From the IMG/VR virus record IMGVR_UViG_3300031997_000009, positions 1 through 63,570 of that record: a stretch of 63,570 nucleotides of DNA. One strand, written 5' to 3'. The notes under the pieces were generated by a model. It saw nothing but the letters and a program-made list of their open reading frames with translations, was not told the origin of the DNA and did no database searches. Both the position numbers and the translations under genes were made by a program. This stretch comes from a virus. Taxonomy: Duplodnaviria; Caudoviricetes. Of this stretch, positions 1 through 63,570 are shown piece after piece (positions within the stretch are counted from its first letter, which is position 1; each line of letters starts with the position of its first letter).

Positions 1-200
1 CAGGTGGATAATCGCATAGGGCCACGTTGGCGCCATCATGGATAGGCCATACCGCCTTAATTGAGCGGCCGCTGGCCTATCTTTTTTTTTCACCCATTCA
101 ACACGGAGGCGGTATGGAGTCCATTTTCAGCTCAACGGTGGACGCACTGGAGCGTCTGCAGGAGGAGCGCGAGTGCGCTCTGCAGGACGGTGACGCCGAG
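1..200. repeat. 200-bp terminal direct repeat, left copy
   Basis: 1-200 is identical to 63371-63570 except position 101 (a) vs 63471 (c). Confidence 0.95.
41..90 (+). terminator. intrinsic terminator-like hairpin
   Basis: GATAGGCCA...TGGCCTATC stem followed by a T run. Confidence 0.65.
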
Positions 201-239
201 GCATTCGCGGAGGCTGACGAAGAAATCGCAGCGTACTGA
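114..239 (+). CDS. small acidic hypothetical protein (41 aa)
   Basis: ACGGAGG RBS before ATG at 114; MESIFSS...EEIAAY. Confidence 0.6.
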   Translation: MESIFSSTVDALERLQEERECALQDGDAEAFAEADEEIAAY

Positions 240-425
240 GTCTGCAGGGGCGGGCGTGGCCGATACGGGCTTTGTTGTCCGGAGGCGTGCGCCTGTCCCC
301 TTTCCCATCGCTTTGCAATCCCATCAAGGCAGGCGGATGCGTCAAAACGCAGGGCCGCAAGTCCACGCAGGGAGAAGTGGGCATGGCCTGGCGGTCAGTG
401 TTCGCCTTTCTTTTCGCACATTCGC

Positions 426-501
426 AAGGGTCGGATAAACTTAAACCGGAGGTCTGTATGAGAAGGGTCGGATAAACTTAAACCGGAGGTCTGTATGAGA
501 A
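426..501. repeat. perfect 37-bp tandem duplication containing an RBS and ATG
   Basis: AAGGGTCGGATAAACTTAAACCGGAGGTCTGTATGAG at 426-462 and 463-499. Confidence 0.9.
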
Positions 502-653
502 CGAATCGGCACGTTGATGCCCGCACGCTCGCACTCACGATTGCAGGCGTCAGGCAGGCGGCACTCACGACCGAGTACCTGCTCAAGAAGTGGGAACAGG
601 AAAGGGGCTGGCAGGGGCGGGGCGTCGAGCGCATCACCCGCCAGCTCGCGTAA
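495..653 (+). CDS. small hypothetical protein (52 aa)
   Basis: GGAGG RBS; translated by hand: MRTNRHVDAR...ITRQLA. Confidence 0.6.
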   Translation: MRTNRHVDARTLALTIAGVRQAALTTEYLLKKWEQERGWQGRGVERITRQLA

Positions 654-688
654 AAGAGTGGTCGGGCAAACTCAAAACCGGAGGTCCC

Positions 689-790
689 ATGTTTCTCAAA
701 TCCAAGGAAAACCCGCGCTCCTGGGCGAACAGGAAGCGCGATGACAGCAAGACGTACGAGTCACGGCCGGTGAACTGGATCGGCAAGTAG
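689..790 (+). CDS. small hypothetical protein (33 aa)
   Basis: CCGGAGG RBS; MFLKSKENPRSW...WIGK. Confidence 0.5.
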   Translation: MFLKSKENPRSWANRKRDDSKTYESRPVNWIGK

Positions 791-929
791 GCCAGCAAAG
801 GCCGCACACGGACGGCCATAAGGGGTATGCTTCCGCGCACCCCATCCGCGTCAGCCCCATGTGCAGGCGTCCACGCCGCGGGGCCGGATAACCAACCAAC
901 TGCACCAACCTTTACACAGGAGGGCTCAC

Positions 930-1061
930 ATGACCGAACGCATGAAGTCCTGGCTCGGCTACACGGGCCAGAAGTGGAAGCGCCTGAACCGCAAGGCCCG
1001 CGTCGAGACCATCTTCGAGATGCAGTTCCACGACCTCGACAACCCGCCGGTGAGGATGTAA
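930..1061 (+). CDS. small hypothetical protein (43 aa)
   Basis: ACAGGAGG RBS; MTERMKSWLG... Confidence 0.6.
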   Translation: MTERMKSWLGYTGQKWKRLNRKARVETIFEMQFHDLDNPPVRM

Positions 1062-1322
1062 GTGAACGACATCACCAACCTCGAAATCGCCCCGAAGGTG
1101 GTCGAGCACGGAATAAGCCGGACGCTCGCCACCGGACGCGCCACCTTCAACGACGCCATCACCGCACCCTTCAAAATCAACGAAAGGCGCGATGGCATCT
1201 ATGTTGTCTGGATCGGCATCGGATTCGCAAATGACGCCGCGCGCAAGGAGGCGTCCAACCGCGTGTTAGCCCACTACGTCATAAACCATTACATCTCGGA
1301 CTACGAAACGACCGAAAAATAA
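1062..1322 (+). CDS. hypothetical protein
   Basis: 86-aa ORF abutting the previous stop, phage-like codon use. Confidence 0.55.
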   Translation: MNDITNLEIAPKVVEHGISRTLATGRATFNDAITAPFKINERRDGIYVVWIGIGFANDAARKEASNRVLAHYVINHYISDYETTEK

Positions 1323-1345
1323 ACCTTAACACAGGAGGGTATCGA

Positions 1346-1984
1346 ATGGTAACGAACACCACGACCTTCAAGTTCGACCGCCAGGGGCGGTCAGTCCCAT
1401 GCTCGCAGGTTCAGGAGAACCTCGACGCGAATTCCGTCCACGCGCTCTGCCAGCTCAAGCGCAAGCTGAGGGGGTACTGAAATGGCGCGCTTCAAAGTGC
1501 AGGTCACGGCAGAAGTCGTGCTTGACGCCGACACGCCCAATGGCGCCATGACTGCGGTCTCGCATCACCTCGGCAACGACTTCGACATCAAGGGTAACAG
1601 CATGGCCCGGTTCGTGCAGGGCCGGGGATGGGTGCAGGTGTGAACTGGCCCCTCATGTCCCACAGCCAGCAAGTCAGCTTGTACCACATCATCCGCGAGC
1701 ACGGACACCCGCAGTCAGTCACAGCGGGAAGCCGTGGAGAAGTCAAAGTCAATCTCGGCGCCGTCACGCTCACCATAGACGCCGGCGGCGTCATCAACGC
1801 ATAAACCTTAACAGGAGGTCTCATGCTTTACACGGTCATGGTTCAGGGGGCGGGACACCCGCTACCCGCGGAAGTCGGAGAGTTCACCCTCGGCAAAGCC
1901 CTTCGGTGCGCCGAGAAACTGCACGCAAAGAAGGCCGGAGAAATCTGCATCGTATCCAGCTCCGGACGCAGGTATCTGTACTAA
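1346..1984 (+). CDS. four tandem small ORFs (1346-1480, 1482-1643, 1640-1804, 1823-1984)
   Basis: translated by hand; tightly packed, ACAGGAGG RBS before 1346 and 1823, GTGA overlap at 1640. Confidence 0.55.
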
Positions 1985-2002
1985 GCGAGAGGAGGAACGC
2001 GA

Positions 2003-3544
2003 ATGAGTGAAGACAAAGACACGGGATTGTATGCTGGCCTCATGCTGTCTGCTCCCGAAGTCAAGACGCCACCGAAACGCAAGGGCTCGAAGCGCGAGAA
2101 GGAACAGCTCGGCAGAATACTCAATGACATCGCCAAAAGGATGCCCGTCTCCCCGCCCACGGTGCAAATCTGCTACGATTGCAAAGAGTGGTTTCCCGTG
2201 AACGTCGGCACATGGGTGCAGGATGGCGACAGGTTTGTGTGTCACGACTGCCGCGACGAGCACTATTTCAAGTGTGCCAGATGCGGAGATTACGAATACG
2301 CCGATAACGCCTGCACCGGATCGGACGACTGCTCCTACTGCCAGCACTGCTTTGACGATAAGTTTATATGTTGCGAGAAGTGCGGCGAGACCATGAGCGT
2401 CGATAACTCCTGCACCGGCGCGGACGACTGCTCCTACTGTCAATCGTGCTTCGGCCTCGCGTTCGTCGCCTGCGCCCACTGTGCCAGAACGATGGAACGG
2501 GACGACAATGACGGCGTTGAGCTTGACGGCGACCTGTGGTGCCGGAGATGCGCCGAAAGATATCTTGCTTACTGCGTCCATTGCGAAGAATACCACCACA
2601 ACGATGACTCACGCAACCACCGGGATGGATGGCAGGGATGCGTGAGCTGCTACGACGAATACTGCAACGGTATCCCGGACGGAGCACCGAATGAAGGGAC
2701 ACAGATGATACACGACCACACCTATAAGCCGACGCCAATCTACTTCCGTACGGAGAAGGATGAGAAATTACGACCCGACCAGAGGGCCTACCTGGGCTTC
2801 GAGCTTGAGGTGGAGGCGGTTACGGCCGACCACGCCAAGGGCGCAAAGGACGTGACTGAGATGTCCGCCATTAACGGAAACCAGCTCTTCTACTGCAAGT
2901 GGGACGGCTCGCTCAGTAACGGCTTCGAGGTTGTCAGTCACCCGATGACCCGCGACTTCATCTTCAACGAGAGGAAGGGCGCGAAGAAGATGATTGCCGA
3001 GGCCATCACAATGCTCCGGCGTTCAGGGTTCCGGTCGTACAACACGACGACCTGCGGCCTGCACTTTCACCTGTCAAGAAAGCACTTCGAGGGCACGTTC
3101 CACCTGTTCAAATTCCTGCGCTTCTGGTACGCCATGGACAAGGCCTTCGTGGTCTCGGTCTCTGGACGCAGTGATGAGAGGTCGATGCAGCAGTATTGCT
3201 CGCTGACGGACAACGAACATTCAAGCGCAAAGGAAGCCTGCATCTACAAGTCGAAGGAAAAGTACGGACGTAACAGGTATCAGGCTGTCAACCTGTGTAA
3301 TCGCCACACCATCGAGGTCCGCATCTTCAAGGGCACGCTGAACGTGGACAGCTTCTTCCGCAAGGCCGAACTCATGTTCGCCGCCATCGAGTTCACAAGG
3401 CAGGCGCCCCACACCTACGTCCTCGACGACTTCTTCCGGTGGGTCAACGAGCATTACAAGGAATACCCGTACAGTTTCGGGTGGTTGACATCTAAACGCC
3501 TTATAGTCGCAGTCAAACAAGAGGAGGAGATAGCGTGTGCATAA
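2003..3544 (+). CDS. putative amidoligase (COOH-NH2 ligase, Amidoligase_2-like) with N-terminal Cys-rich zinc-ribbon repeats
   Basis: motifs YLGFELEVE, KWDGSL, GFEVVSHP, CGLHFHLSR, RYQAVN, TIEVRIFKGT; repeated CxxC pairs in the first ~220 aa. Confidence 0.85.
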   Translation: MSEDKDTGLYAGLMLSAPEVKTPPKRKGSKREKEQLGRILNDIAKRMPVSPPTVQICYDCKEWFPVNVGTWVQDGDRFVCHDCRDEHYFKCARCGDYEYADNACTGSDDCSYCQHCFDDKFICCEKCGETMSVDNSCTGADDCSYCQSCFGLAFVACAHCARTMERDDNDGVELDGDLWCRRCAERYLAYCVHCEEYHHNDDSRNHRDGWQGCVSCYDEYCNGIPDGAPNEGTQMIHDHTYKPTPIYFRTEKDEKLRPDQRAYLGFELEVEAVTADHAKGAKDVTEMSAINGNQLFYCKWDGSLSNGFEVVSHPMTRDFIFNERKGAKKMIAEAITMLRRSGFRSYNTTTCGLHFHLSRKHFEGTFHLFKFLRFWYAMDKAFVVSVSGRSDERSMQQYCSLTDNEHSSAKEACIYKSKEKYGRNRYQAVNLCNRHTIEVRIFKGTLNVDSFFRKAELMFAAIEFTRQAPHTYVLDDFFRWVNEHYKEYPYSFGWLTSKRLIVAVKQEEEIACA

Positions 3545-4452
3545 TCATCGTCAAGCCTGCGGGCAAGGCGGTTACAAAGAAACAGCTTCACAATGCCTGG
3601 GACAACAACGATGACGGGGCCGGCTTCGTCTATGCCAGGGACGGCAAGCTCGTCATCCACAAGGAGCTCCATTCGTTCCGCAAGTTCTGGAAAGCGTATC
3701 ATCAAAACTGCCTCGACAATGAGAACGTGCTGCTTCATTTCAGGATTATGTCAAGCGGATATCACGATATCCAAAACGTCCATCCGTTCCTCATCGACGA
3801 AAACCACGCCCTCGTACACAATGGAGTACTAAGCTGCGTCAAGGTTCCGCTTGACTCGGACATCAACGACACGCAGGTTTTCATCGAGGAGTTTCTCAGG
3901 TGTATGGTTGACTCGGGAACAGGCGGTCCCGTGGATTGGGTGAACAACGAACTCGCCGCGGATTATGCCGAGGCCGTCATCGGAAAGTGGAATAAGATGG
4001 CGGTTATCAACAGCAATGGCGACGTCAACATCTGGAACGAGAGCGAAGGGCATTGGGCCGATGGGTGCTGGTTCAGCAACTACACATACTCCTACGGGAA
4101 ATCGGTCTCGACATACAGCTACGGATACCCTGAAATCGGATGGTACGAAGTCGGAAATAAGAACTACAAGGACAAGTGGCTCGAAGATTGGGAGCGCAAC
4201 AGGTTCGGCAACCGGGAACCATACGGCGGAAGCCAGGTGACATTCCTCACCGACGACCTCGCAGAGAAAAAGAAATGGCCGGAGTCGGAAGACATTGACA
4301 GCGAGAGCACGGACAGGGACGTAACGGTTTACGACCAGGGGTGTCTGGAATGCGGCGTCCTCCTGTCAAAGGAGGAGATACGCTCGGGGTGGGGATGCTG
4401 CGCCGATTGCGTGCAAAAAGCATTCGAGGCGCAAGACGGGATGGTAACATGA
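3535..4452 (+). CDS. class II (Ntn) glutamine amidotransferase
   Basis: N-terminal M-C nucleophile, NNDDGAG, HFR, HPF, HNG, SDxxDT motifs; overlaps the amidoligase stop. Confidence 0.85.
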   Translation: MCIIIVKPAGKAVTKKQLHNAWDNNDDGAGFVYARDGKLVIHKELHSFRKFWKAYHQNCLDNENVLLHFRIMSSGYHDIQNVHPFLIDENHALVHNGVLSCVKVPLDSDINDTQVFIEEFLRCMVDSGTGGPVDWVNNELAADYAEAVIGKWNKMAVINSNGDVNIWNESEGHWADGCWFSNYTYSYGKSVSTYSYGYPEIGWYEVGNKNYKDKWLEDWERNRFGNREPYGGSQVTFLTDDLAEKKKWPESEDIDSESTDRDVTVYDQGCLECGVLLSKEEIRSGWGCCADCVQKAFEAQDGMVT

Positions 4453-4466
4453 AAGGAGGTTTCGGT

Positions 4467-5099
4467 ATGGCAAAATTCGCAGTCGTCAGAAAAGACCTAC
4501 GGGAAGCGCGGCTCCATGTCCCGCTCGAAGATGAAACGTACATCGGGCCGGACGGGCATTGGGAATACCGATGGCTCGAAGGCGATGTCTTCGAGGTCAA
4601 GGTGAACGAGGAGTGGAAGGTTGCCGACAGCGCCGACTTCGACTTCAGCAACGAGGCCTTGTGAAAAGAAAGCTGTTCAGATTCGGAGTGATGAAGTGGG
4701 GCGGATACGCCGAGATCAGCATCAGACCCTGCAAAGAATCGGACGCAGGCATCTGCGTCTTCGCCTACTACAACGCCAAGACCCCGCCCGGAAGAGAGTG
4801 GGGCGACCGGGAATTGTACGGACGCTTCCATCTCGGCATCGGGTTCGGTCGGTTCCTGTTCGAGTTCAGATCCAAGGGTGGGTTCCACTACTGCAACTAC
4901 TTCGCCACGGGAGTCGGAGGGTGAGATGCAAATAGGAACGAAAGAATACCTGGGCGACAGCGTGTACATCGAGTTCACGGGAGACGGAGTGCGCCTGTAT
5001 CTTGACATCGGCATGGGCGCCCACACGGAAATCTTTATGGAGGGGGATGTCATCGACAAGTTTCAGCAGTTTATTAAACGAGCACAGGAGCCAATATGA
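4467..5099 (+). CDS. three small hypothetical proteins (4467-4664, 4661-4924, 4926-5099)
   Basis: RBS-preceded, coupled ORFs; the third has a YLGDSVY motif. Confidence 0.55.
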
Positions 5100-5283
5100 A
5101 AAAGAAAAAGCGTTCCCCGTTAATATGCTATTACATCACGGATAAAGGAGAGAGGATGCGAGTCGAACACCGCGGAAAATATCGCTCCTGCCCGTGGATA
5201 GCGGCATCTCGATGCCATAACAAATCGTGTGAACTGGCGGGCCCTCGCCTGCTCAACCATAACCAATAACAGGAGGAGGATTA

Positions 5284-5685
5284 GTGTATCTCAAGGGTCT
5301 GACAAAAGAAGTGGTCATCGCAACCACAGAGTCTCAAAAGCTGCCTGAATTTAGCGAGAAGGGCAAGGCTATAATGAAAATCCTTAACGCGGCCAGCATA
5401 GACCCGACATACAAAGGCGTCCTCATCAATGCCTTCTCCGAACTTTTGGACGAGAAGTTGTCGGCTGTAGGCACAACATTGCCCGCCCTTTTCACGGCGA
5501 TTGTGTTTACAGCGAACACTAACGGACACAGTTATCCCATGAATGCGGTCTGCATATATGACCTGCCCCACAACCGATGCTGGACAAAGAACGGAACCCA
5601 GGGAAACTCCGCGCCTTGCGACAGAGCGGATAATTCATGGCGGTTCGCTACCAAGGAAGAAATAGAAGCGGCGTTCACAGAGTAA
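5284..5685 (+). CDS. hypothetical protein
   Basis: 133-aa ORF with strong ACAGGAGGAGG RBS. Confidence 0.7.
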   Translation: MYLKGLTKEVVIATTESQKLPEFSEKGKAIMKILNAASIDPTYKGVLINAFSELLDEKLSAVGTTLPALFTAIVFTANTNGHSYPMNAVCIYDLPHNRCWTKNGTQGNSAPCDRADNSWRFATKEEIEAAFTE

Positions 5686-5722
5686 CGCCAGAGCCCCATA
5701 ACCCAATCAAAGGAGAAGCAGA

Positions 5723-5959
5723 ATGATCAAAACCATCAAAATCAACCCCGGCACGGGCGAAACGAACTCGGACGGCGACAAAATCCTCGCCACCGCGACC
5801 GTGACCCTGGAGTGCGGCGCCATCCTCACGGGCATCGAGGTCATCAGGACCGACCGTGACGAGACGAAGGTGTCCCGCGACAGCCGGCCCCTGTTCACCA
5901 CCAAGGAGATCCGCAGGGACTTCTGCGCCAAGATCGTCTCCGCCTACCAGGCCGCCTAA
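5723..5959 (+). CDS. SpoVG-like nucleic-acid-binding protein
   Basis: ILATATVTLECGAILTGIEVI and C-terminal helix ending IVSAY resemble the SpoVG pattern; strong codon bias. Confidence 0.55.
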   Translation: MIKTIKINPGTGETNSDGDKILATATVTLECGAILTGIEVIRTDRDETKVSRDSRPLFTTKEIRRDFCAKIVSAYQAA

Positions 5960-5973
5960 CAGACGGAGCCAAA

Positions 5974-6012
5974 GGACGGGGCCGGAACTTCCGGCCCCGC
6001 CCCTTTCTTTTT
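5974..6012 (+). terminator. intrinsic terminator
   Basis: GGGGCCGGAA-C-TTCCGGCCCC then TTTCTTTTT. Confidence 0.8.
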
Positions 6013-6025
6013 CACAGGAGGAGAC

Positions 6026-6313
6026 ATGATTAAGTGGGAAAAGTTATCACGCAAATCCGCGGAGCTCGCTCACAACATCGCGTTCCGCGCATTCAAACTG
6101 CTCACGAAGCAGGAAGTGGAACAGCACGGGCTCAAGTTGCACGAACTGGAGATGGATATCTGCGCCGCGCATCTCAGGAGCCCCATCAACCTTGAAGGCC
6201 TGCTCTCTGCGACAGACAGCGACCTCGGCCACGACGTATTCGGAATCCGCAGGTTCATCGACAGAGACACGGGCTTTCTCAAGCACGGGTTCAGCCCGAG
6301 GTGGTCCAAGTGA
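6026..6313 (+). CDS. conserved phage protein (DUF6874-like)
   Basis: MDICAAH...HDVFGIRRFIDRDTG...FSPRW pattern. Confidence 0.65.
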   Translation: MIKWEKLSRKSAELAHNIAFRAFKLLTKQEVEQHGLKLHELEMDICAAHLRSPINLEGLLSATDSDLGHDVFGIRRFIDRDTGFLKHGFSPRWSK

Positions 6314-7807
6314 AAACACAAATGTTCATGGCCTCAATCCAGGAGGTCAACGGCGAACAGGAATACAAGCAGGACGCAATCATATTCGCAAAGACGCTCG
6401 CCAATGCGACAAAGAAGGCGGAGAAGTCCGTGCGTCATTGGTACGGAGACGATGAAGACTCGGGCAAAGAAGAAGGCGGAGGGTATTATTTCCTCGGCGG
6501 TCGAGTCCATGTGAGTCTGGAAAATGTTTGCCCGATAACGGCAGATGAATTTATCAGGAGGCACACGCTATGAAACAAGGCAAAGGCAGGCCACGCAAGA
6601 ACGGAAAGACCTTCAGGTTTGTCGTGGTCGTGCGTATCAAAGGCCGCAACTACTCGGCCAAAATCTTCAAAGACCGGAGGTAGACAGAATGAGAAAGCGA
6701 TACGTCATACCAAAGATAAGAGTGGACGTGCTGCGAGATGGTAAGGTTGTCGATACCATCACCCGAGCCTGCTGCTACCAAGGAGTCATCTTCTCCTGCA
6801 AATACAAGGGGTGTATCTACCCCATCTACCCTAACGTGTTCCGGAAGAAGAGGATCCATAACAAACCATTCATCGTCCTCGATGTGCCTTACGAACTAAG
6901 GGGGGAGTCGAAAGACCAGCCCTTCGCCGGACACGACGGAGGACAGGAGGGTGCTGATGATTAAGCTCACACAGAAACAGAAGGGCCGCATTAAAGAATA
7001 CCTGCTTACGCCACATCAGGATTATATCGCAAAACATTTCATCACGAAGCGGCAGCGCAAGGAACTTGCAAAGACGCGCGAGACCAGGGCCCTCATCGGT
7101 CGCGAATGCGACCTCATTCTTAACTAATTCGAGAAGGAGAACCCAAGATACTATGAAGCAAAAGCGTAATCCCAAAGCAAAAGAATGGACGGTGTGCGGT
7201 TACTTCGAGGACAATGGGCAGCCGTGGGTGGAGTACGCGACAGCGGCCACATGGGACCGAGCCGTAAAGAAAGCGGTAGAGCTCCATAGGCGTCGCTACA
7301 ACCCCGACATGGACTTTGCCAATTACATTATCGTATGCTGCTTCTTAGGCGAGGTCGTTGATTACAGCGAACACTCAAGCGTCTGCACGGCAGCAGACTT
7401 TCTGGAGGGATTCAAAAAATGAGCAAACCCAAGAGCATATCCGAGCAGGTGATCGCCGTGCTCACCGGAACCATCGAGGCATCCATCGAGCACGCTATGA
7501 AGATGGAGGGCCGCATCAAGGTAGCGTGCGTGGAACTGGAGAATCTCAAAGGACAATACCGCCCTACCCCTGGATTTTCAGCCATCGAAGATTTCAAACG
7601 AGAGGGGCTATTCAATGCCCTGACCGACATTCAAAACATACTGGAGGGAAAGGAATGAAATATCTTATCATGGACGAGCGGTACAGATTCGACGAGGACG
7701 CGGCTGTCTGCATGGATACCGCAGACACGCTCGAAGAAGCAAGGGAAGCGGCGCACGACCAGGGCGGCATCGTGGTCGAGGTAGACAGCGGGGAGATTGT
7801 CGAATGA
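6310..7807 (+). CDS. run of small coupled hypothetical proteins (including 6310-6573, 6689-6964, 7153-7422, 7419-7658, 7655-7807)
   Basis: ATGA/GTGA overlaps and RBSs; no family recognised. Confidence 0.55.
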
Positions 7808-7918
7808 AGAAATTTCTTCTCGACTTCCTCTTGTGTATCGGGGCTTTATTACTTATATACGGCACAATAACCGTACTCCAAAATCTTAAAAGTTTCTTTA
7901 ACAAATAAAGGAGGGCTG

Positions 7919-8239
7919 ATGAATTTCAGTTCGCTGTTTGGCAAGAGGTCGAAGGCTGCGGCGCAGGTCGCCGTGGCAGAAGCAGAGGTCAGGGAAACGG
8001 AAGAGACGAAGGGCGAGGCCAGGGTACGCTCGTACTTCGAGGCGCTCGGCATCAGGTCCAGCGAGATCATTCCACGGGTCAACGTGCTCACGTTCGACGG
8101 GTGGTTGGTGCAGGGCCGTATCGTGAAGAAGGGGCAGCACGGATGCAAGCTCGTCACGTTCAAAGACCAGGGCAACGGCAAGAAGAAGCCCATCTACTAC
8201 AGCCTGTTCCATGTGTCGCAGACCACGGAAAACAAATGA
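7919..8239 (+). CDS. ArdC N-terminal-like ssDNA-binding protein (candidate anti-restriction)
   Basis: TFDGWLVQGRIVKKGQHG and LFHVSQT match the ArdC-N/DUF1738 motifs TFxxW..GR.VKKG and F..SQT. Confidence 0.75.
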   Translation: MNFSSLFGKRSKAAAQVAVAEAEVRETEETKGEARVRSYFEALGIRSSEIIPRVNVLTFDGWLVQGRIVKKGQHGCKLVTFKDQGNGKKKPIYYSLFHVSQTTENK

Positions 8240-8610
8240 AGATGATGGTCTGCACGAAACAGGGGCAGGGCAAGCGTAAGAGCGACTTCTCGTGGACGGA
8301 GGAGGGCGAGCTCGCCTACTTCGGGTTCACCTGCGATGGCGAGAAGCTCGATGGTGGGTGCGGATGCGAGCGCTCGTTCTGCGGGATGGACAGCGGCAAG
8401 GCGGGGACGACGGCGAAGATTGTGGATTCCCCTATGACAATAGCGGAGTTCATCAAGAAGCGTACGGCCTCGGACAAGGCGGCGGGATGGAACCAGAAAG
8501 CTGCGGACATCAAAGAAGAGTGCATAGAACTACTCCGTATTGCCAACGTCTTTCCCGTCGGCGCAGTAATCGAGAAACGCGGCGACAAGATACAGATTCG
8601 TAAACTTTAA
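8236..8610 (+). CDS. conserved Cys-containing hypothetical protein
   Basis: ATGA overlap at 8236; QGxRxSDF.W..EGEL and DGGCGCxRxFxG motifs. Confidence 0.65.
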   Translation: MKMMVCTKQGQGKRKSDFSWTEEGELAYFGFTCDGEKLDGGCGCERSFCGMDSGKAGTTAKIVDSPMTIAEFIKKRTASDKAAGWNQKAADIKEECIELLRIANVFPVGAVIEKRGDKIQIRKL

Positions 8611-8622
8611 TGAAAGGATCGT

Positions 8623-9588
8623 ATGGCCCACAATTTAACGCAGCGCAAAGACGGCAGCGTCGAGTACGCTTATGCCGGGGAGACCCCATGGCACAAGCTC
8701 GGCACGGCCGTCCTGGGCGCGATGACTGCAGAGGAAGCGATCAGGTTGGCGAACCTGGCGTGGACCGTGAGTAAGCGTCAGCTAATGACGCTCGACGGGA
8801 TTGACTGCCCCGAGTTTTTCGCCACCGTCAGGGATGATAACAACCTGCCCTTGGGCATGGTCGGCCCTGCCTACGCAGTCTTCCAGAACCACCAGGCTTT
8901 CGCGAGCTTCGACGGAGCGGTCGGAGACCTCGGAGGCAAGTACGTGAGCTGCGGCAGTATCGACGGCGGCAAGCGCATCTTCCTCTTGGCCGAGCTCAAG
9001 GACGACCTCATCATCAAGAAGGTGGATCAGCTTAGGCTCTACCTTCTCCTCACCCATGCCCACGATGGGACGGCGGCAATCAGGTTCATGCGGACAGCGG
9101 TGAGGGTTGTGTGCCAGAACACGCTGAACATGGCTCTGGCTGCTGGCGGGTCGGGCCTGTACGCCAGGCACACCCGGAACGCGAGCGAGAAGATCGTGAA
9201 CGGGGCAGAGCTGGTGGGCCTGTACAGCAAGTCCATGCTCAAGTTCAAGGAGCAGGCCGAGGCCCTGGCCTCAGTCGTGGTCAAAGCGCAGGAGGTGGAG
9301 AAGTTCATCCGCGAAGTGTTCGAGGTGCCAGAGAATGCGGAGGAGACGAGCACGCAGAAGCAGCAGGCAATCAACACCGTGCTCAACAAGTTCGAGAACG
9401 GCGAGCTCAATCGCATCCCCGGGATAGCGGGGACGGCCTGGGCGCTGTTGAACGCCACGACCGAGTACGCCGATCACATGGCGCCATCGGTCACGGACAC
9501 TCCAGAGCGCAGGTTCAAGTCGTCCATGTTCGGCACGTCAAACGACCTGAAGAACGCAGCCCTGACCGCAGCGCTGAAGCTGATATAA
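8623..9588 (+). CDS. DUF932 / TIGR03299-like phage-plasmid protein
   Basis: MAH start, PWHKLG, HDG, VRVVCQNTL, GTAWALLNA.TEY.DH. Confidence 0.9.
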   Translation: MAHNLTQRKDGSVEYAYAGETPWHKLGTAVLGAMTAEEAIRLANLAWTVSKRQLMTLDGIDCPEFFATVRDDNNLPLGMVGPAYAVFQNHQAFASFDGAVGDLGGKYVSCGSIDGGKRIFLLAELKDDLIIKKVDQLRLYLLLTHAHDGTAAIRFMRTAVRVVCQNTLNMALAAGGSGLYARHTRNASEKIVNGAELVGLYSKSMLKFKEQAEALASVVVKAQEVEKFIREVFEVPENAEETSTQKQQAINTVLNKFENGELNRIPGIAGTAWALLNATTEYADHMAPSVTDTPERRFKSSMFGTSNDLKNAALTAALKLI

Positions 9589-9591
9589 ACC

Positions 9592-9819
9592 ATGGACAAA
9601 AAAAACTGTATCGGCTGCCGTGACAATTTCTACAACGGCAATAACGGCCTCGGAGTCAAAGAGTGCTGGAATTTCGAGGACGCCAGGATGATGCTCCGGA
9701 AGAAGGTTGGCGTATGGGACCGGCCGCCCTGGACGTGGAAGCCAAAACTCTTTCCGTCTTGCTATAGTGCGGATGGATTTGCTATGATTAACTGTGACAA
9801 AGAGGACAGGCAATACTGA
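9592..9819 (+). CDS. Cys-rich hypothetical phage protein
   Basis: CIGCRDNFYN...CW...PPW...C. Confidence 0.6.
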   Translation: MDKKNCIGCRDNFYNGNNGLGVKECWNFEDARMMLRKKVGVWDRPPWTWKPKLFPSCYSADGFAMINCDKEDRQY

Positions 9820-9825
9820 AACCGT

Positions 9826-9902
9826 GTTGATGGTAGCTCAATCGGCAGAGTTCCGGCTTGTGATGCCGGCGGTTGTGGGTTCGAGCCCCACCCATCGACC
9901 CA
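9826..9902 (+). tRNA. tRNA-His (GUG)
   Basis: cloverleaf folded by hand: acceptor TTGATGG/CCATCGA, D arm GCTC/GAGT, anticodon arm CCGGC-TTGTGAT-GCCGG, T arm GTGGG-TTCGAGC-CCCAC, G-1:C73, encoded CCA. Confidence 0.93.
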
Positions 9903-9919
9903 TTTTAACAGGAGGAAGC

Positions 9920-10246
9920 GTGGACGGAAAAAGTAGAGATGTCGATTGCACGGAGCAAGAGCTTTTGTTCAACGCTCAACACATAATTGAACAGCGCCAG
10001 CCCTTCGTGCTCATCTACGTGGACAAACTTAAAGACGGCGGACAAGGCGCGAGCATGGGCAGGATGAGGTATCCAGGTGAAGGCACGGACGAGGAAAAGA
10101 ACATGGCGTCGCATCACCTGGCGAAAGCCATAATTCTTTCTTCTTTTGACCGCAAACTCGTCTCGGACCAAATCAGGATTATGACCCTTCTTGAAAAGAT
10201 GGCGGACATTAACGGCCCACCGGCCGCTCCAAAGGAAGGTGAATAA
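9920..10246 (+). CDS. hypothetical protein
   Basis: ACAGGAGG RBS before GTG at 9920. Confidence 0.6.
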   Translation: MDGKSRDVDCTEQELLFNAQHIIEQRQPFVLIYVDKLKDGGQGASMGRMRYPGEGTDEEKNMASHHLAKAIILSSFDRKLVSDQIRIMTLLEKMADINGPPAAPKEGE

Positions 10247-10536
10247 TGCTGACGTATCTGCGTATTGTAGACCTCACCGCCTACCACGACTTCGTCTGGT
10301 ATCCGGTGAAGGATGCGGGCGATGACTGCGTGGTAGCAATCACGGACAAAGACGATAAGAGCCCGGTCCTGTACTATTCAGTGTACGGAAAAAAGGCGGT
10401 TGTTGTCAGCTTTGTTGGCGAAGTCGAAGTCGAAGACGCGATTGCGGACTTTACCATGCCTACGGAAGCGACAACGTACTGTATCCTTCTCAACGCCGCA
10501 CTCGAAGGCCGCATCGTAGAATTCAAAAAGGAGTAA
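10246..10536 (+). CDS. hypothetical protein
   Basis: TAATG coupling to the upstream gene. Confidence 0.6.
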   Translation: MLTYLRIVDLTAYHDFVWYPVKDAGDDCVVAITDKDDKSPVLYYSVYGKKAVVVSFVGEVEVEDAIADFTMPTEATTYCILLNAALEGRIVEFKKE

Positions 10537-10540
10537 GCCT

Positions 10541-10807
10541 ATGGCCAAGACTGAGAAAAAAAAGACGCCGGCACAATTCGTGACCATACAAAAAATCGGA
10601 GATTACTTGAATGCCGATCCCGAAGTCGTGGACTTCTACCTTTACCGATTCTACTGTACCTGGGGCAAGAATGCGCTTCGGGCCTTGGTCCGTTTCGTAA
10701 TATGGGCTGAGGAGAACGACAGCCACGACATTATCGCTTCAACGCTTACGCACGATTTCACGCTCGAAAACAAGAACTGCGCGAGACCGAGAACGTCAAA
10801 CTACTGA
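10541..10807 (+). CDS. hypothetical protein
   Basis: AAGGAG RBS, 88-aa ORF. Confidence 0.6.
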   Translation: MAKTEKKKTPAQFVTIQKIGDYLNADPEVVDFYLYRFYCTWGKNALRALVRFVIWAEENDSHDIIASTLTHDFTLENKNCARPRTSNY

Positions 10808-11051
10808 GGAGGGGAAAATGAAAAAGATATTATGGTATTGGTTCTGGGGAGTCTTGGGTTGGGCGTCATTGATGTACGGCCTGACCGTTTGGGTAAAACA
10901 TCATCCATAGGAGGAATTATGAAAACAGTTGTCATCGCGATTGCACTCATGTTTGCGTCCATTCATCTTCGTGACCCAAGGGATGAGTTTATGAAATGGT
11001 ACTTCCCGATGTGGCGCGCCCATGATGGGATGGGCCGGGTCTACGTCCAGG

Positions 11052-13223
11052 CTATAGAACCCTGCCGTCAATCCTTTTTGGGATAATGTACTTGATTTTG
11101 CTCTGGTGCCCTTCCGCAAATATCTTCTCTGTCTTGTTCAGAAACTTCTCCTTGCTTCCGCGTTGGATAATCTGCCCCTCTTTCGTTATCGTGACACCGT
11201 AAGGAATAAGAGGTATCGGCTTCCTGTCCATGCGCTTGGTCTGGTGGAGCATGGAGATGATGTTGCCGAGGGCCATGCACAGTCCGTAGCCTTCCACCGC
11301 AGGCCTTTCGTTATCTATCACCCACGTCTCGAGCTGTGTTTTGAGTCCGATAAGGTCGGGCAAAATCGTTATTCTGTACTCGTCCAGCATCCGGTTAAGG
11401 TACAGGATCGCGCCGTTAAGGTCGAAGTGGAAGTTCGGCAGGAGCGCAACCATGTGCTTATTCTGCCATGCCAGGTACGGGCCATCCTTGATATTGGTCA
11501 TCTCAAAAGCCTGGTCTGATATTCCGAACATGGCCCGGTTCGCGTACCATATAAATCTTCGGGGGCGGACCCAGGTTTTGTGCTGTTCGTTGTACATATT
11601 CACGACATTTGTGAGGCTGGTAATGATAGCGTCGGGGCCGCCCACGTTCGCCACGCCCTCATAGAACAGCGTCAGATGCCCCGTCTCCTTGTCCCATATA
11701 CCCACGAGGCAGCTCTCTTTCATATCGCGCTCATGCCACACCGAACCAATGATTTCCGCACGCTTGATGTTGAGAAAGTTGAAGGGGACGACGACGTTTC
11801 GGAACACGCTCTCCCGGAGATTGATGAGCTTAGGCAGGATCCTGGGCTTGTCCTGGCTATTGGAACAGCAGAGTACGAGGGCATCGGCACGGTCGGGACT
11901 GCGCTTTATCCTTTCCTTGAAACTCTCCTTGGGCTCAATCTTCTGTCTGCTCCTGTTGTCGAGGCTGGTTTCCCAATTACGTCCACACAGCTCCTCAATC
12001 AAGGCGTCGTCCTGCGGCAACCCGAGCTTGCCCATCATATCCCTCAGCTCCGCCCACATCACCGAGGCCGAATTGGAATAGTAATCGTTGCCGACGCCTC
12101 CGAAAAGACAGGGGATGACATCTATACCGTCTGACGTATTCCGGCGCAGGTGATCGACGACTCCGCCTCCCATAGTGCTATCGTCTATCTTAATCCTTAT
12201 CACTCTCTTGTGGTTGTACTTGGCCCGGAGCTCGCGCACGAGCGAGAGGATATTCTGCTCGGTCTCGAACGTGTCCTGCTTTTTGTATGCCCGTACGGGG
12301 AAGACCTTGTACCCGTGTCGGTAGCAGATGATGGTCTGGTCGTCTCCGAACCTTGCAACGTCCACTCCAATCTCTATTGCGCCTTCGGCAGTCACCTCCC
12401 TGTTCACGGCGTCCCAGACATCGGAAAGGGAGAGGACGGCACGCGGGTTTCCACTCGGGAAGTTGCCGAACACGCTCACCTGCACTATGTCGTGGTCGCG
12501 TCCGTAAAGGCGGATCAGGCGCAGCGCGCCCATGTCGGACTTGATTTCGTCTTCGGTCACATCGAAGTGAATTGGAACCCACATATCACGCCAGGAAGCA
12601 AGCGTTTGCGTTTTGTAAAAGTAGCCCGTTATCTTCGTAGGGTTGCTGATATGTATTGTTATTATCTCTTTCTTGCTGTCGGAAGCCTTGTTCGATGTCT
12701 GCGTTGCTTCGATAGTTTCGCTGATTTCGTCGGGCACGCCCGAACTCTCATCGACGATAAACATCTGATGTTCTTCGTGGAATCCCGAGAAGTTCTCCTT
12801 GTTCTTGGCCGTACGTGCTACCGCGAACCAGCCCTCGGGCATTTCAACGCACTCGATTTTTTCCTTTCCCCACGCCAGCATCTCCTTGAGAGGGCTGAAG
12901 TGGAGCCACTTCGCTATCTCCGTCCACAACACGTCACTCAACTGATCGGCCTTGGGCGCCGTACACACAACACGCGCACGCGGCCTTGTGGCCAGAAACC
13001 ACAGGCATAACAATGCCACGCCCGTAGTCTTGCCACGGCCGCGGCCCGACCTGACGCTGATGAATTGGCCTTTGGTCACGGCGTCGAACAGTTTTATCTG
13101 GTTGCGGTTGAGAACAGGCTTGGGATCTGTGGGATAGTAACGAAAGATTACGTCCTCCACGAATTCGCGGGGACGGTCAATATAGGGGACGAGAAGGCTG
13201 GGATCAATCTTTATCTTACCCAT
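11052..13223 (-). CDS. terL: terminase large subunit with long C-terminal extension
   Basis: Walker A SGRGRGKT, Walker B FIVDES, SNP motif, nuclease GVDVARFGDD and SPDRADAL; start placed at MGKIK. Confidence 0.93.
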   Translation of the reverse strand: MGKIKIDPSLLVPYIDRPREFVEDVIFRYYPTDPKPVLNRNQIKLFDAVTKGQFISVRSGRGRGKTTGVALLCLWFLATRPRARVVCTAPKADQLSDVLWTEIAKWLHFSPLKEMLAWGKEKIECVEMPEGWFAVARTAKNKENFSGFHEEHQMFIVDESSGVPDEISETIEATQTSNKASDSKKEIITIHISNPTKITGYFYKTQTLASWRDMWVPIHFDVTEDEIKSDMGALRLIRLYGRDHDIVQVSVFGNFPSGNPRAVLSLSDVWDAVNREVTAEGAIEIGVDVARFGDDQTIICYRHGYKVFPVRAYKKQDTFETEQNILSLVRELRAKYNHKRVIRIKIDDSTMGGGVVDHLRRNTSDGIDVIPCLFGGVGNDYYSNSASVMWAELRDMMGKLGLPQDDALIEELCGRNWETSLDNRSRQKIEPKESFKERIKRSPDRADALVLCCSNSQDKPRILPKLINLRESVFRNVVVPFNFLNIKRAEIIGSVWHERDMKESCLVGIWDKETGHLTLFYEGVANVGGPDAIITSLTNVVNMYNEQHKTWVRPRRFIWYANRAMFGISDQAFEMTNIKDGPYLAWQNKHMVALLPNFHFDLNGAILYLNRMLDEYRITILPDLIGLKTQLETWVIDNERPAVEGYGLCMALGNIISMLHQTKRMDRKPIPLIPYGVTITKEGQIIQRGSKEKFLNKTEKIFAEGHQSKIKYIIPKRIDGRVL

Positions 13224-13830
13224 TGCCACCCTTCTTTTCTTCGTCCTTTCCGGCATCGATCTCGATCATGCCCTTCATCTGCGGCAGAACCCGACGCTCT
13301 TCGTGGGCCCTATGCAAGGCTTCAAACAGAGACTCCTGCAACTGTCCGTCTTCACGGTCAGTCTTCTTGTCCGGGTCGATAGGGCGCTTCATCATTCCCA
13401 GGCCCTGCATCATCAGGTCGATGGCCTTGACTTTGTCGTGCAATATCAGCTTCACGCCCGTCTTCGTCTTCTCTATGCCCTTCACGGCCTTGCTGTTCTT
13501 GAGCTCTTTGGAGGCGAGGAGGTTTATCTTGTTCCCATCCGTCCATTTCACGAAGTCGCGAATGTCCGAGGTCATCACCGACAACAACTCTTCGAGGGTC
13601 TTCTTTACCAACTCTTCGTTCTCGAGCCTGCGCTTTTCCAGGTACGCGGACACGGCTTTGTGAATATTAGGATCTTCACGCATCCATTTCTTCACGGTGT
13701 TGATTTCGATATTGAGGACGCGTGCCGCCCTCGCGGCATTGAAGTCTATGATGTATTCTACGACAAAAGATAGCTTCCTGTCCGTAAGACCGAAGGCGTT
13801 GTCGGCGATATTGTAGCCCATATTGGTCAT
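13216..13830 (-). CDS. terS: terminase small subunit
   Basis: LTDRKLSFVVEYIIDFNAARAA and KLILHDKVKAID motifs; directly upstream of terL. Confidence 0.88.
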   Translation of the reverse strand: MTNMGYNIADNAFGLTDRKLSFVVEYIIDFNAARAARVLNIEINTVKKWMREDPNIHKAVSAYLEKRRLENEELVKKTLEELLSVMTSDIRDFVKWTDGNKINLLASKELKNSKAVKGIEKTKTGVKLILHDKVKAIDLMMQGLGMMKRPIDPDKKTDREDGQLQESLFEALHRAHEERRVLPQMKGMIEIDAGKDEEKKGGNG

Positions 13831-14006
13831 AAATACATCTCCTCCATGTTATTAAGATAGTCCAGGTACGCTCGAGAGAGCAAGAGCACCCTCTCGGGAT
13901 CTCCGAGAAGGATCTTCTTTTCGTTTTCGCCCATACCCACTTTATCGCAATAATCAGTCGCGAGCTTTATGCGCCAATGGTCGAACCTTAGCACCGCCTC
14001 ATCCAT
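13827..14006 (-). CDS. small hypothetical protein
   Basis: coupled ORF between the glycosyltransferase and terS. Confidence 0.5.
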   Translation of the reverse strand: MDEAVLRFDHWRIKLATDYCDKVGMGENEKKILLGDPERVLLLSRAYLDYLNNMEEMYL

Positions 14007-14688
14007 GTCGTTTCCATTTGTGAGAGTTAATGAGCTTGAACAGGGGGTTGGGATTGCGGACGGTTTCATCCCATATCGTTTCGCCCGTCGGATTCAGGTA
14101 CTTGAGATCGCCCTTCTCATGGGCTATCACAATCCTCGGCACGGCCCTGTTTTCACAGAGGATGGAAAACTCGGCATCGTCGAGGTTGTCGTTCCGGAAG
14201 TCGGCGGCGTCAATCTGCAGCGTCTGACTATGATAGGCCATGGCGCCGGTGCCGATGATGTCCACTTCGACGTCTTCCAAGACCGTGCCAAGGCACGGGT
14301 AGTTCTTGTCTACTCGGCCGGGGCCGGTTCCGAACATGGATGTCAGGGGAGGGTTTATGGTCTTGCCGTGCCAGCCCACCACCGCCTTCCTCTTCTTCTC
14401 TTCTATCTTGTCGCACAGCCCGTCAACATAGTAGGGGGGATAGGCAAGGTCGTCGTCGCAGAAAAACAGGTATCCATCCAAGCCCTTGGCGAGAGCGAAC
14501 CTGCTCGCGCTCCCGCGGTTTACGTCCTTTGAGAATACGAAACTGCGATGAGAAGGCAGACTGCTTAGATCGCATCCGAAGCCGAACACGTACAAGACGT
14601 CTACCTGGGGCAAGATGCTTTCAATGGCCGCGCCCACGCAGTCGTAACGCGATGGCATCGTAGGCATGAACGCGTAAATTCTTTCCAT
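13999..14688 (-). CDS. GT-A fold glycosyltransferase
   Basis: MPTMPSR...SILPQVD, FFCDDDLAYP (DxD), GTG, DD motifs. Confidence 0.8.
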   Translation of the reverse strand: MERIYAFMPTMPSRYDCVGAAIESILPQVDVLYVFGFGCDLSSLPSHRSFVFSKDVNRGSASRFALAKGLDGYLFFCDDDLAYPPYYVDGLCDKIEEKKRKAVVGWHGKTINPPLTSMFGTGPGRVDKNYPCLGTVLEDVEVDIIGTGAMAYHSQTLQIDAADFRNDNLDDAEFSILCENRAVPRIVIAHEKGDLKYLNPTGETIWDETVRNPNPLFKLINSHKWKRHG

Positions 14689-15371
14689 CAGTACACCATC
14701 TTCCTTTCTTCCCGCATCCGGTAGTAATTCTGTTTCTGGCGCTTGCGGTCCAGGGGCCGGAGGTCGCACCTATGGTCGAACCATATCCTCTCGCCTTCGG
14801 CATCAAGGAGAAAGGGTGCTCGGATATTGTTCAAGCTCGCGCGCGATACCAATCCCGTTTCGAGGTCGTGGGGCTGGTGCTGATTGCCGCGGTAGATACG
14901 GCAATGCTGGTACAGGTACACGAGGTCGGGGTATTTCTTGAATACCCTGGTGCAATTCATCCTCTGCACGGGACCGCGCTCGTTGTGCCGGTTCTCCATG
15001 AGCTTGTACGAATCTTCAACGAGAGAGTCCGGACCAAGCCGGAACGGGTGCAGGATCTCGTCTGAGTCGATGACGAAGAAGTATTCGCCGTCAGGAATCA
15101 GGGACACGTACGCGTTTCTCTTCGTCTGCTGATACGGCCACCCGCCTTCGGGCGCGGGGACGTAAGTGTGCGCATACTTTCTGGCCACATCCACGCACCC
15201 ATCGTCGCTGTATGCGGGGAGATCGCGCTCGTGTTCGATGAACTCGCGGAAGGCGCCATCGACGGCGATGATATTAAGCCCGTTCTCTTTCAGCGCCATC
15301 AGGCTTTTCTGCAGCATTTCTGGTCCGTCGTTATAGAAGACAACACAAGCATGGATCATGTTCGCGTCCAC
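14688..15371 (-). CDS. GT2-like glycosyltransferase, paralog C
   Basis: FYND, AVDG, SDDG, KRN, VIDSDE. Confidence 0.8.
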   Translation of the reverse strand: MDANMIHACVVFYNDGPEMLQKSLMALKENGLNIIAVDGAFREFIEHERDLPAYSDDGCVDVARKYAHTYVPAPEGGWPYQQTKRNAYVSLIPDGEYFFVIDSDEILHPFRLGPDSLVEDSYKLMENRHNERGPVQRMNCTRVFKKYPDLVYLYQHCRIYRGNQHQPHDLETGLVSRASLNNIRAPFLLDAEGERIWFDHRCDLRPLDRKRQKQNYYRMREERKMVY

Positions 15372-16036
15372 GGGTATTTATTCTCAGCCCTGATTTTGAG
15401 GTAGACGTTCTTGATGTCCATGCGCTGCTTCGGACGTTCGAGAAGATAGTGGTCCATAGCCACGTTTGCGCCGTTCACGTCCTTGAGCACGGGAAAGCGT
15501 GCGTTCCCGGGGTCGCGGCCGCAGAAGATGAGGCCGCTGTTAAGGTCCATGGGGTCGTGCTGGTCGAGCCTGTACAGACGCGCGTGCTGATACCTGTGTC
15601 CGAGGTCGGGATACTTCTTGTACACGCGTATGGTCTGCACGTTCTTGGCTCTGCGCTCGCGCCAGTAGTTGTCGAGAATGTAGACGTCCTGGGAGGGCTC
15701 ACCTTCTGGCAGGACAAAGGGGCGAATGATCTCGTCCGCGTCCACGTACCACACGTAGTCGCCCACTGGAACTTCGCGGATATAGGTATTGCGCTTCTCG
15801 AGTTCGACAGTGATCGGCGCCTCGATGACGAGATCGGCCTCCGCCCTCGCCACATCCAGGCAGCCGTCCGTGGAGTGAGGAGTAAGTTCAACGCCGCATT
15901 GACGAGCGGCCGTCACAAATTCGAGCCACGGCCCGTCCACAGCGATGACCTTAATCTTGCACGCCTTCAGAGCGCGGATGCAGCGCTGCAGGAGTTCGGG
16001 TCCGTCATTGTAAAACAGCACGCCGGCGTAATTCAT
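15356..16036 (-). CDS. GT2-like glycosyltransferase, paralog B
   Basis: FYND, AVDG, STDG, KRN, YVDADE. Confidence 0.8.
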   Translation of the reverse strand: MNYAGVLFYNDGPELLQRCIRALKACKIKVIAVDGPWLEFVTAARQCGVELTPHSTDGCLDVARAEADLVIEAPITVELEKRNTYIREVPVGDYVWYVDADEIIRPFVLPEGEPSQDVYILDNYWRERRAKNVQTIRVYKKYPDLGHRYQHARLYRLDQHDPMDLNSGLIFCGRDPGNARFPVLKDVNGANVAMDHYLLERPKQRMDIKNVYLKIRAENKYPWTRT

Positions 16037-16037
16037 G

Positions 16038-16736
16038 CTACCCCCTGTATCGGAATGCGAGAGCTTTCTCGCCCCTGGTAAAATAATACGATTCCTTCTG
16101 TCTTCGCCTCTCCTCGCTCCTGAGCGTGGTGTCGTGTATGAATGTCACAATCTTGCCGTTGACGTCGTAAAGGAATGGATAGACAATACCTCGGGGAGCG
16201 TGCTCGAAATGCGATAATCCACTCATAATGTCGTTGGGATTGTGGGTGTCCGTGCGATAGAGCCGGTAGTGAACGTACAGATACCGGAGATCGTCGTATT
16301 TCTTGTGCATACGGATGAAGTGGAGGTCGCGGATCAGGCCATGTCTCCTTACGCGCTTTTCGTTAAGGACGTACCAATCGGCATCATAATCGGTTCTTAA
16401 TGTGTGCTCCCGCAAAAACTCGTCCGCGTCCAAGACCAGGAAGTATTTACCGTTTTCTATTGGTTTAACGTATTCATTACGCTTTTGTGCTTGGTCGGGC
16501 CAGCCGTGCTCTGGGCATGGAATATAGAGGTCGGCCTCGGCCTTGGCTACGTCGATACAGCCGTCGGTGGAATAGGGTGTGTCGGTGCCGGCGACCTTCA
16601 TAAACTCCTGGAACGCGCCATCGACTGCGATAACGCGTAGACCGCTGTTGTGGCAGGCCTGGATGGCCTCAGAAAGCATCTTCGGCCCGTCGTTGTAGAA
16701 GATCATGCCCACAGTCACAAGCGCGTTTGTTTCCAC
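16038..16736 (-). CDS. GT2-like glycosyltransferase, paralog A
   Basis: FYND, AVDG, STDG, KRN, VLDADE. Confidence 0.8.
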   Translation of the reverse strand: METNALVTVGMIFYNDGPKMLSEAIQACHNSGLRVIAVDGAFQEFMKVAGTDTPYSTDGCIDVAKAEADLYIPCPEHGWPDQAQKRNEYVKPIENGKYFLVLDADEFLREHTLRTDYDADWYVLNEKRVRRHGLIRDLHFIRMHKKYDDLRYLYVHYRLYRTDTHNPNDIMSGLSHFEHAPRGIVYPFLYDVNGKIVTFIHDTTLRSEERRRQKESYYFTRGEKALAFRYRG

Positions 16737-16868
16737 CTATCGAACTCCCTTTGCGCCTTATCCAGGCCCTCAATTCTGTCCTGAAAATCGAACGTAATAT
16801 CGAAAAATTTGAAGCATACCTTTAAAACTAACAAATATGCTATCAACGCAAGCAACCATTTCATTCAT

Positions 16869-17069
16869 TCACGCTAAAGGAAGGGGGCGAGCCGGCGCCA
16901 CCTGGTACCGGCGACTATACGCGATCCGGTTCTGTTCGGTATCGACCACGCAGCGCTCGCCCACGTTACAAATCTCTACCGCCTCGTTCCAATCGTTTGT
17001 ACCCGTAATTAGCATCGCCTTCTCGGGTTCGGTGATGTAGTTGTAATCATATATCAAGTAGTGTGGCAC
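16869..17069 (-). CDS. small hypothetical protein
   Basis: 66-aa ORF co-oriented in the operon. Confidence 0.45.
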   Translation of the reverse strand: MPHYLIYDYNYITEPEKAMLITGTNDWNEAVEICNVGERCVVDTEQNRIAYSRRYQVAPARPLPLA

Positions 17070-17080
17070 CCGGAGACCCC

Positions 17081-17548
17081 CTATACGTTTTTTATCAGAA
17101 ACTTTTTTCCGCTGGCCTTATACTTGTCGATGACGCAGGCGCAAAACCGCATCGTTTTCATCTTGTTCGGAAGCATGACCACGTTCCAGCCCTGCCCATG
17201 GCAGGGCTTGTGCCCTTTCTTGGGGGGAAACATGGTGATAAACTGCTCTCCCGTGATGGTCCGGTATCCGGCAATATACATCTGCACCCTGCGCTTGTAG
17301 TCAGAAAACCCGCGCCTGATCCTGGCGTAATAGACAAACACCAGCACCTTGAGCTGCGTCAGCCTGGACTCAACTACAAACTTACTCTTTTGCCATAACC
17401 AGAAGGGAAAGTTTATTGCGACGTTCTTCCAGTTTACGCTCTTCCAATCTATCTTCTTCGGATCTGAAACGGGCTCTGCCGATGCCGTGGCCGGGGAATC
17501 CTTCTCCTTCTTCTTGTCCATGACTTCTTTCAGCAAGTCTTTCTTCAT
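17081..17548 (-). CDS. hypothetical protein with C-terminal zinc-finger-like motif
   Basis: GGAGGAAG RBS; HKPCHGQG...FCAC. Confidence 0.6.
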   Translation of the reverse strand: MKKDLLKEVMDKKKEKDSPATASAEPVSDPKKIDWKSVNWKNVAINFPFWLWQKSKFVVESRLTQLKVLVFVYYARIRRGFSDYKRRVQMYIAGYRTITGEQFITMFPPKKGHKPCHGQGWNVVMLPNKMKTMRFCACVIDKYKASGKKFLIKNV

Positions 17549-17918
17549 TCTCTTCCTCCGTTGTTACATCGTAAACACACACTTCCGTTCTGGGGATAGC
17601 CTTGTCCTTGTACTTGTGCAGGTGCAGGGACACTATCTGTTGATCGTCGTCGTACACGATCCCGGTCATGGCATCGAGCATGGCCTTGGCGATGTTATCG
17701 AGATCCCCTCTCTCCGTCTCAAAATACACGGCCGCTATTACGCATACCTTCCTGGGTTTGCAGATACGCGAGACCCGTCCGTCGCTCATCGCCTGCTTCG
17801 CTATCCACCCAACCTCGGTCTTGAAAACCCTACCTCTCTTGGTGGGTATTCGCCTGCCATGGATTGTCGAATACAGATGATTTACCGACACTGGCCTGCC
17901 TGGTATTGTGAAGTGCAT
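17382..17918 (-). CDS. rusA: RusA-family Holliday junction resolvase
   Basis: FTIPGRPVSVN, DLDNIAKAMLDAMTGIVYDDDQQI. Confidence 0.9.
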   Translation of the reverse strand: MHFTIPGRPVSVNHLYSTIHGRRIPTKRGRVFKTEVGWIAKQAMSDGRVSRICKPRKVCVIAAVYFETERGDLDNIAKAMLDAMTGIVYDDDQQIVSLHLHKYKDKAIPRTEVCVYDVTTEEENEERLAERSHGQEEGEGFPGHGIGRARFRSEEDRLEERKLEERRNKLSLLVMAKE

Positions 17919-18044
17919 TTGCCCTATCCTCCTTCGACATTCCCGCACACGGCTTGTTACAGCTCGTGCAGGCATAAAAATAAATAGACTCTGGCCGCCC
18001 CGCCCTCAATGACGCGCCGCAGCACTCGCTTACCCTGCCCTTGC

Positions 18045-18326
18045 TCATTTTTTCTCGGCGAAGTTCGATTTGAAAAAGTCACAGACAAAACCCCTGTCGA
18101 TGTCGCTGGCCGATGAATCGGTCACTCCAACAACGGTGCATTTCTTTTCGCCCACGATATTCTTACAGATGGCACAGGACAGGCCCTTCTTGATGTCGTC
18201 TTTCGTCGCCTTCCGGTAGTTGCCATTTTCCCAAAATTTTTCCATCGCGTCCTGTCTCTTCTTCCGCTCCTTCACGTTCACGACCTGACCCGTGAACATA
18301 TCGTTATACGCTAACCTGGTAGCCAT
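18045..18326 (-). CDS. four-Cys hypothetical protein
   Basis: YRKA...CAIC...C...VCDFF. Confidence 0.6.
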   Translation of the reverse strand: MATRLAYNDMFTGQVVNVKERKKRQDAMEKFWENGNYRKATKDDIKKGLSCAICKNIVGEKKCTVVGVTDSSASDIDRGFVCDFFKSNFAEKK

Positions 18327-18893
18327 CTTTCCTCCCTTGTCTTATTGTTCTTTGGACGTACCGGCACGAATCCTCGTTTCCAATCATACTATCAAAGGCG
18401 TTCATGGGCTGCATCTTCAATGGTTCTATAGTGTTGATTATCATCATCCCCCGAATTCTGCCTATCTTACCCGGGATAATCACATCCACGTCCTCGACAT
18501 TCCACCACGGATTCACGTTCTGAGGATTCCAGTCGCCTATAAAATCCCTGCTGTGGTCACAGGCGGATGGAAGTTTGTTAAGGTTCATTATTTCTCCTTC
18601 ATTATCGATCCCAACAGCGAGTCCCTGCTGTTCTTGAGTACGAGCAGGCGCGCGCGCATGAGCTTCTTCTCTGCCGCGGTCATGCTGTCGCGGTCGGCGA
18701 TGTCCGTCTCGACCTGGCTCAAGGCCGAGAGCGCGCACTTGAGGCTCGCGTTCGAGTTGTCCAGCATCGACGCATTGATGAGGGCGTTATCGCTGATGGC
18801 CTGCCGGCACTCTCGGCGCAAAACACCAACCTGATAACACAGGTATAGAATCTCAAGCGTAAAAACGATTAAAATTGCCATCATCTTTTTCAT
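18304..18893 (-). CDS. two hypothetical proteins (18304-18588; 18588-18893 with an N-terminal hydrophobic anchor and coiled coil)
   Basis: TAATG/ATGA coupling; MKKMMAILIVFTLEILYL. Confidence 0.5.
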
Positions 18894-19315
18894 GGGGCTA
18901 CCAAAATAGGAGGCTCAGACCGCGGGAGTGTGGCCTTATACGCAAACGAGGTCTCCACTCCTCGGTAATAAGCCCAAGCCGTAATCTGAAAACCCTTGTC
19001 CTGGATGATGCAATACTGGATTTCCTTGTTTGCGAGATGATAGAATTTGTCGCGCTCCAAAAGTCCAAGGCGAATCATCTGGAAGATAATGTCGTGTATC
19101 AGGGAGCCGCGCTTCACCGAGCGAAGGTCAGGAGAATAACTTGCCCCGTCCCAGGCGTAATACTCCTCCCAAGTCAGCAGGCCATCGGCCCTCAGCGTAG
19201 CAAGCAGATGTCCGGATTGGGTTTTAAGTTCGATGTCGCGGCCCGGTATAACGAATTTGCATTGATGGCTATCTCGGGCGCGCGTAACATAATCGTACCC
19301 TTCAGAGTATTTCAT
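18890..19315 (-). CDS. DUF1353-like protein
   Basis: YAWDGAS...GSLIHDIIFQ...YYRGV pattern. Confidence 0.7.
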   Translation of the reverse strand: MKYSEGYDYVTRARDSHQCKFVIPGRDIELKTQSGHLLATLRADGLLTWEEYYAWDGASYSPDLRSVKRGSLIHDIIFQMIRLGLLERDKFYHLANKEIQYCIIQDKGFQITAWAYYRGVETSFAYKATLPRSEPPILVAP

Positions 19316-19323
19316 AGCTCCCC

Positions 19324-19530
19324 CTATTCGTTGCAAGCAATCGAAGCGTTTGCCGTCATCACGGCCTCGCGGACCTTGCGGATGGCAGCAGACCTATCCG
19401 CCGAATCCGGGCAACAAGCCATAATACAGCGAGCAAAAACCTTCGCGTTGGCGCGCAGAAGCTCGTATCGCTCCTGCTGGTTATCCTTCGGTGCGTGATA
19501 CGTGAACAGATTGTCAAGTTCATCTCCCAT
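19324..19530 (-). CDS. Acb2/Tad1-like helical-hairpin protein (candidate nucleotide-signal sponge)
   Basis: NLFTYHAP...YELLR...CPDSADRSAAIRKVREAVMTANASIA. Confidence 0.7.
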   Translation of the reverse strand: MGDELDNLFTYHAPKDNQQERYELLRANAKVFARCIMACCPDSADRSAAIRKVREAVMTANASIACNE

Positions 19531-19945
19531 AGATCCTCCTTTGTATTTCTTCCCTGTACGCCTCTATCCCATCCCTCCTGGCTTCGCAGGTGGCGCACCA
19601 TCGATCATCGTGGGCCGTGTCGTGGCAGTCACGGGAGATGGCGAGGGCGAGTGCATCATCGTTGAGAACATTCTTTAGAGAATGAGTGCTCAAGAAGTCA
19701 TCGTTATTCTCTATCCATATCCGGTAGAGACCGTCTTTCCCAATCTGCGTTACAATAACCGCCTTTCCTGGAGAAAAATCGTACTCTGCGAACCAAGCCA
19801 AAAGTAGCTTGTCCTTGTATTTTTCAGTAAATTCCTGGATTTCCTTGCAGATTCGCGAGAAAAGTCCAGGCTCATTTCTATCGGTGAACCGAACTTCGCT
19901 TCTGAATTTCGCACAAAGACTATCCATGCTCTCTGCTTGTTCCAT
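19520..19945 (-). CDS. hypothetical protein
   Basis: 141-aa co-oriented ORF with CH...CATC near the C-terminus. Confidence 0.55.
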   Translation of the reverse strand: MEQAESMDSLCAKFRSEVRFTDRNEPGLFSRICKEIQEFTEKYKDKLLLAWFAEYDFSPGKAVIVTQIGKDGLYRIWIENNDDFLSTHSLKNVLNDDALALAISRDCHDTAHDDRWCATCEARRDGIEAYREEIQRRIYGR

Positions 19946-19948
19946 TTC

Positions 19949-20386
19949 TCAGCCCACCTTGTTCTCGTCGAGTTTGTGGTCGCCACAAAAGTCATTCTCA
20001 AACACGACCGGATACCCGCCCATCGTGGGAGCATGGCGCCTGCACCGGCCGAGCTTCGACTTCCCGCCCGTAACGCTCGCTTTCATTACGCACCACATAC
20101 AGGTAGCGCAGCTCATCCCTTTTGAACGGTGCTTCCAAGGGTCTGTCTGCAGGAAGATGGCGTCAGGGATTTCGGTCTTTTCTTTCTTCTCAAGCGCCTC
20201 CGTAAGCATGGCCTCCCTTTGATTGATTGATACCTGGGCGAGCTTGAAGTTTGGGTCGTGAACGGATTTCGCCTGGTAAATTTTTGAATACCTCCAATCC
20301 AAGTCCTTGCTGCCCTTCTTCTTTATCACACGCCCTATTGAAACAGAATTCACCTTATCGAGTCTCTGGCCCCTCGGAATGCTCAT
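19949..20386 (-). CDS. hypothetical protein with Cys-rich C-terminal domain
   Basis: CATCMWC...GRCRRHAP...PVV...DFCGDH. Confidence 0.65.
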   Translation of the reverse strand: MSIPRGQRLDKVNSVSIGRVIKKKGSKDLDWRYSKIYQAKSVHDPNFKLAQVSINQREAMLTEALEKKEKTEIPDAIFLQTDPWKHRSKGMSCATCMWCVMKASVTGGKSKLGRCRRHAPTMGGYPVVFENDFCGDHKLDENKVG

Positions 20387-20763
20387 ACACCCTCCTTAAA
20401 TAAATTAGCCTGCGCTTCGTCCGGAAAGCAAGACTTGAGCCTGCTGATTGTAAAGCTGATACTGTCGCGCCTTTCAGTCATGTGATCCACGGTGCATTGC
20501 AGTTCGGCGTAGTTCCTGGCGAGGAAGTACCCATCCCCGCAGGACGCGATGGGTACGCCCTCACGCCGAGCGTGAGACACGATGGCGCGTAGCTGGACAG
20601 GGGAAATGTCGCGGTCCTCGCAGATGATGTCTCCGCACGTCACCTTCTCGCGCCCCTCGCAGTTCTCCTCCAGGTACGACAGGACCGCTGCGTACTTCTC
20701 GGCAAACAGGCGGGATTGCCTGAAGGCGTCCATTTCGTCAGAATATTTCTCAAAGCTCGTCAT
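20383..20763 (-). CDS. winged-helix DNA-binding protein
   Basis: LRAIVSHARREGVPIASCGDGYFLA pattern. Confidence 0.65.
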   Translation of the reverse strand: MTSFEKYSDEMDAFRQSRLFAEKYAAVLSYLEENCEGREKVTCGDIICEDRDISPVQLRAIVSHARREGVPIASCGDGYFLARNYAELQCTVDHMTERRDSISFTISRLKSCFPDEAQANLFKEGV

Positions 20764-21136
20764 CTTTTTTCCTCCCACACTTGGAGCAGATATTAAGTTC
20801 AACCCCTACGCTAAAGTCGTGCTCGCAAATTCTTACGTCCTGCTGCTTAAACACCTTGGCCGGCTCTGAGGGTATTCTGCCCGTCACGATCCCGGCGATT
20901 TCATCAAAGCCATTGAGAATCTCCTTGCGCTGGAGCTCGTCATCCACGGCCGCAGATGTCTGCTTTAAAAGGTGTAGGGCTATCATGGCGATCTTGGATG
21001 GGTGCAGGGTTGTGCTCATATCGAGAGCAAAAGCCCCGGGCCCCACCTCGTCAGCCACGAGAATCAGGCGCCCTGTCGGCCTGGACAAGGGCGCAGTCCT
21101 CATTTGAAGCCTCGGATCGTTAAAAATGTCGCTCAC
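20750..21136 (-). CDS. hypothetical protein
   Basis: GTGA overlap; C-terminal CEH...CSKCG. Confidence 0.55.
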   Translation of the reverse strand: MSDIFNDPRLQMRTAPLSRPTGRLILVADEVGPGAFALDMSTTLHPSKIAMIALHLLKQTSAAVDDELQRKEILNGFDEIAGIVTGRIPSEPAKVFKQQDVRICEHDFSVGVELNICSKCGRKKDDEL

Positions 21137-21645
21137 TTATCCCCCTTCTTGTTCGGCTGAAAAATGAATTTGATGTGGCGCTGCCTCAAGAAATTAGCAT
21201 CGAAAATAAAAACAGCATGGGACTGCTGGGACGTATCCTTGCTGCCGGAGAACCGCAGGCGCTTCTGGATAAAATTAATCTCGGTGGCGAAGTAACAGGC
21301 CTGCATCCACCACTCCTGATCCGTCTTGCACGGCACAAGGAGGGCGGTCATAAACCGAAAACCCTCTGCCTGCGCGACAAAGCAAATCTTTATGATGTGT
21401 GAGGTAATTTTCCACAGTGTTTTTGTGTCATAAGGAGGGTTGCAGAATACGGCGGCATACGCCCTGGAGATCATATCGGGAGCGGTATTCTCGAAGGGGC
21501 TGCTGATGTCGCAATACTTGTCGCACAGGTTGTTTTCGGCGCTGGCGCAAGCGTCAAAATCAAAATGAAAGCGCCTGTCCAGCGCTTCAAATAACCATGC
21601 TGGCGTCCGCCATTCGCTCGACTTGCTCTTTTCAATTCGCATCAC
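21133..21645 (-). CDS. phage Dam-family N6-adenine DNA methyltransferase
   Basis: EWRTP, FDFDACAS..N, FCNPPY, LLVP..TD..W, RLRF. Confidence 0.9.
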   Translation of the reverse strand: MMRIEKSKSSEWRTPAWLFEALDRRFHFDFDACASAENNLCDKYCDISSPFENTAPDMISRAYAAVFCNPPYDTKTLWKITSHIIKICFVAQAEGFRFMTALLVPCKTDQEWWMQACYFATEINFIQKRLRFSGSKDTSQQSHAVFIFDANFLRQRHIKFIFQPNKKGDK

Positions 21646-21658
21646 TACCGCCTTTAAT

Positions 21659-21961
21659 TTAGGCCAAATCGTTTGCCGACATATATTCTCGGCTCAATAG
21701 CTTATCGTGGTGTTTTTTGTCCAGGAATTTTCTATCCGCATCGCATGGAATTGGTAGAGCTTGAACCTGCCCTCCAGGATTAATACCCAGGCGGTGTGTT
21801 TTTTGGAGAGCATGGGAAAGGCCTAAGGCCTCCGTAATAATAACCCCGCGGAACCCATCTTCTGCGGCAAAAGAAAGCCACCAGAGCTCCGACTTCCCAG
21901 CCTCAACTTCTTCTGAAAGTCGCTCACCGATTCTTTGCTGGACTTGAGATTCGCTTAACAT
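21659..21961 (-). CDS. hypothetical protein
   Basis: WWLSFA...FRGV...LGINPGGQV conserved-looking pattern. Confidence 0.65.
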   Translation of the reverse strand: MLSESQVQQRIGERLSEEVEAGKSELWWLSFAAEDGFRGVIITEALGLSHALQKTHRLGINPGGQVQALPIPCDADRKFLDKKHHDKLLSREYMSANDLA

Positions 21962-22146
21962 CTTTTCTCCTTTTCCCGGTCTTGTTTAATAAGATCTTCC
22001 AGTGCTTCCATAAGAGAGACAGGGCGTTGCAAGCCTATCGACATAAACCCAGCCCAAACCAGTGCCTTGCGCCCAGCCAACTCCCTGCGCGTCCACTCTT
22101 CCCCGCTCTCTTTCAGGTATTGCCATTTGTACTCCATCGAATTCAT
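21955..22146 (-). CDS. hypothetical protein
   Basis: GGAGA RBS before MNSMEY. Confidence 0.55.
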   Translation of the reverse strand: MNSMEYKWQYLKESGEEWTRRELAGRKALVWAGFMSIGLQRPVSLMEALEDLIKQDREKEKRC

Positions 22147-22182
22147 CTTTTCTCCCGAACGCTTGCGTGCGTTCCGTCTTCC

Positions 22183-22318
22183 GCGAAACGGATGGCGCAA
22201 TGCACGCCGTTAAATTTTATCATAGCTACAGTTAGGACACATTTCCTGCAACACAATAGGCACAACCATCTTGTCACAGTTGGGACACTTTTTTAATGGC
22301 TTGCTTGCGCTGTTGTCC
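22183..22318. repeat. attC-like site E0 (136 nt)
   Basis: GCGAAAC ggatg GCGCAA-t-GCA-c-GCCGTTAAA ... TTTAATGGC-t-TGC-TTGCGC t GTTGTCC. Confidence 0.75.
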
Positions 22319-22428
22319 GATGGGGGCGCGGGCCGATATGATGGGCAATTAGGAGGGCAAAGCCCGTTTTCCATAATCGTATGGTTATGATATTCTACAT
22401 CAAAAACACTGGAAGCATATTCTGTCAT
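22210..22428 (-). CDS. cassette C1 protein with C-terminal zinc ribbon
   Basis: AAGGAG RBS; CPNC...CPNC encoded inside E0. Confidence 0.6.
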   Translation of the reverse strand: MTEYASSVFDVEYHNHTIMENGLCPPNCPSYRPAPPSDNSASKPLKKCPNCDKMVVPIVLQEMCPNCSYDKI

Positions 22429-22446
22429 TTTCTTCGCGCTCCTTTC

Positions 22447-22586
22447 GGACAACGGTCAAGGCACCGGCCCGACCGACTATTATTTTATATTGTCGGGGCG
22501 GATGGGGCGAAGTGCGCCAACTCCCACTGCTCTTTACATTCGGGACATAAGTATGTGGGCGCATTTTGCCCTGCTTGTTGTTGTAC
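22447..22586. repeat. attC-like site E1 (140 nt, branched)
   Basis: GGACAAC...GTTGTAC with internal stems CCGGCCCGAC/GTCGGGGCGG and GGGCGAAGTGCGCC/GGCGCATTTTGCCC. Confidence 0.8.
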
Positions 22587-22805
22587 GCTGGATTTTGCGA
22601 TGCCTTGCGCCGCCTCTTTGTGTTCCGGTATTTCGGGGTGACGGATAAGCATATCAGATTGTAGTGCAGCATTCCAAGCGCATTCCGCTAAATCCTCTTT
22701 GGATATTTCAGTGAGCCTATTTTTGTTTTGAAAAGTAGCCACCCACCAATCCGAAAACGACAATCCTTTGCGAAACAGAAGATCGTTTATGTCTCTTTGG
22801 TCCAT
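22485..22805 (-). CDS. cassette C2 hypothetical protein
   Basis: AAGGAGA RBS; FSDWW...AECAWNAA; stop lies inside E1. Confidence 0.65.
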   Translation of the reverse strand: MDQRDINDLLFRKGLSFSDWWVATFQNKNRLTEISKEDLAECAWNAALQSDMLIRHPEIPEHKEAAQGIAKSSVQQQAGQNAPTYLCPECKEQWELAHFAPSAPTI

Positions 22806-22854
22806 CTTTTCTCCTTGCCTTGCGGCGCTGATTTATTTCCTCGCAAAATCTTGC

Positions 22855-22928
22855 GTACAACGGTTGCGAATGGCCGCAGTAAACATCAAGCCTCCGCCTC
22901 GTTTATTGCGGCCTTCGCGTTGTTGCAT
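22855..22928. repeat. attC-like site E2 (74 nt)
   Basis: GTACAAC ggtt GCGAA-t-GGCCGCAGTAAAC ... GTTTATTGCGGCC-TTCGC gtt GTTGCAT, one bulged base. Confidence 0.88.
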
Positions 22929-23290
22929 GGGGCATCTTCGCCCGTACCGTTTGCCCGCTCCCCGCCCACGGATGGGCGGTCTTCGATGTGTTCACGCACT
23001 CCGTCTTTATCGGGCGGACCCCATGTTCTTTTTTCGTTGCCCGCCATTTTCTTTTCCGCTTCCAAGATAAGCGAGAAATTGTTTTTGTGGGCGAGGTGGT
23101 AAAGCAAAAGCAAGCAGTCCGCAGACTCTTCGGCAATGTCCGCGTGTTCGTTGGACTCAATAGCGGAATCGAGTTCCGCGACTTCCTTTTTAAGATGTGC
23201 TACGATTGATTTGCTCGTAGCCCCAGGAAAGGTAGAGTAGGCCCACATTCCAACATAAACCTGAAGCGTATTTACCGTTATGTCTTTCAT
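22886..23290 (-). CDS. cassette C3: MazG-like/DUF550 dNTP pyrophosphohydrolase
   Basis: WAYSTFP...HLKKEVAEL...EESADCLLL...KMAGNEKRTW; start at MKDITV after AGAAAGGA. Confidence 0.8.
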   Translation of the reverse strand: MKDITVNTLQVYVGMWAYSTFPGATSKSIVAHLKKEVAELDSAIESNEHADIAEESADCLLLLYHLAHKNNFSLILEAEKKMAGNEKRTWGPPDKDGVREHIEDRPSVGGERANGTGEDAPCNNAKAAINEAEA

Positions 23291-23341
23291 TCTTTCCTTT
23301 CTTGCGGCCCCGGATGGGCCGCTGTCTTGCGGGCAAATGGT

Positions 23342-23434
23342 ATGCAACGCCCGTTGCTTGCCGAAGTTTGCGTACTCGCAAATTTGGGAGAGCGCCGGAA
23401 ACCCCGGCGCGAACCGGCAAGCAATTTGTTGCAT
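23342..23434. repeat. attC-like site E3 (93 nt)
   Basis: ATGCAAC gcccg TTGCTTGCCG ... CGGCAAGCAA ttt GTTGCAT with two internal hairpins. Confidence 0.88.
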
Positions 23435-23458
23435 GAAGTAAAACCCCGCCGTTTTTCA

Positions 23459-23782
23459 TTATTCTGATGCCTCGATAATGTCCGCTGCCGCCCGTAATGC
23501 TTTTGATTTCAATCTTAGGTAGCTCACATACGCACCAAGGCATGACCCTGCCGCACCGATAATCAGGGCGCACATCAGCAGCACGATGGAAAGATTTGGT
23601 ACCGTGATTGATATCGTTGACATTTAGTCCGCCTCCCTTTTAATTTTGTCGAGTTGCTGCGCCGTGTATGGCTTGTTCTCTTCCGTGATAACGCCGCCCA
23701 GCGTGGCAACATCCTTGATAACGGCAACCGGAAGCATGGCCGTGTTGACCGCAGTTCTGATTAAGGCTCCGAATAATCCCAT
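23459..23782 (-). CDS. cassette C4: two small hydrophobic proteins (23624-23782, 52 aa; 23459-23623, 54 aa)
   Basis: translated by hand: MGLFGALIRTAVNTAMLPVAVIKDVATLGG... and MSTISITVPNLSIVLLMCALIIG...; both have an RBS. Confidence 0.65.
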
Positions 23783-23841
23783 GTTTTTCCTTTCTTGCGG
23801 CCTTGGCCGCTCCCGCTTCGCCTTCGGCGGGGTTTTATTTT

Positions 23842-23925
23842 ATGCAACGGGAAGCTATGCCGAAGCCGCGTCAGCGGTTTGCGGTGCGGGACTTGTTCCC
23901 GCGCCCGGCATAGCGTTTGTTGCCT
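23842..23925. repeat. attC-like site E4 (84 nt)
   Basis: ATGCAAC gggaa GCTATGCCG ... CGGCATAGC gttt GTTGCCT. Confidence 0.88.
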
Positions 23926-24427
23926 GCTGTGTTTCGGCGCGGTCTTCTGTCTTTATGAATGCGACCCAATGAGTCTTTTGCTGCTTTCCGCTTTTGTGCC
24001 CGAAAAGCGGCCGGTAGGGCGTGAGCGCCAGAATACGCGAAACCGGAATTTCATCGGCACACCACTTGAAAACAAGGACGCCATTATCTTTAAGAACGCG
24101 GAACGCTTCGGCAAACCCAGCGCGGAGCATCTCGCTCCAGTCTCCTTTAAGAGTACCGTACTTTAACCCCACCCATCCGGTAGCACCATTGCGCTCAAAA
24201 TGTGGCGGGTCGAAAACGACCAAGGAGAAGGAGCCGCTTTCAAAAGGCAGGGCCGTAAAGTCGCATTGATAATCGGGGTCGATGACAAGCTCACGGCTCC
24301 CTCCAGTGCTGGAAATGTCAGGAAGTGTGCGCCGCTCTTTGCGCTGGTCCACAAAAACGGCCCGCTGGTCATTCTTGTCAAACCAGAACATCTTGCTTCC
24401 GCAGCACATATCCAGGACTGGCTTCAT
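23855..24427 (-). CDS. cassette C5: SAM-dependent amino-type DNA methyltransferase
   Basis: VLDMCCGSKMFWFDK (motif I), VVFDPPH (motif IV), FRVLK..G.LVFKW; start at MKPVLD. Confidence 0.85.
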   Translation of the reverse strand: MKPVLDMCCGSKMFWFDKNDQRAVFVDQRKERRTLPDISSTGGSRELVIDPDYQCDFTALPFESGSFSLVVFDPPHFERNGATGWVGLKYGTLKGDWSEMLRAGFAEAFRVLKDNGVLVFKWCADEIPVSRILALTPYRPLFGHKSGKQQKTHWVAFIKTEDRAETQQATNAMPGAGTSPAPQTADAASA

Positions 24428-24483
24428 TCTTTTTCTCCAGCGGGCTTGCCCCGCGTTAATTGTCTTCCGCGCCGAAACATTGC

Positions 24484-24673
24484 CGGCAACGTCCGACCCA
24501 TTAAGCAGTTGGTTGTTTCTGCTCATCACATTTAATCAACCGATTGAGGCGGTCGATTCCGGCATTCAAAAAGCCACGCGCCTTTTCAATATTTCCACTA
24601 TTCAAACAAGCACCAGCCATGTCAAATTGAACCTTGGCGTCTTCGACCGCCGCCTTAATGGGGCTTGTTGTGC
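24484..24673. repeat. attC-like site E5 (190 nt, branched)
   Basis: CGGCAAC gtccga CCCATTAAG ... CTTAATGGG gctt GTTGTGC; internal stems CAGTTGGTTG/CAACCGATTG and GGCGGTCGA/TCGACCGCC. Confidence 0.8.
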
Positions 24674-24842
24674 GAAGTGACGCGCCTGCCTTTAATTCTT
24701 CAAGTTCGCTAAATGTTTTTGCCAAATCGTTCAGGACTGTGTAAACATCGGGGGGATACATTGTGTCCTTACCAAACGGCAGATAATGATAACGAGCCTG
24801 GAAGCGTTTAGCAAACAGCTCAAAACTTTCATTTGCATTCAT
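24501..24842 (-). CDS. cassette C6 hypothetical protein
   Basis: AAGGAGA RBS before MNANESF; about half of the ORF lies inside E5. Confidence 0.65.
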   Translation of the reverse strand: MNANESFELFAKRFQARYHYLPFGKDTMYPPDVYTVLNDLAKTFSELEELKAGASLRTTSPIKAAVEDAKVQFDMAGACLNSGNIEKARGFLNAGIDRLNRLIKCDEQKQPTA

Positions 24843-24874
24843 TGCTTTTTCTCCTTGTCTTGGCGCGGCATTTT

Positions 24875-25000
24875 GTACAACGGATTGCCCCACTTTGGGA
24901 CGCATCCACAAATATTATTTTTCGTCCCGAAGAATGGGCGAAGCGTTCCGCTTCTTCAAATCAATTTTTGCGGAACGTTTTGCCCTGGGGCTTGTTAGGT
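24875..25000. repeat. attC-like site E6 (126 nt, branched)
   Basis: GTACAAC ggatt GCCCCA ... TGGGGC tt GTTAGGT; internal stems CTTTGGGACG/CGTCCCGAAG and GGGCGAAGCGTTCCGC/GCGGAACGTTTTGCCC. Confidence 0.85.
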
Positions 25001-25355
25001 GCTGTTTTACAAATTCGTTTAACAGGTAATACGCCTTGTCCACGCAACAGCACATCCCCTCTTTTTCATCAATATCTTTTTCGAGCAGGTCTTCAAAAAG
25101 CGGGAAGCCTTTTAGAACGCGAAATAACTCATTGTCAACTTGCTTGCCAGTCTTTGTTTCGATAACGTGGCAGGCGTCTAAAACAATCGACATTATTTGA
25201 TGTTCGACATCACGTAGCAGCCCAGTAAAGCTGACGCCATCAGTTTTGCGAAACATATTCTGGTAGCTCTCGCTTTTTTCGCGTTCTATTCTTCCCGCCT
25301 CAAATAGACCTGTGAGAACTTCTTTGATTGCTGTTGCAGTCACTTTCTCTACCAT
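24915..25355 (-). CDS. cassette C7 hypothetical protein
   Basis: GAAAGGA RBS; 146-aa ORF with stop inside E6. Confidence 0.7.
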   Translation of the reverse strand: MVEKVTATAIKEVLTGLFEAGRIEREKSESYQNMFRKTDGVSFTGLLRDVEHQIMSIVLDACHVIETKTGKQVDNELFRVLKGFPLFEDLLEKDIDEKEGMCCCVDKAYYLLNEFVKQHLTSPRAKRSAKIDLKKRNASPILRDEK

Positions 25356-25393
25356 AATTCTACCGTCCTTTCAGACAACACTTGTAAAATTGC

Positions 25394-25471
25394 ACCTAAC
25401 GCTATGCCGAAGGGCGAAGCGGATTATTCAAAATACATCCTTTAATCCGTTTTGCCCTGGCGCTGTTGTAC
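25394..25471. repeat. attC-like site E7 (78 nt)
   Basis: ACCTAAC gctat GCC-ga-AGGGCGAAGCGGATTA ... TAATCCGTTTTGCCCT-GGC gct GTTGTAC. Confidence 0.85.
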
Positions 25472-25741
25472 GCAAAACCGGCGATGATTTTGATTGCGCC
25501 GATTCAATTAGCCCCTCTGTTTCAATTCTGTCTCTTAAATAACAGAACTCTCTATTTGTCATATCCAAAACCACTCTGACCATATTAGTATGTTCGCTTA
25601 CCCCACCTTTCGTTCTAAACCTATCATGCTTTACTATTTTCATTTCCATTTCCCACAACAAAGACAGCGCATTCTTTCAACCGGGAATGTAAATCGTGGC
25701 CACGAATGACCAAATATTTTACAGAATAATCTTTTAATCAT
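25428..25741 (-). CDS. cassette C8: two small proteins (25640-25741, 33 aa, CxxFGH...CxxC DUF1660-like; 25428-25643, 71 aa)
   Basis: translated by hand: MIKRLFCKIFGHSW...RCLCCGKWK, ATGA overlap to MKIVKHD... Confidence 0.6.
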
Positions 25742-25787
25742 GTCTTTCCTTTCTTATCGGCGCTCTTGGCTATTTCGCCGGTTTTGC

Positions 25788-25854
25788 GTACAACTACCAC
25801 TATGATGCAATAACATTCACCCTATGCTCTGATTTTGCACGTAAGACGAAGCTG
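25788..25854 (-). other. attI-like entry site (or decayed attC)
   Basis: minus strand TTGCATCATAGTGGTAG|TTGTAC: core GTT present, but no matching AAC arm and only a weak stem upstream. Confidence 0.5.
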
Positions 25855-26772
25855 CTACACGGATTCTATTGCGAACCTGAACGTGCCCCTGCTGTCGGGC
25901 TTGCCCTCGATCTTGTACTTGCCGATAAGGATTTTCAACGACTGCCCCTTGGCTGTGGCCACGACGCGATTGCGAATGACCTCGTAGATATCGTCGCACT
26001 CTTTCGCGTCAGACTTCATGGACAGGTACTTGTCGATCCTGTGCTCAAACTCTGGATCGTCGGCAATCTTCATCTCCGTACCGAAGTTCATGCCAGGGGC
26101 GCATACGGTCTTCATCGGACAATCCTTGCACACCTCCACGTCCTTGATGCGCTCGGGCAGGGTGCCGGCCTTCACATGGGTGTTGATGGTCTCGCAAGCC
26201 TTGATACAGGACTCGGCGAGGGCATAATCGAGCTTAACATCCACGGTCTTGATCGCGCCCGTGCTCTTGTTTTTGAGGATGAAAATGCCGTGATCGACGT
26301 TTTTGCCGAGGAGGTAGATCTGGATCTGCGCGAGGTAGGCGCGCGTCCATGGCTTTTTGTTGAAGTCGTCCAGGCACTTGATCATGTCGTAGATGTGCGG
26401 CGCCATGCTCTTGATTTCAATCGGAACCGCCACGCCATCGTCCACGATCACGCCGTCGAGATGCCATGTGATGTTGTACTTCTCCCACTCGCCCACGCTC
26501 TGCTGTTCGATCACGGTTATGCCTGCGTCCTCGAGCATACGCAGAACCGCCTTCTCCTCGCGGTTGCCCTCGTCGTAGATCATCTGCAGGCGCGTGTCCG
26601 GAAGTTCCTTCTCCTGCCAGCGCGTGCGCTCGAGCGCACCCCGGCGTAGACAGCCGTTGAGTTCTGGAACATAATGACCCACGCTCGACGCGCGATTGCT
26701 CTTGCAGGGGATACGCTTGATACGGGTCTGGACGTTCTTTTCGACCGCCTCCACGATATTTATCATTGTCAC
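25855..26772 (-). CDS. Cas4-like PD-(D/E)xK exonuclease
   Basis: RASS...CLR, HLDG, IEIKS, QIQIY, CKDCPMKTVC (1+3 Cys Fe-S pattern). Confidence 0.85.
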   Translation of the reverse strand: MTMINIVEAVEKNVQTRIKRIPCKSNRASSVGHYVPELNGCLRRGALERTRWQEKELPDTRLQMIYDEGNREEKAVLRMLEDAGITVIEQQSVGEWEKYNITWHLDGVIVDDGVAVPIEIKSMAPHIYDMIKCLDDFNKKPWTRAYLAQIQIYLLGKNVDHGIFILKNKSTGAIKTVDVKLDYALAESCIKACETINTHVKAGTLPERIKDVEVCKDCPMKTVCAPGMNFGTEMKIADDPEFEHRIDKYLSMKSDAKECDDIYEVIRNRVVATAKGQSLKILIGKYKIEGKPDSRGTFRFAIESV

Positions 26773-26860
26773 TCCTTAAAGTTAAAGCGCGGTTTTTAGC
26801 TCCATGGATAACCGCAAACCATCCGGGGGAGAAGGAAAGCAAGGAACTCCCCGGTTCACT

Positions 26861-27808
26861 TTACTGTCCGGGCTCGGGCGGCGGAGGCGCTTCCTCGTTG
26901 CCTTGCGCCTGTTTGCCGAAGAGCTCGTAGTGCTCCTTCTCCACGGCCGGGACGAGATGCTTCATCATGGCCTCGCTCACGTCCTCGATCTTGGTCTTTC
27001 CAGACACCATCTTATTCTCCCTGTTCTTCCACGTAGTCAGGCGCGCAAGGGATTTGGACGCGAGATCGGTATCGCCATCGGCCATTTCCAGTAGCATCTT
27101 CCAGACCTTACTCTTGGCGTCGGCGGTCTGCGGGGCCTCGGTCTTGCCACCCTGCGTGCCCTTGCCGTGACGGACCTGAACGCACAGAGACTGCGTGATC
27201 TTGTTCCCGGTAGCGGCCGCGATCTCATCCCACGAGAAGCTCATGCCCAGAAGGCTTTTGAGTCCGCGGTTAAGCGCGTTCGTAAGCGCCTTCTTCTTGA
27301 TGTCGTTGATGTCGATCTCGGACAGGGGCAGAAAATACTTCTCGCTCTTGTGCGTCTGCGCGTCCCATTTGCTGCGCTGCGCGAAGAACTGATCGTGGGT
27401 GCTGCACGACCCGATTTCTGGCACGCTCCGTCCCGCGTAACGGACGGTAGTTTCGCATTGGATATTAATGAATTCGCCCTTATCGTCCGACACGATCTCC
27501 TGTGTGAACCTGGGCGTGTCGTAGCTGACGCCAAAGGCCGAGGCGATCTTGGCCGTTCCCGTCCACATCAGGTAGGGCTTGCCGTCCTGATCGACAAGGT
27601 CGTGGACGTTAAGCATATTGATACAGGCCTTTCGGATACGGCCCTGCGCCTCCATGTATTTCTCGATACGCTTCGTCTGCGCCTCCACACCCTCAGCGGT
27701 CGAGAGATCGATCTGGGTGTTGTCACGCACCTTAATTTGCGTGCTCTCACGAACATCGACTTCGCCGACGCCAGCGCTCTCGGGATCTTTTGCCTTCTGT
27801 TCAGCCAT
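26861..27808 (-). CDS. putative single-strand annealing/recombination protein
   Basis: adjacent to the exonuclease; KPYL..TG..KIA..F and KKALTNALNR motifs; acidic/Pro-rich tail. Confidence 0.5.
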   Translation of the reverse strand: MAEQKAKDPESAGVGEVDVRESTQIKVRDNTQIDLSTAEGVEAQTKRIEKYMEAQGRIRKACINMLNVHDLVDQDGKPYLMWTGTAKIASAFGVSYDTPRFTQEIVSDDKGEFINIQCETTVRYAGRSVPEIGSCSTHDQFFAQRSKWDAQTHKSEKYFLPLSEIDINDIKKKALTNALNRGLKSLLGMSFSWDEIAAATGNKITQSLCVQVRHGKGTQGGKTEAPQTADAKSKVWKMLLEMADGDTDLASKSLARLTTWKNRENKMVSGKTKIEDVSEAMMKHLVPAVEKEHYELFGKQAQGNEEAPPPPEPGQ

Positions 27809-28067
27809 GACGGCCTCCTTTTGAAAGTGGACGATCAGCATCGGCAGCATCCCACCTGTATTCAATAACAGGTCGGCCAGTTTCCGACGCTCCTTCTTGT
27901 TTCAAAATCTTAAACCTGTTCTTTTTAATGAGCCTAAGGTCGCGCTTGAGGTCGGCCGTACCCGTAAGGGCTACGATCTCGGCCTCGCTGTGCCACATCC
28001 CGTCCGCCAAAAACTCGAGTACGCGCCGGGCCGTTGGAGACGGGTTTGTTCCGCTCATATACATCAC
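27801..28067 (-). CDS. small winged-helix protein
   Basis: RVLEFLADGMWHS...LKRDLRLIKK...IEYR. Confidence 0.6.
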   Translation of the reverse strand: MMYMSGTNPSPTARRVLEFLADGMWHSEAEIVALTGTADLKRDLRLIKKNRFKILKQEGASETGRPVIEYRWDAADADRPLSKGGRHG

Positions 28068-28267
28068 GCCCTTGCCCCCTGCCCCCCCGGGCCTCTTCGC
28101 TTAAAAGCCAACAAGATGTGTCGAGCCTTCTTTAATTCCTCGTCAGGCCAAGGCGAGAAACCGCACATCCTGTTGGACAAATGCTGATATGAAATGCCCA
28201 TTTCGGCGGCCAGTTCTTTACGGGTCATTCCGGCATTAATAATTTCGGAGGCGGTCAGGTTGCCCAT
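28064..28267 (-). CDS. Cro/XRE-type HTH regulator
   Basis: GMTRKELAAEMGISYQHLSNRMCG. Confidence 0.8.
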   Translation of the reverse strand: MGNLTASEIINAGMTRKELAAEMGISYQHLSNRMCGFSPWPDEELKKARHILLAFKRRGPGGQGARA

Positions 28268-28277
28268 GTGTCAAATA

Positions 28278-28306
28278 ATAATAATAAATTTAACGGGGAA
28301 AGTCAA
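28278..28306 (-). promoter_or_regulatory. sigma70-like promoter
   Basis: minus strand TTGACT-17 nt-TATTAT, AT-rich gap. Confidence 0.75.
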
Positions 28307-28315
28307 GGACTTTTT

Positions 28316-28519
28316 TTAGCTGGAGGCGAAAGGGTCGAAGCCAAAGCGATGCTTGGTTATGTTTTTCAATGCGTTAAGAAGTCCTGAAATAATTGGTATC
28401 GTCAGCTCGCGCGGGAGCTTATTAATGTATGGGGCGTACTCGGCGATAACCACGGCAACGGCGACATAGCCGGTCACGAAGCCGGCCTTGCGCGTGGTTA
28501 TGGTCTTATTTAATGCCAT
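28316..28519 (-). CDS. putative holin / small membrane protein
   Basis: two hydrophobic segments; overlaps the candidate endolysin. Confidence 0.55.
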   Translation of the reverse strand: MALNKTITTRKAGFVTGYVAVAVVIAEYAPYINKLPRELTIPIISGLLNALKNITKHRFGFDPFASS

Positions 28520-28940
28520 CGTTTACGCCTATGACTTCAATTTGAATCTCCCTGTCCCTGCCGGCCGCCTTCATAAATTCATTGAAGGCCACCCTGCTTT
28601 CGAGGACACCTACTGTTGATTTCCTCGCCCACGGCCGTCCCTTCCAGACGAGCCCGTGATACTTGCCAACAAGAACACAGCCACTTGTATCAGCCAAATC
28701 GTTGCCGATATGCACCTGTATTTCATCACGCCCAGGAACGTCTTGAAGTTCATAACACCACCCGTGTTTAGGACTGTTCACGTACTTCGCCACATACAGG
28801 CCCTGCGGGAAGCAGGACAGGTTGTGCTCGTTATTCACCCATGGGGGCTCGAAGGTGTTGACCAGGGGTATTTCGTTTAAAAACATGGAGCCAAGGGTAA
28901 ACCCCTTCTGATAATACCGCAGCATCGTAAAGACTTTCAT
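28506..28940 (-). CDS. DUF5675-like protein, candidate endolysin
   Basis: TFEPPW..N....SCFPQGLY...DVPGR..IQVHIGN...DTSGCVLVG. Confidence 0.8.
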   Translation of the reverse strand: MKVFTMLRYYQKGFTLGSMFLNEIPLVNTFEPPWVNNEHNLSCFPQGLYVAKYVNSPKHGWCYELQDVPGRDEIQVHIGNDLADTSGCVLVGKYHGLVWKGRPWARKSTVGVLESRVAFNEFMKAAGRDREIQIEVIGVNDGIK

Positions 28941-28948
28941 TTCGCCTC

Positions 28949-29056
28949 CTACATCATTCCTGGGAAAATTCTGTTGGTTTCGTCGAGCTTGCAGGCCAAG
29001 TCCACGAACAGGCCGTTATCGACAACAAGCGCGGTAATGTCTTTGACGTTTTTCAT
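28949..29056 (-). CDS. 35-aa ORF, possibly a gene remnant
   Basis: translated by hand: MKNVKDITALVVDNGLFVDLACKLDETNRIFPGMM. Confidence 0.4.
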   Translation of the reverse strand: MKNVKDITALVVDNGLFVDLACKLDETNRIFPGMM

Positions 29057-29058
29057 TG

Positions 29059-32000
29059 TCACTGATTCCTTATGCTAAAAGGCTGTTCGCCTTCACCGGC
29101 CGGCGCGACCTCCGCCTGGGGCGCTTTCTTTTTCGGTATAATTCCCGTGCCGAGCTTGTTCATCTGTGCCGCCCAGGTGTTGAGAAAATCCGTCTGCTGG
29201 GCAATAGTCTTCTGCTCGGTAGCGGTGTCGCCACGCTCGCGTGCGGCCTTGGCAATCTTATTGAGGTTAGACATGGCAGTATTGACGTACCGCGTGAGAT
29301 TGTAGGCCATAATCTCGTTCTGGTTCTGGTCCAGGAAGGCCTTTGCGGCCTCGGTGTCTGATGCCGCCAGATCCGTATATTGCTCCCAATATGCCTGTAG
29401 CTCATCTTTCTTGCGGTAAAACATACCCTTGCTGGCGTTAGGAAGCGGAGCGCCTTTGATTCTGCGCCAGAAGGGGATCTCTCTGGTCGCAGGCAGCTCC
29501 GCGCCCGGGACTCCACGAGCATATTGCGCGGTCTTCCATCCCGAACTCACGCCCTTCATCAGAAAATCTCCAAGGCCACCGACCTGTTGTTTGATGAAGT
29601 AGTCAAACAGCTCGGGCGTAATGTCCACCATTCCAGGCCTGTACTTGCTCCCGCCCGTTATCTGGTTCAGCCTCTCCGCAACCGCTTTTGACTGCGCGCT
29701 CACGCCCTTGAAATACATCTGGCTCTCAGGTTTCCACTTCTCATACATCGCTCGTTCCGGGTACATGGGATTGCCGGCGAAATCGGTATTCAGGCGGTAG
29801 TCTTCGTACCAGCGAATAGCGGTTGGAAACATAGTCTGAGCGACATTACCGGAACCGAGCGGATTGAACGATCCCACGATATTAGAAAGAATGTTGGCGG
29901 TAGCCTGTTCGGGCTTCGTCACGCCCCTGGTCATGGACTCAAAAAGCACGCCCGTGGCATAGAATACGCCGAAGTTGAACGGAAGCGGAATCTTATAATA
30001 GGTTCCGTCGGCCTTGGGGATAATCCAGTTCCGGGTGCGGGTAAAGAGCGGTATCTTCTCGTAGTTCTCGTCACCCATCATCATCCGGCCCCACTCCGCG
30101 AAACCCACGCCCATCGTGCCCAGGCCCACGGTAAAGGCTACGCCCTTCGGCGTTTTGAGGATTTGTAGTGCGCGGCGGTTTCCCTGCATGGCCGCATTCG
30201 CGAACATATACAGAGCGTTGAATGTCGCGCCCCATTCGCCCTTGCGGTTGAAGTTGACGGTGAGATTCTTCGCGACCTGGGCCGCGCGTTCGGGTGAGTA
30301 CCCGTGCTCGCGCATGACCTTGAAACAGGACAAGCGCGTTCCGTTTTCGACCGCGGAGTTCATAACGTCTACAAAGTCTTTGACGCCGAAGACAAACTTC
30401 TTGAGGTTGTTCATGGCGCTCTTATCCATGGAGTTGATTTCGCTTACAAAGCGCTTCTGCACAGACTCGAGATCGTTGAAGTTCACGAACTCGACCGTGC
30501 CCCCGTGCTCGCTGAATTCGCGTGCCCACTTCTGCGCATCCGTGATTCCGGACTCCCCTATCATCTTCAGGATCCACTTTCCCGCCACATCCTTTTCCTT
30601 GAACAGATGTCCGTACATACCCTTCATCATCCTCGGCACGCCAAAGGCTATCTGCGCCGCCATCGCCGCGCTGTGCTCGGACGTGATGTTAATCATAGCC
30701 TCCTGTAAGTCACGCTGGAAGTTGGAGATGATGAATTCGGGACTCCATCGCGTGATCATGCCCGCGAGGAAGCGGTTGTACGCACCCGCGGTCCTGACGA
30801 TTTTAGCGAAAGTGCTGTCGTTCATGGTGCCCATGTTCTTCATCGCGTTCGCCAGCGCGTCGTCGTTTATGCGGATAATATTGTCTTCGCCGTTGACCTT
30901 AACAACCACGACATTGGAGGCGCGCTTCCAGTTCGGGGTGACAATTTCCCAGACCTTGTTGTTGGGGCTTTCCATCACCAGGCCCAGAAAGGCGCGCCCG
31001 ACCTCATTCCTGTGCGCAGTAATGATGTCTTTCTGAATCTGGGTGAGAATGTTGGCGATTATGTTATCGGCATTGGCCATGGTCTCGCGCCCCATCGCCG
31101 TCTTAGGCTTGTAGCTGACGCTAAACCCCTTGGCTCCGCCGATAGGGCGGAACTCGGCTTCGAGATCCTTAATCTGCTCTGCCGTAAGCCCCTTCATTCC
31201 CAGCATCTGCGCGTCCTCGGACTCCTGGAAGCCCTTGAGCGGGACGTAGTTTTTCCATGCCCGGTTCCAGCCTTTGATTGTTTCCGCGCTCACGAGGCCA
31301 TACTTTTGCAGGACGTATTCGTGGTAAGTGTTGATGTTCTTGACCATCTTCTCGATTTTGTACAGCTGCGCGAGCTTCTCCGGATGTACGCTCATTTGTT
31401 TGATTATGGCGTCGGCAATAACATCGAACATACCCGAGGAGGGGTTAAGCTGCTCAATGCCATTGAAGAGAACTTTCTGCGCGAACACAGGGTTAATCTT
31501 GGCGCCACTGGCGTTGCGCTCTTTTGCGTGTCGGGCATAGAGCCAAATCCCGATTTCGCGCACGTTCATGCCCGAATCGTGAATAGCTCTTTCGAGTGGT
31601 AACACGTAGTTGACGCGGAAGGAATCGAGCATGGCCTTGGTCTTGCCGTGCATTATCTCCTGTTTCAGATACGCGTCAAAGGCCTCAGGGATCTTCCGCA
31701 CCTGCTGAATCGCCTTCTGGACAAACCCAAGGCGAGCGAACTCGTCAACAGTCTTGCGCTTAAACCACTCGCGAATGCCCTCGCCCGCGACCGTGAAGGA
31801 CTCGTACGCGCCTTCAGGGCTCATGGGGTCGGCGGGAGGGGGCTTGGGAATTAGGGCGCCGCCGGCAGGAGGCGGGGCCTCCGCACCCTTGCGGCCGTAG
31901 ATATGCTCCTCGGCCCTGCGCACGCGCTCCTGTTCCGGGATCTCCTCGGCAGGCTTCGCCGCCTCATCAATCGGCATGGGCTTTTCTTTCGCGAACAACG

Positions 32001-35000
32001 GCTGTCCCTCATACAAGACCTTATCTCTCATCGCCGGCGTGATGTCGAAAGCGGGCTGGTTTTCATGAACGCCCTTGTCCGCAAAGTCACCCTCCTCGTG
32101 AGCCCTTCCTCGTGCCTCGTAGGGAATGTTTATTTTTCCTACTTTCCCACCGCCGAGCCTTCTTAATATGTCGTCGGCTACCTGGGGAAGCATCTCGTCA
32201 TAGAATCTTATGAACCCCTTGCCGCCTACGGTCAAGCCTTTTCCGGTGATCTCTCCCGACTCCTTTCCCATTATCTCAGCGGCGTTGGCTTTATTGGATA
32301 GGAGTTCGGACAGGGGCTTGCCGATCCATTCGTTATTGCCCGATGAACTGTCCAAAATTTTACCCTCACTATCTACATAAACCCTCACTTCACCTGATCG
32401 CTTGGTGTCGAGAATAACCTTTTTTACCGCGAGCAGTCTCGGATGTTCAATTCCTGGACCTGCTGCCAATGCGTTATCGTACTTCCCCCACCTTACTCCA
32501 TTAAGCACCGATCTCATGCTTTTCGACCATCTCGCCACTTGCTGTATGCCAGTCGTCCACGCAACCCTATCCATCCCCCGTTCCGCCGCATAGCGTATGG
32601 CGCGTTTCAAGGCGAGACCAACCCATGCCTTCGTATTCGTAACAAAGGGGCCGCGAGAAACGCCGGTACTTACCAATTCCCGAAAATGATCCGCGGCATC
32701 AGTTACATCGTTTTGTGCTTGATGATACTCGTTTCTTGCAAGAAATTCCTTTCTCGCATCAGATTTTTCGCCCCGCTTTAGGGCTTCCGAGATGGCGTCC
32801 AGCTCGCGGGCTGCAACAGCAAATCTTTCTTCCGCTCTTTTAAGCGTGGCCTGGGCGGTTTCGATGGCGATCCTGTCGTATTTTCCGCCTTCTTTCCTGT
32901 AGCTCTGTCCCCAATCGCTTTGGATTTCTTCAAGAAACAAAACCTTTTTGCCTTCGGCATCCACGCGCTCGTTGAAGCGTATCCACGCAAGCACATTCTT
33001 AATTTCAGGATAATGCGGGCCAGCGGCCAATTCCGGGCCCGGAAGCGAAATAGCCAGCTCGCCGTAATTTTCTCCGCCGGGAAGGCGCCATAATGGGCTC
33101 ATGTATTGGGGTACTGTTCCAGGGTAGTTTCGTTCTCGAATATAATTGTCAATGGTTTCTTGGGGAAGAATGTCAACCATCCTTCCGTTAAAATTCAGCC
33201 TGAGTTTTGTTGGCTCAAAATCAGACGGCCGTGTCTGCCATAAGTTACCCAGCGGGTCGGTAAAAGACCGTTCTCCATCGGCAGGCCCCTCCCATGGAAT
33301 ATCCATTTTTCTAACGGCGAGCATCGTGGTTTCTTCGGGCTTTGGAACGCCGGGCCCTATTTTGTCTTTGTCGTACTTCCCGTCCAGGTATTCGATTATG
33401 GTATTGCGCTCTACCGGCGCCTCGTCCACAAGCTCAAGAAATTCCTTGATCCCCGACCATTCGATCTCGTCTTGTTTGATGCCGAGCTTGCCCTTGTTAC
33501 TGTCGAGCCATTGGATCCATTGTTTGCCCTTGAGATTGTCGAATCTGGCGGGAGCATTCTCGAATGCGCGCTTGAGAACGGAGTAGAACGTGGGGGCGGT
33601 AGGACCCCCACCTTCGCGAGCGTACCGGGTCGTGGCTTTTTCACGCTCGTTCTTGTTCTTGAGCCGGCCCAGGACATCGCGAATTATGGCATCAATCTCC
33701 TCTGTCCGCGTGTACTCGGTGAGCCCAAAACGCTGCAGCAGGCGCTTAAAGAAGGCGCGGATCATTCCCTTGACCGTGACGTTGGCCTTGGTGTAGCTGC
33801 GGGCGTCGTAGCGTTCGATCTGCTTGGCTATCCACTCGTCCATGAGCACGTCGGGGGTGGCGTCACGGTAGGTATGGAATACCTGCACGCGCTCGATATA
33901 ATCCCGCAACTCCTTGCTCTTGAGCCAATTCTCTTTGTACTTTGATTTCAGTTCTTCCGTTATCCGGTTCAAGGGCGTGTCCTGAAAATACTTGCGGTCT
34001 TCCTCGAACAGGCGCTTGATGACGTCGTGGATCCTGGGGTCGGAACGGATTAAGGGAGAAGCGCCGAAGTGTCCTGCTATTTCATGGACGAGGATGCGCC
34101 GGAGCTCGGATGCGGGCAGGCGCGAACTGATGGTGACACGGGCTCGTCCGTCTGCGCCCATGAAGATTTCGGCCTGGGCGTCAGGTGGAAGACGGCCCTC
34201 GGTATCGAGAACGATATCGAGATTTTCCGGCTTATAGTGCCCGAAGTAGTCTTCGAGAACGGTCGCTGTTACCTTGGATACTATTTCTGGCGCTCGCCCC
34301 ACGGCCGTAGAAGGACGGGGGCGGGGCGCGCCCACTACCAGACGGTTGCGCCTGGACAGACGCCATTGTCCAACATCAGTATTGGGCAAGACCTTCTTCA
34401 GGTCCGCCATCAGCGAGTTCCAATCGTCGGCGCTGACCTCTTCCATGTCGCCGTCGGGGTTGTCCCTCTTCATCTCCGCGCGCCGGCGGGCCGCCTCCTC
34501 GTTTTTGTTCGTAATCTCGCGCCGGGCATCGTCCTCACTCTCCCATTCCAGGTCCTGCTGCTCGTCCCGGAGGCGCTTTACTTCTTTCCTTATCGCGGCT
34601 TCGGTAATTTTCTCTTTTCTGGCCGTAAGCGTGGCACGGGCCCGGGCCTGGAGCTCGGAGTCGGTGACGACGATGTTGTCTGCCCTGATTTTTTCCACTT
34701 CCCTGGCAATGTCGGCCTCGCTGATGCTTTTCTTCTTCGACACCCCGCCCCTGGCCGCGACATCGCGACGCCGAGCCTGAATTTGGTTGCGGGCCATCTG
34801 CTTGAGCTCGTTTTCGTCGGCGACGAAGACCCGGCGCTTGACCTTTTCCGCGGTCATGTAGCCGCCTTCGCCCTCGACGGCTATGCCCACCTGTGTAAAC
34901 ACCTTCTTCTGCGCAAGATAGTCTCGGACTTCGTAAGACTGTCCGGACTTGGTGTAACCGTCGTCGTGAAGCTGCTGCCTGATCCCGTCTACCTTCTGTT

Positions 35001-37368
35001 TGACGCCAAAATCGTCGATTTTTGAATCAAAACCGGCATCCTCGTACTTCTTTATCACCGCCGCCAGCTGCTGTGGCTCCCACATCTCGCGGTTGGCCTC
35101 GGCCTTGTCGATTTCGCGCACGAGCGCGTTCATGGCCTGAGCCTCTTCTGGCGTTTTCAGCGTAAAAACAGCCATTCTCTCTTCTGCCGTCCTCGGTTTG
35201 TATCCAAGTGCAACAGCATCTCGGTAATTCTGCTTTTCGGCCTCGTCTTTCAGGACTTCCCGTTCCTTCTGCGCCTCAGTTTTCTGTTTTTTCTTCTTAA
35301 TTTCGACCTTTTCCTTCTTAACCGCGGGCCGGCTCTCATCGGGTATGGTCGGGGCCATGGCCGCGACAGCTTTGATGGCCTCTGGCGACATCGGATCCGA
35401 GTTCACGAGCTCCTCGACTTCGTCGGGCGTGAGCTCTTCGGGCTTTTTCGCTACCCGCTTCGGAGGGACTGCGGCTTCCCCTTCCTTGGGGGTTACGGCA
35501 GGCGCAGGCGGGGGCGCAGGGGGTGGAACGGGGGGTGTGGCGGGTCTTTCCTCGGCTTTTGGGGCCTCGGCGATTTTAGGGGCCTCTGGAGCGGCCGGGG
35601 CTGCAGGGGCAGGCGGAGGCGGTACGGCAGTTTTTGCCTCTTCAGCGGCCTTGGCCTTGGCGGCTTCGGCTTTGGCATCGGCATCGCGCCGGCGATTCTT
35701 AACCTCCTCCACGACCACGCCCTTGTCGCCCTCGTGCAAATCCTCAAAAACGTACTTGGAGGGGTCGCGTTCGACCGCGTCCACGTACTCGCTCGCGGTA
35801 AGTTTAAGATCTTTGAGCGAATGCCGTTCCCGTGGTTTCGGCAGCAGGCCCGCGACTTCGGCAGCCTTTCTCACTCCCCTGCTCACTAAGCCTTCGGGTA
35901 CGCCCCTTATCGCTCCCGGGACCATGCCCATGGCAAAACCCGCGAGAGTGGCGTCGATTCCGTTTCTGACCATCTGGTTCCAGGTCAGGCCCGGGTTCAC
36001 GCCCGTGACCTTGTCGATGAGGTTCTGGCCCATGGTCATGCCGAGCATGGTCGCGGCCGCATTCCTGCCCTCTCCGAGCGCGTGCTTGGACATATTCACA
36101 AGCACGCCCGATACCATCTTCTCCGCAGCCTCTTTCCCGACGGCGGCGCTTGTGGCCTTGAACGCGAGAGCGAGGCGGTTGAATATCCCACCCATTCCAA
36201 CGGTCATAAAGACTGTCTCGACGGCGCCCTTTCCGAATGCCGCGAAATCGGCAATGGTCTCGTCCGGCAGTTTCTCGCCTCCGATAACGCGCTTGAGATA
36301 TTCTTCCTGGCTCTCACCCATCCTCGATACGCCAAGAACCGCGCCCGGAACCAGCATTGGTATCTTCAGGGCCGCGGATGCGGCAAAGCCCACCAGAAGA
36401 GGTATGGATTGCAAGGTCTCGAGTGTGAGAAGTTTTCCGGCTTCCGCTATCTCTCCTTTTTGAATCAGGCTCGATGCGGTCTCGTTGCCGAAGCGCTGCT
36501 CGATAATGTTGTTTTTGGCCTCGACATCGCTCAAGAACTTGTAAACAGGGTTCTCGTCCGCTGTCGGAGGCGTGATCTTTGTTGGAAGATCCGTGCCGAA
36601 ACTGTCATTTATGCCGGCGTTTACGGAGCTAACAGTGATCCACAGGGCCTTGTTGAGCTCGTGTCCGACCATGGCTCCGGATTTAAGCCACGACGCCGTG
36701 CCAGCAGTAAGCACGCCTTTAACGCTCTTCCATGTCCCCGGGGCTTCCACCGGAGTTTCTTTCTCGGGTTCGGCGGCAGGCTTCGTTTCAAGCGCGGCAG
36801 GCTCGGGCTTTTCTTCAATGGGCGCGCCCTCGAAGTCGAGCTTCATGGGTTCGGGCCTGTATTCGGCCACAACCTCCTGCAACGGTCGCCCCGTAGCCAG
36901 GTATGCCGCACGCTTCGCCCTATCGGTTCGGAGGAGTTCGGGTTCGGCGGGAGGTATGGGGGTTTTAACGCCCAGGCCTGGAGCCGAGGGCGCGATTGAG
37001 GTGGGTGGAGCCTCGTGGACTTTAAAACCTCTTACGTCAACGAGTTCGCGCTTTGGAGGCAGAGGCGGAGCCTCGGCAATCCTTTTCTCCCAATCGGGAG
37101 TGATGTCGATCTTGGGGGCAGCCGCGAGTTCTTCCTGGCGCTTGACCTCCGCCTCCCGTTGCTGCAGTTCCGCGACCGGAAGGCCGAGTATGCCGGCCTC
37201 GAGTTCGGGCGTGTAGGTGGGCGGCGGGGCTTGGAAAGCGGCAGCAAGCTGTTCGAGCGTGGCCCCGTCTCTGATGGCGGCGTCGGTGTCGAAATAAGTG
37301 CCAAGAAAATCTTTTATCTGGCTGTCGCTGGCACCATCTCTCCTCGCCGATTCTATATCAAAAGGCAT
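29059..37368 (-). CDS. giant polyvalent virion/ejection protein (zincin HExxxH region, EEIQSDW domain, LPD38-like C-terminus)
   Basis: 2769 aa; LVHEIAGHFG...DEWIA; VLFLEEIQSDW; TVNFNRKG, YKIPLPF, NTDFAGNP, IPFWRR. Confidence 0.85.
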   Translation of the reverse strand: MPFDIESARRDGASDSQIKDFLGTYFDTDAAIRDGATLEQLAAAFQAPPPTYTPELEAGILGLPVAELQQREAEVKRQEELAAAPKIDITPDWEKRIAEAPPLPPKRELVDVRGFKVHEAPPTSIAPSAPGLGVKTPIPPAEPELLRTDRAKRAAYLATGRPLQEVVAEYRPEPMKLDFEGAPIEEKPEPAALETKPAAEPEKETPVEAPGTWKSVKGVLTAGTASWLKSGAMVGHELNKALWITVSSVNAGINDSFGTDLPTKITPPTADENPVYKFLSDVEAKNNIIEQRFGNETASSLIQKGEIAEAGKLLTLETLQSIPLLVGFAASAALKIPMLVPGAVLGVSRMGESQEEYLKRVIGGEKLPDETIADFAAFGKGAVETVFMTVGMGGIFNRLALAFKATSAAVGKEAAEKMVSGVLVNMSKHALGEGRNAAATMLGMTMGQNLIDKVTGVNPGLTWNQMVRNGIDATLAGFAMGMVPGAIRGVPEGLVSRGVRKAAEVAGLLPKPRERHSLKDLKLTASEYVDAVERDPSKYVFEDLHEGDKGVVVEEVKNRRRDADAKAEAAKAKAAEEAKTAVPPPPAPAAPAAPEAPKIAEAPKAEERPATPPVPPPAPPPAPAVTPKEGEAAVPPKRVAKKPEELTPDEVEELVNSDPMSPEAIKAVAAMAPTIPDESRPAVKKEKVEIKKKKQKTEAQKEREVLKDEAEKQNYRDAVALGYKPRTAEERMAVFTLKTPEEAQAMNALVREIDKAEANREMWEPQQLAAVIKKYEDAGFDSKIDDFGVKQKVDGIRQQLHDDGYTKSGQSYEVRDYLAQKKVFTQVGIAVEGEGGYMTAEKVKRRVFVADENELKQMARNQIQARRRDVAARGGVSKKKSISEADIAREVEKIRADNIVVTDSELQARARATLTARKEKITEAAIRKEVKRLRDEQQDLEWESEDDARREITNKNEEAARRRAEMKRDNPDGDMEEVSADDWNSLMADLKKVLPNTDVGQWRLSRRNRLVVGAPRPRPSTAVGRAPEIVSKVTATVLEDYFGHYKPENLDIVLDTEGRLPPDAQAEIFMGADGRARVTISSRLPASELRRILVHEIAGHFGASPLIRSDPRIHDVIKRLFEEDRKYFQDTPLNRITEELKSKYKENWLKSKELRDYIERVQVFHTYRDATPDVLMDEWIAKQIERYDARSYTKANVTVKGMIRAFFKRLLQRFGLTEYTRTEEIDAIIRDVLGRLKNKNEREKATTRYAREGGGPTAPTFYSVLKRAFENAPARFDNLKGKQWIQWLDSNKGKLGIKQDEIEWSGIKEFLELVDEAPVERNTIIEYLDGKYDKDKIGPGVPKPEETTMLAVRKMDIPWEGPADGERSFTDPLGNLWQTRPSDFEPTKLRLNFNGRMVDILPQETIDNYIRERNYPGTVPQYMSPLWRLPGGENYGELAISLPGPELAAGPHYPEIKNVLAWIRFNERVDAEGKKVLFLEEIQSDWGQSYRKEGGKYDRIAIETAQATLKRAEERFAVAARELDAISEALKRGEKSDARKEFLARNEYHQAQNDVTDAADHFRELVSTGVSRGPFVTNTKAWVGLALKRAIRYAAERGMDRVAWTTGIQQVARWSKSMRSVLNGVRWGKYDNALAAGPGIEHPRLLAVKKVILDTKRSGEVRVYVDSEGKILDSSSGNNEWIGKPLSELLSNKANAAEIMGKESGEITGKGLTVGGKGFIRFYDEMLPQVADDILRRLGGGKVGKINIPYEARGRAHEEGDFADKGVHENQPAFDITPAMRDKVLYEGQPLFAKEKPMPIDEAAKPAEEIPEQERVRRAEEHIYGRKGAEAPPPAGGALIPKPPPADPMSPEGAYESFTVAGEGIREWFKRKTVDEFARLGFVQKAIQQVRKIPEAFDAYLKQEIMHGKTKAMLDSFRVNYVLPLERAIHDSGMNVREIGIWLYARHAKERNASGAKINPVFAQKVLFNGIEQLNPSSGMFDVIADAIIKQMSVHPEKLAQLYKIEKMVKNINTYHEYVLQKYGLVSAETIKGWNRAWKNYVPLKGFQESEDAQMLGMKGLTAEQIKDLEAEFRPIGGAKGFSVSYKPKTAMGRETMANADNIIANILTQIQKDIITAHRNEVGRAFLGLVMESPNNKVWEIVTPNWKRASNVVVVKVNGEDNIIRINDDALANAMKNMGTMNDSTFAKIVRTAGAYNRFLAGMITRWSPEFIISNFQRDLQEAMINITSEHSAAMAAQIAFGVPRMMKGMYGHLFKEKDVAGKWILKMIGESGITDAQKWAREFSEHGGTVEFVNFNDLESVQKRFVSEINSMDKSAMNNLKKFVFGVKDFVDVMNSAVENGTRLSCFKVMREHGYSPERAAQVAKNLTVNFNRKGEWGATFNALYMFANAAMQGNRRALQILKTPKGVAFTVGLGTMGVGFAEWGRMMMGDENYEKIPLFTRTRNWIIPKADGTYYKIPLPFNFGVFYATGVLFESMTRGVTKPEQATANILSNIVGSFNPLGSGNVAQTMFPTAIRWYEDYRLNTDFAGNPMYPERAMYEKWKPESQMYFKGVSAQSKAVAERLNQITGGSKYRPGMVDITPELFDYFIKQQVGGLGDFLMKGVSSGWKTAQYARGVPGAELPATREIPFWRRIKGAPLPNASKGMFYRKKDELQAYWEQYTDLAASDTEAAKAFLDQNQNEIMAYNLTRYVNTAMSNLNKIAKAARERGDTATEQKTIAQQTDFLNTWAAQMNKLGTGIIPKKKAPQAEVAPAGEGEQPFSIRNQ

Positions 37369-38424
37369 TTATGGTTTCCCGATAACGTATTTGCTCATGT
37401 CCAAAGGCGCGGCCGCTCCGGCTCCGAGCTTATTAATCGCGCTCAACAATGACGCGCCACGATAGATTCCCTGCTGCATCCGGTATTGGTCCAGGTCCGC
37501 GGCGAGGGTGTGAATTTTTTTGTCGATATCCGTGATGCTCTTGTTGATGGCGTCGTCGTCGCCCTTGAGTTCGGCCCACGTCCACGTCTCCATGGACATT
37601 GGGCTCTTTGCTTTTCCGAGCTTACTCTTGAGGGCGAGCTTGGACTGCTGCAGGTCATTTTTTTCCTTGATGAGATTCCTGACGTCGTCTTCTTTTGCGT
37701 CAGCAATTTTTTCCGCCTCCTGCTTGAGCTTCTCCCCCTGAAAGCCCGCTCCCGTTCCAGCAGCCTTAGCCCTGGCCTCGGCCTCTAAAGAAGGCGCGAC
37801 CTTGGCCTGTTCCACGCCCTCGCTTCCGAGATCAGAAGCCTGCACGCCCCTGCGCGCTGCCTCTGCCTTTATCTCTTCGAGTTTCCAACCCGGGTGCTCG
37901 GCCTGTATTTCGCCGTAAACCTTCAGCGCCGCCTGGCTGGCCGTGCCCTTGCGTTGCTGTTCCGCGGTCTTGGCCTGCTCCTCCTGCCTCTTCTCGCCCG
38001 CCTTCCCCTGCAAGGTCTCGGCTGCGGCCACCCGCTTCTCCAGATCCGCGAACATGGCCTTGGCACCGTCCTCGCTCGCGCCGAAGATCGCGGTCTCGAA
38101 CTGATCCTTATCGGGCAGAGCCACATTCAATTTCTCCGCCTGCGCGAATAAGCTCATGCCCACGCCCAGGTGCGCGAGACCCTTGCCGAACTCCTCCGCC
38201 GTGGTCTCCTGTTTCACCACCGGGGCCAGATGAGGCATTTTTTGGATTATTTCGTTTTTGGCCTTCAGCAACAGCTCTTCCTTGTTCTTGGCTTTTTCCC
38301 ATGCCGCGTAATCCTGTGTGGCCTTGTTTACTACCGCACCCGCGCCGACCATGGTTTCGGCGACTTTGCCGTAGGGGCCGGCGATGTCGATGGGCGCATA
38401 CGCCTGTTCGAGAGAAATGGGCAT
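37369..38424 (-). CDS. putative ejection/internal virion protein
   Basis: Ala/Lys/Glu coiled-coil protein between tail genes and the giant protein; start at MPISLEQ. Confidence 0.6.
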   Translation of the reverse strand: MPISLEQAYAPIDIAGPYGKVAETMVGAGAVVNKATQDYAAWEKAKNKEELLLKAKNEIIQKMPHLAPVVKQETTAEEFGKGLAHLGVGMSLFAQAEKLNVALPDKDQFETAIFGASEDGAKAMFADLEKRVAAAETLQGKAGEKRQEEQAKTAEQQRKGTASQAALKVYGEIQAEHPGWKLEEIKAEAARRGVQASDLGSEGVEQAKVAPSLEAEARAKAAGTGAGFQGEKLKQEAEKIADAKEDDVRNLIKEKNDLQQSKLALKSKLGKAKSPMSMETWTWAELKGDDDAINKSITDIDKKIHTLAADLDQYRMQQGIYRGASLLSAINKLGAGAAAPLDMSKYVIGKP

Positions 38425-38426
38425 GA

Positions 38427-39092
38427 TTACCTCCGATAAGTTTGAGCGAGTCCGTAGCGGGTCTTGGGGCTGCTGAAGTGATCCATCATCGACTGCATGA
38501 CCTGTAGCATCTTGTCCCACCTCATCGCCTCTTTCTGCATTCCCAACTGCGCCGTACCCATCTTTTCCGTGTACGCCTGCTGGCGAAGGCCCATGGTCTG
38601 CCCGAATTTCTGTGCCTGCGCCTGCTGCTGCTGCGTGATGTCCCACCTGCGCGTGCCTTCGGCCTCTTGCCTCTCATAGGCGGCCTGCGCCGCGGCCTGC
38701 GCAGCTTTATTGGCCTTCATCTGCTTGTTCGCAGCCCACCAGTTCATGATCAGAGCGCCCACGCCAGTGATGCCGGAAATGATATTGCCAACACCCGCAA
38801 GCGTGCTCCCTATTCCCGATGGCTTTTGTATCTGAGGAGTAGGCGCTTCCGGATACGCCCCGCCGGGCACGGGCACATCTTCCGGTTTCGCGTATGAGGC
38901 CATGGGGAAGCCGAGATTGAAGGAGCCGGTTCCGTACTGGCCCAATGCCGAGCCCTGGCCCTCAGGGTACTGGCCCAGGAACGATGTTCCGGTATCGCCA
39001 GCATTCGATTCCGGCTCGGCCCCCATGGCCAGCACGTCCCAGCCGGATCCGCCCCCATACTGATACCCTATCGGCGCAATCGCTTTTGTCAT
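38427..39092 (-). CDS. putative DNA-pilot/ejection protein
   Basis: Gly-rich hydrophobic segment followed by a Gln/Ala-rich helix. Confidence 0.6.
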   Translation of the reverse strand: MTKAIAPIGYQYGGGSGWDVLAMGAEPESNAGDTGTSFLGQYPEGQGSALGQYGTGSFNLGFPMASYAKPEDVPVPGGAYPEAPTPQIQKPSGIGSTLAGVGNIISGITGVGALIMNWWAANKQMKANKAAQAAAQAAYERQEAEGTRRWDITQQQQAQAQKFGQTMGLRQQAYTEKMGTAQLGMQKEAMRWDKMLQVMQSMMDHFSSPKTRYGLAQTYRR

Positions 39093-39109
39093 ATCTTCTC
39101 CTTTTATTA

Positions 39110-41605
39110 TCAGGCGTACTGGCGCGTGAACGCGTTTTCAAAGGCACCGTCGTCAAGATACTGGAGCTTAATAGTCCAGTTTCTTTCGTTTTTGCTTCCG
39201 GGCGGGGACGTATAATATTTGTAGTCGGCCGAAACTACCTTTGCCGGTCTTCCGTTGATGGTTATGACGCTGCCAACCTTGTTGCCGGGATTCTGGTCGG
39301 CCCCCCAATAAGAATTGGGGACAATGATTACGTTCTTTAACGTACTGCTTGCTACTTTGGCCTTCCAATCGCCAAATTTATATGTAACGGAAGCGGCCTG
39401 CGTCCCATTCCATTTTGAAATGGCTCTGGAATTAAGGGCCGTCTTCACGTTTTCATTGTTGGCGTAGTCCTTGTTTCCAACCGGGTCGGCTATTACCTTG
39501 TTTACCACCCAGGCCGTAGCGGTAGCGTTTCCGGCGTCCACATACTCCGTTATGACGGCGGCGTTGGCCGTCTTCGTTCCCAGGCTCTTGATGTATTCGT
39601 TGAACAGCGTGCCGTCGATATCGGCGGTGGCGACTTTGGTAAGCATCGCGGTGTTGGATGCGAGCTTGCCGATGTCGGATGCGACAAAGTCCCTGGTTTC
39701 GCCGGTCGCGGTGTTGACGATTACCGTCGCCCCGGAATCGGTTGTGGCAAAAGCGTGGGTGTTATCCATGAACGTGCCAGAGAGCTTGAGTTTCTCCGTC
39801 TCTCCGGTTTCGGGGTTGATATGGGTAATAGGCGCGTCTTCGCCGTCCGCATCCCTGTACGTTGCGTATCCGCCCGTGGCACTGTTGTACACGCTTTCGT
39901 TCTTGATTGCGGCTCCGCCCGCATCGACGTTGGCGGCGGCGGCATCGGCTCCCGCATTCTGCCCGAAAATGGAGTCGAACAGGTCGTTGTCGATCTTGAA
40001 CGTGTGCGTTGTCGAGTTCCAGACCGCGCCGTTGTTCTGGAAGAGCTTGGTCATGTCCGATTTCCAGCCTTCGTAACCCGTGCCCCCGCCGACCTTTGAC
40101 ACGTACTTATTCACTTCGTCCGCGCTTCCCAGACGCGCAACCGCCGCGTCCATGGTCAGGGATTTCTGCCACATCTTGTCGGGGTTGTAGCTGTCCTTGT
40201 AATCCTGCAATGTCTGGGTCGCCCACGCCTGATCCATCGGCACTCCAGGATGCTGGGCCTGCCACATCGACTGCAGGGTAGGAAGCGCCTGATCTATGGT
40301 TGTCGAATCTCCGAAACGGACGATGGTGGCATCGAGGTTATTGCTGGCGGTGTTGAAGGCGTCGGAAAGTTTTGACGCTTTCCCGGCCCGGAACAGGGCC
40401 ATGTCGGGTTCGGATCCGTAGAGATCCCTGTACGCGTTCCTGTATTCGTTCTCGTCTCCTCCAGCCGTCGCGGCGTCGAGCCTGGTTTGAGCGTGCTGGC
40501 GCTGTTGCGTCTGCTGTGTCTGCGCAGCCGTTACCAGGGCTTGAGCGGCAGGGAGTTCCTGGGCCATGGCCTGCTGGCTTATGTCTTTCGTTATCTGCGC
40601 TTCCTGAATGCGACCGGCTCTTTCCGATGTCGCAAGTGCGGCGGCCGTGGCTTCCGGGCTGAGGCCGAGTTGGTTCGCGCGCATCTGAGTCTCGGCCACA
40701 TCCGTAGCCGACCGGGTGGCCGCGGGCTCGAGAGCGCTCTTGAGCATGGATTCATAAACCGGGCTTTTGCCGGCCGCCGTAGAACGCAGAATGTCTATTC
40801 CCAGATCCGCGTCCGTATTCCCTCCGGATATTGGAGGAAGCGAAGACGATAATACCGAAGATGTCGATCCCGCACCCGTACCCGTGACCGGGTCCACGTC
40901 CGTATCTTCTCCCGGCTCGCCTCCGGCCTGGAAACTCGTTCGGATATTACTTATGGGTTCGGTCTTCTTGTCTCCGTCTTCGAGGGCGAGAATGGGTTTG
41001 AGGCTCCGGATCTGGGCTTGATTTCCCTGCGACTGCGTCACCCTCTTCTTGGCGGCTTCAATCATAAGCTGTTCTACCTTGTCCGGACCGCCGATGATGT
41101 TGACCATGGGCGCGTTGACATAGTATTCACCCTCGTGATCCACGAACGTCTTTTCGTTCACTTCCTTATCCGCAACGACCTTATCTCCGTCGTCTCCGGT
41201 GTAGGCTCCGGGCTCAGAATCGACTATGGCGGCCATGCCCCCGACGGCGTACCCGCGCTTGCGCCTGTGCCCGGCCCTTATCGAACCTTCGTAACCGAGA
41301 GCTTTCGTGGCGATAGCAAACGCAGAATCGTCGGGCCTGCCTTCGGCCTTGAGTTTTTCCGCCAATCTCTTGAATTTTTCCGTATGCACTCCGCCTCCCC
41401 CGGCTTTGCCGGAAGAAGACGAGGAGCGGCTCGCGCCTGCGGACATGGGCGATGGGGCGGAAGATGGGCCGCTGATTTCGGGAACGCGTCTAATGGGGGC
41501 GTGCGAATACTGTTCTTTGCGCTTGCGCTGGTACTGGCTCATGGGCCCGCCCTTCATGGCTTCGGGTAAGAGTTCGATCCAGAGCACATCGGAAGACTTG
41601 TCCAT
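39110..41605 (-). CDS. putative internal virion protein
   Basis: 831 aa; YAVGG/FQAGG motifs, HEGEYYVNA motif, Ala/Gln helices. Confidence 0.65.
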   Translation of the reverse strand: MDKSSDVLWIELLPEAMKGGPMSQYQRKRKEQYSHAPIRRVPEISGPSSAPSPMSAGASRSSSSSGKAGGGGVHTEKFKRLAEKLKAEGRPDDSAFAIATKALGYEGSIRAGHRRKRGYAVGGMAAIVDSEPGAYTGDDGDKVVADKEVNEKTFVDHEGEYYVNAPMVNIIGGPDKVEQLMIEAAKKRVTQSQGNQAQIRSLKPILALEDGDKKTEPISNIRTSFQAGGEPGEDTDVDPVTGTGAGSTSSVLSSSLPPISGGNTDADLGIDILRSTAAGKSPVYESMLKSALEPAATRSATDVAETQMRANQLGLSPEATAAALATSERAGRIQEAQITKDISQQAMAQELPAAQALVTAAQTQQTQQRQHAQTRLDAATAGGDENEYRNAYRDLYGSEPDMALFRAGKASKLSDAFNTASNNLDATIVRFGDSTTIDQALPTLQSMWQAQHPGVPMDQAWATQTLQDYKDSYNPDKMWQKSLTMDAAVARLGSADEVNKYVSKVGGGTGYEGWKSDMTKLFQNNGAVWNSTTHTFKIDNDLFDSIFGQNAGADAAAANVDAGGAAIKNESVYNSATGGYATYRDADGEDAPITHINPETGETEKLKLSGTFMDNTHAFATTDSGATVIVNTATGETRDFVASDIGKLASNTAMLTKVATADIDGTLFNEYIKSLGTKTANAAVITEYVDAGNATATAWVVNKVIADPVGNKDYANNENVKTALNSRAISKWNGTQAASVTYKFGDWKAKVASSTLKNVIIVPNSYWGADQNPGNKVGSVITINGRPAKVVSADYKYYTSPPGSKNERNWTIKLQYLDDGAFENAFTRQYA

Positions 41606-41618
41606 ATCACGCTCCTGT

Positions 41619-41777
41619 TTATAGCTTGTCGATTCTGTCTTTAATGTCCATCAGCGTACGCCAGATTGTTTCAAAATTCTTTTGAATAATCAGATTCGCC
41701 TTTCTCTGATCTGCTCCCGCGGGCAAATCCATGAGCCTGCTCTTTTCCGCCGCCTGCCTGTACGTGTTCTCGGCCAT
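41619..41777 (-). CDS. small helical virion-associated protein (52 aa)
   Basis: translated by hand: MAENTYRQ...DIKDRIDKL; GAGG RBS. Confidence 0.55.
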   Translation of the reverse strand: MAENTYRQAAEKSRLMDLPAGADQRKANLIIQKNFETIWRTLMDIKDRIDKL

Positions 41778-41778
41778 A

Positions 41779-42273
41779 TTACCTCAACGGCAACAGGGAC
41801 CGGCCCTGGTTCTGGTAAATGTCGTCGTAGTAGTAGTCGGACGCGGCCTTTGGGATGTCTCTGTCCAGCACGCGTATGTCAAACATCTTCGCCGTGCTGT
41901 ATTCGCCGATATGTACCACGCCACCATAATTGATGTGGATTAAGGGTATGGGCGCGAGATCGGTTTTGTCCACGGTGATGTAGAGGTTGTCGTCGAGACG
42001 CCGGAGTTTGATTATCGCCCACGCATTCCCGTCTTCCTGCTCCTCCGTGAATGGGAGCATGACCCTGAGATCGTTGATACCGTCCTGGAAGATTAGGTAC
42101 GCGGAATCGCCTTCATGGGCGATGTCGATAATGAGATTTCCACCCTCAAAACGAATGAGCGCTTCGCCCACCGGGGCTGGCGTAAATACATAGAATCCCG
42201 CTGCCGCCACTCTCGGGCTTGCGGAGTCGAAGGCGTATCCGCCGTCGGCGGTTATTCTCGAAACAAAAGCCAT
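41779..42273 (-). CDS. LamG/concanavalin-like beta-sandwich protein
   Basis: W....L.R.....Y..VD...HIG...MFDIRV.DR pattern. Confidence 0.5.
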   Translation of the reverse strand: MAFVSRITADGGYAFDSASPRVAAAGFYVFTPAPVGEALIRFEGGNLIIDIAHEGDSAYLIFQDGINDLRVMLPFTEEQEDGNAWAIIKLRRLDDNLYITVDKTDLAPIPLIHINYGGVVHIGEYSTAKMFDIRVLDRDIPKAASDYYYDDIYQNQGRSLLPLR

Positions 42274-45200
42274 TACGCGCTCTCCATTTTGTCCTTGGTA
42301 AATATCGTCCCGTTATCCGTTACCTTCTCTTTGATAACTGCGACCCCTGCATCGTTGTAAACCGTCCCGTACTTGTTTTCCTCTGTGGGGTCTTCCTGGA
42401 CGAACTTGTTTCTTGCCTTCATATAGGCAAGCATCGCAGCCTCGTCCCTCGTTGGTAGGGCGCCTGCATCACCCGTAAGTTCGGAAAGTTGCTTGTCGCC
42501 GATACTGTCAATGGCCGTATCCACGCTGCCCAGGGCCAGAAGGACCGCGTTCTTGTTGGCCGTCGCAATGGCCTCGCTCGTCGGGTCCGCCGGCAGGTGT
42601 TCGGTCTTGTCCTTAACGGCCAACACATTAACGGATATTCCGTTGACAACAATCTCCGTCCTGTTCGTATTGCCCAGGATTGTTTCTGTGTCTGCTGCTA
42701 TGGAATGAACTTCAACCGCCACGTCGCCGATAGCCGAATCAATGCTTACCAGGCCGTTGTCCAGGCTCGTAAACCTGGGCGCCAGGGTCGTGTCAATGGA
42801 AGTCAGGGCTCCGGTTTCCATGGTCTGCACGTCCGCCTTGATGGTGTTATCGGACTGCAGGGCGTTCCGCAGATATCCGGCCGGCCCGGTTTCATCCTTG
42901 ATTTCCTGGACGTCGGCCTTAATCAAACTCATTCCGAATTCTGTTTTCAGGGCCGCGGCCAGCGCCGTCGCCTTGCTTGCTGTTCCATCAATAGCCTTAA
43001 CGTCCGCCGGCAGGTTTCCGCCTGCAATCAAGGCGTTGTCTATTGACGTAAGGGCGTCGGCTTTTATAGCCTGGACCGTAACCCCTGCAACAAGTACGGT
43101 TGTTTGTCCGTGTATGGTTTCGGTTTCGCCAGCCGCAGAATGGACCTCGATTGCAATATCACCGATTTCGGTGTCAATGGTTGTCAGCGCATTGTTGATA
43201 TCGGTGAACCTGGGCGCCAGGGCCGCGTCAATAGAAGACAAGGCGCCGGCCTCTATCGCCATAACTGTGACAGCGCCGGACGCAAGGGCATCCCAGGAGC
43301 CAGGGCCGTGTGTTAAGGAAAGGGCGGAATCTATTGAGGTTAGGGCGTTTTCTTCAACGATCCTTACCTTTGCCTCGATTATGCCACCAAGTTCCGGATC
43401 TTCTGTTATCGCATCGTTAAGATATTGAGCCTTGTTGGAATCGCCCTTTATTCTCTGCAGGTCTGCCAATATACAGTCATTGGTTGCATCCAGGGCGTCG
43501 TAAAGTGTTTGGGCTTTGGAAGAATTGGTCATTATCCCTATTACGTTTGCCTTTATCGCGCTATCCGAGCCGACAGTTCCCATTGCCTCACCAAGTTGTT
43601 CGGCATCCGTTTTGTTGCCTTGTATGGACTCCATGCTGGCACGAACATGGTTATCTCCGTTAAGGCTTTCGGGTTCCGTCCCTTTCCATCTTTTAACATT
43701 CGCCGGTACATCTCCACTTACAAGAAGTGAAACGGCCTCCCCTTCCCATTGTTTTACGTTGGCAGGCTTGTTTCCTCCGGCCACAAGTGCATCATCAATG
43801 GATTGCAGGGCGCCGGCCTGGATCGCCATGACCGTCACAGGACCGCTTGCCAATGCGTCCCAGGAACCAGGGCCGTGGACCAAGGACAGGGCTGCGTCAA
43901 TGGACTGTAAGGCGTCGATTCCGATAGACCCAACCGACACGTCGCCTACTGGCACTTCAGACAAGGGGTAGAATCCATCCACGTCCACGCCAGTTCCGTT
44001 TACAAGTTCTCCAGATCCACCGCGGATTACAATCGCGCTCGGATAGGTGCAGGATGCGTCAATGACGATCTTCCCTTCAAATCCGTTTAGCCGCACCTTC
44101 TTGTTCGCGGTCGTCACATTGGCAATAGTAAGAATGCCTTTGCACTTCTGGAGACTTACTATCGTGCTTGTTACCACACCCATATTCAAGGTGGCGTCGT
44201 TGAATGCCGTATCCTCAATGCTCTCCGCGGTGCTGCTTGTATCGGGCCGGATCGTTATACCTGAAAGTACGACGCTCTGTTGAATCCTGCAATTCCTGGG
44301 ATAAAGCCCTCCGTAAATAACGCAGCGCAAGAACATTGCCGTCCGAGAGTCTTCTGTTCCCTTTACTCTCAAGTTCTCGTAAGTCGCCCCCTCATTAGCT
44401 TCCAGAGCAAGGCCTCCGGCAAGCGGAGAATCTGCCCCTACAATATGCCTATACGCAAAGTCACTGTGAGCGATTGTGCGCTCCGAAGTCCCCACCTTAA
44501 CCTTGATCCTGGACAACTTGTTTGCTGACGCAATCGCCGAAGCGTCACCAGAGTTATCAACGGGGTATTTTGCCGTTCCAGTCGGGAAACTGAATCCAGA
44601 AATTCCGCTGTCGAAGTCCAGATAAACAAAGCCGTCATTGAAGTTGGGCTGCCCGTTGTATCCTGTCCCGGTTATGAAGTTGTCTCTGGCATTGGTCGCT
44701 GCGGTAGCATCTCCGTCCAATGCTTTCACGTCAGAAGGCAGGTTGGCACCGGATGCAAGGGCGGCGTCGATAGAAGAAAGGACATTTACTCCGATTGCCT
44801 GAACGTCCGCTGGCAGGTTCCCGCCGGCCATAAGTGCGCTGTCGATGCTTGAAAGCGCGTCGGTCTGAATTGCATATACGTCCGCTTTTATGGTCCCTGA
44901 TTCGCCGTCGCCTTGCAGCGCTGCCCTTAACGCATGGGCCTTTACGTCGTCAGAGTCTATCGCCTTAACGTCTGCTTTTACTTTGTCCGGGGAAATGAGG
45001 GCATTATAAAGAGTATTGGCTTTCCCCTCATCACCGGAAATACGCATAACATTTACGTCCATAAGTTCCATGCCAAGATTAAGCGCCTTTTCCAAAGTCT
45101 CGGCTTTTGCGGTATTGCTGTTTATGGCCTTAATATCCACCGGCAGGTTCCCACCTGCCATGAGAGCGTCATCAATGCTGGAAAGGGCATCGGTGCTGAT

Positions 45201-45941
45201 TGAGAATACTTCTGACAGGACGTGCAGACCGGCTTCATCGAAGTTTAGTTTATCGGTCTTCTCCTGAATCGTGTCCACCGCAGTATCAATCGTCGTAAGT
45301 GCGTTGGTTTGCGCCGTCTGCGCGGCCAGGCTTGCGCGGGTGCTGATCGCAGCGTCCAGGTTGTCCAGTTTTGCAGCCCTGGCCGTGGTCCAATCAACGG
45401 AAGACAATGCGTTGGCGGCGGCGGCGCGGCTGGAAATCGTCGTGTCCAGGTTATCCAGTTTTGCGGCTCTTGCCACGGTGTAGTCTACAGAGGAAAGCGC
45501 CGAAGCTGCCGCCGCCCTGGTGGTTATAGCGGCATCAAGCTGTGCGCCCAGGTCGCGGGCGGTCTGCGTTGTTGCTCCAACGGAAACGGTATTCACGGCG
45601 GGGGTGATTTGTGAGAAGTCGAAAGGAATTGAAGCTGAAGCGTGTCCGTAGGTCTGCAAGATAATTTCCTGGTCTTCCCATTCCTTTGTCACGTCAACAT
45701 CACGAAGTTGGACAGTAACTATTTTTGCGGATACTTCATCGGCAGTAAGGGCAACCTTAATCTGTGCGCTCCCTGCGGGCGAGTTAGTGGGGATTGCCGT
45801 TATCGTTGCCCCCGCTCCACCATCTTTATAAACCAGGCAGTCGTTAGTTGCCAGTGTCGGAGTGAGTTTGAAGTCCTGCGAACCTCTTGTAATTGCCGGA
45901 AGATAAACGTCAACGGCAACACCGTATTTTACGAGCATCAT
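42273..45941 (-). CDS. tail fibre/spike-like repeat protein
   Basis: 1222 aa; 15 copies of L-[STQVG]-[ST]-[IV]-D, repeated ADV[KQY]AI, central beta-helix-like segment. Confidence 0.75.
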   Translation of the reverse strand: MMLVKYGVAVDVYLPAITRGSQDFKLTPTLATNDCLVYKDGGAGATITAIPTNSPAGSAQIKVALTADEVSAKIVTVQLRDVDVTKEWEDQEIILQTYGHASASIPFDFSQITPAVNTVSVGATTQTARDLGAQLDAAITTRAAAASALSSVDYTVARAAKLDNLDTTISSRAAAANALSSVDWTTARAAKLDNLDAAISTRASLAAQTAQTNALTTIDTAVDTIQEKTDKLNFDEAGLHVLSEVFSISTDALSSIDDALMAGGNLPVDIKAINSNTAKAETLEKALNLGMELMDVNVMRISGDEGKANTLYNALISPDKVKADVKAIDSDDVKAHALRAALQGDGESGTIKADVYAIQTDALSSIDSALMAGGNLPADVQAIGVNVLSSIDAALASGANLPSDVKALDGDATAATNARDNFITGTGYNGQPNFNDGFVYLDFDSGISGFSFPTGTAKYPVDNSGDASAIASANKLSRIKVKVGTSERTIAHSDFAYRHIVGADSPLAGGLALEANEGATYENLRVKGTEDSRTAMFLRCVIYGGLYPRNCRIQQSVVLSGITIRPDTSSTAESIEDTAFNDATLNMGVVTSTIVSLQKCKGILTIANVTTANKKVRLNGFEGKIVIDASCTYPSAIVIRGGSGELVNGTGVDVDGFYPLSEVPVGDVSVGSIGIDALQSIDAALSLVHGPGSWDALASGPVTVMAIQAGALQSIDDALVAGGNKPANVKQWEGEAVSLLVSGDVPANVKRWKGTEPESLNGDNHVRASMESIQGNKTDAEQLGEAMGTVGSDSAIKANVIGIMTNSSKAQTLYDALDATNDCILADLQRIKGDSNKAQYLNDAITEDPELGGIIEAKVRIVEENALTSIDSALSLTHGPGSWDALASGAVTVMAIEAGALSSIDAALAPRFTDINNALTTIDTEIGDIAIEVHSAAGETETIHGQTTVLVAGVTVQAIKADALTSIDNALIAGGNLPADVKAIDGTASKATALAAALKTEFGMSLIKADVQEIKDETGPAGYLRNALQSDNTIKADVQTMETGALTSIDTTLAPRFTSLDNGLVSIDSAIGDVAVEVHSIAADTETILGNTNRTEIVVNGISVNVLAVKDKTEHLPADPTSEAIATANKNAVLLALGSVDTAIDSIGDKQLSELTGDAGALPTRDEAAMLAYMKARNKFVQEDPTEENKYGTVYNDAGVAVIKEKVTDNGTIFTKDKMESA

Positions 45942-45942
45942 A

Positions 45943-46263
45943 TCAAACCCCTTCCTTTACGCTGTGAATTACGGCAAACATTTCTTCTGGAAATGAGGCC
46001 GTTGATTTTAGTTTCCCCTCGAATTTTTGATTGTTGACGGTGAACGATACCTTTCCATTGCTGTCAAGTTTAATCTTTTCAGCATTATGAAATTTCTCAA
46101 TACGAAGACAATAGTTTCCGTCCGTCATTTTCGTTATCTTCGTTGCGCGTCCTTTGTCTAACTGCCTTGATAGGGTCTTAATGCGTTCCATTAATTGCAT
46201 ATCAATTTCCGCAAGAACTTTAGGCAGAGTGTCAGGAGTTTTAATTTTCGGGTTAATCCTCAC
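45943..46263 (-). CDS. hypothetical protein
   Basis: GTGA overlap, AT-richer. Confidence 0.55.
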   Translation of the reverse strand: MRINPKIKTPDTLPKVLAEIDMQLMERIKTLSRQLDKGRATKITKMTDGNYCLRIEKFHNAEKIKLDSNGKVSFTVNNQKFEGKLKSTASFPEEMFAVIHSVKEGV

Positions 46264-47006
46264 GACACAACCCTCCTTCCCACGCCTCGCATAATTCCTC
46301 TTTCGGTGGATTTAAAATCCCCTCCGGTAGCGGCCACTACAATCGGCCCAGGAAACGTCCAATCATCCCAGATGTGATGGCGATTGAAAAGCAATGTGTT
46401 GGTGTTGGCAACCGCATCCATACTTCCAATTCTGCAAATCTCAATATCGACGGACGATACAGTATTCGATGCTTGAGTAGAACCTATTTGCGTCGCTCCG
46501 TTCTCACTCCATAACTTGAATGATGCTCCGCTTGTCGTATTCGTCTTATAGATAATTTCGCATTGATACCACTTGTTTAACTCAATGGCAATATTACTTC
46601 CGTATTGAACGAATGAACCGGAAGAAGAACCCGTCCGGGTAAATCCTTGTATCTCCGGCGTTCCCGCATTGTTATAAAGTTTTATCGCGTGTTGAGATGC
46701 TGACGAAACATTCCTGATAATGTGAATACTTACAGATTGCGTGTCATTCATTCCCAAAGAGGTTATTTTGAACATGAATCTTCCAGAGGTCTGTCCTGCT
46801 ATTGCCGAAAGCTGTATCTGCGGGTATCTGGATGCGCTTGCTGTAACAAGTTTTAAATAATTGGTGTCGCTGTTCCATCCAAGCCCGTCAGTCATTTTTG
46901 TGAAATCAGTGGAGCCAGCCACACTATCATAAGCGTATTCCCCGCCCGGAGGCGAAGTATTCTGAACGTCCGTCCCGCCCCAATTACAATAAAAAAGTTC
47001 GCTCAT
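46260..47006 (-). CDS. lectin-like beta-sandwich protein, candidate receptor-binding
   Basis: Ser/Thr/Gly-rich beta pattern, LNKWYQCEI motif, AT-richer than flanks. Confidence 0.55.
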   Translation of the reverse strand: MSELFYCNWGGTDVQNTSPPGGEYAYDSVAGSTDFTKMTDGLGWNSDTNYLKLVTASASRYPQIQLSAIAGQTSGRFMFKITSLGMNDTQSVSIHIIRNVSSASQHAIKLYNNAGTPEIQGFTRTGSSSGSFVQYGSNIAIELNKWYQCEIIYKTNTTSGASFKLWSENGATQIGSTQASNTVSSVDIEICRIGSMDAVANTNTLLFNRHHIWDDWTFPGPIVVAATGGDFKSTERGIMRGVGRRVVS

Positions 47007-47218
47007 TAGTGCGCCCTTGGTAGTTTCGCGCCCAGGTTATTTATGTCAGTCTTTATGAGGCTATGATCCTTGTCGTTCTGGTCGTGAAGTATTCTGCATA
47101 TTTCTTTCGATTGCCTGGTTTCCAGCTTGTTGAAAATCATCTTCATCCAAAAACCGACTACGGCGATTGCCGCTATCGAAACAATCTGCAGCACCGTGTT
47201 AATCGTTGATGTTTCCAT
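47006..47218 (-). CDS. small membrane protein
   Basis: N-terminal TM segment VLQIVSIAAIAVVGFW then coiled coil. Confidence 0.6.
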   Translation of the reverse strand: METSTINTVLQIVSIAAIAVVGFWMKMIFNKLETRQSKEICRILHDQNDKDHSLIKTDINNLGAKLPRAH

Positions 47219-47400
47219 TATTTTTTATACCCGAATTGAATGGTGAAGTCTGAACCAAGATCCCGGTGGAGCTCGATCTCGAGACTGTCGCTGCCGTCAA
47301 ACGCTATCGCCGAACCTGGGACGCCGTCTGGTCCCGTAACCTTCTCTGCGTAATCTCCGCTCGCTCTCTTTCCCGTCTGCCGGTTGAGAATGTACGCCAT
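47218..47400 (-). CDS. 60-aa protein resembling the start of a LamG domain
   Basis: GSAIAFDG...DFTIQF; TAATG coupling on both sides. Confidence 0.5.
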   Translation of the reverse strand: MAYILNRQTGKRASGDYAEKVTGPDGVPGSAIAFDGSDSLEIELHRDLGSDFTIQFGYKK

Positions 47401-50400
47401 TATCTACCCCTTGTCAGCCACAGCAGGCCCTCGCCATACAGGCGCTGTTGTCCGGTTTCCGTCGTGTCCCGGTTTTCCATGGCCGTGTGGCCGGCCGTGT
47501 CCCGGACAACGTATATTACTTCCGAATCCCCGAACGTGAAATAGGACGTGGACATCACGTACTCGTTCTGGATCATCTTGCTGTTGATTTTGCGGTCATA
47601 AACGTAGTCGCCGTCCACCGGCTGATCCACGGTCTTGGCCGAGTACACGCGGTTGTTGTCAACGTAGATGTTCGTGGTCACAGTAAAGCCTATCCTGAAC
47701 GTGGGGCCGATGACGATAAAGCCCATGCCGGTCCTGTCCTTCTTCGTCGATGCGCTGTAGAGCGTGAGCTGGGTGTCGCTGTCGCGGGTGAGCACGCGCC
47801 TGTTCTCGATGGCGCCGTCGGTGTCTATGGCTATCTGGTAGCCCAGGCCGATGTCGGCGGGGAAGGTAGAGCCGTCGAGGGTGACTACGAGCCCGGTAGC
47901 GTCTATGGAGATCGTGCCTTCGCCGAAGACATTGGCGGTCACGGGCGCGTTGATGTCGCCATGGCTCTCCATGTGCTCGAGGAGATCGGTCTGTTTGGAC
48001 CCGAAATGGCGGGACCCTTTGACGGAGCACAGGATTTCGGTGTCGTCCTTGTCCGTGAACGTCTCTTCCAGGCCCGATCCCGCGGGACCGGAAAAGGTGT
48101 TGATCTGGTGCCACTTTCCCGTACGCTCGTCCAACATCACCTGTATGGGCATATCCACGGCATTGCTCACCCTGATACCGCCGGTATTGGGGTAGGGGCT
48201 GACCATGGCCTCGCCACCCCATTTCGACCACAGCCAGCCCTGCGATGACAGGATCGCGAGCCTGTAGCATACGCCCTCGGTCATGTTCACGGCGTTATAG
48301 GCATCGGAGCTGACGATGTTAGAGCCGAAGATCGTGTAGCCGCCATGGGGGTCGTAGTTGGACATGATTTGAGTGTGGAGGGTCCGCAGCGCCTTCCACA
48401 CCCTGTTCTCGGCAAGGTTCGCAGCCGAATACTGAGAGCCGTCGAAAACCCTGACGCCGCCGTCGTGACAAATCATGATCGACTGTCCGACGCCAATGCC
48501 CTGGATGCTGCCGACATGGATGAGTCCGTGCTGGTCGATAAGAGAGAAAGAGGGTACGGTGAATATAGATTCACCGATATCCAGAGTCTTGATATTCGTG
48601 AGCGCGGAAATGTTCGTGCCCCATGTCGATTTCTTTCCGAAAGCAATCATGCGGTCGGGGTAGGACTTCAGGTGGGTGACGATGTCGTCTATTCCGGAAT
48701 CGGCCTGATAGGTCGGATGGTAAAAGCCGACAACGTATTCTCTCGCTGCCGGCATATCCGAATACGCGATCCCGTTCTTGCTGACAAACATGAAGTTTTG
48801 TCCAATGGCCGCTATCGAAGACGACGGAAGGGGAATGCGAAACCTGGACTGCAGAACAAAAGAAGGGCTGTCTGCCCGACTTGCAAGCGTGTCGTCGGTC
48901 ACGGTGTCATTGAAAAACCTCGACGGCATTCCAGAGTCTTTCAGGGGGTCGCTGCTGCCGTCAATCAACCAATCAACATTGCGGGCCACGATGGCCGTAA
49001 GTCCCGAACCATCAGGGCTAAGATTGGGATCTGAATATGTCACGTTCGCCAAATCGGAGGAGGCTCCGACAATCTTTCCCCGATACGGGGTTTTGCCCAT
49101 GAAGATATAAATAAAGCAGCCGATGTCGGCGGATGTGAATTCCGGGCCGGACACCCTTGTAATGTCGAACGCTCCGGTCGCGCCGGCAGTCTTGTCGATG
49201 ACAACCCGCTTGTTGTCGCCAGGAGAGGGCGCATCCTTCAGGAGTATCGGGTCCCAGGCAATCGCCTCCATGGCCGACACGTTTCCGAACTCAATATCCT
49301 CGTGAACGGTACAGCTCTCTCCATCTTCTGCTACGGCAAGTACGTGCCTGATGCTTCCGTCTTCAAGAAAGAGGATTTTTCCGACGTCCGACTGTGATAA
49401 GAGATTGAATCCGAGGGCCGATGCCGAATCAAGGGTGACGGTGTTCAAAATCTGGTATCCGGTGTTTATCTTCTTGGCCCCTATTGCGATGGCCTCTGTT
49501 TCGTTGAAAAACTCGGAGTCAAATGCCGCCGATGCCTCGACCTCATGCTTGGATGTGTTGCCATCAAGGTCGATCAGTTTTGTTATCCTATGCACGAGAC
49601 CTTCCCGGGACCGAACATACGAGCCGACATCATCAACGGAAAAACCCTTCTCCCCGTTTGTTGTCTCATAATTAACGCTGGTAATGTGCGTAACACGGAA
49701 AGCCTTGACGACGGGAACGTCCTTTTCCCAGACCAGAAGGTCGGGGTTGTTGGCGACAATGGTTCCGTCCGGCAGGGTCTTGTGTATCGTATCCTCGGAA
49801 CCATAAATGCCGAAATGCGTGGTCTTCTGAGATTCCGGATAAAAACCATATACGGGGTCGGGGGCGTCAATAATCGCATCATCGACCCTGGCCCCTGTCG
49901 CGTAGGTAAGCCACAGAGTAGCGGACACGTCCGTGCCGTTTGTCGGCGAGCCAGCATAGGAAATAGTGTTCTTGTTTTCCACCCCGCCGTCGATTATAAG
50001 CCTTGACGTTCCCAAGGGACCGGAGCCGACGGAACAGTTGGCAAGAGGAATAATCCTTCGCAGACTTTCCTGTATCACGGCGGCCGCGTCTTCAAAAATC
50101 ACGATATCGGTAAGGTCGAAAATAACATCCCTTGGGCCCGTTTCATTGATGGTAATGGAAAATCCGGCGTCATCAATGGTTTTGAGCGTTGCGACATCCG
50201 GCGTGAAATAACCTCCGAATAGGCGCTCGTACGACTTGGCTCCGATGCCTACGGGGCTTGCAAAGGTATCGGCGCTCGTGTCTTTTCCGTTCGAGTCGCT
50301 ATGTACGGGAGCGGTTTCCTGCTGCACCTCTACGCCGGCGGTCGTCCGGTTTCCATGCAGGCATCCAGGACCGATGATTCGCATGGCCGTATAAATGCGA

Positions 50401-51131
50401 TTGCGTCCGTACGTGTCGGGCGGAAGCAACTCGTCCGAATAAATCCGGAACTGCGGCTGCCCGTCGTTAATTTTAAAACAATAGGCGCTGTTTTCGTCGA
50501 AAACTACCCGGAAGATTCCGTTGTCATTGTAGACGAAAACCTCGTCATAATCGTCGTCGAACGCAGACCTGGACTGCGCAAGGACCGTGCTTTCGCCCAC
50601 TACGGGAACAGAGACGTAATCGCCAAACTCATTAGTCGTGTAAAGTAGCCGTGTTCCTGTGTGAACCAGGACCCGCTGCATGGCTTCATTGTAGTGAATT
50701 CCCCAGATACGCTCCTGCATGGAGTATTCGCCGTACGCCTGATCTCCGGAGATCGGAGAGGTGAAGCGTCCGGTGGAGTAATTTACGTCGTGAATCTGGT
50801 CGCGGAGCCCATCGGACCACACGATATAATTTCCGTCTTTTTGGTCCGGAGGATTGTAATCGTGAATAAACACTACGTTTCCGCTCTTCTCGGCCTTGCA
50901 CGGAATTTCCAGCACCGGCAGTTCGAGGTCTGATAATTTTCTACTCCCCGTCCGGCCGATGGCGTACTTGCCGATTCCGTACATATTGAAAAATTCGGCC
51001 ACCTCATTGGGCCCGAGCTCCTGCGCGGGAAAATCCGAATTCATGCCCCCGGCATAGCTGCCCTGGTTCTTCTTGATCAGCTCCATGCTCTGCAGCATGG
51101 TGCCGGGATAGGCGAGTCGGCGTTGTGCCAT
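47400..51131 (-). CDS. tail tubular/nozzle protein (podovirus stabilisation-protein-like)
   Basis: 1243 aa; N-terminal YAGGMN...RTG, beta-propeller-like content; follows the adaptor gene. Confidence 0.7.
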   Translation of the reverse strand: MAQRRLAYPGTMLQSMELIKKNQGSYAGGMNSDFPAQELGPNEVAEFFNMYGIGKYAIGRTGSRKLSDLELPVLEIPCKAEKSGNVVFIHDYNPPDQKDGNYIVWSDGLRDQIHDVNYSTGRFTSPISGDQAYGEYSMQERIWGIHYNEAMQRVLVHTGTRLLYTTNEFGDYVSVPVVGESTVLAQSRSAFDDDYDEVFVYNDNGIFRVVFDENSAYCFKINDGQPQFRIYSDELLPPDTYGRNRIYTAMRIIGPGCLHGNRTTAGVEVQQETAPVHSDSNGKDTSADTFASPVGIGAKSYERLFGGYFTPDVATLKTIDDAGFSITINETGPRDVIFDLTDIVIFEDAAAVIQESLRRIIPLANCSVGSGPLGTSRLIIDGGVENKNTISYAGSPTNGTDVSATLWLTYATGARVDDAIIDAPDPVYGFYPESQKTTHFGIYGSEDTIHKTLPDGTIVANNPDLLVWEKDVPVVKAFRVTHITSVNYETTNGEKGFSVDDVGSYVRSREGLVHRITKLIDLDGNTSKHEVEASAAFDSEFFNETEAIAIGAKKINTGYQILNTVTLDSASALGFNLLSQSDVGKILFLEDGSIRHVLAVAEDGESCTVHEDIEFGNVSAMEAIAWDPILLKDAPSPGDNKRVVIDKTAGATGAFDITRVSGPEFTSADIGCFIYIFMGKTPYRGKIVGASSDLANVTYSDPNLSPDGSGLTAIVARNVDWLIDGSSDPLKDSGMPSRFFNDTVTDDTLASRADSPSFVLQSRFRIPLPSSSIAAIGQNFMFVSKNGIAYSDMPAAREYVVGFYHPTYQADSGIDDIVTHLKSYPDRMIAFGKKSTWGTNISALTNIKTLDIGESIFTVPSFSLIDQHGLIHVGSIQGIGVGQSIMICHDGGVRVFDGSQYSAANLAENRVWKALRTLHTQIMSNYDPHGGYTIFGSNIVSSDAYNAVNMTEGVCYRLAILSSQGWLWSKWGGEAMVSPYPNTGGIRVSNAVDMPIQVMLDERTGKWHQINTFSGPAGSGLEETFTDKDDTEILCSVKGSRHFGSKQTDLLEHMESHGDINAPVTANVFGEGTISIDATGLVVTLDGSTFPADIGLGYQIAIDTDGAIENRRVLTRDSDTQLTLYSASTKKDRTGMGFIVIGPTFRIGFTVTTNIYVDNNRVYSAKTVDQPVDGDYVYDRKINSKMIQNEYVMSTSYFTFGDSEVIYVVRDTAGHTAMENRDTTETGQQRLYGEGLLWLTRGR

Positions 51132-51132
51132 A

Positions 51133-51822
51133 TCAGAACTTCTTTATCGGTGTTCCGTCCACTTTTCTCGTAACGTCGATGTGGGCGTGACTGCGCCAGA
51201 ACCGAGGGCAGTAATAGTCCTTGAACTCTTTGAGCTTGTCGCTGCGGCCGTAGTCGTTCTGCTCGATAAATGCCAGCGCGCCGCAGATCAGCATCTCCTC
51301 GCAGGTCTGGTCGAGCGTGAGCGGGATGGTGATGGCCGTGAGCTGCAGGGGCTCGAGGATGGCCTTGTACTTGTACACGTCCGTCGTGGCGCCGGGGTCG
51401 AAGGGGAGGATGATGCGTGCGGGTACGAGTTCGGTCGCGGGCCTGGGCGTGAACTTGTAGTTGGTCTTGCCGCCCTGCACCGTGGCCACATACGGGCGTA
51501 TGACCGTCCGGCGATTGTAGTCGCGGATCTGCTGCTGCTCCGAAAACAGCTCCAAAACCTTGAAGACCCGCAGCTCAACGTCGCCGGTCTCGGGATCGAG
51601 CTCGAGGCTGGTATTGGGAATCTCGTAATCCCTCTTCCCCGCCTCCGTGATCAGGAACGGGTAGTCGCCCGTCAGCGGATCCACGACCACGTTCTCGACC
51701 ACGGGCTTGGACAGGGCGAAATTCTGCGCGCGGTTAAGCATGGACAGGATGGACTTACTGCCTTCAGCGCTCCAACTCGGGGCCTTGAGTTTGATTTCAT
51801 CAACGACTGTGGCTGTGGACAC
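51133..51822 (-). CDS. head-tail adaptor protein
   Basis: ILSMLNRAQ, AGKRDYEIP, EMLICGAL pattern; position after the capsid. Confidence 0.7.
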   Translation of the reverse strand: MSTATVVDEIKLKAPSWSAEGSKSILSMLNRAQNFALSKPVVENVVVDPLTGDYPFLITEAGKRDYEIPNTSLELDPETGDVELRVFKVLELFSEQQQIRDYNRRTVIRPYVATVQGGKTNYKFTPRPATELVPARIILPFDPGATTDVYKYKAILEPLQLTAITIPLTLDQTCEEMLICGALAFIEQNDYGRSDKLKEFKDYYCPRFWRSHAHIDVTRKVDGTPIKKF

Positions 51823-51846
51823 GCCATCCTCCCATGTTCGGGCCCG

Positions 51847-52695
51847 CTATTCCTTCTTCTCCGGTTCCGGTTTTTTTCCCTCTTTCACGGCAACGGGTTC
51901 GGCCTTGGGTATTTCAAGTCCGTTTGCGGCCGCGAGCTTGTAGTAGAGGTTGTTGATGTCCGACAACACCACTTCTTTGTAATACTGGCTGCTCTGCCAG
52001 AACTTGCCCTTGTCGTGCTTGAGCTTTTCCACCAGGGTCCGGTACTGCTCGTGGATGGCGCGCTCGGCCTCGATTCGGCATTCCTCAATCGTGAGCTTTT
52101 TCACGGGCTCGGGCACCGGCGCCTGTCCGGCTATGACCTGCTCCAGGACCTCCTTGCTGCCGAAAACCGACTGTTTCGGGTCCAGGGGCTTCTCCTTCAT
52201 CATCCCCTTGGCGTCGTTCTCATGTCCGACCTGGACGGTCTGCCCGTAGACGCCGATGACGCGGGTGCGGGGCGGGGCCTTGAAACCGCGCTCATCGGCC
52301 AGGGTGCGGATCTGGACCTGGATGGTCGCGGCATTGACGGTGCCAGTGGGGGTGATGAGGCCGGCGATGACGTAGTGGCTGGTGTAGAAGTTCGAGGCCA
52401 GTATCTCCCTGTTCCTGGGCGTGTCCGGGCAATAGCCTACGGGTACGTTGAACTCGTCGGGATCGAAAAACAACTCGTCCCGCTGTATGACGGCCTTGTA
52501 CGTGGCTCCGGTTTCGACGTTGCCCCTGATCACGAAGTCCATGAGCTCGAAGCCGAAGTAGAACGTGCGAAATTTATGCACCTTTTTCCAGCGCAAAATG
52601 AAGACATTGTACCCGTTCTCGAGCATGAGATTGATCTTGCGTTCAATGGTAAGGCCCTTCTGGCCCGCTATTGAGATTGCTGCTTGGTTCTGCAT
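51847..52695 (-). CDS. hypothetical virion-module protein
   Basis: 282-aa ORF with strong codon bias. Confidence 0.7.
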   Translation of the reverse strand: MQNQAAISIAGQKGLTIERKINLMLENGYNVFILRWKKVHKFRTFYFGFELMDFVIRGNVETGATYKAVIQRDELFFDPDEFNVPVGYCPDTPRNREILASNFYTSHYVIAGLITPTGTVNAATIQVQIRTLADERGFKAPPRTRVIGVYGQTVQVGHENDAKGMMKEKPLDPKQSVFGSKEVLEQVIAGQAPVPEPVKKLTIEECRIEAERAIHEQYRTLVEKLKHDKGKFWQSSQYYKEVVLSDINNLYYKLAAANGLEIPKAEPVAVKEGKKPEPEKKE

Positions 52696-52721
52696 TTGAT
52701 CCTCTTGGTTAAATTGTTACT

Positions 52722-52754
52722 AAAAAGGCAGGCAATTTTTTATAGCCGCCTGCC
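52722..52754 (-). terminator. intrinsic terminator after the capsid gene
   Basis: minus strand GGCAGGC...GCCTGCC TTTTT. Confidence 0.65.
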
Positions 52755-52777
52755 AGGGCGTTTCCCGTGGGCGTCGG

Positions 52778-54142
52778 TTAGGACACGGTCACGAGCGTGG
52801 GCTGGGCCATGATCACGAGACAGGTGCCGCGATTGTAGTTCGTGGCATCGTCACTCGCGGTTCCGCTCGAGGGATCGACGTTGTACTGCACGAGCTGGAT
52901 GCCCGCGCATTGATACGCGCCCTTGCCCTTGATCATCTCGTAATCGTAGGCTTCGGTTGCGTACTTCAGCGGCTGCACGATCCATTCCACGAGCCCGCCT
53001 TTCGCGTACACGCAGCCGCAGTCGAAGACGCGGTTGCTTGAGGCGTTGTAGGGCGCGCGGTTGCGGCCGTCGTTGTTGCCGGGCTGCAGGAAGCCGGGCG
53101 TGAGAGTGGCGGCGCCGAGGCTGCCGCCGACCGTGAGCGTGGCATAGCGCGTGTCTTCGACCAGAAGCAGGTGACGTACGCGGCAGTAGGCGCCGGGGAT
53201 CATCTGCTCGATCTTCTGCAGCGCGCTGACCTCTTTCCAGATCCAGCCGATATTGCGGCCACCCGTGGTCGCGGGATCGCCGGCGGGATTCAGGAGTTTG
53301 ATCATCTGCGTGCTCGGGATCGTTAAAACGAGCGTGGCCTGCCCGCCGATCATGATCGGTTCGAGCTTGAGATTTTCGACACAGTGATAGTCAAGGGCGA
53401 GGAGGCTCTCGATTGTCAGGATCGCGCGTTCGGGGTTGGCGAAGCCGTTGGTGGCGTTCCCGAGTACGCGATAGATGTCGTCGATCTGGCCGCCGCTGTT
53501 GTCGGACACGGCGTTGCTGTGGGGATAGGCCGCGGACGTGGCCTCGGTTTCCGCAAGCGTGTCATACACCGGCATCCCGCCCAAAGCCGTGTTCGGTACG
53601 AAGATGTTGGAGTTGAACTTGTGCTTGAGGCTGATCGGGGCTTCCGTCAGCTCGGCCGCGACCGTGAGCATGGACGCTTCACGGATGCGCTTGCCCCGGA
53701 GTTCCGCGATGTAGTCGATCATGAGCGGGCCGATCTGGCCGTACAGGTCGTACGCCGACACGTCGTTGGCGTTGACGCCGTACTGCTCGGTGGCGACTGC
53801 TTTGCGGATGAGGTTGTAGTACACGGTCATGTGACGGAGAACCAGCGACTCTTCCTGTCCGATGAGGACACTGTTGCCGTAGGTCGCTGGGCCGGACAGG
53901 CGCATGACCAGGGGCAGGGTGATGGAATGCGCACCCGTGACCGACTTCTCGAGCTTGAGGAAGATGGCTTCGGGTACGTTCGCGCCCTTTTCGGAATAGT
54001 CGATGACCGCGGAGAGTTTCTCGAACACGTCGTTCAAGATGGACTCCGTGCGGAGTTTGGTATTGTAGGCTTTGATCTGGAGCGCAGCGGCCCCCATCGC
54101 GACGATACTGGTGGGGGTTGCTGGAGTGACTTGAGTTGCCAT
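52778..54142 (-). CDS. major capsid protein (N4-gp56/DUF4043-like)
   Basis: K..TGAHSITLPLVMRLSG...G...LIGQEESL...IRKAV; follows scaffold; terminator downstream. Confidence 0.8.
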   Translation of the reverse strand: MATQVTPATPTSIVAMGAAALQIKAYNTKLRTESILNDVFEKLSAVIDYSEKGANVPEAIFLKLEKSVTGAHSITLPLVMRLSGPATYGNSVLIGQEESLVLRHMTVYYNLIRKAVATEQYGVNANDVSAYDLYGQIGPLMIDYIAELRGKRIREASMLTVAAELTEAPISLKHKFNSNIFVPNTALGGMPVYDTLAETEATSAAYPHSNAVSDNSGGQIDDIYRVLGNATNGFANPERAILTIESLLALDYHCVENLKLEPIMIGGQATLVLTIPSTQMIKLLNPAGDPATTGGRNIGWIWKEVSALQKIEQMIPGAYCRVRHLLLVEDTRYATLTVGGSLGAATLTPGFLQPGNNDGRNRAPYNASSNRVFDCGCVYAKGGLVEWIVQPLKYATEAYDYEMIKGKGAYQCAGIQLVQYNVDPSSGTASDDATNYNRGTCLVIMAQPTLVTVS

Positions 54143-54166
54143 GGGACGTTTCCTTAGTTTAGATGG

Positions 54167-55594
54167 TTAGATACCATTTAAACGCAAGGCTCCCTGCCCT
54201 ATCGAAGTCATAATCGCATCCACCATCCTCGCCTTTGACGGATTCCGTTTCAACTCTTCCCTTGGAGTGTCGAGAAGATCGGCAATCTGTTGCGGTGTCA
54301 TATCAGAAAGGCCGAGGGGCTGGCCCCCGGCACCCGTGGGGATGTCGGTGGCGACAGACTTGGCCCGTCTTTCGGCTTCGGCAATGGCGGCCGCGCGCGG
54401 ATTGGGCGGGGCCGGTGGAGCGGGTCTGGGTTCGACAGCGGGAGCGGTGACGGGCTCTAAGCCCGCCTGTTCCTGCGCCTTCAGGTATCGGTATGTTTCT
54501 TCCAGGGTGAATGGAACGGGTTTACCCGAAACCGGATCGCGCTTTGAGAGTCCGTTTCTGGTCTCGACAAGGTGGAGCAGAAGATAGAATTTGCCCAACT
54601 CTTCCGGCGGCCTTATGCCCATTTTGTCCGTTTCCGCCTTTAACGTCTTGCCCTTCTCGCTGTTCTGGTCCAGGTAGACGTCCATCACGGCCATGTTCGA
54701 TCCCAGGCTGCCGTCGGTTCCGGCAATCACGCCCAGGTCGTCGAGGAAGGAGCGGTACTCCTGATCGATGACGTCCACGGGCCTGTTCATCCTGAATTCG
54801 TCATGGCGGGTGACAAAGGCGTTTGCTTCCACATACCGACCCTTGAGCTCGCGTTCACGGAAACGGGACTCTTCCTGTTCCTTTTCGCGCTTTGTTCGCT
54901 CCTGGCGGTCGTGGTCGCGTTCGGCCCGGTCTTCCGCAACCTGTTTCTGCAACTGATAGATAAGGTCTTTCTGTGCCATCTGCTGTTCGCCCAGCTTTCT
55001 CAGGTAGTCGGGGTCGAACGGGTCCAGCACTTCTTCGGCCTTCTCCCTCAGTTCGTCGGTCTTTGCGGGTGCGGGCTTTACGGGTGCGGGTGCTGCCGCA
55101 GGCGCGGGAACGGGAGCCTGAAGTTGTGTCTTCAGCTTCTCGATCTCCGCCCGGTTCGCGGCGTCACGCTCGCGCAACTCCTTCATCGAGGTCTTGGCGC
55201 TGCGGATGAAGGTCTCCTTCTCCCTTATCGCCTTCAGGGCCTCGTTTCGGGACTTGTAAATGAGATTGGTTCCGTCGTCGAATTCGACAACAAACTTGCC
55301 ATCGTCCGTGGGGACGGGCACTTCCTTCTTTTCCGACTCGGGGGTCTTGGGCACGGGCTCCGCCCCAGGCGTCGGAGGCTTGACCTCCGGTGCCGGCGCG
55401 GCGGCGGGTGCGGCCGGTTCGGGTTTTTCCAGCTTGAGACGGCCTGCGAGATAGTCGGTCGCGAATTCGCCATCGGTTTCGAGTTTTCGCACGAATTCGG
55501 CTTCCGTCATCTCCTCTACGGTCTCTGTCGGCGCCGTGGCTTCCGCCACCGCGGTTTCGGGCTGCCCTTCGGGTTCGGGCTTTAAGATTTCCAT
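54167..55594 (-). CDS. capsid scaffolding protein
   Basis: acidic Pro/Ala-rich linkers and coiled coils, directly upstream of the capsid gene. Confidence 0.7.
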   Translation of the reverse strand: MEILKPEPEGQPETAVAEATAPTETVEEMTEAEFVRKLETDGEFATDYLAGRLKLEKPEPAAPAAAPAPEVKPPTPGAEPVPKTPESEKKEVPVPTDDGKFVVEFDDGTNLIYKSRNEALKAIREKETFIRSAKTSMKELRERDAANRAEIEKLKTQLQAPVPAPAAAPAPVKPAPAKTDELREKAEEVLDPFDPDYLRKLGEQQMAQKDLIYQLQKQVAEDRAERDHDRQERTKREKEQEESRFRERELKGRYVEANAFVTRHDEFRMNRPVDVIDQEYRSFLDDLGVIAGTDGSLGSNMAVMDVYLDQNSEKGKTLKAETDKMGIRPPEELGKFYLLLHLVETRNGLSKRDPVSGKPVPFTLEETYRYLKAQEQAGLEPVTAPAVEPRPAPPAPPNPRAAAIAEAERRAKSVATDIPTGAGGQPLGLSDMTPQQIADLLDTPREELKRNPSKARMVDAIMTSIGQGALRLNGI

Positions 55595-55669
55595 TCTATT
55601 GCTCCTTTTTCCTTTTGCGGGTGTATCCGCTTCGGGTTTATTTTTTTTGCAGGAGTGCGGTTGTGCCGC

Positions 55670-57301
55670 TTAAACCTGCGCTTCTTCCGGTACGGGTTCG
55701 GCTACGGGTTCGGCGGCCGCGGGCATACCCGCGCGCATTTCTTCCGATCCCGTGTCCGCAATCATGTTTTCAAAAGCCGAAATCAGATCCCGGGCATCGG
55801 CGGCCATGTCCTTGTACGACGCCGCGAGCGCAGTGTCGTTCATGCTCTTGACAGCCTCGGACCTCTTCGCCTCCACGTCCTTGGCGAACTGCTTGAGCTC
55901 GTCAAGGTATGTCTGCGGGTCTTCGGCGCCTGCGCCGGACAGGGCCTCGTTCAAATTCGAGAAGAGGGTATTGCCCTGCTTCACGAGTTCGAGATCGACG
56001 CCTTCGACTTTTGCATAAGATTCAAAAGGCCCTTTCATGGTGGCCTCACCTTCCGCCGGCTCCGGGGGGCCTCCCCCGGGCTCGGCCATTTCTGTGGTAG
56101 TGTCTGCGACTTCTCCTCCGGCCTGAAAGCCCGCGCCCGAAGCGAAGCCGACATTGGGCTTGTCGCTGTATTGGAGCGAGAGCTTGTTCCTCTCATCCGC
56201 TGAACCCACTGGCGGGTTCTTGTCTCCGGTCTGACTGATGATGCGGCTGAACCGCTGCGTCTCCGCGTCGTTCGGCGTGGCGCTTACGAGCTTTCCGTCC
56301 CTGATGCTGACGTCGTAGACGGCGGCGATGTCGCCTGGCTTGGAGACGCCAAGCTCTTTCTGTATCTGGGCCGAGGTCATGGTCTTCTTCGTGAGTCCGG
56401 CTTCTCCGCCTGTCGCGAGTCCGTCCTTTTTCTCCGAAGGCTGGCCGCCCTTGGCAAGTCCCGGCTTTGACGGAGCCCCGCTGTCCTTGGCAAAACGCTC
56501 GTCGGGTTTGTGCAGGAGCTCCTGATCGGGCTTGGGGTCGTCGGTACGGGACGGCAGCTTCGCGCCCTCGTAACCGCCTTCGACTTCTCCGCCGTGGAAT
56601 TTTTGGGTCTCGTCCTTGATCTTTATTTTCTTTTCCTTCGCGAGGTCGTCGCCCTTGGGCTTGCCCTCCCCCGTCGTCCCGGCCATGCGCGTCACGCGAA
56701 CGGTTGCTGGCTTGAGGCCGGAGAGGGGGGAACCTTCGGGCGGCGTCGTGAGGCCGCCCAAGGCAAAGCCCATCTTCTTTCTCAGGATCGGATCAATCTG
56801 CCACAGGCTTGTTGCGGGGGAGATGTCGGGGTCTCCGGGCTCGGGAATGAGGTCGGGCTTTCCCTCTTCTCCGCCGGTGACGGTTGTTGCGGGCGTGGGA
56901 GCCTCCTCGTATGTGGGCTTCATAATTCCGGAGATGTCCTCTCCGGTGTCCGCGTTCATGATCCTGTCCACGTCGCCTGCGTCCCCGTAGACGACGACGA
57001 TGTTGGCTTTAGCCAAAGACGGATATTTTTCGTTCTTCCTGAGCGTGTCCGCGAGATCGGTTTTCCCCATCCTCTCGAGCGTGTCCGTCCACTTTTCGAG
57101 CGTGGTCTTGATATTATCGGCCATGCCCGTGGGCTTGTTGTACTCCACGTCTTCTTCGGGCTCGGGCGCGATTTTACTTCCGGGCTTACGGGCTTGGATG
57201 CGCGCGGTTTCGGCATACAACATCGGCGTGCTTCCGCCCTCGGCCTTGCCCTTGCGCGTGACCTTGATTTTGCTTTCGCCCTTTTTCTCGGTCTCTGCCA
57301 T
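55670..57301 (-). CDS. low-complexity head-module protein with repeated xxxGG motifs
   Basis: 543 aa; FALGG, LAKGG, LATGG, FQAGG. Confidence 0.65.
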   Translation of the reverse strand: MAETEKKGESKIKVTRKGKAEGGSTPMLYAETARIQARKPGSKIAPEPEEDVEYNKPTGMADNIKTTLEKWTDTLERMGKTDLADTLRKNEKYPSLAKANIVVVYGDAGDVDRIMNADTGEDISGIMKPTYEEAPTPATTVTGGEEGKPDLIPEPGDPDISPATSLWQIDPILRKKMGFALGGLTTPPEGSPLSGLKPATVRVTRMAGTTGEGKPKGDDLAKEKKIKIKDETQKFHGGEVEGGYEGAKLPSRTDDPKPDQELLHKPDERFAKDSGAPSKPGLAKGGQPSEKKDGLATGGEAGLTKKTMTSAQIQKELGVSKPGDIAAVYDVSIRDGKLVSATPNDAETQRFSRIISQTGDKNPPVGSADERNKLSLQYSDKPNVGFASGAGFQAGGEVADTTTEMAEPGGGPPEPAEGEATMKGPFESYAKVEGVDLELVKQGNTLFSNLNEALSGAGAEDPQTYLDELKQFAKDVEAKRSEAVKSMNDTALAASYKDMAADARDLISAFENMIADTGSEEMRAGMPAAAEPVAEPVPEEAQV

Positions 57302-57329
57302 ATTCTCTCCTTCCCGCTCTTTGCGGTGG

Positions 57330-59606
57330 TTAGGTTTCGACTCCGGTGACGGCGATGTCGGGTTTGAATGTTTTTATTTTTGCGTCCTGTACGATGTCAA
57401 TCACGCCGCCCTGCTTGAAGCCCATGCTTTTCTCCGGCGGCACGGGCTCGGTTTCGGCTGCCGCAAACGCGTCTATGGGTCCGGCCGCGCCGGCTCCTGG
57501 AGCGGGAGCGACCGCGGGAACGCCGGGTTCTGCGCCAGGGCCGGGGAATGCGCCGGGAAGCGGAGGCGCTGCCTGCGCCGGCGCCTGATCGAGCTGGGCC
57601 TGCATTTGCTTGTTCGCGAGCCTGAGCTTGAGCGTGTTGGCCTTCAGGGTCTCCTTGGCCATCGTCTGTTCGAGCTCGCGCATCTCGTCGAGGTCGGCGT
57701 GCTGCTTGGACGTGAAGGTGTCGAGGCTGTCCACGAGCGCGGCCGTGAAGACCTGACGGGTGCCGATGTATTCCGGAGGTATGACGCGCAGGAGTTCGGT
57801 CGCGACGGCCCTGGTGATGAGCCTGTTGGTGGACGAAGACGGCGACTCGCTGATGACGACCTTGTGCCGGGGCAGATTGGCGAAATCATTTTCGACTTTT
57901 TCAACGGGCTCGCCGCTGTCGTCGTCCTCGAACCACCTGCGGTTGACAACGACGGTCTGCCAGTCGGTTTCGCTCGAACCGCCCACGCCCTTGCGGACGT
58001 TGGCGACGAGGAAGCGGCGTTCGATGCCGCCGATGGTGTACTGTATCTTCGCCTGCTCCATGTAGGCTTCGGCCTTTTCGTTCTCGTGCCTCTTGAGATC
58101 GGCGAAAAGAGTGTAGGACTGCTGCTCGGCCACGCGCGCCTTCTGCGCGAACAGGTAGCCGCTCTCTCCGCTCTTTTCCGAGCGGGCGTCGAAAACGGCC
58201 GGGGCCTTGCTGATTCTGTCGGCATAATCCCACATCCTCTGCAGCTGGTCGCGGACGTCCTGGGGAAAGATGGCCTTGGACACCGGCTGCGGCGCGAGGC
58301 CGCGCTGAAGCGCGCCTGGCGCGGTTTCAAAGGTCTGCCGTGGCTGGTTGCGCTTGAGCTTGTATTCGGCGATCTTGTCCTCGTCCTCGCCGAAGAGCAG
58401 GGGGTCGATGAGCTGGGATCCGCAGGCCTCGGTCTCGATGAGGTTGGTGATGAGTTCTTCGCGGTAGTTGATTTTGTACTGGATGTCGGCGAGGAGATCG
58501 ACGATGCCGCGGCATTTGCCGTTGATGCGGCTCGCGCTCCAGGGGAAGAGGGGCAGGCGGCCAATCTGTACTTCGCACGGCTTCTTCTCCAGGGGTTCGT
58601 TGATGTCGAGCTGTCGGCAGACGGTCGTGACCATGCACACGCGCCTCTTCTCCGTCCGTTTCTTGACGCGCCCGGGCTCCCAGGAGGGGTTATTCTTGTT
58701 CAGGAACGCGAGCTTGGCCGCGTAGTCGGTGCCGACGGGCAGGTCGATGCCGGTCATTTCGTCGTATTCGATGATGACGTCTTCCGTGACCATCTCGAAC
58801 TTGCGGATAATGCGATAGTAGTTAAAGGCAGCCTGCGTCTCGCTCATCTCGAAGAGCGGCGTGACGGAGCTGTCGATGAGGGCGTCGAAAAATTCGCCCT
58901 GCGTCTTCGTCCTCTCGACGTCGCGCTCGACGAAGTTCAGGGTCTTGGCCTTTTCGGGCCACATATCCATGATTTGCGAACCCGTCAGGTACGAGACCAC
59001 CCACGCCATCTGGCAGTCTTTGGCGCTCAACGTCTTCCATCTCGGGTCGTAGGCGACGTAGCCGGGAAGATGGGTGCGGAAGCCGATGTTTCCGAGCGGG
59101 TGATAGCGCCTGTCGATGTACATTTCCTCGTCGCCGCGGTAGATGTTTCCGGCGAGCACGAGCTGGTTGTACGCGGGCTCCCAATCCATCATCTCCTTGT
59201 CCGAGAGATACATGGACTTGAGGACGTTGGTGAGGATGGATTCGGCGCCTTCGACGGGCACGAAGTCGGAGTCGAATTGGTTTTTGAGTATGTTGCCGGT
59301 GAGGCTATCGACTTTCTGCGTGGTGATGTTGAAGGTCGCGAGGTCGCGGCCTTCGAGTTGCGCCTGGGCCTTGTCGTCTTCGGTGTACTGGCCCAGGTCA
59401 AGGCCGGCGTACATCTGCCAGTTGCGCTTGCAGCGCAGGCGGTCCTGGCTCTCGAATGCGATGACGCGGTCGAATTCCTGCTCGATGCGGTTGACGTCCG
59501 AGAGTATGCCCTGCGTGCTCGCGTCCGGAACCTGATCCGTGTTCGACGCGATCTGCACCCCTGGAGAAGAGCTGGCGATATCGTCGTTGGGGTTGAGTCT
59601 TTCCAT
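57330..59606 (-). CDS. portal protein (P22-like)
   Basis: 758 aa; Y.G...QY......L.GR....N, GIVDLLADIQ..IN, ESG motif, Gln/Pro-rich tail. Confidence 0.85.
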   Translation of the reverse strand: MERLNPNDDIASSSPGVQIASNTDQVPDASTQGILSDVNRIEQEFDRVIAFESQDRLRCKRNWQMYAGLDLGQYTEDDKAQAQLEGRDLATFNITTQKVDSLTGNILKNQFDSDFVPVEGAESILTNVLKSMYLSDKEMMDWEPAYNQLVLAGNIYRGDEEMYIDRRYHPLGNIGFRTHLPGYVAYDPRWKTLSAKDCQMAWVVSYLTGSQIMDMWPEKAKTLNFVERDVERTKTQGEFFDALIDSSVTPLFEMSETQAAFNYYRIIRKFEMVTEDVIIEYDEMTGIDLPVGTDYAAKLAFLNKNNPSWEPGRVKKRTEKRRVCMVTTVCRQLDINEPLEKKPCEVQIGRLPLFPWSASRINGKCRGIVDLLADIQYKINYREELITNLIETEACGSQLIDPLLFGEDEDKIAEYKLKRNQPRQTFETAPGALQRGLAPQPVSKAIFPQDVRDQLQRMWDYADRISKAPAVFDARSEKSGESGYLFAQKARVAEQQSYTLFADLKRHENEKAEAYMEQAKIQYTIGGIERRFLVANVRKGVGGSSETDWQTVVVNRRWFEDDDSGEPVEKVENDFANLPRHKVVISESPSSSTNRLITRAVATELLRVIPPEYIGTRQVFTAALVDSLDTFTSKQHADLDEMRELEQTMAKETLKANTLKLRLANKQMQAQLDQAPAQAAPPLPGAFPGPGAEPGVPAVAPAPGAGAAGPIDAFAAAETEPVPPEKSMGFKQGGVIDIVQDAKIKTFKPDIAVTGVET

Positions 59607-59873
59607 TTACGCTCCCTGGGGTTGGGATAGCCGTACGGGGCCCCGCGTGATCTGCACAAGAGCCTCCACCTTGGAGTCCGGCAGAGACGGGGCGAGGCCT
59701 ATCTCGATAAGGTCGGCGTTGGCGTTGTGGAAGACGCGCCACTGGCTGCCGCACTTGGGACAGGTGGGAGAGACGAGACTGTGATGAGATCTGCAGACTT
59801 TTACGAGATAGCGTCCGCAGGGGCCATCGGCACCTGGGCAGTAGACGGGGATATACTCTTCAATTCCCGACAT
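59607..59873 (-). CDS. Com-like zinc-ribbon protein
   Basis: VYC...CGRYL...TCPKCG directly upstream of the portal. Confidence 0.55.
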   Translation of the reverse strand: MSGIEEYIPVYCPGADGPCGRYLVKVCRSHHSLVSPTCPKCGSQWRVFHNANADLIEIGLAPSLPDSKVEALVQITRGPVRLSQPQGA

Positions 59874-59951
59874 CTTGCTTTTAATATATTCAAGAAAATA
59901 TATAAAAGCAAGGTATTTTTTATAATGGCCGGTTTTGCCGAACCAACCTGA

Positions 59952-60500
59952 TTATTCCATAGCCATTGCCATGGCCTCGTTTTCACTCTGAAAAGGGGCC
60001 GTAATTTCGCCAAAAACAGACCATGCGACGTCCATGACTTTTGACAGTTCTTTTTCCTGTTCTGGCTTTAAATAGCCGGTTTTATCGCCTACGAGCGTGC
60101 GGTCGCAGGTATCTGTCCATGGCTTGTTTACCATCTCCCAGAACTGGTAATAACTCATTTCCGCCTTTACCCTGCAGAGAATGATGGATTTTTGCAGGAG
60201 CTTGAGATAGCGGCTCCTGGCGCCTCCATGGCCGGAGAAGGGTTCGTCGCTTTTATACTGCGTGGATTTGCGCTCTTCTTCGTGCCGGCGTTTTGTGAGT
60301 GCGATTTTCAGAATGGCTGCGCCCAGGTTCCCCGGCCACTCGCCTTTTTCGACCTCTCCACAGGCGTCAACCATTTCCGTCATGTTCAGGCCGTTGGTCA
60401 TTTTTACCGCTTTGCCAATCCAATCCGGTTTTGACGGTTTTGAGAAGGCGGCAAAAATTTCCTTAATCATAATCTCGCGTTCGATAAAATCCTGGCTCAT
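59952..60500 (-). CDS. hypothetical protein coupled to the replication initiator
   Basis: ATGA overlap at 60497-60500; MSQDFIE start. Confidence 0.6.
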   Translation of the reverse strand: MSQDFIEREIMIKEIFAAFSKPSKPDWIGKAVKMTNGLNMTEMVDACGEVEKGEWPGNLGAAILKIALTKRRHEEERKSTQYKSDEPFSGHGGARSRYLKLLQKSIILCRVKAEMSYYQFWEMVNKPWTDTCDRTLVGDKTGYLKPEQEKELSKVMDVAWSVFGEITAPFQSENEAMAMAME

Positions 60501-61231
60501 TTCATCACCCCGTATTTTTGACGTATTTTTTCCGCCTGCTCCACGACCCCAGCACCATCCCCGGGAAGGCCGGTCTCGTATCCACTCCTTTCCCACGTCC
60601 TGACCGCGGCCCTCCAATCCTTCATCGGGTTCCTCCCCACCTTCCACCCGTTCGACTCGTAGTGGTCGTAGAACTTTTGCGGATCCACCCTGTTATCCCG
60701 CTCCTCGCAATAAGCCATGATTTCCGGGATTGGGGGTTTGATAAATCTTGGGACGGTCGGGGAGGGGGGTGCCGCAGGCACACTCTTACTCTTCTCTTTT
60801 GTTTCTGTTTTAGTTTCCGTTTCCGTTTCCCCCCTTATTGGGGGATTACTGGGGGGTTTCTGGCCCGATAACTCGTTTTTGCTTCGATTTCGCTCCCTTT
60901 CACGGTCCTTGCGGACCATGCCCATGCGCTTCTGGATTCCGTTCGAGGTGTAGGTACCCTGCGAATTTTTGAAAATTAGGCCAGTGGACACCGCGAAGGT
61001 CAACATACCCAGGTGTTCTTGGGGGGTTATCCGGCAGTTATTGGGGTGTATAACCCCGTAAATTCCATCAAAATCGACACTGCCATTTTCGTCCTGGTAT
61101 GCTGTTTGCCAGAATTTGACTAACCAAACGAAGCCATCGTTCTTAAAAACCGACTCAAATGCTCGAGCTTTTTCGTCCCAAACGCAGTCCATTGGGAAGT
61201 AGGACAGTCCGGTTTTACGGGGTCTTGCCAC
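60497..61231 (-). CDS. replication initiator (DUF4373-like N-terminus)
   Basis: MARPRKTGLSYFP...TSNGIQKR; C-terminal FYDHYESNGWKVGRNPMKDWRAAVRTWE. Confidence 0.85.
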   Translation of the reverse strand: MARPRKTGLSYFPMDCVWDEKARAFESVFKNDGFVWLVKFWQTAYQDENGSVDFDGIYGVIHPNNCRITPQEHLGMLTFAVSTGLIFKNSQGTYTSNGIQKRMGMVRKDRERERNRSKNELSGQKPPSNPPIRGETETETKTETKEKSKSVPAAPPSPTVPRFIKPPIPEIMAYCEERDNRVDPQKFYDHYESNGWKVGRNPMKDWRAAVRTWERSGYETGLPGDGAGVVEQAEKIRQKYGVMK

Positions 61232-61287
61232 TTTCCTTCTCCTTCCTGAGTTGTTCTCGGTCGTATTCTAAGGTCCAGAATTCTGGC

Positions 61288-61722
61288 TTAATTGTCCTGA
61301 TTCTGGCCATTACCGCCCTCCGTTTTAGTTGAAATTTCGCGTTCTTCTTTGAGCATTTCCCTGTCGAGCTCGAGCTTTTCCCTTAAAATTTCGTCAAATT
61401 TTTGTTCCATGTCCTTTCTCTTTTTTGCGAAATCGACTTCAAGCAGCATTTGGGATTTTATTCTTTCCTGTTCGGCCCTGAAGAGGGCCTCTTCCTGCTC
61501 TCTGCGGTGCTGGGCTTGTCGGTAAATGAGTTCGGTTTTGCGGGTAATATCCGCCTCGTATTTCCGTTGAAATTCGGTGGCCGAGCGCCGAGCGTTTTCG
61601 TAACGCAGATCCTCCGCCAGTTTTCTCTCTTTTTTTCTCCTCTCCCTGTTCCTCGAAGCGTAGGGGACCAATAAGACGATAATGGCCAAGACGGCAATCG
61701 AGAATACGGCAGGCGTATCCAC
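61288..61722 (-). CDS. membrane-anchored coiled-coil protein
   Basis: GTG start after GGAGGAG; TM segment FSIAVLAIIVLLVPY then charged coiled coil. Confidence 0.65.
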   Translation of the reverse strand: MDTPAVFSIAVLAIIVLLVPYASRNRERRKKERKLAEDLRYENARRSATEFQRKYEADITRKTELIYRQAQHRREQEEALFRAEQERIKSQMLLEVDFAKKRKDMEQKFDEILREKLELDREMLKEEREISTKTEGGNGQNQDN

Positions 61723-61877
61723 TACTCCTCCGAGGATTTTAGGTCGGCCTTGGTTTCCCGGCCGCCGGCGACCTCCGCCGCCTCCATTCCGAGCATGAAG
61801 ATTTCGCGGCTGGTGAGGGTGATTTTGTCCCTGCGCTTTTCCTCCGCATCGTCCAGGTGAAAACTGATGCCTCGCAT
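61722..61877 (-). CDS. 51-aa candidate ribbon-helix-helix regulator
   Basis: translated by hand: MRGISFHLDDAEEKRRDKITLTSREIFMLGMEA...; AAGGAGG RBS; first gene after the promoter. Confidence 0.55.
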   Translation of the reverse strand: MRGISFHLDDAEEKRRDKITLTSREIFMLGMEAAEVAGGRETKADLKSSEE

Positions 61878-61900
61878 TTGACCTCCTTTGTATAGCATTC

Positions 61901-61929
61901 AATATAGCTTTAATGCAGTTAAGAGTCAA
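61901..61929 (-). promoter_or_regulatory. sigma70-like promoter
   Basis: minus strand TTGACT-17 nt-TATATT; TATAGC repeated around the -10. Confidence 0.75.
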
Positions 61930-62407
61930 GGGTTATTTTTGGGATCGAGAAATAGAATCAACAAGAGGGGGGGAACCTTTAAGGAGGGGGGGTGTTTCCC
62001 CTCCGGCTCCTGTATTTTCCCAGGCTATATTTTTTTAAGCCGCAGGTCCGGAGTTCTGGAAGTAGGGGGATTGAGAAGGGGGGCATGGGTGGGGGGAGAC
62101 GCACTCCCATACTGGCTTCGTGAGATCTGAACGCGCATACCCGGGCGCCCCCGGATTCGCGTGCCCATTCCTCCCCATTCACGCGTCATGCCGACTGCTT
62201 TCGCTCACGCGTTTATTATAACGCCCGCGTTGAACTCGTACATTAACAACATAGAGCCTTGGTCGAAAAACGCTATATAACCGTACTACACCCCATGCTA
62301 AGTCGCTGATTTCGCTGGACTTGTGGCGCTGCCGGGACGATTTCGGCAAGTTTCCGATGTCGCCGATGCACCGAGCAAGCGATGCAGCGACAGAAACAGG
62401 AGGGGTT

Positions 62408-63037
62408 ATGGTTACTCGCAAGAGTGCCGCAATCCCCCAGGCCGAGGCAGATGAGCTTGCGTCTCTGTTCTCTGACCGTGCCATCAAGGCGCAGGTTGAG
62501 GAGAGGGAACGCGAGAAGGCCGCCAAGGCGCAGGCGAAGCTCCAGGCAGGGGCAGAGCGCGAGTATGTCGTGGTCAAGCGGGTGTTCCCGTTGGCAACGA
62601 AGGTACACACGCAGTTAAGCCCCAGCGGTACGGGTGACGAAGGCACGCAGCAGGCCTATCATCCCGGCTGGACGCACTTGCGTCAGAGTGCGAAGCAGGT
62701 CATCTGGGCAATCTCGGCTGAGGAGGCAGTTCTCAAGGCGCAGCAGCGCACCCTTGGGGACAGGCACAACACCCTCAGCGCAGACGAGGCAGCGTACTGG
62801 ACTGCCCATCTGAGCCGGGGAGAATGGGCTGGCACGGACCACGCGGCGCAAGCTGCCCCATTCCGTGCGGTAGAGGTCGAGGATTTGTCAAAGTGCCCGG
62901 TCAAGGGTGACATTCCCATCACTCCCGACTTGGCCGACATTAACGCCCGCATCACGTTCTGGGAACAGGATGGTGACAAGGAGATGGTCAAGGCGTTACG
63001 CGGTATCAGGCGCCAGATGATGCACATCAAGAGTTAA
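62408..63037 (+). CDS. hypothetical protein, first gene of the plus-strand arm
   Basis: ACAGGAGG RBS before MVTRKS. Confidence 0.7.
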   Translation: MVTRKSAAIPQAEADELASLFSDRAIKAQVEEREREKAAKAQAKLQAGAEREYVVVKRVFPLATKVHTQLSPSGTGDEGTQQAYHPGWTHLRQSAKQVIWAISAEEAVLKAQQRTLGDRHNTLSADEAAYWTAHLSRGEWAGTDHAAQAAPFRAVEVEDLSKCPVKGDIPITPDLADINARITFWEQDGDKEMVKALRGIRRQMMHIKS

Positions 63038-63224
63038 TATGCGGGGGATAAGGGTTGCAGCACCCGTTCCCCAACGTCATAACTCGTGCAGGGGCACGGT
63101 GTAGATAGGCAAAGTTTGCCATAACTCCGGTGTCGTATAATCCGGTTATAGGTTTACATAATCTGGGATTGTGTGGTTATTTGCTCAAAAAGGGCAAATC
63201 AGGTTTACATAATCTTGGGGTACC

Positions 63225-63389
63225 ATGGACGTACTTGATGCGTTCAGGGATTGCTCAAGGTGCGCCATGTGCGAATCGTGCGAAAAGCGCGCGATACTTG
63301 AATGGCCGGATGGACGCAAGGAATTTACCTTTGCGCTCTGCGGGGATTTTTCTCCGCTGCCTTCCGGTGACAGGTGGATAATCGCATAG
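63225..63389 (+). CDS. small Cys-rich protein (54 aa)
   Basis: translated by hand: MDVLDAFRDCSRCAMCESC...WIIA. Confidence 0.45.
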   Translation: MDVLDAFRDCSRCAMCESCEKRAILEWPDGRKEFTFALCGDFSPLPSGDRWIIA

Positions 63390-63570
63390 GGCCACGTTGG
63401 CGCCATCATGGATAGGCCATACCGCCTTAATTGAGCGGCCGCTGGCCTATCTTTTTTTTTCACCCATTCACCACGGAGGCGGTATGGAGTCCATTTTCAG
63501 CTCAACGGTGGACGCACTGGAGCGTCTGCAGGAGGAGCGCGAGTGCGCTCTGCAGGACGGTGACGCCGAG
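63371..63570. repeat. 200-bp terminal direct repeat, right copy
   Basis: matches 1-200 with one mismatch. Confidence 0.95.

What the first reader, a model, noticed from the sequence alone, without database searches (positions are those of the whole stretch)
22183..25854. Phage-borne integron-like cassette array: 8 cassettes and 8 attC-like sites, no integrase
Seen: eight imperfect hairpins of 74-190 nt bounded by ...AAC and GTT... (22183-22318, 22447-22586, 22855-22928, 23342-23434, 23842-23925, 24484-24673, 24875-25000, 25394-25471). They alternate strictly with 1-2 small co-oriented ORFs, each with its own RBS. The block is AT-richer than the core genome and lies inside the operon driven from 28306. 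Established: integron attC sites have R'' (..AAC) and R' (GTT..) boxes, an unpaired spacer and a variable terminal structure, and are recombined by IntI tyrosine recombinases. attC clusters without an integrase (CALINs) are known in bacteria but, to my knowledge, rarely reported in phages. Inference: the phage keeps its own cassette platform, which is loaded and shuffled in trans by a host IntI or an unrecognised recombinase, giving a gene-capture and diversification system. This is the best candidate for an undescribed system in the window.
Basis: partly seen in the sequence, partly recalled or inferred. Interest (0 to 1): 0.95.

Follow-up and report, generated by a model that had tools for sequence, protein, structure and literature searches.

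The report
Integron-like gene cassette array in phage
A complete sediment phage genome carries eight small swappable gene cassettes bounded by folding DNA sites built like bacterial integron sites, with no recombinase of its own, and related phages use the same kind of array to carry genes that counter bacterial immunity.

Summary
All eight AAC...GTT sites lie at the stated coordinates. Six fold far better than shuffles (z -4.0 to -6.0); two (22183-22318, 24484-24673) do not.

The sequence after each GTT pairs with the sequence before the AAC at the far end of the same gene module, not with its hairpin partner (73 of 96 positions; 0 of 100,000 permutations reach this). This is the footprint of crossover at a conserved CGTTG core.

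The same site logic occurs in 4 of 42 phage loci examined. One is a phage that shares only 24-54% protein identity. A closer relative has no array.

Sediment metagenome contigs show exact loss of cassette 3 (391 nt, between two cores). They also show a back-joint between two cores, and contig ends pile up at cores.

The sites fold better on the non-coding strand. They share AACA...CGTT and the spacer asymmetry with attC of aadA1.

No tyrosine or serine recombinase or Y1 transposase (HUH type) was found in the phage. The enzyme and the host remain unknown, and I could not run an attC model.

CALINs (attC clusters without an integrase) in phages are already published (Qi et al. 2023). The long cassette-specific outer stems and the conserved leaders make this a new variant. 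Earlier notes of this scan describe similar arrays in other phages.

The parts
25786..25854 (-). Entry junction. A GTT core (25794-25792 on the minus strand) with no AAC partner, about 60 nt after the stop of the exonuclease gene. The base before GTT is A here, but C at the internal sites.
   Evidence: The same A|GTT first junction is seen in L007 and L014.
25401..25794 (-). Cassette 1: leader, ORFs 25741-25640 (33 aa, CxxC) and 25649-25428 (73 aa), trailer, and site 25394-25471.
   Evidence: Terminal inverted repeat pairs at 12 of 12 positions beyond the core, 20 nt in all. No family match for the 73-aa ORF. Site z -4.02.
24882..25400 (-). Cassette 2: ORF 25355-24915 (146 aa, unknown) and site 24875-25000.
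   Evidence: Inverted repeat 10 of 12. Site z -5.18.
24491..24881 (-). Cassette 3: ORF 24842-24501 (113 aa, unknown). Its C-terminal half lies inside site 24484-24673.
   Evidence: Inverted repeat 8 of 12. A contig of run X11 joins 24486 to 24878 and skips exactly these 391 nt, with 5 nt ambiguous. The hairpin is weak, z -1.84.
23849..24490 (-). Cassette 4: DNA methyltransferase ORF 24427-23855 (190 aa) and site 23842-23925.
   Evidence: phrog_954, E 8e-68. Inverted repeat 9 of 12. Site z -5.28. In runs X5 and X9 its leader is joined to the hairpin of site 22447-22586.
23349..23848 (-). Cassette 5: two small ORFs, 23782-23624 (52 aa) and 23623-23459 (54 aa, membrane-like), and site 23342-23434. 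Carries 'leader A' and 'trailer A'.
   Evidence: Inverted repeat 10 of 12, 24 nt in all. The leader is 96-97% identical to three leaders in L007. Site z -5.96.
22862..23348 (-). Cassette 6: MazG-like pyrophosphohydrolase ORF 23290-22886 (134 aa) and site 22855-22928.
   Evidence: PF04447 at 27.4 bits and PF03819 at 26.5 bits, both above cut-off. Only the 7-nt core repeat pairs (5 of 12 beyond the core). Site z -4.00.
22454..22861 (-). Cassette 7: ORF 22805-22485 (106 aa), which runs through its trailer into site 22447-22586.
   Evidence: Inverted repeat 10 of 12, 21-23 nt (I1, 29, 46). Leader 95% and trailer 92% identical to L007 around an unrelated ORF body. Site z -4.30.
22190..22453 (-). 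Cassette 8: ORF 22428-22210 (72 aa, zinc-ribbon-like), mostly inside site 22183-22318.
   Evidence: Inverted repeat 9 of 12 (I2, 29). The hairpin is no better than shuffles, z -0.49.
21955..22189 (-). Distal end of the array: a GTTTCGCGGAAGAC leader-like remnant and ORF 22146-21955. No trailer was found.
   Evidence: row 'win last'.
25855..26772 (-). Flanking Cas4-domain / RecE-like exonuclease gene. It was used to find relatives.
   Evidence: phrog_1990, E 4e-27. 139 homologues.
26861..27865 (-). Conserved partner gene upstream of the exonuclease (334 aa, no family match). Possibly a single-strand annealing protein; that is inference.
   Evidence: No PHROG or Pfam hit. Homologues sit beside the exonuclease in G001 and G002 (41% and 50% identity).

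Best explanation
This is an integron-type array of eight mobile gene cassettes in a phage that encodes no recombinase for it, so it resembles a CALIN (a cluster of attC sites lacking an integrase).

In gene orientation each cassette has four parts:
- a leader that starts at a conserved C|GTTG core and carries small hairpins and the ribosome-binding site;
- one or two ORFs;
- a trailer that ends in ..AAC and is the reverse complement of the start of the leader;
- an imperfect hairpin that ends at the next CGTT.

As a free circle, the trailer, hairpin and leader would form one long folded site. Crossover at the GTT core inserts, excises and reorders cassettes.

Shown: the anatomy, the core-exact breakpoints, and the bias of folding towards the non-coding strand.

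Inferred: the sites act as folded single-stranded DNA, as attC sites do. The enzyme would be a site-specific, probably tyrosine-type, recombinase supplied in trans by the host or a co-infecting element. The array serves as a shared pool of accessory, largely anti-defence, genes.
For: 1. Cognate pairing. The flank after GTT_i pairs with the flank before AAC_(i+1) at 9, 10, 5, 10, 9, 8, 10 and 12 of 12 positions, against 4, 5, 5, 5, 4, 5, 1 and 4 within a site. The sum is 73 of 96; 0 of 100,000 permutations reach it, and their maximum is 68.
2. The same rule holds for the 11 modules of L007. It is also seen by eye in L008, L014, L097 and L098.
3. Cores. AACA in 18 of 18 sites and CGTT in 17 of 18.
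4. Breakpoints between phages. Leaders are 95-97% identical over 63-71 nt and the identity starts at the GTT. Among three pairs of similar hairpins, the upstream trailer type is the same in 2 of 3 and the downstream leader the same in 0 of 3.
5. Natural variants. A contig of run X11 lacks exactly cassette 3: it skips 391 nt between two CAACG cores, with 5 nt ambiguous. Contigs of X5 and X9 join 24486 to 22450 ('goes back 2037', again 5 nt ambiguous). Of the 48 listed contig-piece ends, 27 lie within 8 nt of a core, against 7.7% expected.
6. Strand bias. Of the mismatches inside the inverted repeats, 25 are A.C on the coding strand (equal to G.T on the other strand) and 1 is the reverse. The non-coding strand folds better in 14 of 18 sites with DNA parameters and 16 of 18 with RNA parameters. 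Random segments of the same genome give 125 of 360 and 191 of 360.
7. Patchy distribution. The array is present in the window and in the distant phage G001 (TerL 32%) but absent from the closer phage G002 (TerL 63%).
8. attC of aadA1 in plasmid R100 shares AACA...CGTT and a right spacer longer than the left.
9. Cargo. A DNA methyltransferase and a MazG-like gene here. In relatives: Tad4, an Acb2/Tad1-like domain and an N6_N4 methylase.
Against: - No recombinase was found. The window has no PF00589, TIGR02249, PF00239 or PF01797 hit. No gene is shared by the window and G001 but missing from G002, apart from cassette genes.
- No bacterial counterpart or host integron was found.
- Only 1 of 8 sites fits GTTRRRY.
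- The outer stems of 19-24 nt and the leaders of 45-65 nt have no counterpart in the one classical attC I examined.
- 2 of 8 hairpins fold no better than shuffles.
- The X11 contig also departs from the reference at the AAC side of site 24875-25000, so breakpoints are not confined to the GTT side.
- Leader and trailer frames are kept around unrelated ORF bodies. A single crossover per site does not explain that.
- The population evidence rests on assembled contigs of four runs, not on raw reads.
Confidence: 0.65

Rival explanations
1. Homologous-recombination shuffling. The conserved leaders and trailers would serve as short homology arms for the phage's own exonuclease and annealing-protein pair, as PeSL repeats do in T4-type phages. 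The hairpins would be regulatory or structural by-products. This may act alongside the main mechanism rather than instead of it.
For: Leaders and trailers are 92-97% identical between phages whose shared cassette ORF is 72% identical in DNA, or whose ORF bodies are unrelated. Contigs replace or delete the ORF body of cassette 7 between 22613 and 22807-22814, and 13-nt direct repeats lie at 22601-22613 and 22816-28. An exonuclease gene and its partner gene lie just upstream. PeSL exchanges create mini-circles (PMC2839356, abstract read).
Against: The cassette-3 deletion and the back-joint share only 5 nt (CAACG) between otherwise unlike flanks. That is too short for homologous exchange. Homologous exchange predicts neither the switch of complementarity exactly at AAC/GTT nor invariant cores in unlike site types. 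No sigma-70 promoter or terminator lies in the sites on the gene strand: 7 promoter-like hits against 5.8 +/- 2.5 expected, and none in a leader. G002 has the same exonuclease pair but no array.
Confidence: 0.15
2. RNA-level elements. The hairpins and the leader-trailer pairing would be processing or stabilising structures in a polycistronic early mRNA, like the RNase III sites of T7 (recalled, not read here). The cassette pattern would be incidental.
For: The sites lie between co-transcribed genes. The leaders carry small hairpins just before the ribosome-binding site, with stem variants GCGGG/CCCGC, GCAGG/CCTGC and GCGGC/GCCGC. Leader DNA is more conserved than synonymous sites.
Against: The structures are better on the strand that is not the mRNA: 25 to 1 for mismatch type in the repeats, 14 of 18 and 16 of 18 sites against 35% and 53% in controls. 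RNA function explains neither exact cassette loss nor the back-joint at the cores, nor the patchy presence of arrays among relatives. No Rfam family matches: two sub-threshold hits only.
Confidence: 0.07
3. No dedicated enzyme. Hairpin-prone DNA would cause replication slippage or microhomology-mediated deletion and duplication between the short CAACG repeats at hairpin bases.
For: The joints carry 5-nt microhomology. Strong secondary structure in 6 of 8 sites. No recombinase was found.
Against: Slippage explains loss, but not the acquisition of unrelated cassettes with matched ends, the shared site types in phages with about 30% core identity, or the conservation of AACA/CGTT in 18 of 18 and 17 of 18 sites.
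Confidence: 0.08
4. Each GTT...AAC module is a small non-autonomous transposon with terminal inverted repeats, moved by a transposase encoded elsewhere. The hairpins would be its preferred targets.
For: Inverted repeats of 7-24 nt bound every module.
Against: No target-site duplications are seen. The repeats differ between modules except for the core, so one transposase would not recognise them all. The module deleted in X11 includes the downstream hairpin, as an integron cassette does. No transposase was found (for Y1; none among the annotated ORFs).
Confidence: 0.05

Closest known systems
Integron gene cassettes and attC sites; CALINs, including those reported in virulent phages (Qi et al. 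2023, PMC9892861)
   Same: One-way arrays of promoterless small genes, each followed by an imperfect hairpin bounded by ..AAC and GTT... The start of each cassette is complementary to its own inverse core. Breakpoints lie at the GTT core. Folding favours the non-coding (bottom) strand. AACA...CGTT and a longer right spacer are shared with attC of aadA1. No integrase, as in CALINs. Methyltransferases are among the cargo, as Qi et al. report (section 3.4 read).
   Different: The complementarity extends 19-24 nt beyond the core in 7 of 8 cassettes, not 7 nt. Leaders of 45-65 nt with a ribosome-binding site are conserved across phages. Only 1 of 8 sites fits GTTRRRY. Unpaired bases lie mainly on the 5' arm of the bottom strand. 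Some sites encode half a protein and reach 190 nt. No IntI is known in any partner. It was not tested whether IntegronFinder would call them.
PeSL (promoter-early stem-loop) cassettes of T4-type phages (Arbiol et al. 2010, PMC2839356; Comeau et al. 2014, PMC4122927)
   Same: Repeated structured motifs flank small accessory genes in a plastic region of a phage genome. They are linked to gain, loss and replacement of genes and to small circles (abstract of PMC2839356 read; PMC4122927 seen in the search listing only).
   Different: PeSLs are a sigma-70 promoter plus a terminator and recombine by homology. Here there is no promoter or terminator on the gene strand, the sites differ in sequence except for a 5-nt core, and the joints share only that core.
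Integron-like arrays with a small Xer-like recombinase in Bacteroidota phages
   Same: Hairpin-bounded GTT/AAC cassettes with chain complementarity, coding sequence inside sites, and methyltransferase or anti-defence cargo.
   Different: Those notes describe a recombinase gene beside the array. None is present here or in the three other array-bearing loci I searched. The only hit is a weak integrase-like gene in G001, which sits in a lysogeny-type module. The GC content is 50-60% and the host is unknown.
Folded single-stranded attP of CTX-type phages used by host XerCD
   Same: A hairpin in single-stranded DNA creates the recombination site, and the enzyme is supplied by the host.
   Different: That system integrates a whole phage at dif. 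It does not shuffle gene cassettes. No dif-like motif was tested here.

Membership tests
Integron attC site / cassette | Inverse core ..AAC and core GTT.. bounding an imperfect palindrome | tested here: met
   8 of 8 sites in the window; 18 of 18 AACA and 17 of 18 CGTT with L007 included.
Integron attC site / cassette | Extended consensus RYYYAAC / GTTRRRY (consensus recalled) | tested here: not met
   R' fits GTTRRRY in 1 of 8 sites (GTTAGGT). The others are GTTGTAC, GTTGCAT, GTTGCCG, GTTGTCC and GTTTCGC.
Integron attC site / cassette | The start of a cassette is complementary to the inverse core at its own end (crossover at G|TT) | tested here: met
   The 7-nt core repeat pairs in 8 of 8 cassettes. 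Longer pairing in 7 of 8. 73 of 96 positions pair; 0 of 100,000 permutations reach this.
Integron attC site / cassette | Folded bottom strand is the active form; unpaired spacer and extrahelical bases | tested here: inconclusive
   The bottom strand is more stable in 14 of 18 and 16 of 18 sites, against 35% and 53% in controls. The right spacer is longer than the left in 8 of 8 by my reading. The bulges lie mostly on the other arm than in aadA1 attC.
Integron attC site / cassette | Length about 57-141 nt (range recalled) | tested here: inconclusive
   7 of 8 sites are 74-140 nt; one is 190 nt.
Integron attC site / cassette | Score above threshold with the attC covariance model (IntegronFinder or HattCI) | not testable with these tools
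   No attC model is held. Rfam has no such family, and the Rfam scan gave only two sub-threshold hits.
Integron attC site / cassette | Recombined by an IntI integrase | not testable with these tools
   Needs an attC x attI assay.
Complete integron | intI gene, attI and Pc next to the array | tested here: not met
   No TIGR02249 or PF00589 hit in the complete record. The gene upstream of the entry junction is a co-oriented exonuclease gene.
CALIN | Two or more attC sites with no integrase nearby | tested here: inconclusive
   Eight sites and no integrase are shown. Whether they qualify as attC depends on the model score, which I could not compute.
PeSL regulatory cassettes | A sigma-70-like early promoter plus a terminator stem-loop in each repeat | tested here: not met
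   7 promoter-like hits against 5.8 +/- 2.5 expected, none in a leader. No terminator-like hit on the gene strand within the array.

The most novel reading that the evidence does not exclude
Unrelated sediment phages share a communal cassette system that is not run by an integron integrase. The folded sites have cassette-specific 20-24-bp outer stems and a 5-nt core. They would be recombined by a host Xer-type enzyme or a still unrecognised one, possibly on single strands exposed by the phage's own exonuclease. Together with homologous exchange through the conserved leader and trailer frames, this would let phages trade anti-defence genes (methyltransferases, MazG, Tad4, Acb2/Tad1-like) as plug-in units. 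That would be a phage counterpart of the integron with a different enzyme and site grammar.
Probability: 0.35. Interest if true: 0.85.

Novelty: new variant of a known kind. Interest (0 to 1): 0.72.

Why it matters
Integrons are seen as bacterial devices, and the one paper I found on phages reports a few short attC clusters in cultured phages. This array differs in three ways. It is a long array in a complete phage genome. Its site types are shared with a phage that has only about 30% identity in core proteins. Cassette loss and rearrangement at the cores can be seen directly in natural populations.

The cargo here and in relatives is of the kind that defeats bacterial immunity. If the mechanism holds, phages keep a tradable library of counter-defence genes, and the unknown recombinase becomes a concrete target to look for.

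The strong nucleotide-level conservation of the leaders (96%, against 72% in a shared ORF) also points to a function that is not yet explained.

Tried and rejected
- **Near-identical phage records:** none.
- **Single-protein search of viral contigs with the exonuclease:** none confirmed.
- **Inner-motif pattern in viral contigs:** 3 hits that did not look like this site family. One (L002) has a GTACAACAAAGCCCC start that I did not follow up.
- **Trailer-A 16-mer in viral contigs:** 33 stretches. Only the 3 from L007's contig are real; I judged the other 30 to be chance from their context.
- **Energy-only hairpin scan (AACA...CGTT plus free energy):** not specific. It gave 50 hits on the gene strand across the window and missed site 22183-22318, so I dropped it.
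- **Inverted-repeat scan, 10 nt with 1 mismatch:** 40 hits against 26-44 in shuffles. It is not specific on its own.
- **Chain scan:** it pointed to L005 and L043, but the position-weight scan did not confirm them.
- **Position-weight scan at strict thresholds:** it missed the arrays of L008 and L014, which were found at looser thresholds and by eye. The control gave 0 and 9 hits on reversed sequence.
- **Exonuclease homologues in bacterial genome bins:** 10 loci in many phyla, with no array and no usable host signal.
- **Leader-A 23-mer in metagenome contigs:** 3 loci, one of them L007's contig again.
- **Integrase-like ORF of G001 as the system's enzyme:** rejected as unsupported. PF00589 scored only 14.6-16.3 bits, below the cut-off. 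There is no PDB sequence match. The single-sequence fold was poor, pLDDT 38.5, so I did no fold search. It sits behind an excisionase-like gene. The window has no homologue.
- **Earlier notes of this scan, looked up by sequence:** nothing.
- **Parts without contig cover** (for example 22992-23339 in X5, 24906-25775 in X9): I do not use these as evidence of absence.
- **Supplementary tables of Qi et al. 2023** (lists of phages and sites): I did not open or ask for them. They may hold related phages.

Full report
**What the window is.** The window is a whole IMG/VR virus record of 63,570 bases that CheckV rates 100% complete. It encodes large and small terminase subunits. From about 28.3 kb down to 11 kb all genes lie on the minus strand.

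**The observation.**
- In gene orientation all eight begin AACA and end CGTT.
- Six fold far better than dinucleotide shuffles as + strand DNA, with z from -4.0 to -6.0.
- Two do not. Site 22183-22318 has z -0.49 and site 24484-24673 has z -1.84. Both contain the C-terminal half of an ORF.
- The sites alternate with one or two small co-oriented ORFs.
- A ninth GTT core at 25792-25794 has no AAC partner. It lies about 60 nt after a Cas4-domain/RecE-like exonuclease gene (phrog_1990) and marks the entry end of the array.

**Anatomy.** The key feature is where complementarity switches.
- On the + strand, the 12 nt beyond each GTT pair with the 12 nt before the next AAC. These are the two ends of the same ORF module. 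The counts are 9, 10, 5, 10, 9, 8, 10 and 12 of 12.
- Within a site, the flanks of the hairpin partners pair at only 4, 5, 5, 5, 4, 5, 1 and 4 of 12.
- The cognate sum is 73 of 96. In 100,000 random assignments the mean was 38.4, the maximum 68, and none reached 73.
- In 7 of 8 cassettes the inverted ends run for 19-24 nt. In cassette 6 only the 7-nt core repeat pairs.

This is the classical footprint of integron cassettes. The part after the crossover point belongs to the following cassette, so a cassette's first bases match its own far end. Each leader continues for 45-65 nt, with small hairpins and a purine-rich stretch before the ATG.

**Strand bias.**
- Of the mismatches inside the inverted ends of 19 modules (8 from the window, 11 from L007), 25 are A.C on the coding strand. 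Those would be G.T wobbles on the other strand. One is the reverse, and 16 are of other kinds. Two L007 modules were out of register in that call and contributed nothing.
- The 18 hairpins fold better on the non-coding strand in 14 of 18 cases with DNA parameters and 16 of 18 with RNA parameters.
- Random segments of the same genome and strand give 125 of 360 and 191 of 360.
- So the structure is selected on the strand that is not the mRNA. In integrons that is the recombining strand.
- By my reading, the unpaired spacer before GTT is longer than the one after AAC in all eight sites.

**Relatives.** The exonuclease has 139 homologues. A profile search found 41 viral loci.
- The closest, L004 (75% identity; record G002), has a single 165-aa ORF where the array would be, and no array anywhere in its 63 kb.
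- L007 (record G001, 61.7 kb) has an array of 11 cassettes with the same rules. Yet it shares only 24-54% protein identity with the window phage: TerL 32% and exonuclease 54%.
- Arrays of the same logic also occur in L008 and L014. That makes 4 of 42 phage loci, counting the window. They also occur in two short metagenome contigs, L097 and L098.
- Between the window and L007, leaders are 95-97% identical over 63-71 nt, and the identity begins at the GTT. A trailer is 92% identical.
- The one shared ORF, a 54-aa membrane-like peptide, is 72% identical in DNA and 93% in protein. Other ORF bodies inside the same leader and trailer frame are unrelated.
- Leader A precedes three different ORFs in L007, a fourth in the window and a fifth in L098. 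In L097 it precedes a homologue of the window's ORF.
- I found three pairs of similar hairpins: window 23342-23434 with L007 13602-13683; L007 12673-12770 with L097; and L007 10534-10609 with L007 14677-14746. The upstream trailer is of the same type in 2 of 3 pairs. The downstream leader is the same in 0 of 3. The hairpin therefore mostly travels with the gene before it, as in an integron cassette, and is joined to varied neighbours at the GTT.

**Natural populations.** Sixteen sediment-metagenome runs hold the stretch. I laid contigs of four of them.
- One contig of X11 joins 24486 to 24878 and skips 391 nt. The two sides share only CAACG. This is exactly cassette 3 in the integron sense: leader, ORF, trailer and hairpin.
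- Contigs of X5 (depth 12.7) and X9 (790 nt long) join 24486 back to 22450, again with 5 ambiguous letters. This puts the hairpin of site 22447-22586 in front of the methyltransferase cassette. It could be a circle of cassettes 4-7, a tandem copy or a reordered array. I cannot tell which.
- Of the 48 contig-piece ends listed inside the array, 27 lie within 8 nt of one of the 17 cores, where 7.7% is expected (binomial P about 4e-18). The ends are not independent, and only 32 of 82 pieces were listed.
- Two results do not fit a single crossover at GTT. The X11 contig also leaves the reference at the AAC side of site 24875-25000. Contigs of three runs replace or delete the ORF body of cassette 7 between 22613 and 22807-22814, near 13-nt direct repeats.
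- All of this rests on assembled contigs, not raw reads.

**The enzyme.**
- The window has no tyrosine recombinase, integron integrase, serine recombinase or Y1 transposase in six frames.
- Of the 26 ORFs I scanned against PHROGs, Pfam or both (20 against both), none is a recombinase.
- No gene is shared by the window and G001 but absent from G002, apart from cassette genes.
- G001 has a weak integrase-like ORF below Pfam's cut-off. It sits behind an excisionase-like gene about 2.5 kb past its array. This looks like a lysogeny module, and the window has no homologue.
- The L008 and L014 fragments have none.
- Bins holding exonuclease homologues span many phyla, so the host is unknown.
- The recombinase must therefore come in trans. 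Its identity is open.

**Comparison with what is known.**
- The attC site of aadA1 in plasmid R100, read here, has AACA...CGTT, a 5-nt left spacer and a 6-nt right spacer, and a slightly more stable bottom strand. It is the only classical attC I examined.
- The differences are the long outer stems, the conserved leaders, the poor fit to GTTRRRY (1 of 8 sites), the position of the bulges, and the coding sequence inside sites.
- Qi et al. 2023 screened 10,705 phage genomes with IntegronFinder and HattCI. They found 17 CALINs, showed IntI1 recombination for 5 of 6 phage attC sites, and noted methyltransferase cargo (PMC9892861; abstract and sections 2.1 and 3.4 read; supplements not opened).
- PeSL cassettes of T4-type phages shuffle genes by homology between promoter-terminator repeats and form mini-circles (PMC2839356, abstract read). 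The sites here lack promoters and terminators on the gene strand.
- Two literature searches found no description of this site type.
- Earlier unchecked notes of this scan describe similar arrays, mostly in Bacteroidota phages and with a Xer-like recombinase. I took these as leads only. I found no such gene here.

**Cargo.** The window's cassettes include a DNA methyltransferase (phrog_954, E 8e-68) and a MazG-like pyrophosphohydrolase. In relatives there is a Tad4 Thoeris inhibitor (37.2 bits, cut-off 25), an Acb2/Tad1 hairpin domain just past the array (28.2 bits, cut-off 27), and an N6_N4 methylase. The remaining ORFs have no match.

**Verdict.** The array is real and its cassettes are mobile units exchanged at a conserved CGTTG core. 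The architecture is that of integron cassettes without an integrase. Membership of the attC family and the identity of the enzyme are not settled. I rate it a new variant of a known kind.

Noticed in passing
L007 14811-15146 and 15733-16053: A cassette in the related phage encodes a Tad4-family Thoeris inhibitor. A gene just past its array carries an Acb2/Tad1 hairpin domain. So the arrays carry anti-defence genes.
   Followed up: partly
window 23780-23850 against 23459-23623, compared with L007: The non-coding leader is 96% identical between two distant phages. The adjacent shared ORF is only 72% identical in DNA but 93% in protein. The leader is therefore constrained at the nucleotide level for an unknown reason.
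   Followed up: partly
window 22601-22613 and 22816-22828: 13-nt direct repeats bracket the ORF body of cassette 7. Contigs of three runs replace or delete that body between these points. This looks like a second kind of exchange inside a cassette.
   Followed up: partly
window 23811-23833 and other leaders, + strand: The small leader hairpins, read on the antisense strand, look like intrinsic terminators: a stem followed by a T run. They could block antisense transcription.
   Followed up: no
L078 1399-2598 (record G001): A 399-aa ORF with a weak integrase-family match and a confidently predicted N-terminal three-strand-plus-helix fold, preceded by an excisionase-like helix-turn-helix gene. 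It is probably a lysogeny module of the related phage and is absent from the window.
   Followed up: partly
window 29059-37368: One ORF of 2,769 aa on the minus strand, with partial homologues in G001 and G002 (33% and 45% identity). Not analysed.
   Followed up: no
window 25640-25741: A 33-aa ORF with a CxxC motif overlaps the start of the next ORF in cassette 1. It is unclear whether these are two genes or a frameshifted one.
   Followed up: no
L002 about 700-900 (minus strand): A viral contig found with the inner-motif pattern has a GTACAACAAAGCCCC stretch resembling the start of sites 24875-25000 and 24484-24673. It may belong to another array.
   Followed up: no

What the first reader, a model, noticed from the sequence alone, without database searches (positions are those of the whole stretch)
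22312..25794. Cassette ends pair with each other, not with their hairpin partner: footprint of recombination at GTT
Seen (left end vs reverse complement of right end): C1 GTTGTCCGATGGGGGCGCG/GTTGTCCGAAAGGAGCGCG; C2 GTTGTACGCTGGATTTTGCGA/GTTGTACGCAAGATTTTGCGA; C4 GTTGCATGAAGTAAAACCCCGCCG/GTTGCATAAAATAAAACCCCGCCG; C5 GTTGCCTGCTGTGTTTCGGCGCGG/GTTGCCGGCAATGTTTCGGCGCGG; C6 GTTGTGCGAAGTGACGCGCC/GTTGTACAAAATGCCGCGCC; C7 GTTAGGTGCTGTTTTACAA/GTTAGGTGCAATTTTACAA; C8 GTTGTACGCAAAACCGGCGA identical; C3 matches over GTTGCAT plus a displaced TTTGCCCGC. Within a single hairpin the outer boxes often match only at AAC/GTT (E0, E6, E7). Established: this is what circular cassettes give after integration at G|TT. 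Inference: each cassette existed as a circle with an unusually long (~20 bp) outer stem and arrived independently. The core is mostly GTTGYNY rather than GTTRRRY.
Basis: partly seen in the sequence, partly recalled or inferred. Interest (0 to 1): 0.85.

Follow-up and report, generated by a model that had tools for sequence, protein, structure and literature searches.

The report
Phage gene cassettes with long matching ends
Eight small accessory genes of this sediment phage are swappable, integron-like cassettes whose two ends match each other over about 20 bases, roughly twice as far as in a classical integron, and related phages in nature carry the same cassettes in other orders.

Summary
In 7 of 8 cassettes the left end equals the reverse complement of the same cassette's right end over 19-24 nt. 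C3 matches over 7 nt plus a displaced 9-mer. The native pairing is the single best of all 40,320 permutations.

In a classical Vibrio integron control, end pairing stops after 9-11 nt. Circularised in silico, the native site is the most stable in 8 of 8 cases, about 14 kcal/mol better than in the array.

Contigs from sediment metagenomes carry the same cassettes with other neighbours, so the cassettes move. The unit kept together is the hairpin to the left plus the gene body. The crossover therefore lies in CAACG at the AAC core on the + strand, which is G|TT on the gene-sense strand.

The phage genome encodes no recombinase. Arrays with the same site architecture sit beside a short Xer-like tyrosine recombinase in 35 of 62 viral loci and in one metagenome contig that holds a relative of cassette 6.

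This is an integron-like array of a non-classical variant. This scan found the same kind before on other DNA. My four literature searches found no description of the long arms or of the Xer-like link.

The parts
22189..25794 (.). Whole array: eight units, each made of a spacer hairpin plus a gene body. It runs from the C of AAC 22187-22189 to AAC 25792-25794.
   Evidence: All 8 spacers begin AAC|G and end T|GTT. The last AAC is followed by T.
22189..22452 (-). Cassette 1: hairpin E0 22190-22311 and body 22312-22453. The ORF 22428->22210 (72 aa) has a CxxC...CxxC tail encoded in E0.
   Evidence: Native site -34.8 against -22.8 kcal/mol in the array. The C1 body is joined to E4 in run X8.
22453..22860 (-). 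Cassette 2: hairpin E1 22454-22579 and body 22580-22861. ORF 22805->22485 (106 aa).
   Evidence: Arms match at 19 of the first 21 positions. The arm regions 22580-22613 and 22807-22861 flank other inserts in X5, X6 and X9. E1 follows the C5 body in X5, X8 and X9.
22861..23347 (-). Cassette 3: hairpin E2 22862-22921 and body 22922-23348. ORF 23290->22886 (134 aa) is MazG-like.
   Evidence: Pfam MazG and dATP/dGTP pyrophosphohydrolase. This is the weakest arm pair: 7 nt plus a displaced 9-mer.
23348..23847 (-). Cassette 4: hairpin E3 23349-23427 and body 23428-23848. Two small ORFs, 23782->23624 and 23623->23459.
   Evidence: 24-nt arms. A whole X5 contig covers 23346-23849, that is, exactly this unit. 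In X8 the unit is kept with another right-hand spacer.
23848..24489 (-). Cassette 5: hairpin E4 23849-23918 and body 23919-24490. ORF 24427->23855 (190 aa) is a DNA methyltransferase.
   Evidence: phrog_954, E 8e-68, residues 1-171. The last ~30 aa are encoded by the arm and E4, and three homologues read in other phages end near residue 160. A whole X5 contig covers 23845-24491.
24490..24880 (-). Cassette 6: hairpin E5 24491-24666 and body 24667-24881. ORF 24842->24501 (113 aa).
   Evidence: Homologues recombine body and tail at LRTT, which is the core. X8 record 20 holds E5 plus C6 with other neighbours.
24881..25399 (-). Cassette 7: hairpin E6 24882-24993 and body 24994-25400. ORF 25355->24915 (146 aa).
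25400..25793 (-). Cassette 8: hairpin E7 25401-25464 and body 25465-25794. ORFs 25741->25640 and about 25649->25428.
   Evidence: 20 of 20 perfect arms. X8 record 22 holds E7 plus C8 plus the right flank behind another body.
25794..25855 (.). Array end without a hairpin (AAC|TACCACTATGATG...): the likely insertion end, attI-like.
   Evidence: Twelve recombinase-linked arrays end AAC|TA..ATAT..; the other listed flanks begin AAC|G. Contigs of X6 and X9 break at 25791, and an X6 contig joins other sequence to the flank at 25784.

Best explanation
The stretch is an integron-like array of eight mobile gene cassettes in a complete phage genome that has no recombinase of its own.

Read on the gene-sense (minus) strand, each cassette has this order:
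- G|TT plus a ~20-nt arm
- leader and ribosome-binding site
- ORF
- the complementary ~20-nt arm ending in AAC
- an inner hairpin of 60-176 nt, which also encodes the ORF's tail and stop codon in 7 of 8 cassettes
- G

In the circular cassette the two arms come together. With the AAC:GTT core and the inner hairpin they form one long folded site on the + strand.

A tyrosine recombinase cuts at AA|C of that strand and joins the circle to the hairpin-less end of the array or to another hairpin. After integration the two arms lie at opposite ends of the cassette. This is why cassette ends pair with each other and not with the arm across the neighbouring hairpin.

What is shown:
- the private pairing of the ends
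- the extra stability of the rejoined site
- the polarity of G:T pairs
- natural reshuffling at the AAC cores

What is inferred:
- The enzyme is a short Xer-like recombinase supplied in trans.
- The long arm gives that enzyme a full duplex binding site, in place of the extrahelical-base reading done by the extra domain of classical IntI.
- The fixed G:T at position 11 marks the strand.
For: 1. Native arms are the unique best of 40,320 pairings.

2. Pairing at positions 12-22 is 8.62 of 11 native against 2.95 permuted here. In 14 cassettes of a classical Vibrio array it is 2.64 against 2.88.

3. The in-silico rejoined site is the most stable in 8 of 8 rows. The mean gain over the array context is 13.7 kcal/mol. 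The + strand beats the - strand in 8 of 8. G:T pairs number 10 on the + strand and 1 on the - strand.

4. Metagenome contigs:
- The joint 24486->22450, with a shared CAACG, occurs in 3 of 4 runs laid. X8 record 18 (1689 nt) reads E4-C5 | E1-new 395 nt | E3-C4 | other spacer.
- Whole contigs equal E3+C4 (23346-23849) and E4+C5 (23845-24491).
- E5+C6 and E7+C8 are kept with other neighbours.
- C4, C5 and C6 have other right-hand spacers.

5. L013 holds a relative of C6 with the same arm signature, about 60 nt behind a Xer-like recombinase gene.

6. Of 62 viral loci with relatives of that enzyme, 35 hold 2 or more spacer-like hairpins. The density is 31 per 100 kb, against 4-8 in three control sets.

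7. In 121 cassettes chosen without using the arms, position 11 is G/A in 87.

8. No terminator-like site lies on the gene strand.
Against: 1. No recombinase is encoded in this phage. The link to the Xer-like enzyme rests on one short contig of this GC-rich lineage and on distant AT-rich arrays.

2. Not all breakpoints are at AAC. E1 is followed by 395 new nt in X8. Other sequence precedes 22578 and 22920 in X9. Breaks also occur inside C2 and C4 near the leaders. L025 and L056 share a 95-96 % identical body but differ in both flanking spacers.

3. The evidence is from assembled contigs, not reads. Only 4 of 16 listed runs were laid.

4. The 2-4 unpaired bases lie on the AAC arm of the folding strand. 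This is the opposite arm to the extrahelical bases of classical attC sites (PMC5027507, passages read), so the analogy with IntI chemistry is not exact.

5. IntI1 recombined phage attC sites in Qi et al. 2023 (PMC9892861, section 3.4 read), so a host IntI is not excluded.
Confidence: 0.72

Rival explanations
1. It is an ordinary cluster of attC sites lacking an integrase (CALIN). The cassettes were taken from, and are moved by, a classical host integron integrase (IntI with its extra domain). On this reading the long arms are incidental.
For: The sites have the AAC...GTT hairpin layout. CALINs are known in virulent phages, and IntI1 recombined 5 of 6 phage attC sites tested (PMC9892861, section 3.4). 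One of those phages, P12002L, carries the same arm signature.
Against: - Arms pair over 19-24 nt, against 9-11 nt in the classical control.
- The unpaired bases lie on the other arm than in classical sites.
- Related arrays sit beside an insertion-less Xer-like enzyme that scores 137-151 bits against a cut-off of 265 for the integron-integrase model.
- Of 80 bacterial loci with relatives of that enzyme, none showed an arm pair with G/A at position 11 in the array orientation; one (L124) showed a single pair with the reverse pattern.
Confidence: 0.15
2. The shuffling is done by homologous recombination between the short shared modules (hairpins, leaders and arm families) with the phage's own recombination genes, as proposed for regulatory cassettes of T4-type phages. 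That comparison is recalled, not read here.
For: A Cas4-like exonuclease gene lies next to the array. Hairpins fall into families 95-100 % alike across loci. Some breakpoints lie inside cassettes near shared leaders, and the same arms carry different ORFs.
Against: This does not explain why each cassette's two ends are complementary to each other and to no other cassette. It also does not explain the strand-specific G:T pairs, or why several junctions share only CAACG.
Confidence: 0.08
3. Each gene is a miniature transposon bounded by terminal inverted repeats, or the repeats act in RNA as terminators or processing sites.
For: Each gene is flanked by inverted repeats that begin GTT and end AAC.
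Against: - The repeats differ between units beyond the core, so one transposase could not read them.
- No transposase, serine recombinase or HUH enzyme is encoded.
- G:T pairs favour the strand antisense to the genes.
- All 12 terminator-like hits lie on the + strand and none on the gene strand.
- No Rfam family reached its threshold.
Confidence: 0.03

Closest known systems
Classical integrons (IntI, attI, attC cassettes), especially sedentary chromosomal integrons
   Same: - Rows of single-gene cassettes separated by folded sites with AAC/GTT cores.
- Crossover in the AAC of the folding strand.
- Cassette ends that pair with each other after integration.
- Gene followed by its own site.
- A hairpin-less insertion end.
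- Site families shared by unrelated genes.
   Different: - There is no IntI, and related arrays go with a 268-aa Xer-like enzyme that lacks the IntI-specific insertion.
- About 20 nt lie beyond the crossover, against about 9-11 in the Vibrio control.
- The unpaired bases lie on the AAC arm.
- A fixed G:T sits at position 11.
- The array lies in a virulent-type phage genome.
CALINs in phage genomes (Qi et al. 2023, PMC9892861; abstract, section 3.4 and passages read)
   Same: These are attC clusters without an integrase in virulent phages, and their cargo includes DNA methyltransferases. Polaribacter phage P12002L from that paper shows the same arm signature in my scan.
   Different: The words 'complementar' and 'Xer' do not occur in that text. 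Its supplements were not seen. It does not describe the long private arms, the Xer-like partner or natural reshuffling.
Phage integron-like arrays with a Xer-type recombinase, noted earlier by this scan on other DNA (for example e1-5931446 and e1-5845752)
   Same: Private GTT...AAC end repeats, hairpin spacers, and a small recombinase without the IntI insertion in relatives.
   Different: - This example is a GC-rich (about 50 %) sediment phage without the enzyme.
- Its genes lie on the non-folding strand (8 of 8), whereas 94 of 118 cassettes of the AT-rich relatives lie on the folding strand.
- Its arms are longer.

Membership tests
Classical integron | Integron integrase (IntI with its extra domain) encoded beside the array | tested here: not met
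   No match to PF00589 or TIGR02249 in the 63,570-base record, which CheckV rates as 100 % complete.
Classical integron | attC: imperfect hairpin closed by an AAC/GTT core | tested here: met
   All 8 spacers begin AAC|G and end T|GTT. The 7 spacers folded (E1-E7) all form such a hairpin.
Classical integron | Crossover in the AAC of the folding strand, so that cassette ends carry the split core | tested here: met
   Joints share CAACG. Units of left hairpin plus body are kept in variants. The crossover is resolved only to 5 nt, and from contigs.
Classical integron | Extrahelical bases on the arm opposite the cleaved AAC (near L'') | tested here: not met
   The extra bases lie on the AAC arm of the G:T-bearing strand in 7 of 7 window hairpins folded and in 11 of 11 related ones. 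The rule was read in PMC5027507.
Classical integron | Core pairing limited to the R box (7 nt by consensus) | tested here: not met
   Pairing runs 19-24 nt in 7 of 8 cassettes. The Vibrio control stops at 9-11 nt.
CALIN (attC cluster without integrase) | Two or more attC sites called by IntegronFinder or HattCI, with no intI nearby | not testable with these tools
   Neither program is available here, and Rfam holds no matching model. By anatomy the array would qualify.
Phage Xer-type integron-like arrays (this scan's class; not found in print) | AACG...TGTT hairpin with a 5' bulge, and private arms with G/A at position 11 | tested here: met
   AACG/TGTT in 8 of 8 spacers. Position 11 is G/A in 6 of 8 cassettes here and in 87 of 121 unselected cassettes of relatives.
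Phage Xer-type integron-like arrays (this scan's class; not found in print) | Short Xer-like recombinase next to the hairpin-less end | tested here: not met
   It is absent from this genome. It is present in L013 and in related viral loci.
Transposon with terminal inverted repeats | The same repeat on all copies, target duplications, and a transposase | tested here: not met
   Arms are private to each unit. No Y1 transposase or serine recombinase is encoded.

The most novel reading that the evidence does not exclude
Phages run their own version of the integron. A compact Xer-like recombinase without IntI's extra domain recognises a folded site whose crossover lies some 20 nt inside the site. 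It uses a long duplex arm with a fixed G:T mark, instead of extrahelical bases, to choose strand and orientation. Cassettes (methyltransferases, nucleotide hydrolases, unknowns) circulate between phages in nature, including phages such as this one that keep the array and its insertion end but rely on an enzyme supplied in trans.
Probability: 0.45. Interest if true: 0.8.

Novelty: new variant of a known kind. Interest (0 to 1): 0.65.

Why it matters
Integrons are the textbook system for capturing genes as cassettes. Their chemistry is thought to depend on a special domain of IntI that reads flipped-out bases of the folded attC site.

This array and its relatives suggest a second solution, used by phages: a longer duplex arm, a different place for the unpaired bases, and a plain Xer-like enzyme.

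Here the system can be seen at work. Sediment populations of one phage differ by whole cassettes at the predicted borders. This gives direct test material: defined sites, defined strands and a candidate enzyme. It also points to a route by which phages exchange anti-restriction and nucleotide-metabolism genes.

Tried and rejected
- **Model A rejected.** Model A put the crossover at G|TT on the + strand, with each cassette made of its body plus the right-hand hairpin. I held it for a while because the extra bases lie on the AAC arm, and because homologues of C6 join other tails at the core. One search rejected it: C4, C5 and C6 have other right-hand hairpins in variants, while their left-hand hairpins stay.
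- **Motif search led nowhere.** A DNA motif from E6/E7 gave 12 hits in viral contigs, none attC-like, so they are chance hits.
- **No close relative of the stretch.** The Cas4-like neighbour gave no relative in viral contigs. The stretch gave none in the phage collection.
- **Methyltransferase relatives.** None of 74 viral loci with relatives of the C5 methyltransferase shows an arm pair with the position-11 signature. The gene is therefore not a cassette elsewhere; I used these loci as a control.
- **Bacterial loci.** Of 80 bacterial loci with relatives of the recombinase, none shows an arm pair with the signature in the array orientation. One (L124) has a single pair with the reverse pattern.
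- **Homologous cassettes in two arrays.** The test gave one usable pair, L025/L056, and it was ambiguous because both spacers differ.
- **Rfam.** The only hit was a sub-threshold microRNA match, which is chance.
- **Promoter scan.** It found 3 sites, against 4.6 expected.
- **Not laid or not understood.** The X6 joints 22092->23320 and 22174->24867, and the X5 joint 22454->22578 (side 24), are not understood and are not used.
- **Literature.** Four searches bear on whether this is in print (only located the attC structure papers). They found no description of the long arms or of the Xer-like link. For most listed papers only the listings and abstracts were seen. Supplements of PMC9892861 were not seen and may list sites that bear on P12002L.


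Full report
**Context.** The window is a whole virus record of 63,570 bases, rated 100 % complete by CheckV but without terminal repeats. It is a tailed phage. It has a large terminase at 11052-13256, a Dam-type methyltransferase at 21133-21645, a Cas4-like exonuclease at 25855-26772 and a 2769-aa protein. All genes around the finding lie on the minus strand.

**The observation.** Eight GTT cores and eight AAC cores bound eight gene bodies. For each body I compared the 26 nt that start at GTT with the reverse complement of the 26 nt that end at AAC.
- Seven pairs match over 19-24 nt. C3 matches over 7 nt plus a displaced 9-mer.
- Over positions 4-22 native pairs share 14.4 of 19 letters and permuted pairs 6.2.
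- By duplex energy the native assignment is the only one of 40,320 that reaches its score. This holds on both strands, and on the + strand also without the shared 7-nt core.
- The arms on either side of one hairpin in the array pair no better than permuted arms.

**Is 20 nt unusual?** As a control I used a classical Vibrio chromosomal-integron fragment carried by phage MK672802. I took the accession number from Qi et al. 2023. Its 14 cassettes also show private end pairing, but only to position 9-11. At positions 12-22 native and permuted pairs are alike (2.64 and 2.88 of 11). In the window the figures are 8.62 and 2.95. The long outer stem is therefore a real difference.

**The hairpins.**
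- The seven I folded (E1-E7) have an inner stem, and 2-4 extra bases always lie on the AAC arm.
- Mismatches in the arms are mostly G against A. They give 10 G:T pairs on the + strand and 1 on the minus strand. Position 11 is of this kind in 6 of 8 cassettes.
- Rejoined in silico, the site (right arm + own left hairpin + left arm) is the most stable choice in 8 of 8 cases. It is on average 13.7 kcal/mol better than the same hairpin in its array context. The + strand folds better than the minus strand in 8 of 8.
- The folding strand is therefore the one antisense to the genes, as in classical integrons.
- The unpaired bases, however, sit on the arm that carries the cleaved AAC. In classical attC sites the extrahelical bases lie near L'' on the other arm (PMC5027507, passages read).

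**Which hairpin belongs to which gene.** End pairing alone cannot tell. Sixteen sediment-metagenome runs hold the stretch or parts of it, and I laid four.
- A joint from 24486 back to 22450, with CAACG shared by both sides, occurs in three runs.
- A 1689-nt contig of X8 reads E4-C5, then E1 and 395 new bases, then E3-C4, then another spacer.
- Two whole contigs of X5 equal 23346-23849 (E3+C4) and 23845-24491 (E4+C5).
- E5+C6 and E7+C8 occur with other neighbours. C1 is joined directly to E4.
- The kept unit is thus left hairpin plus body, and the right-hand hairpin changes. The crossover is in the AAC core of the + strand, that is, G|TT on the gene-sense strand, and each gene is followed by its own site.
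- I had first favoured the opposite assignment, and these data reject it.
- Contigs also break at 25791, and an X6 contig joins other sequence to the right flank at 25784. This fits insertion at the hairpin-less end, AAC|TACCACTATGATG.
- That end resembles the end next to the recombinase gene in 12 related arrays (AAC|TA..ATAT..).

**Results that do not fit neatly.**
- E1 is followed by new sequence in X8. Other sequence precedes 22578 and 22920 in X9. Breaks also occur inside C2 and C4 next to their leaders.
- In related loci the same arms and leader carry different ORFs.
- One 95-96 % identical body has different spacers on both sides.
- Arms and leader thus behave as a reusable frame, and a second process, perhaps homologous exchange, may act as well.
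- All of this comes from assembled contigs, not reads.

**The genes.**
- C5 is a DNA methyltransferase (phrog_954, E 8e-68) and C3 is MazG-like. The rest are unknown.
- Seven of the 8 ORFs read through the arm into the hairpin.
- The three methyltransferase homologues I read through in other viral contigs (of 74 loci found) end near residue 160, so the last ~30 aa here are encoded by the site itself.
- Homologues of the C6 protein combine the same body with other tails, and another body with the same tail. The junction is at LRTT, which is the core.

**The enzyme.** The phage encodes no tyrosine or serine recombinase and no Y1 transposase.
- A 1672-base metagenome contig (L013) has a relative of C6 with the same arm signature, about 60 nt behind the end of a Xer-like recombinase gene.
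- That protein and a full-length 268-aa relative score best on Xer models. They score 137-151 bits on the integron-integrase model, whose cut-off is 265, and they match it in two pieces that skip the middle of the profile.
- Sixty-two viral loci encode relatives with 27-41 % identity over most of the query.
- Thirty-five of them hold two or more spacer-like hairpins. The density is 31 per 100 kb, against 4-8 in three control sets.
- Their arrays lie just before the recombinase gene.
- In 121 cassettes delimited by hairpins alone, the ends pair to about position 15, and position 11 is G/A in 87.
- Of eighty bacterial loci with relatives of the enzyme, none showed an arm pair with the signature in the array orientation; one showed a single pair with the reverse pattern.
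- In the AT-rich relatives the genes lie on the folding strand in 94 of 118 cassettes. In the window none of the 8 does.

**What is known.** Qi et al. 2023 reported CALINs in virulent phages and showed that IntI1 recombines five of six phage attC sites (PMC9892861). One of their phages, P12002L, carries the same arm signature. Their text mentions neither complementarity of cassette ends nor Xer. My four literature searches found nothing on either. This scan has noted the same kind of array on other DNA several times.

**Verdict.** The array is a new variant of a known kind.

Noticed in passing
window 25794-25855: The array ends AAC|TACCACTATGATGCAAT... without a hairpin. Twelve recombinase-linked arrays in viral contigs end AAC|TA(c/t/g).ATAT... 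just before the recombinase gene. This looks like an attI-like insertion end that has lost its enzyme.
   Followed up: partly
window 23855-23945: The methyltransferase of C5 carries a ~30-aa tail encoded by the arm and hairpin E4. The three homologues read through in other viral contigs (of 74 loci found) stop near residue 160. Site-encoded tails also hold a CxxC...CxxC motif (C1, in E0) and a helical half-protein (C6, in E5).
   Followed up: partly
L156 (NC_028924, Polaribacter phage P12002L) 29237-40945: This published phage with a reported CALIN shows five arm pairs in this stretch (position 11 reads A/G in four of them), a sixth pair at 14622 reading G/A, and nine spacer-like hairpins on its minus strand (eight in this stretch). 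No recombinase is annotated.
   Followed up: partly
L027 2028-2302, L072 5229-5534 and 3131-3405: The same arms, leader and trailer (about 35-40 nt at each end) enclose different ORFs. One copy has lost the outer part of its left arm.
   Followed up: partly
L157 (MK672802) 28879-40481: In a classical Vibrio array the private end pairing runs to 9-11 nt, longer than the 7-nt R box usually quoted.
   Followed up: yes
L013 632-665: Between the stop codon of the recombinase gene and the first cassette lies AAC, then 20 nt, then GTT. This is too short for a hairpin. The recombinase gene points the same way as the cassettes here, as it also does in the AT-rich arrays, although the sites have the opposite polarity.
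   Followed up: no
window 21955-22189: In run X6 the gene left of the array (about 22148->21955) is preceded by a C6-type arm plus 15 other bases instead of the window's sequence (joint 22174->24867). The left border of the array may differ between strains.
   Followed up: no
window 25855-27865: A Cas4-like exonuclease (phrog_1990, E 4e-27) and a 334-aa protein with no family match lie directly beside the insertion end of the array.
   Followed up: no

Follow-up and report, generated by a model that had tools for sequence, protein, structure and literature searches.

A probable CALIN-type cassette array on a complete phage genome in which genes run into their attC-like hairpins

The window analyzed here is a 63,570-nt stretch of DNA holding a complete phage genome. 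On its minus strand, immediately downstream of a backbone nuclease gene, lie eight cassettes that we name, in gene order, C7, C6, C5p, C5, C4, C3, C2, and C1. The limits of the array were set at the first junction (25794) and the last R' (22189), and its features are as follows.

25855..26772, minus strand: PD-(D/E)XK / Cas4-like nuclease (weak match), backbone gene directly upstream of the array
25786..25795, minus strand: first junction, attI-like position; R' core GTTGTACGC, no upstream hairpin
22189-25794, minus strand: cassette array, eight co-oriented cassettes bounded by attC-like hairpins (xCAAC...CGTTG)
25428..25661, minus strand: C7 last ORF, 77 aa, no family; stop 30 nt before R'
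25392..25473, minus strand: C7 attC-like hairpin; R'' GCGTACAAC, R' GTTAGGTGC; bottom-strand fold closes via the R boxes, z -2.7
24915..25355, minus strand: C6 ORF, 146 aa; 26 codons after AAC, stop at +76 nt
24873..25002, minus strand: C6 attC-like hairpin; R'' GCACCTAAC, R' GTTGTAC; z -5.3
24501-24842, minus strand: C5p ORF; stop at +8 nt after AAC
24484..24518, minus strand: C5p degenerate 27-nt element, AACAAC...CGTTG; ends cassette C5p
23855..24427, minus strand: C5 ORF, DNA methyltransferase (phrog_954); stop at +61 nt after AAC
23840..23927, minus strand: C5 attC-like hairpin, three-way junction; z -5.1
23624-23782 and 23459-23623, minus strand: C4 ORFs, the only cassette whose ORFs stop ahead of the element
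23340..23436, minus strand: C4 attC-like hairpin; z -6.8
22886..23293, minus strand: C3 ORF, MazG-like dATP/dGTP pyrophosphohydrolase; stop at +33 nt after AAC
22853..22930, minus strand: C3 attC-like hairpin; z -3.7
22485..22805, minus strand: C2 ORF, 106 aa; 31 codons after AAC, stop at +92 nt
22445..22588, minus strand: C2 attC-like hairpin; R'' GCGTACAAC, R' GTTGTCC; z -4.5
22210..22428, minus strand: C1 ORF, 72 aa, orphan; 34 codons after AAC, including CPNC..CPNC, stop at +99 nt
22181..22320, minus strand: C1 last attC-like element; R'' TCGGACAAC, R' GTTTCGC; weaker fold, z -1.3

A cassette unit begins with the TT in one R' core (C|GTTG) and finishes with the G in the core that follows. 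AAC and CGTT(G/A/T) cores are present in all eight window elements. The first junction lies about 60 nt beyond the stop of the nuclease gene; the 20 nt starting at 25794 match the reverse complement of the C7 3' end without a mismatch, and contigs of another metagenome run (X6) break at this junction (25791-25820). No matching R'' occurs downstream of the C1 element, and thus the array ends there. Using the nuclease gene as an anchor, we found arrays at the same locus, behind the same gene, in two related phages, L091 and G001 (the latter with about 11 cassettes); almost no cargo is shared. The profiles TIGR02249, PF00589, and PF00239 gave no matches in the six frames of the window, such that neither a tyrosine/serine recombinase signal nor the adjacent IntI that, with attI and Pc, defines a complete integron was found in the 63.6-kb genome, and G001 yielded only a weak, non-IntI tyrosine recombinase. 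We read the window array as integron-type and, because this phage lacks an integrase, as CALIN-type.

When folded as the bottom strand, 16 of the 20 elements from the three phages close with their R boxes paired and an inner stem present (15 of these with z <= -2.0); closure was likewise obtained for a2 and b1, two elements beyond these 20. In attC sites extrahelical bases direct strand choice, and the folds here show asymmetric internal loops adjoining the R box. Folding is poor in three elements: C1 (z -1.3, an imperfect L stem of about 20 bp with a loop of about 90 nt), G001 a0 (z -0.55), and L091 b3 (z +0.9, with no hairpin). A circular cassette carries one whole site, so its first bases (TTxxxx) are complementary to its own R''. 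In six of the eight window cassettes, 17-22 of the 5' 26 nt are the reverse complement of the cassette's own 3' end/R'' (the C6 start at 25400 pairs with the C6 hairpin at 19/26, and the C5 ends match at about 21/26 nt), and such complementarity was found in 19 of 23 cassettes when the related arrays are included, against a background of 5 in 6241 GTT..AAC pairs reaching at least 17/26. The exact complementary run from GTT is 7-20 bases long in 7/8 window cassettes. The canonical attC consensus is RYYYAAC / GTTRRRY with spacers of 5-6 nt. The boxes in our elements mostly read GYRCAAC / GTTGYAY, with some fitting the canonical consensus (ACCTAAC, GTTAGGT), whereas the spacers (1-3 nt after AAC and 4-5 nt before GTT) and the outer stems of 20-26 nt differ from those of classical attC sites; an Rfam search returned no match. 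Together with the strand bias and the population joints described below, the end complementarity marks the window elements as recombination sites. The preliminary description had called for the recombined strand to be determined, and the stem mismatches allow this: 30 read as A.C in the gene strand, and G.T in its complement, and 2 are the reverse (p = 2e-7); in 20 of 24 elements the bottom-strand fold has the greater stability. The predicted folded, recombinogenic strand is thus the bottom strand, that is, the window + strand, antisense to the genes.

Other metagenome runs (X5, X9, and X11) contain contigs showing that natural populations gain, lose, and reorder cassettes by crossover inside the CGTTG core. 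A contig from X11 skips exactly 24487-24877 (391 nt), the C5p cassette, with the joint inside CGTTG; the degenerate C5p element still works as a cassette boundary. Contigs from X5 and X9 join 22450 to 24486, placing the C2 R' directly onto the C5 cassette, and the X9 contig holds C5 in its entirety, flanked on both sides by foreign junctions. The two joints with good support (119- and 123-nt sides) both lie at R', not R'', and at both the ambiguity of the joint is 5 nt, corresponding to CGTTG.

As the preliminary description reported, the last ORF crosses the AAC of R'' and stops inside the hairpin in seven of the eight cassettes (C4 is the exception), with its stop 9-36 nt ahead of the next GTT. 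Most ORFs extend 33-99 nt into the site and take in its 5' arm and loop, in many cases with some of the 3' arm as well, which bears out the claim of dual-use DNA in the sense that arms and loops of recombination hairpins lie inside ORFs. The C7 ORF adds 12 codons after AAC (TAPGQNGLKDVF; first base of the stop at +34 nt). Two details of that description were revised: the roughly 55 residues of C6 placed within the element it called E5 could not be reproduced (26 codons were counted after AAC), and the four ORFs said to cross in the same frame number three of seven in the window (C7 LRTT, C6 HLT, and C5 QAT). Over the three arrays, same-frame crossing occurs in 8/14 cases (p = 0.058 before correction for frame choice), and a shared crossing frame is thus not beyond chance. 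Nor is tail length, as the frame used by the ORF stays open longest after AAC in 5 of 16 cases (5.3 expected). No crossing ORF runs past R' (0/16, compared with 9/32 for the other frames, p = 0.02), a difference that weakens when only well-folded elements are counted (0/13 versus 7/26, p = 0.07).

Homologue comparisons were possible for three window proteins, the C5 methyltransferase, the C6 family, and the C3 MazG (against P0128), and they gave the pattern that the description had asked to be checked: similarity stops at the AAC box or no more than some 20 residues ahead of it, and the tails differ. The conserved core of the methyltransferase ends at residue 159, with 21 codons (TNAMPGAGTSPAPQTADAASA) after AAC; two 124-aa homologues of C6 end 3-4 residues past the AAC-box position; and the Pfam domain of MazG ends near residue 107, with 12 codons after AAC. 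The hairpin-encoded C2-type tail GQNAPTYLCPECKEQWEL was found on three unrelated protein bodies, the last 44 residues of C2 recurring on two others; the P0126 body has a homologue that lacks this tail, and the MazG body P0128 carries only its inner-hairpin part. Hence, tails are reassorted among proteins, as the proposal of C-terminal peptide swapping anticipated, but crossover at R'', the route it suggested, is not what the observed joints display, as these lie at R' (CGTTG). Likewise, the cysteine motifs are present as described, with the C1 tail reading KCPNC..17..CPNC and the C2 tail holding CPEC, but "domain" is too strong a word for the window tails, since the tested tails are unconserved and C1 is an orphan. 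Several of the long-loop tails are Cys-rich and belong to proteins that are Cys-rich throughout. We infer from these comparisons that the extra 12-34 residues are mostly hitch-hiking extensions set by the hairpin DNA rather than conserved domains, although some tails may be real protein parts.

We consider it reasonably probable that the locus is an integrase-less, CALIN-type phage array in which genes overlap hairpins, cassettes move via CGTTG, and tails mostly hitch-hike. Packing is so tight that the hairpin starts within the gene, and in seven of the eight cassettes an ORF without a stop before R'' continues through the 5' arm and loop and ends in the 3' arm, invariably ahead of the crossover point. 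Because the stop precedes that point, each cassette would stay a self-contained translation unit wherever it is inserted. The same tail would appear on unrelated proteins, and different tails within one family, because hairpins, or parts of them, attach to different genes. By analogy with mobile integrons, translation into the hairpin probably keeps it unfolded in the mRNA and lessens polarity on the next cassette. The recombinase would be supplied in trans, either as a host integron integrase or as an unrecognised phage enzyme.

Other readings account for part of these data. The PeSL modules of T4-type phages are exchanged by homologous recombination through conserved leaders, and the cassettes might move likewise, with the hairpins acting in RNA, between early genes, as terminators or as RNase III or stabiliser sites. 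Cassettes whose cargo differs do share leaders (61-63 nt) and 3' blocks (26-44 nt) at 96-98% identity, both inside G001 and in comparisons of G000 with G001, and the array adjoins a nuclease gene. Nevertheless, none of four terminator-like sites on the gene strand (21000-27000) coincides with an element, the 30-to-2 wobble asymmetry favours folding of the strand antisense to mRNA, and the 5 nt shared at population joints fall far below what homologous exchange needs; moreover, the cassette-end complementarity spans 140-480 nt of gene and therefore does not form a local RNA hairpin. We regard this RNA-level reading as very unlikely. Somewhat less so, yet still rather unlikely, is tail swapping by crossover at the gene-proximal R'', for example a top-strand exchange of the inner hairpin together with its encoded peptide. 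Similarity breaks at R'' hint at exchange there: G000 C2 has its 61-nt leader and its 44-nt 3' block, as far as ..ACAAC, in common with G001 a9, after which the two diverge fully, and an X11 contig matches to 22578 and continues, as a loose end, into a different inner sequence. An X5 contig joins 22454 to 22578, the intervening sequence not being known, and the partial C2 tail of P0128 fits the same scheme. Against it, both well-supported joints are at R', and the evidence comprises similarity breaks, a 24-nt side, and a loose end, none of which demonstrates reciprocal products; the cargo, too, is different in C2 and a9, which rules out one R'' crossover as the explanation for this pair.

True dual coding, in which the tails are selected C-terminal domains (e.g., zinc ribbons) and the hairpin arms are under joint constraint, would account for the CxxC pairs in C1, C2, and several G001 and L091 tails. 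It is also consistent with the 48-codon tail of G001 a2, which fills a 125-nt loop under a perfect 17-bp stem and resembles an ordinary helical protein, and with a codon-usage score that, as a weak test, ranks the ORF frame above the others in 11/16 tails. The tail of L091 b3 differs from that of its paralogue by 7 synonymous and 1 non-synonymous codons out of 21, but this pair is under purifying selection without a hairpin and is thus not a case of folded-site overlap. The conserved parts of C5, C6, and C3 end before or at R'' while their tails differ, the CPEC tail occurs on protein bodies of three unrelated kinds, for which one common zinc site is impossible, and C1 is without relatives (its protein model was uninformative); dual coding therefore seems unlikely to us. 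We hold as similarly doubtful the idea of a distinct integrase-less integron relative, with a hairpin of about 200 nt whose outer stem and 5' arm are coding, cassette birth by fold-back, and exchangeable inner hairpins. The non-coding leader and 3' arm resemble inverted copies of coding sequence, which would point to fold-back copying around the 3' end of the gene; if the idea were true, an inner hairpin and its peptide would move between unrelated genes as a natural phage form of C-terminal exon shuffling, a peptide-module exchange driven by a recombinase not yet identified.

Recombination sites within coding sequence that alter a C-terminus are known from shufflons (R64 Rci/sfx) and the Mu Gin/gix tail-fibre segments, where conserved duplex sites mediate inversion within one gene. 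In contrast, the window sites are folded single strands that bound whole-gene cassettes, and the observed joints follow the stop codon. CALIN-type arrays in phages have already been reported, including CALINs with methyltransferase cassettes (Qi et al. 2023, PMC9892861). As far as the available text of that report describes them, they resemble the window array in their small co-oriented cassettes, attC-type hairpins, AAC/GTT cores, lack of a nearby integrase, orphan DNA methyltransferase cassette, and phage location; the window differs in end complementarity of 20-26 nt instead of a 7-bp R box, in shorter spacers, in ORFs that mostly reach 33-99 nt into the site, and in turnover that is directly visible. 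In the consulted sections of PMC11511950, attC overlaps the stop codon of most resistance cassettes, and extending translation to attC in mobile integrons doubled downstream expression, relieving polarity. These compact cassettes share with ours a gene end overlapping the recombination site, but their overlap is a few bases at the stop, compared with 12-34 window codons and a maximum of 48 in G001; in these phage arrays the overlap takes in the 5' arm, the loop, and a portion of the 3' arm. A related idea, that a site defined by its structure may be encoded in other sequence, including genes, comes from attC sites built synthetically into arbitrary sequence (Nivina et al. 2020, PMC7439510, in the part cited here); those sites were engineered, whereas the window would be a natural case, with tails that look mostly unselected.

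How integron cassettes are born and how attC sites become attached to genes is an open question, to which these arrays add a site starting well inside the gene, a leader mirroring the gene's own 3' end, one hairpin-encoded peptide on unrelated proteins, and turnover among co-occurring phage variants. They offer a natural system in which to test how cassettes arise and what is lost or gained when a recombination site is translated. Hairpin read-through may be all that lies behind orphan C-terminal "domains" of phage proteins. The ACID database, according to the portion of its description used here (PMC2674596), limits ORF/attC overlap to 15 bp, and rules of this kind would mis-call or drop such cassettes.

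The array is a phage CALIN that is actively reshuffled in nature, and the hairpin elements terminating its cassettes represent a variant form of the integron attC site. The window is an entire 63,570-base virus record, rated complete by CheckV. Its genes include those for terminase, a DUF932 protein and an amidoligase, together with a single tRNA-His (the sole Rfam match across the window at gathering threshold), and no sequence in it resembles host flank. Eight cassettes (C7, C6, C5p, C5, C4, C3, C2 and C1) follow one another in gene direction between 25794 and 22189, and a clear family could be assigned to two of the array genes, encoding a methyltransferase and a MazG-like protein:

25855-26772, PD-(D/E)XK / Cas4-like nuclease gene (weak match), with the array directly downstream
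23855-24427, minus strand, DNA methyltransferase of C5 (phrog_954, E = 8e-68)
23624-23782, minus strand, ORF of C4 (phrog_33676, function unknown)
22886-23293, minus strand, MazG-like dATP/dGTP pyrophosphohydrolase of C3 (clear family match)

The remaining array ORFs matched no family, and Pfam gave none for nine ORFs neighbouring the array. A 334-aa ORF at 26861-27865 was first assumed to encode RecT, an assignment that was rejected, the ORF being without family match, and a single 2769-aa ORF occupies 29059-37368 on the minus strand. No match was obtained with the nuclease as a single-protein query against viral contigs or with the array by blastn against GenBank phages, while a 17-mer scan of genome contigs returned 53 loci, each a chance match on inspection, and no host or prophage. 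Third-codon-position GC is ∼0.50 in the cassette genes (22000-25800) versus 0.70 in the phage's long genes, a composition that would fit a foreign or separate origin of the cassettes.

Two related arrays were recovered for comparison, one in a complete phage found by its leader motif (G001, coordinates given as L027) and one in a third contig reached through the nuclease (L091). Both are of like build and occupy the same place as in the window; the cargo is nearly all different among the three arrays, with one ORF in common by all-against-all blastp. Every cassette's terminal element begins with a gene-proximal box ending in AAC (R'') and finishes with C-GTT in the gene-distal box (R'). Folded as single-stranded DNA, the + strand forms an imperfect hairpin in 16 of 20 elements from the three phages, in which the R boxes pair at the base, followed by an asymmetric internal loop and an inner stem. 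The z value is -2.0 or lower in 15 of these 16 (range -2.0 to -6.8), and element a10 of G001 closes through its boxes too, with z = -1.8; such closure was likewise obtained for two further elements, G001 a2 and L091 b1. The four elements without this fold are those of C7, where the inner stem alone forms, and C1 (z = -1.3), where outer pairs form beside the R boxes, together with G001 a0 (z = -0.55), a probable attI-like first junction, and L091 b3 (z = +0.9, no hairpin). The element of C5p is a 27-nt remnant.

Taken from the GTT of the R' before it, the opening bases of every cassette are reverse-complementary to the 3' end of that cassette; this is how a unit existing as a circle with a single complete site is classically recognized. 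Complementarity over 26 nt reaches 22 in C4, 21 in C5, 20 in C7 and C2, 19 in C6 and 17 in C1, with 12 in C3 and 7 in C5p; elsewhere in the window, a value of 17 was reached by 5 of 6241 GTT..AAC pairs with cassette-like spacing. The complementary ends extend 20-26 nt, well past the 7-bp box (window 22189-25794; L027 5227-10341; L091 4675-6284), and a spot without Watson-Crick pairing is conserved at positions 8-11, counted from GTT (leader GTTGnnnGCAA, 3' end CAGCnnnCAAC). In C6, where conserved coding sequence forms the left arm, the non-coding leader thus resembles the gene's end copied in inverted orientation.

The array is present in 16 sediment metagenome runs, three of which are possible sources of the record, and we compared four of them (X5, X6, X9 and X11) as contigs. 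In the X11 contig, 24486 is joined straight to 24878 and cassette C5p (391 nt) is missing. In contigs of X9 (side of 123 nt) and X5 (side of 25 nt), 22450 is followed by 24486, such that the C2 hairpin leads directly into the methyltransferase cassette; in X9, 25 foreign letters lie beyond the R' of that cassette. The ambiguity at both joints is 5 nt, identical to the CGTTG core. Array content varies among the four runs across window positions 21000-27000. In X6, sequencing depth is 15-24 in the backbone on either side of the array and 1-7 over most of the window's cassettes, and a contig links 24867 to 22174 with 15 other letters in between, suggesting a variant that has just the first two cassettes.

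These observations bear on what the hairpins do and at which level. Outer-stem mismatches comprise 30 A.C on the gene strand (G.T on the other) versus 2 of the reverse kind (p = 2e-7), and the more stable fold lies on the + strand in 20 of 24 elements. With respect to the recombined strand, which the preliminary description proposed to determine, this asymmetry and the stabler + strand point to a folded strand antisense to the mRNA, which would suit recombination of single-stranded DNA. An RNA-level function of the hairpins fits poorly with the wobble bias toward the antisense strand, and likewise with the placement of the four terminator-like sites on the gene strand, none of which falls on an element. 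Homologous exchange through the conserved leaders may well add to the replacement of cargo, but it cannot create the 5-nt joints; with just five bases shared, these cannot stem from homologous recombination or from joining by the assembler at k = 31. End complementarity, strand asymmetry, the related arrays and the natural variants all say that the elements are recombination sites.

Models of integron integrases, tyrosine recombinases in general and resolvases gave no match in the six frames of the window, which places the array in the CALIN type. CALIN arrays are known in phages, methyltransferase cassettes included, and IntI1 recombines phage attC sites, according to Qi et al. (PMC9892861); the array studied here is of the same kind as those described there, without an integrase and with a methyltransferase cassette. 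G001 has a weak tyrosine-recombinase match (a 399-aa ORF) by an excisionase-like gene, at L027 1548-3181 and ∼1.5-2 kb beyond its array, and IntI was not matched; the window's phage has neither this ORF nor the excisionase-like gene.

The overlap between gene ends and recombination sites in this array is much deeper than usual. The preliminary description had the last ORF reading past the AAC box and stopping within the element in seven of eight cassettes, a count that was borne out, C4 being the sole cassette without a crossing ORF. Counted from the codon with the AAC end, the tails comprise 12 codons in C7, 26 in C6, 21 in C5, 12 in C3, 31 in C2 and 34 in C1, while the C5p ORF runs 8 nt beyond its box; each stop falls 9 to 36 nt ahead of the R' G. 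The CPNC..CPNC motif of C1 and the CPEC motif of C2 are present as described. Our count for C6 did not reproduce the reported length of about 55 aa, and three ORFs in the window, rather than four, cross in the same frame; this common frame holds 8 of the 14 crossing ORFs across the three arrays, which is not significant. Among G001 elements a1-a11, 5 of 11 are crossed, one more has a TAG inside R'', and five ORFs end before the element, whereas in L091 all four are crossed, including one that lacks a hairpin.

In 5 of 16 cases the ORF frame was the one remaining open furthest, a negative outcome for that test; frames that enter R'' without a stop run on for what looks like a random distance to the next one. 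No crossing ORF extends past R' (0/16, compared with 9/32 other frames, p = 0.02; 0/13 versus 7/26 in the 13 well-folded elements, p = 0.07). Keeping the stop before R' would make sense because a gene ending past the crossover would alter its end with every move. The codon-usage score is better in frame for 11 of 16 tails, although this comparison is confounded by cassette GC3 (∼0.50 versus 0.70 in the long training genes). In most resistance cassettes attC overlaps the stop codon, and the next cassette was expressed twice as strongly when translation reached attC (PMC11511950); a cassette database permits an overlap of ≤15 bp (PMC2674596). Our literature search found no report of natural ORFs extending tens of codons into attC, or of common attC-encoded tails.

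The expectation that similarity among C3 and C5 homologues would end at the AAC, with variable tails beyond, agreed with the alignments. For the methyltransferase (2499 homologues, 30 of the 120 listed being aligned), the invariant core stops at ...KTHWVAFIK (residue 159) and the AAC box corresponds to residues 166-169; past the core, the tail differs in every aligned sequence, from none to dozens of residues. The Pfam domain of the MazG protein finishes ∼15 residues ahead of the box. The two homologues of C6 (124 aa, ∼60% identical) align to ...EFVK.HL and end 3-4 residues on, and C6 itself reads HL-T at the AAC box, then continues for 26 more residues of basic character. C1 is an orphan with no homologue of near length, its AlphaFold model, built without an alignment, was uninformative (pLDDT 45.8), and a search of the ESM Atlas with G001 a2 gave scores no higher than 0.84. 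Wherever comparison is possible in the window, the tails are thus not conserved.

An exhaustive HMMER search with the C2 protein identified two proteins that match at the C-terminus only. P0126 (106 aa) joins an unrelated body to C2's last 44 residues (91% identical), and a homologue of its body in another viral contig has a different ending. P0128 belongs to the MazG proteins; it shares 50% identity with C3 as far as ...KDGV.EHI and then continues with the inner portion of the C2 tail (GQNAPTYLCHECKEQWEL). P0128 is absent from the viral contigs searched, and a metagenome scan with tblastn confirmation gave no relative of P0126; a metagenome 20-mer scan returned G001's own contig and two unrelated contigs only, and a 23-mer from the C2 3' block matched G001 alone. 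Compared by eye at the DNA level, C2 and G001 a9 have in common a 61-nt leader (58/61) and a 44-nt 3' block ending in ..ACAAC (43/44), while cargo and inner hairpin are unrelated; as a result of this common block, two unrelated proteins share KEAAQGIAKSS.QQ. A conserved hairpin motif (..GCGCACTTCGCC..) encodes AHFA near protein ends in two phages. The outcome envisaged in the preliminary description, one C-terminal peptide on different proteins, thus exists; as for crossover at the gene-proximal box, the clear joints lie at R', and the R'' side offers hints in the form of similarity breaks, a joint whose one side measures 24 nt, and a loose end at position 22578. The overlap yields tails that are for the most part not conserved and that move along with the hairpins. 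Functional dual coding is possible for the long-loop elements: L091 b3 differs from a paralogue's tail by 7 synonymous and 1 non-synonymous changes in 21 codons, but that element does not fold.

Type-1 cassettes, whose genes terminate ahead of the hairpin, have an ATG overlapping or abutting that stop (TAATG, ATGA, TAAATG; window 23437-23460, L027 ∼9925 and 6857). From it a small frame, MK[DN]GGVLLHAT.., crosses the hairpin, and its end in G001 a7 lies just beyond the start codon of the next cassette. The overlapping frame could possibly provide translational coupling across the hairpin. The distance from stop to next ATG is 72, 72, 73 and 72 nt in four cassettes (25428/25355, 24915/24842, 24501/24427 and 23855/23782), in which the stop-to-R' and R'-to-ATG parts vary; it is 165, 80, 56 and 63 nt in the other four, and G001 is without this regularity.
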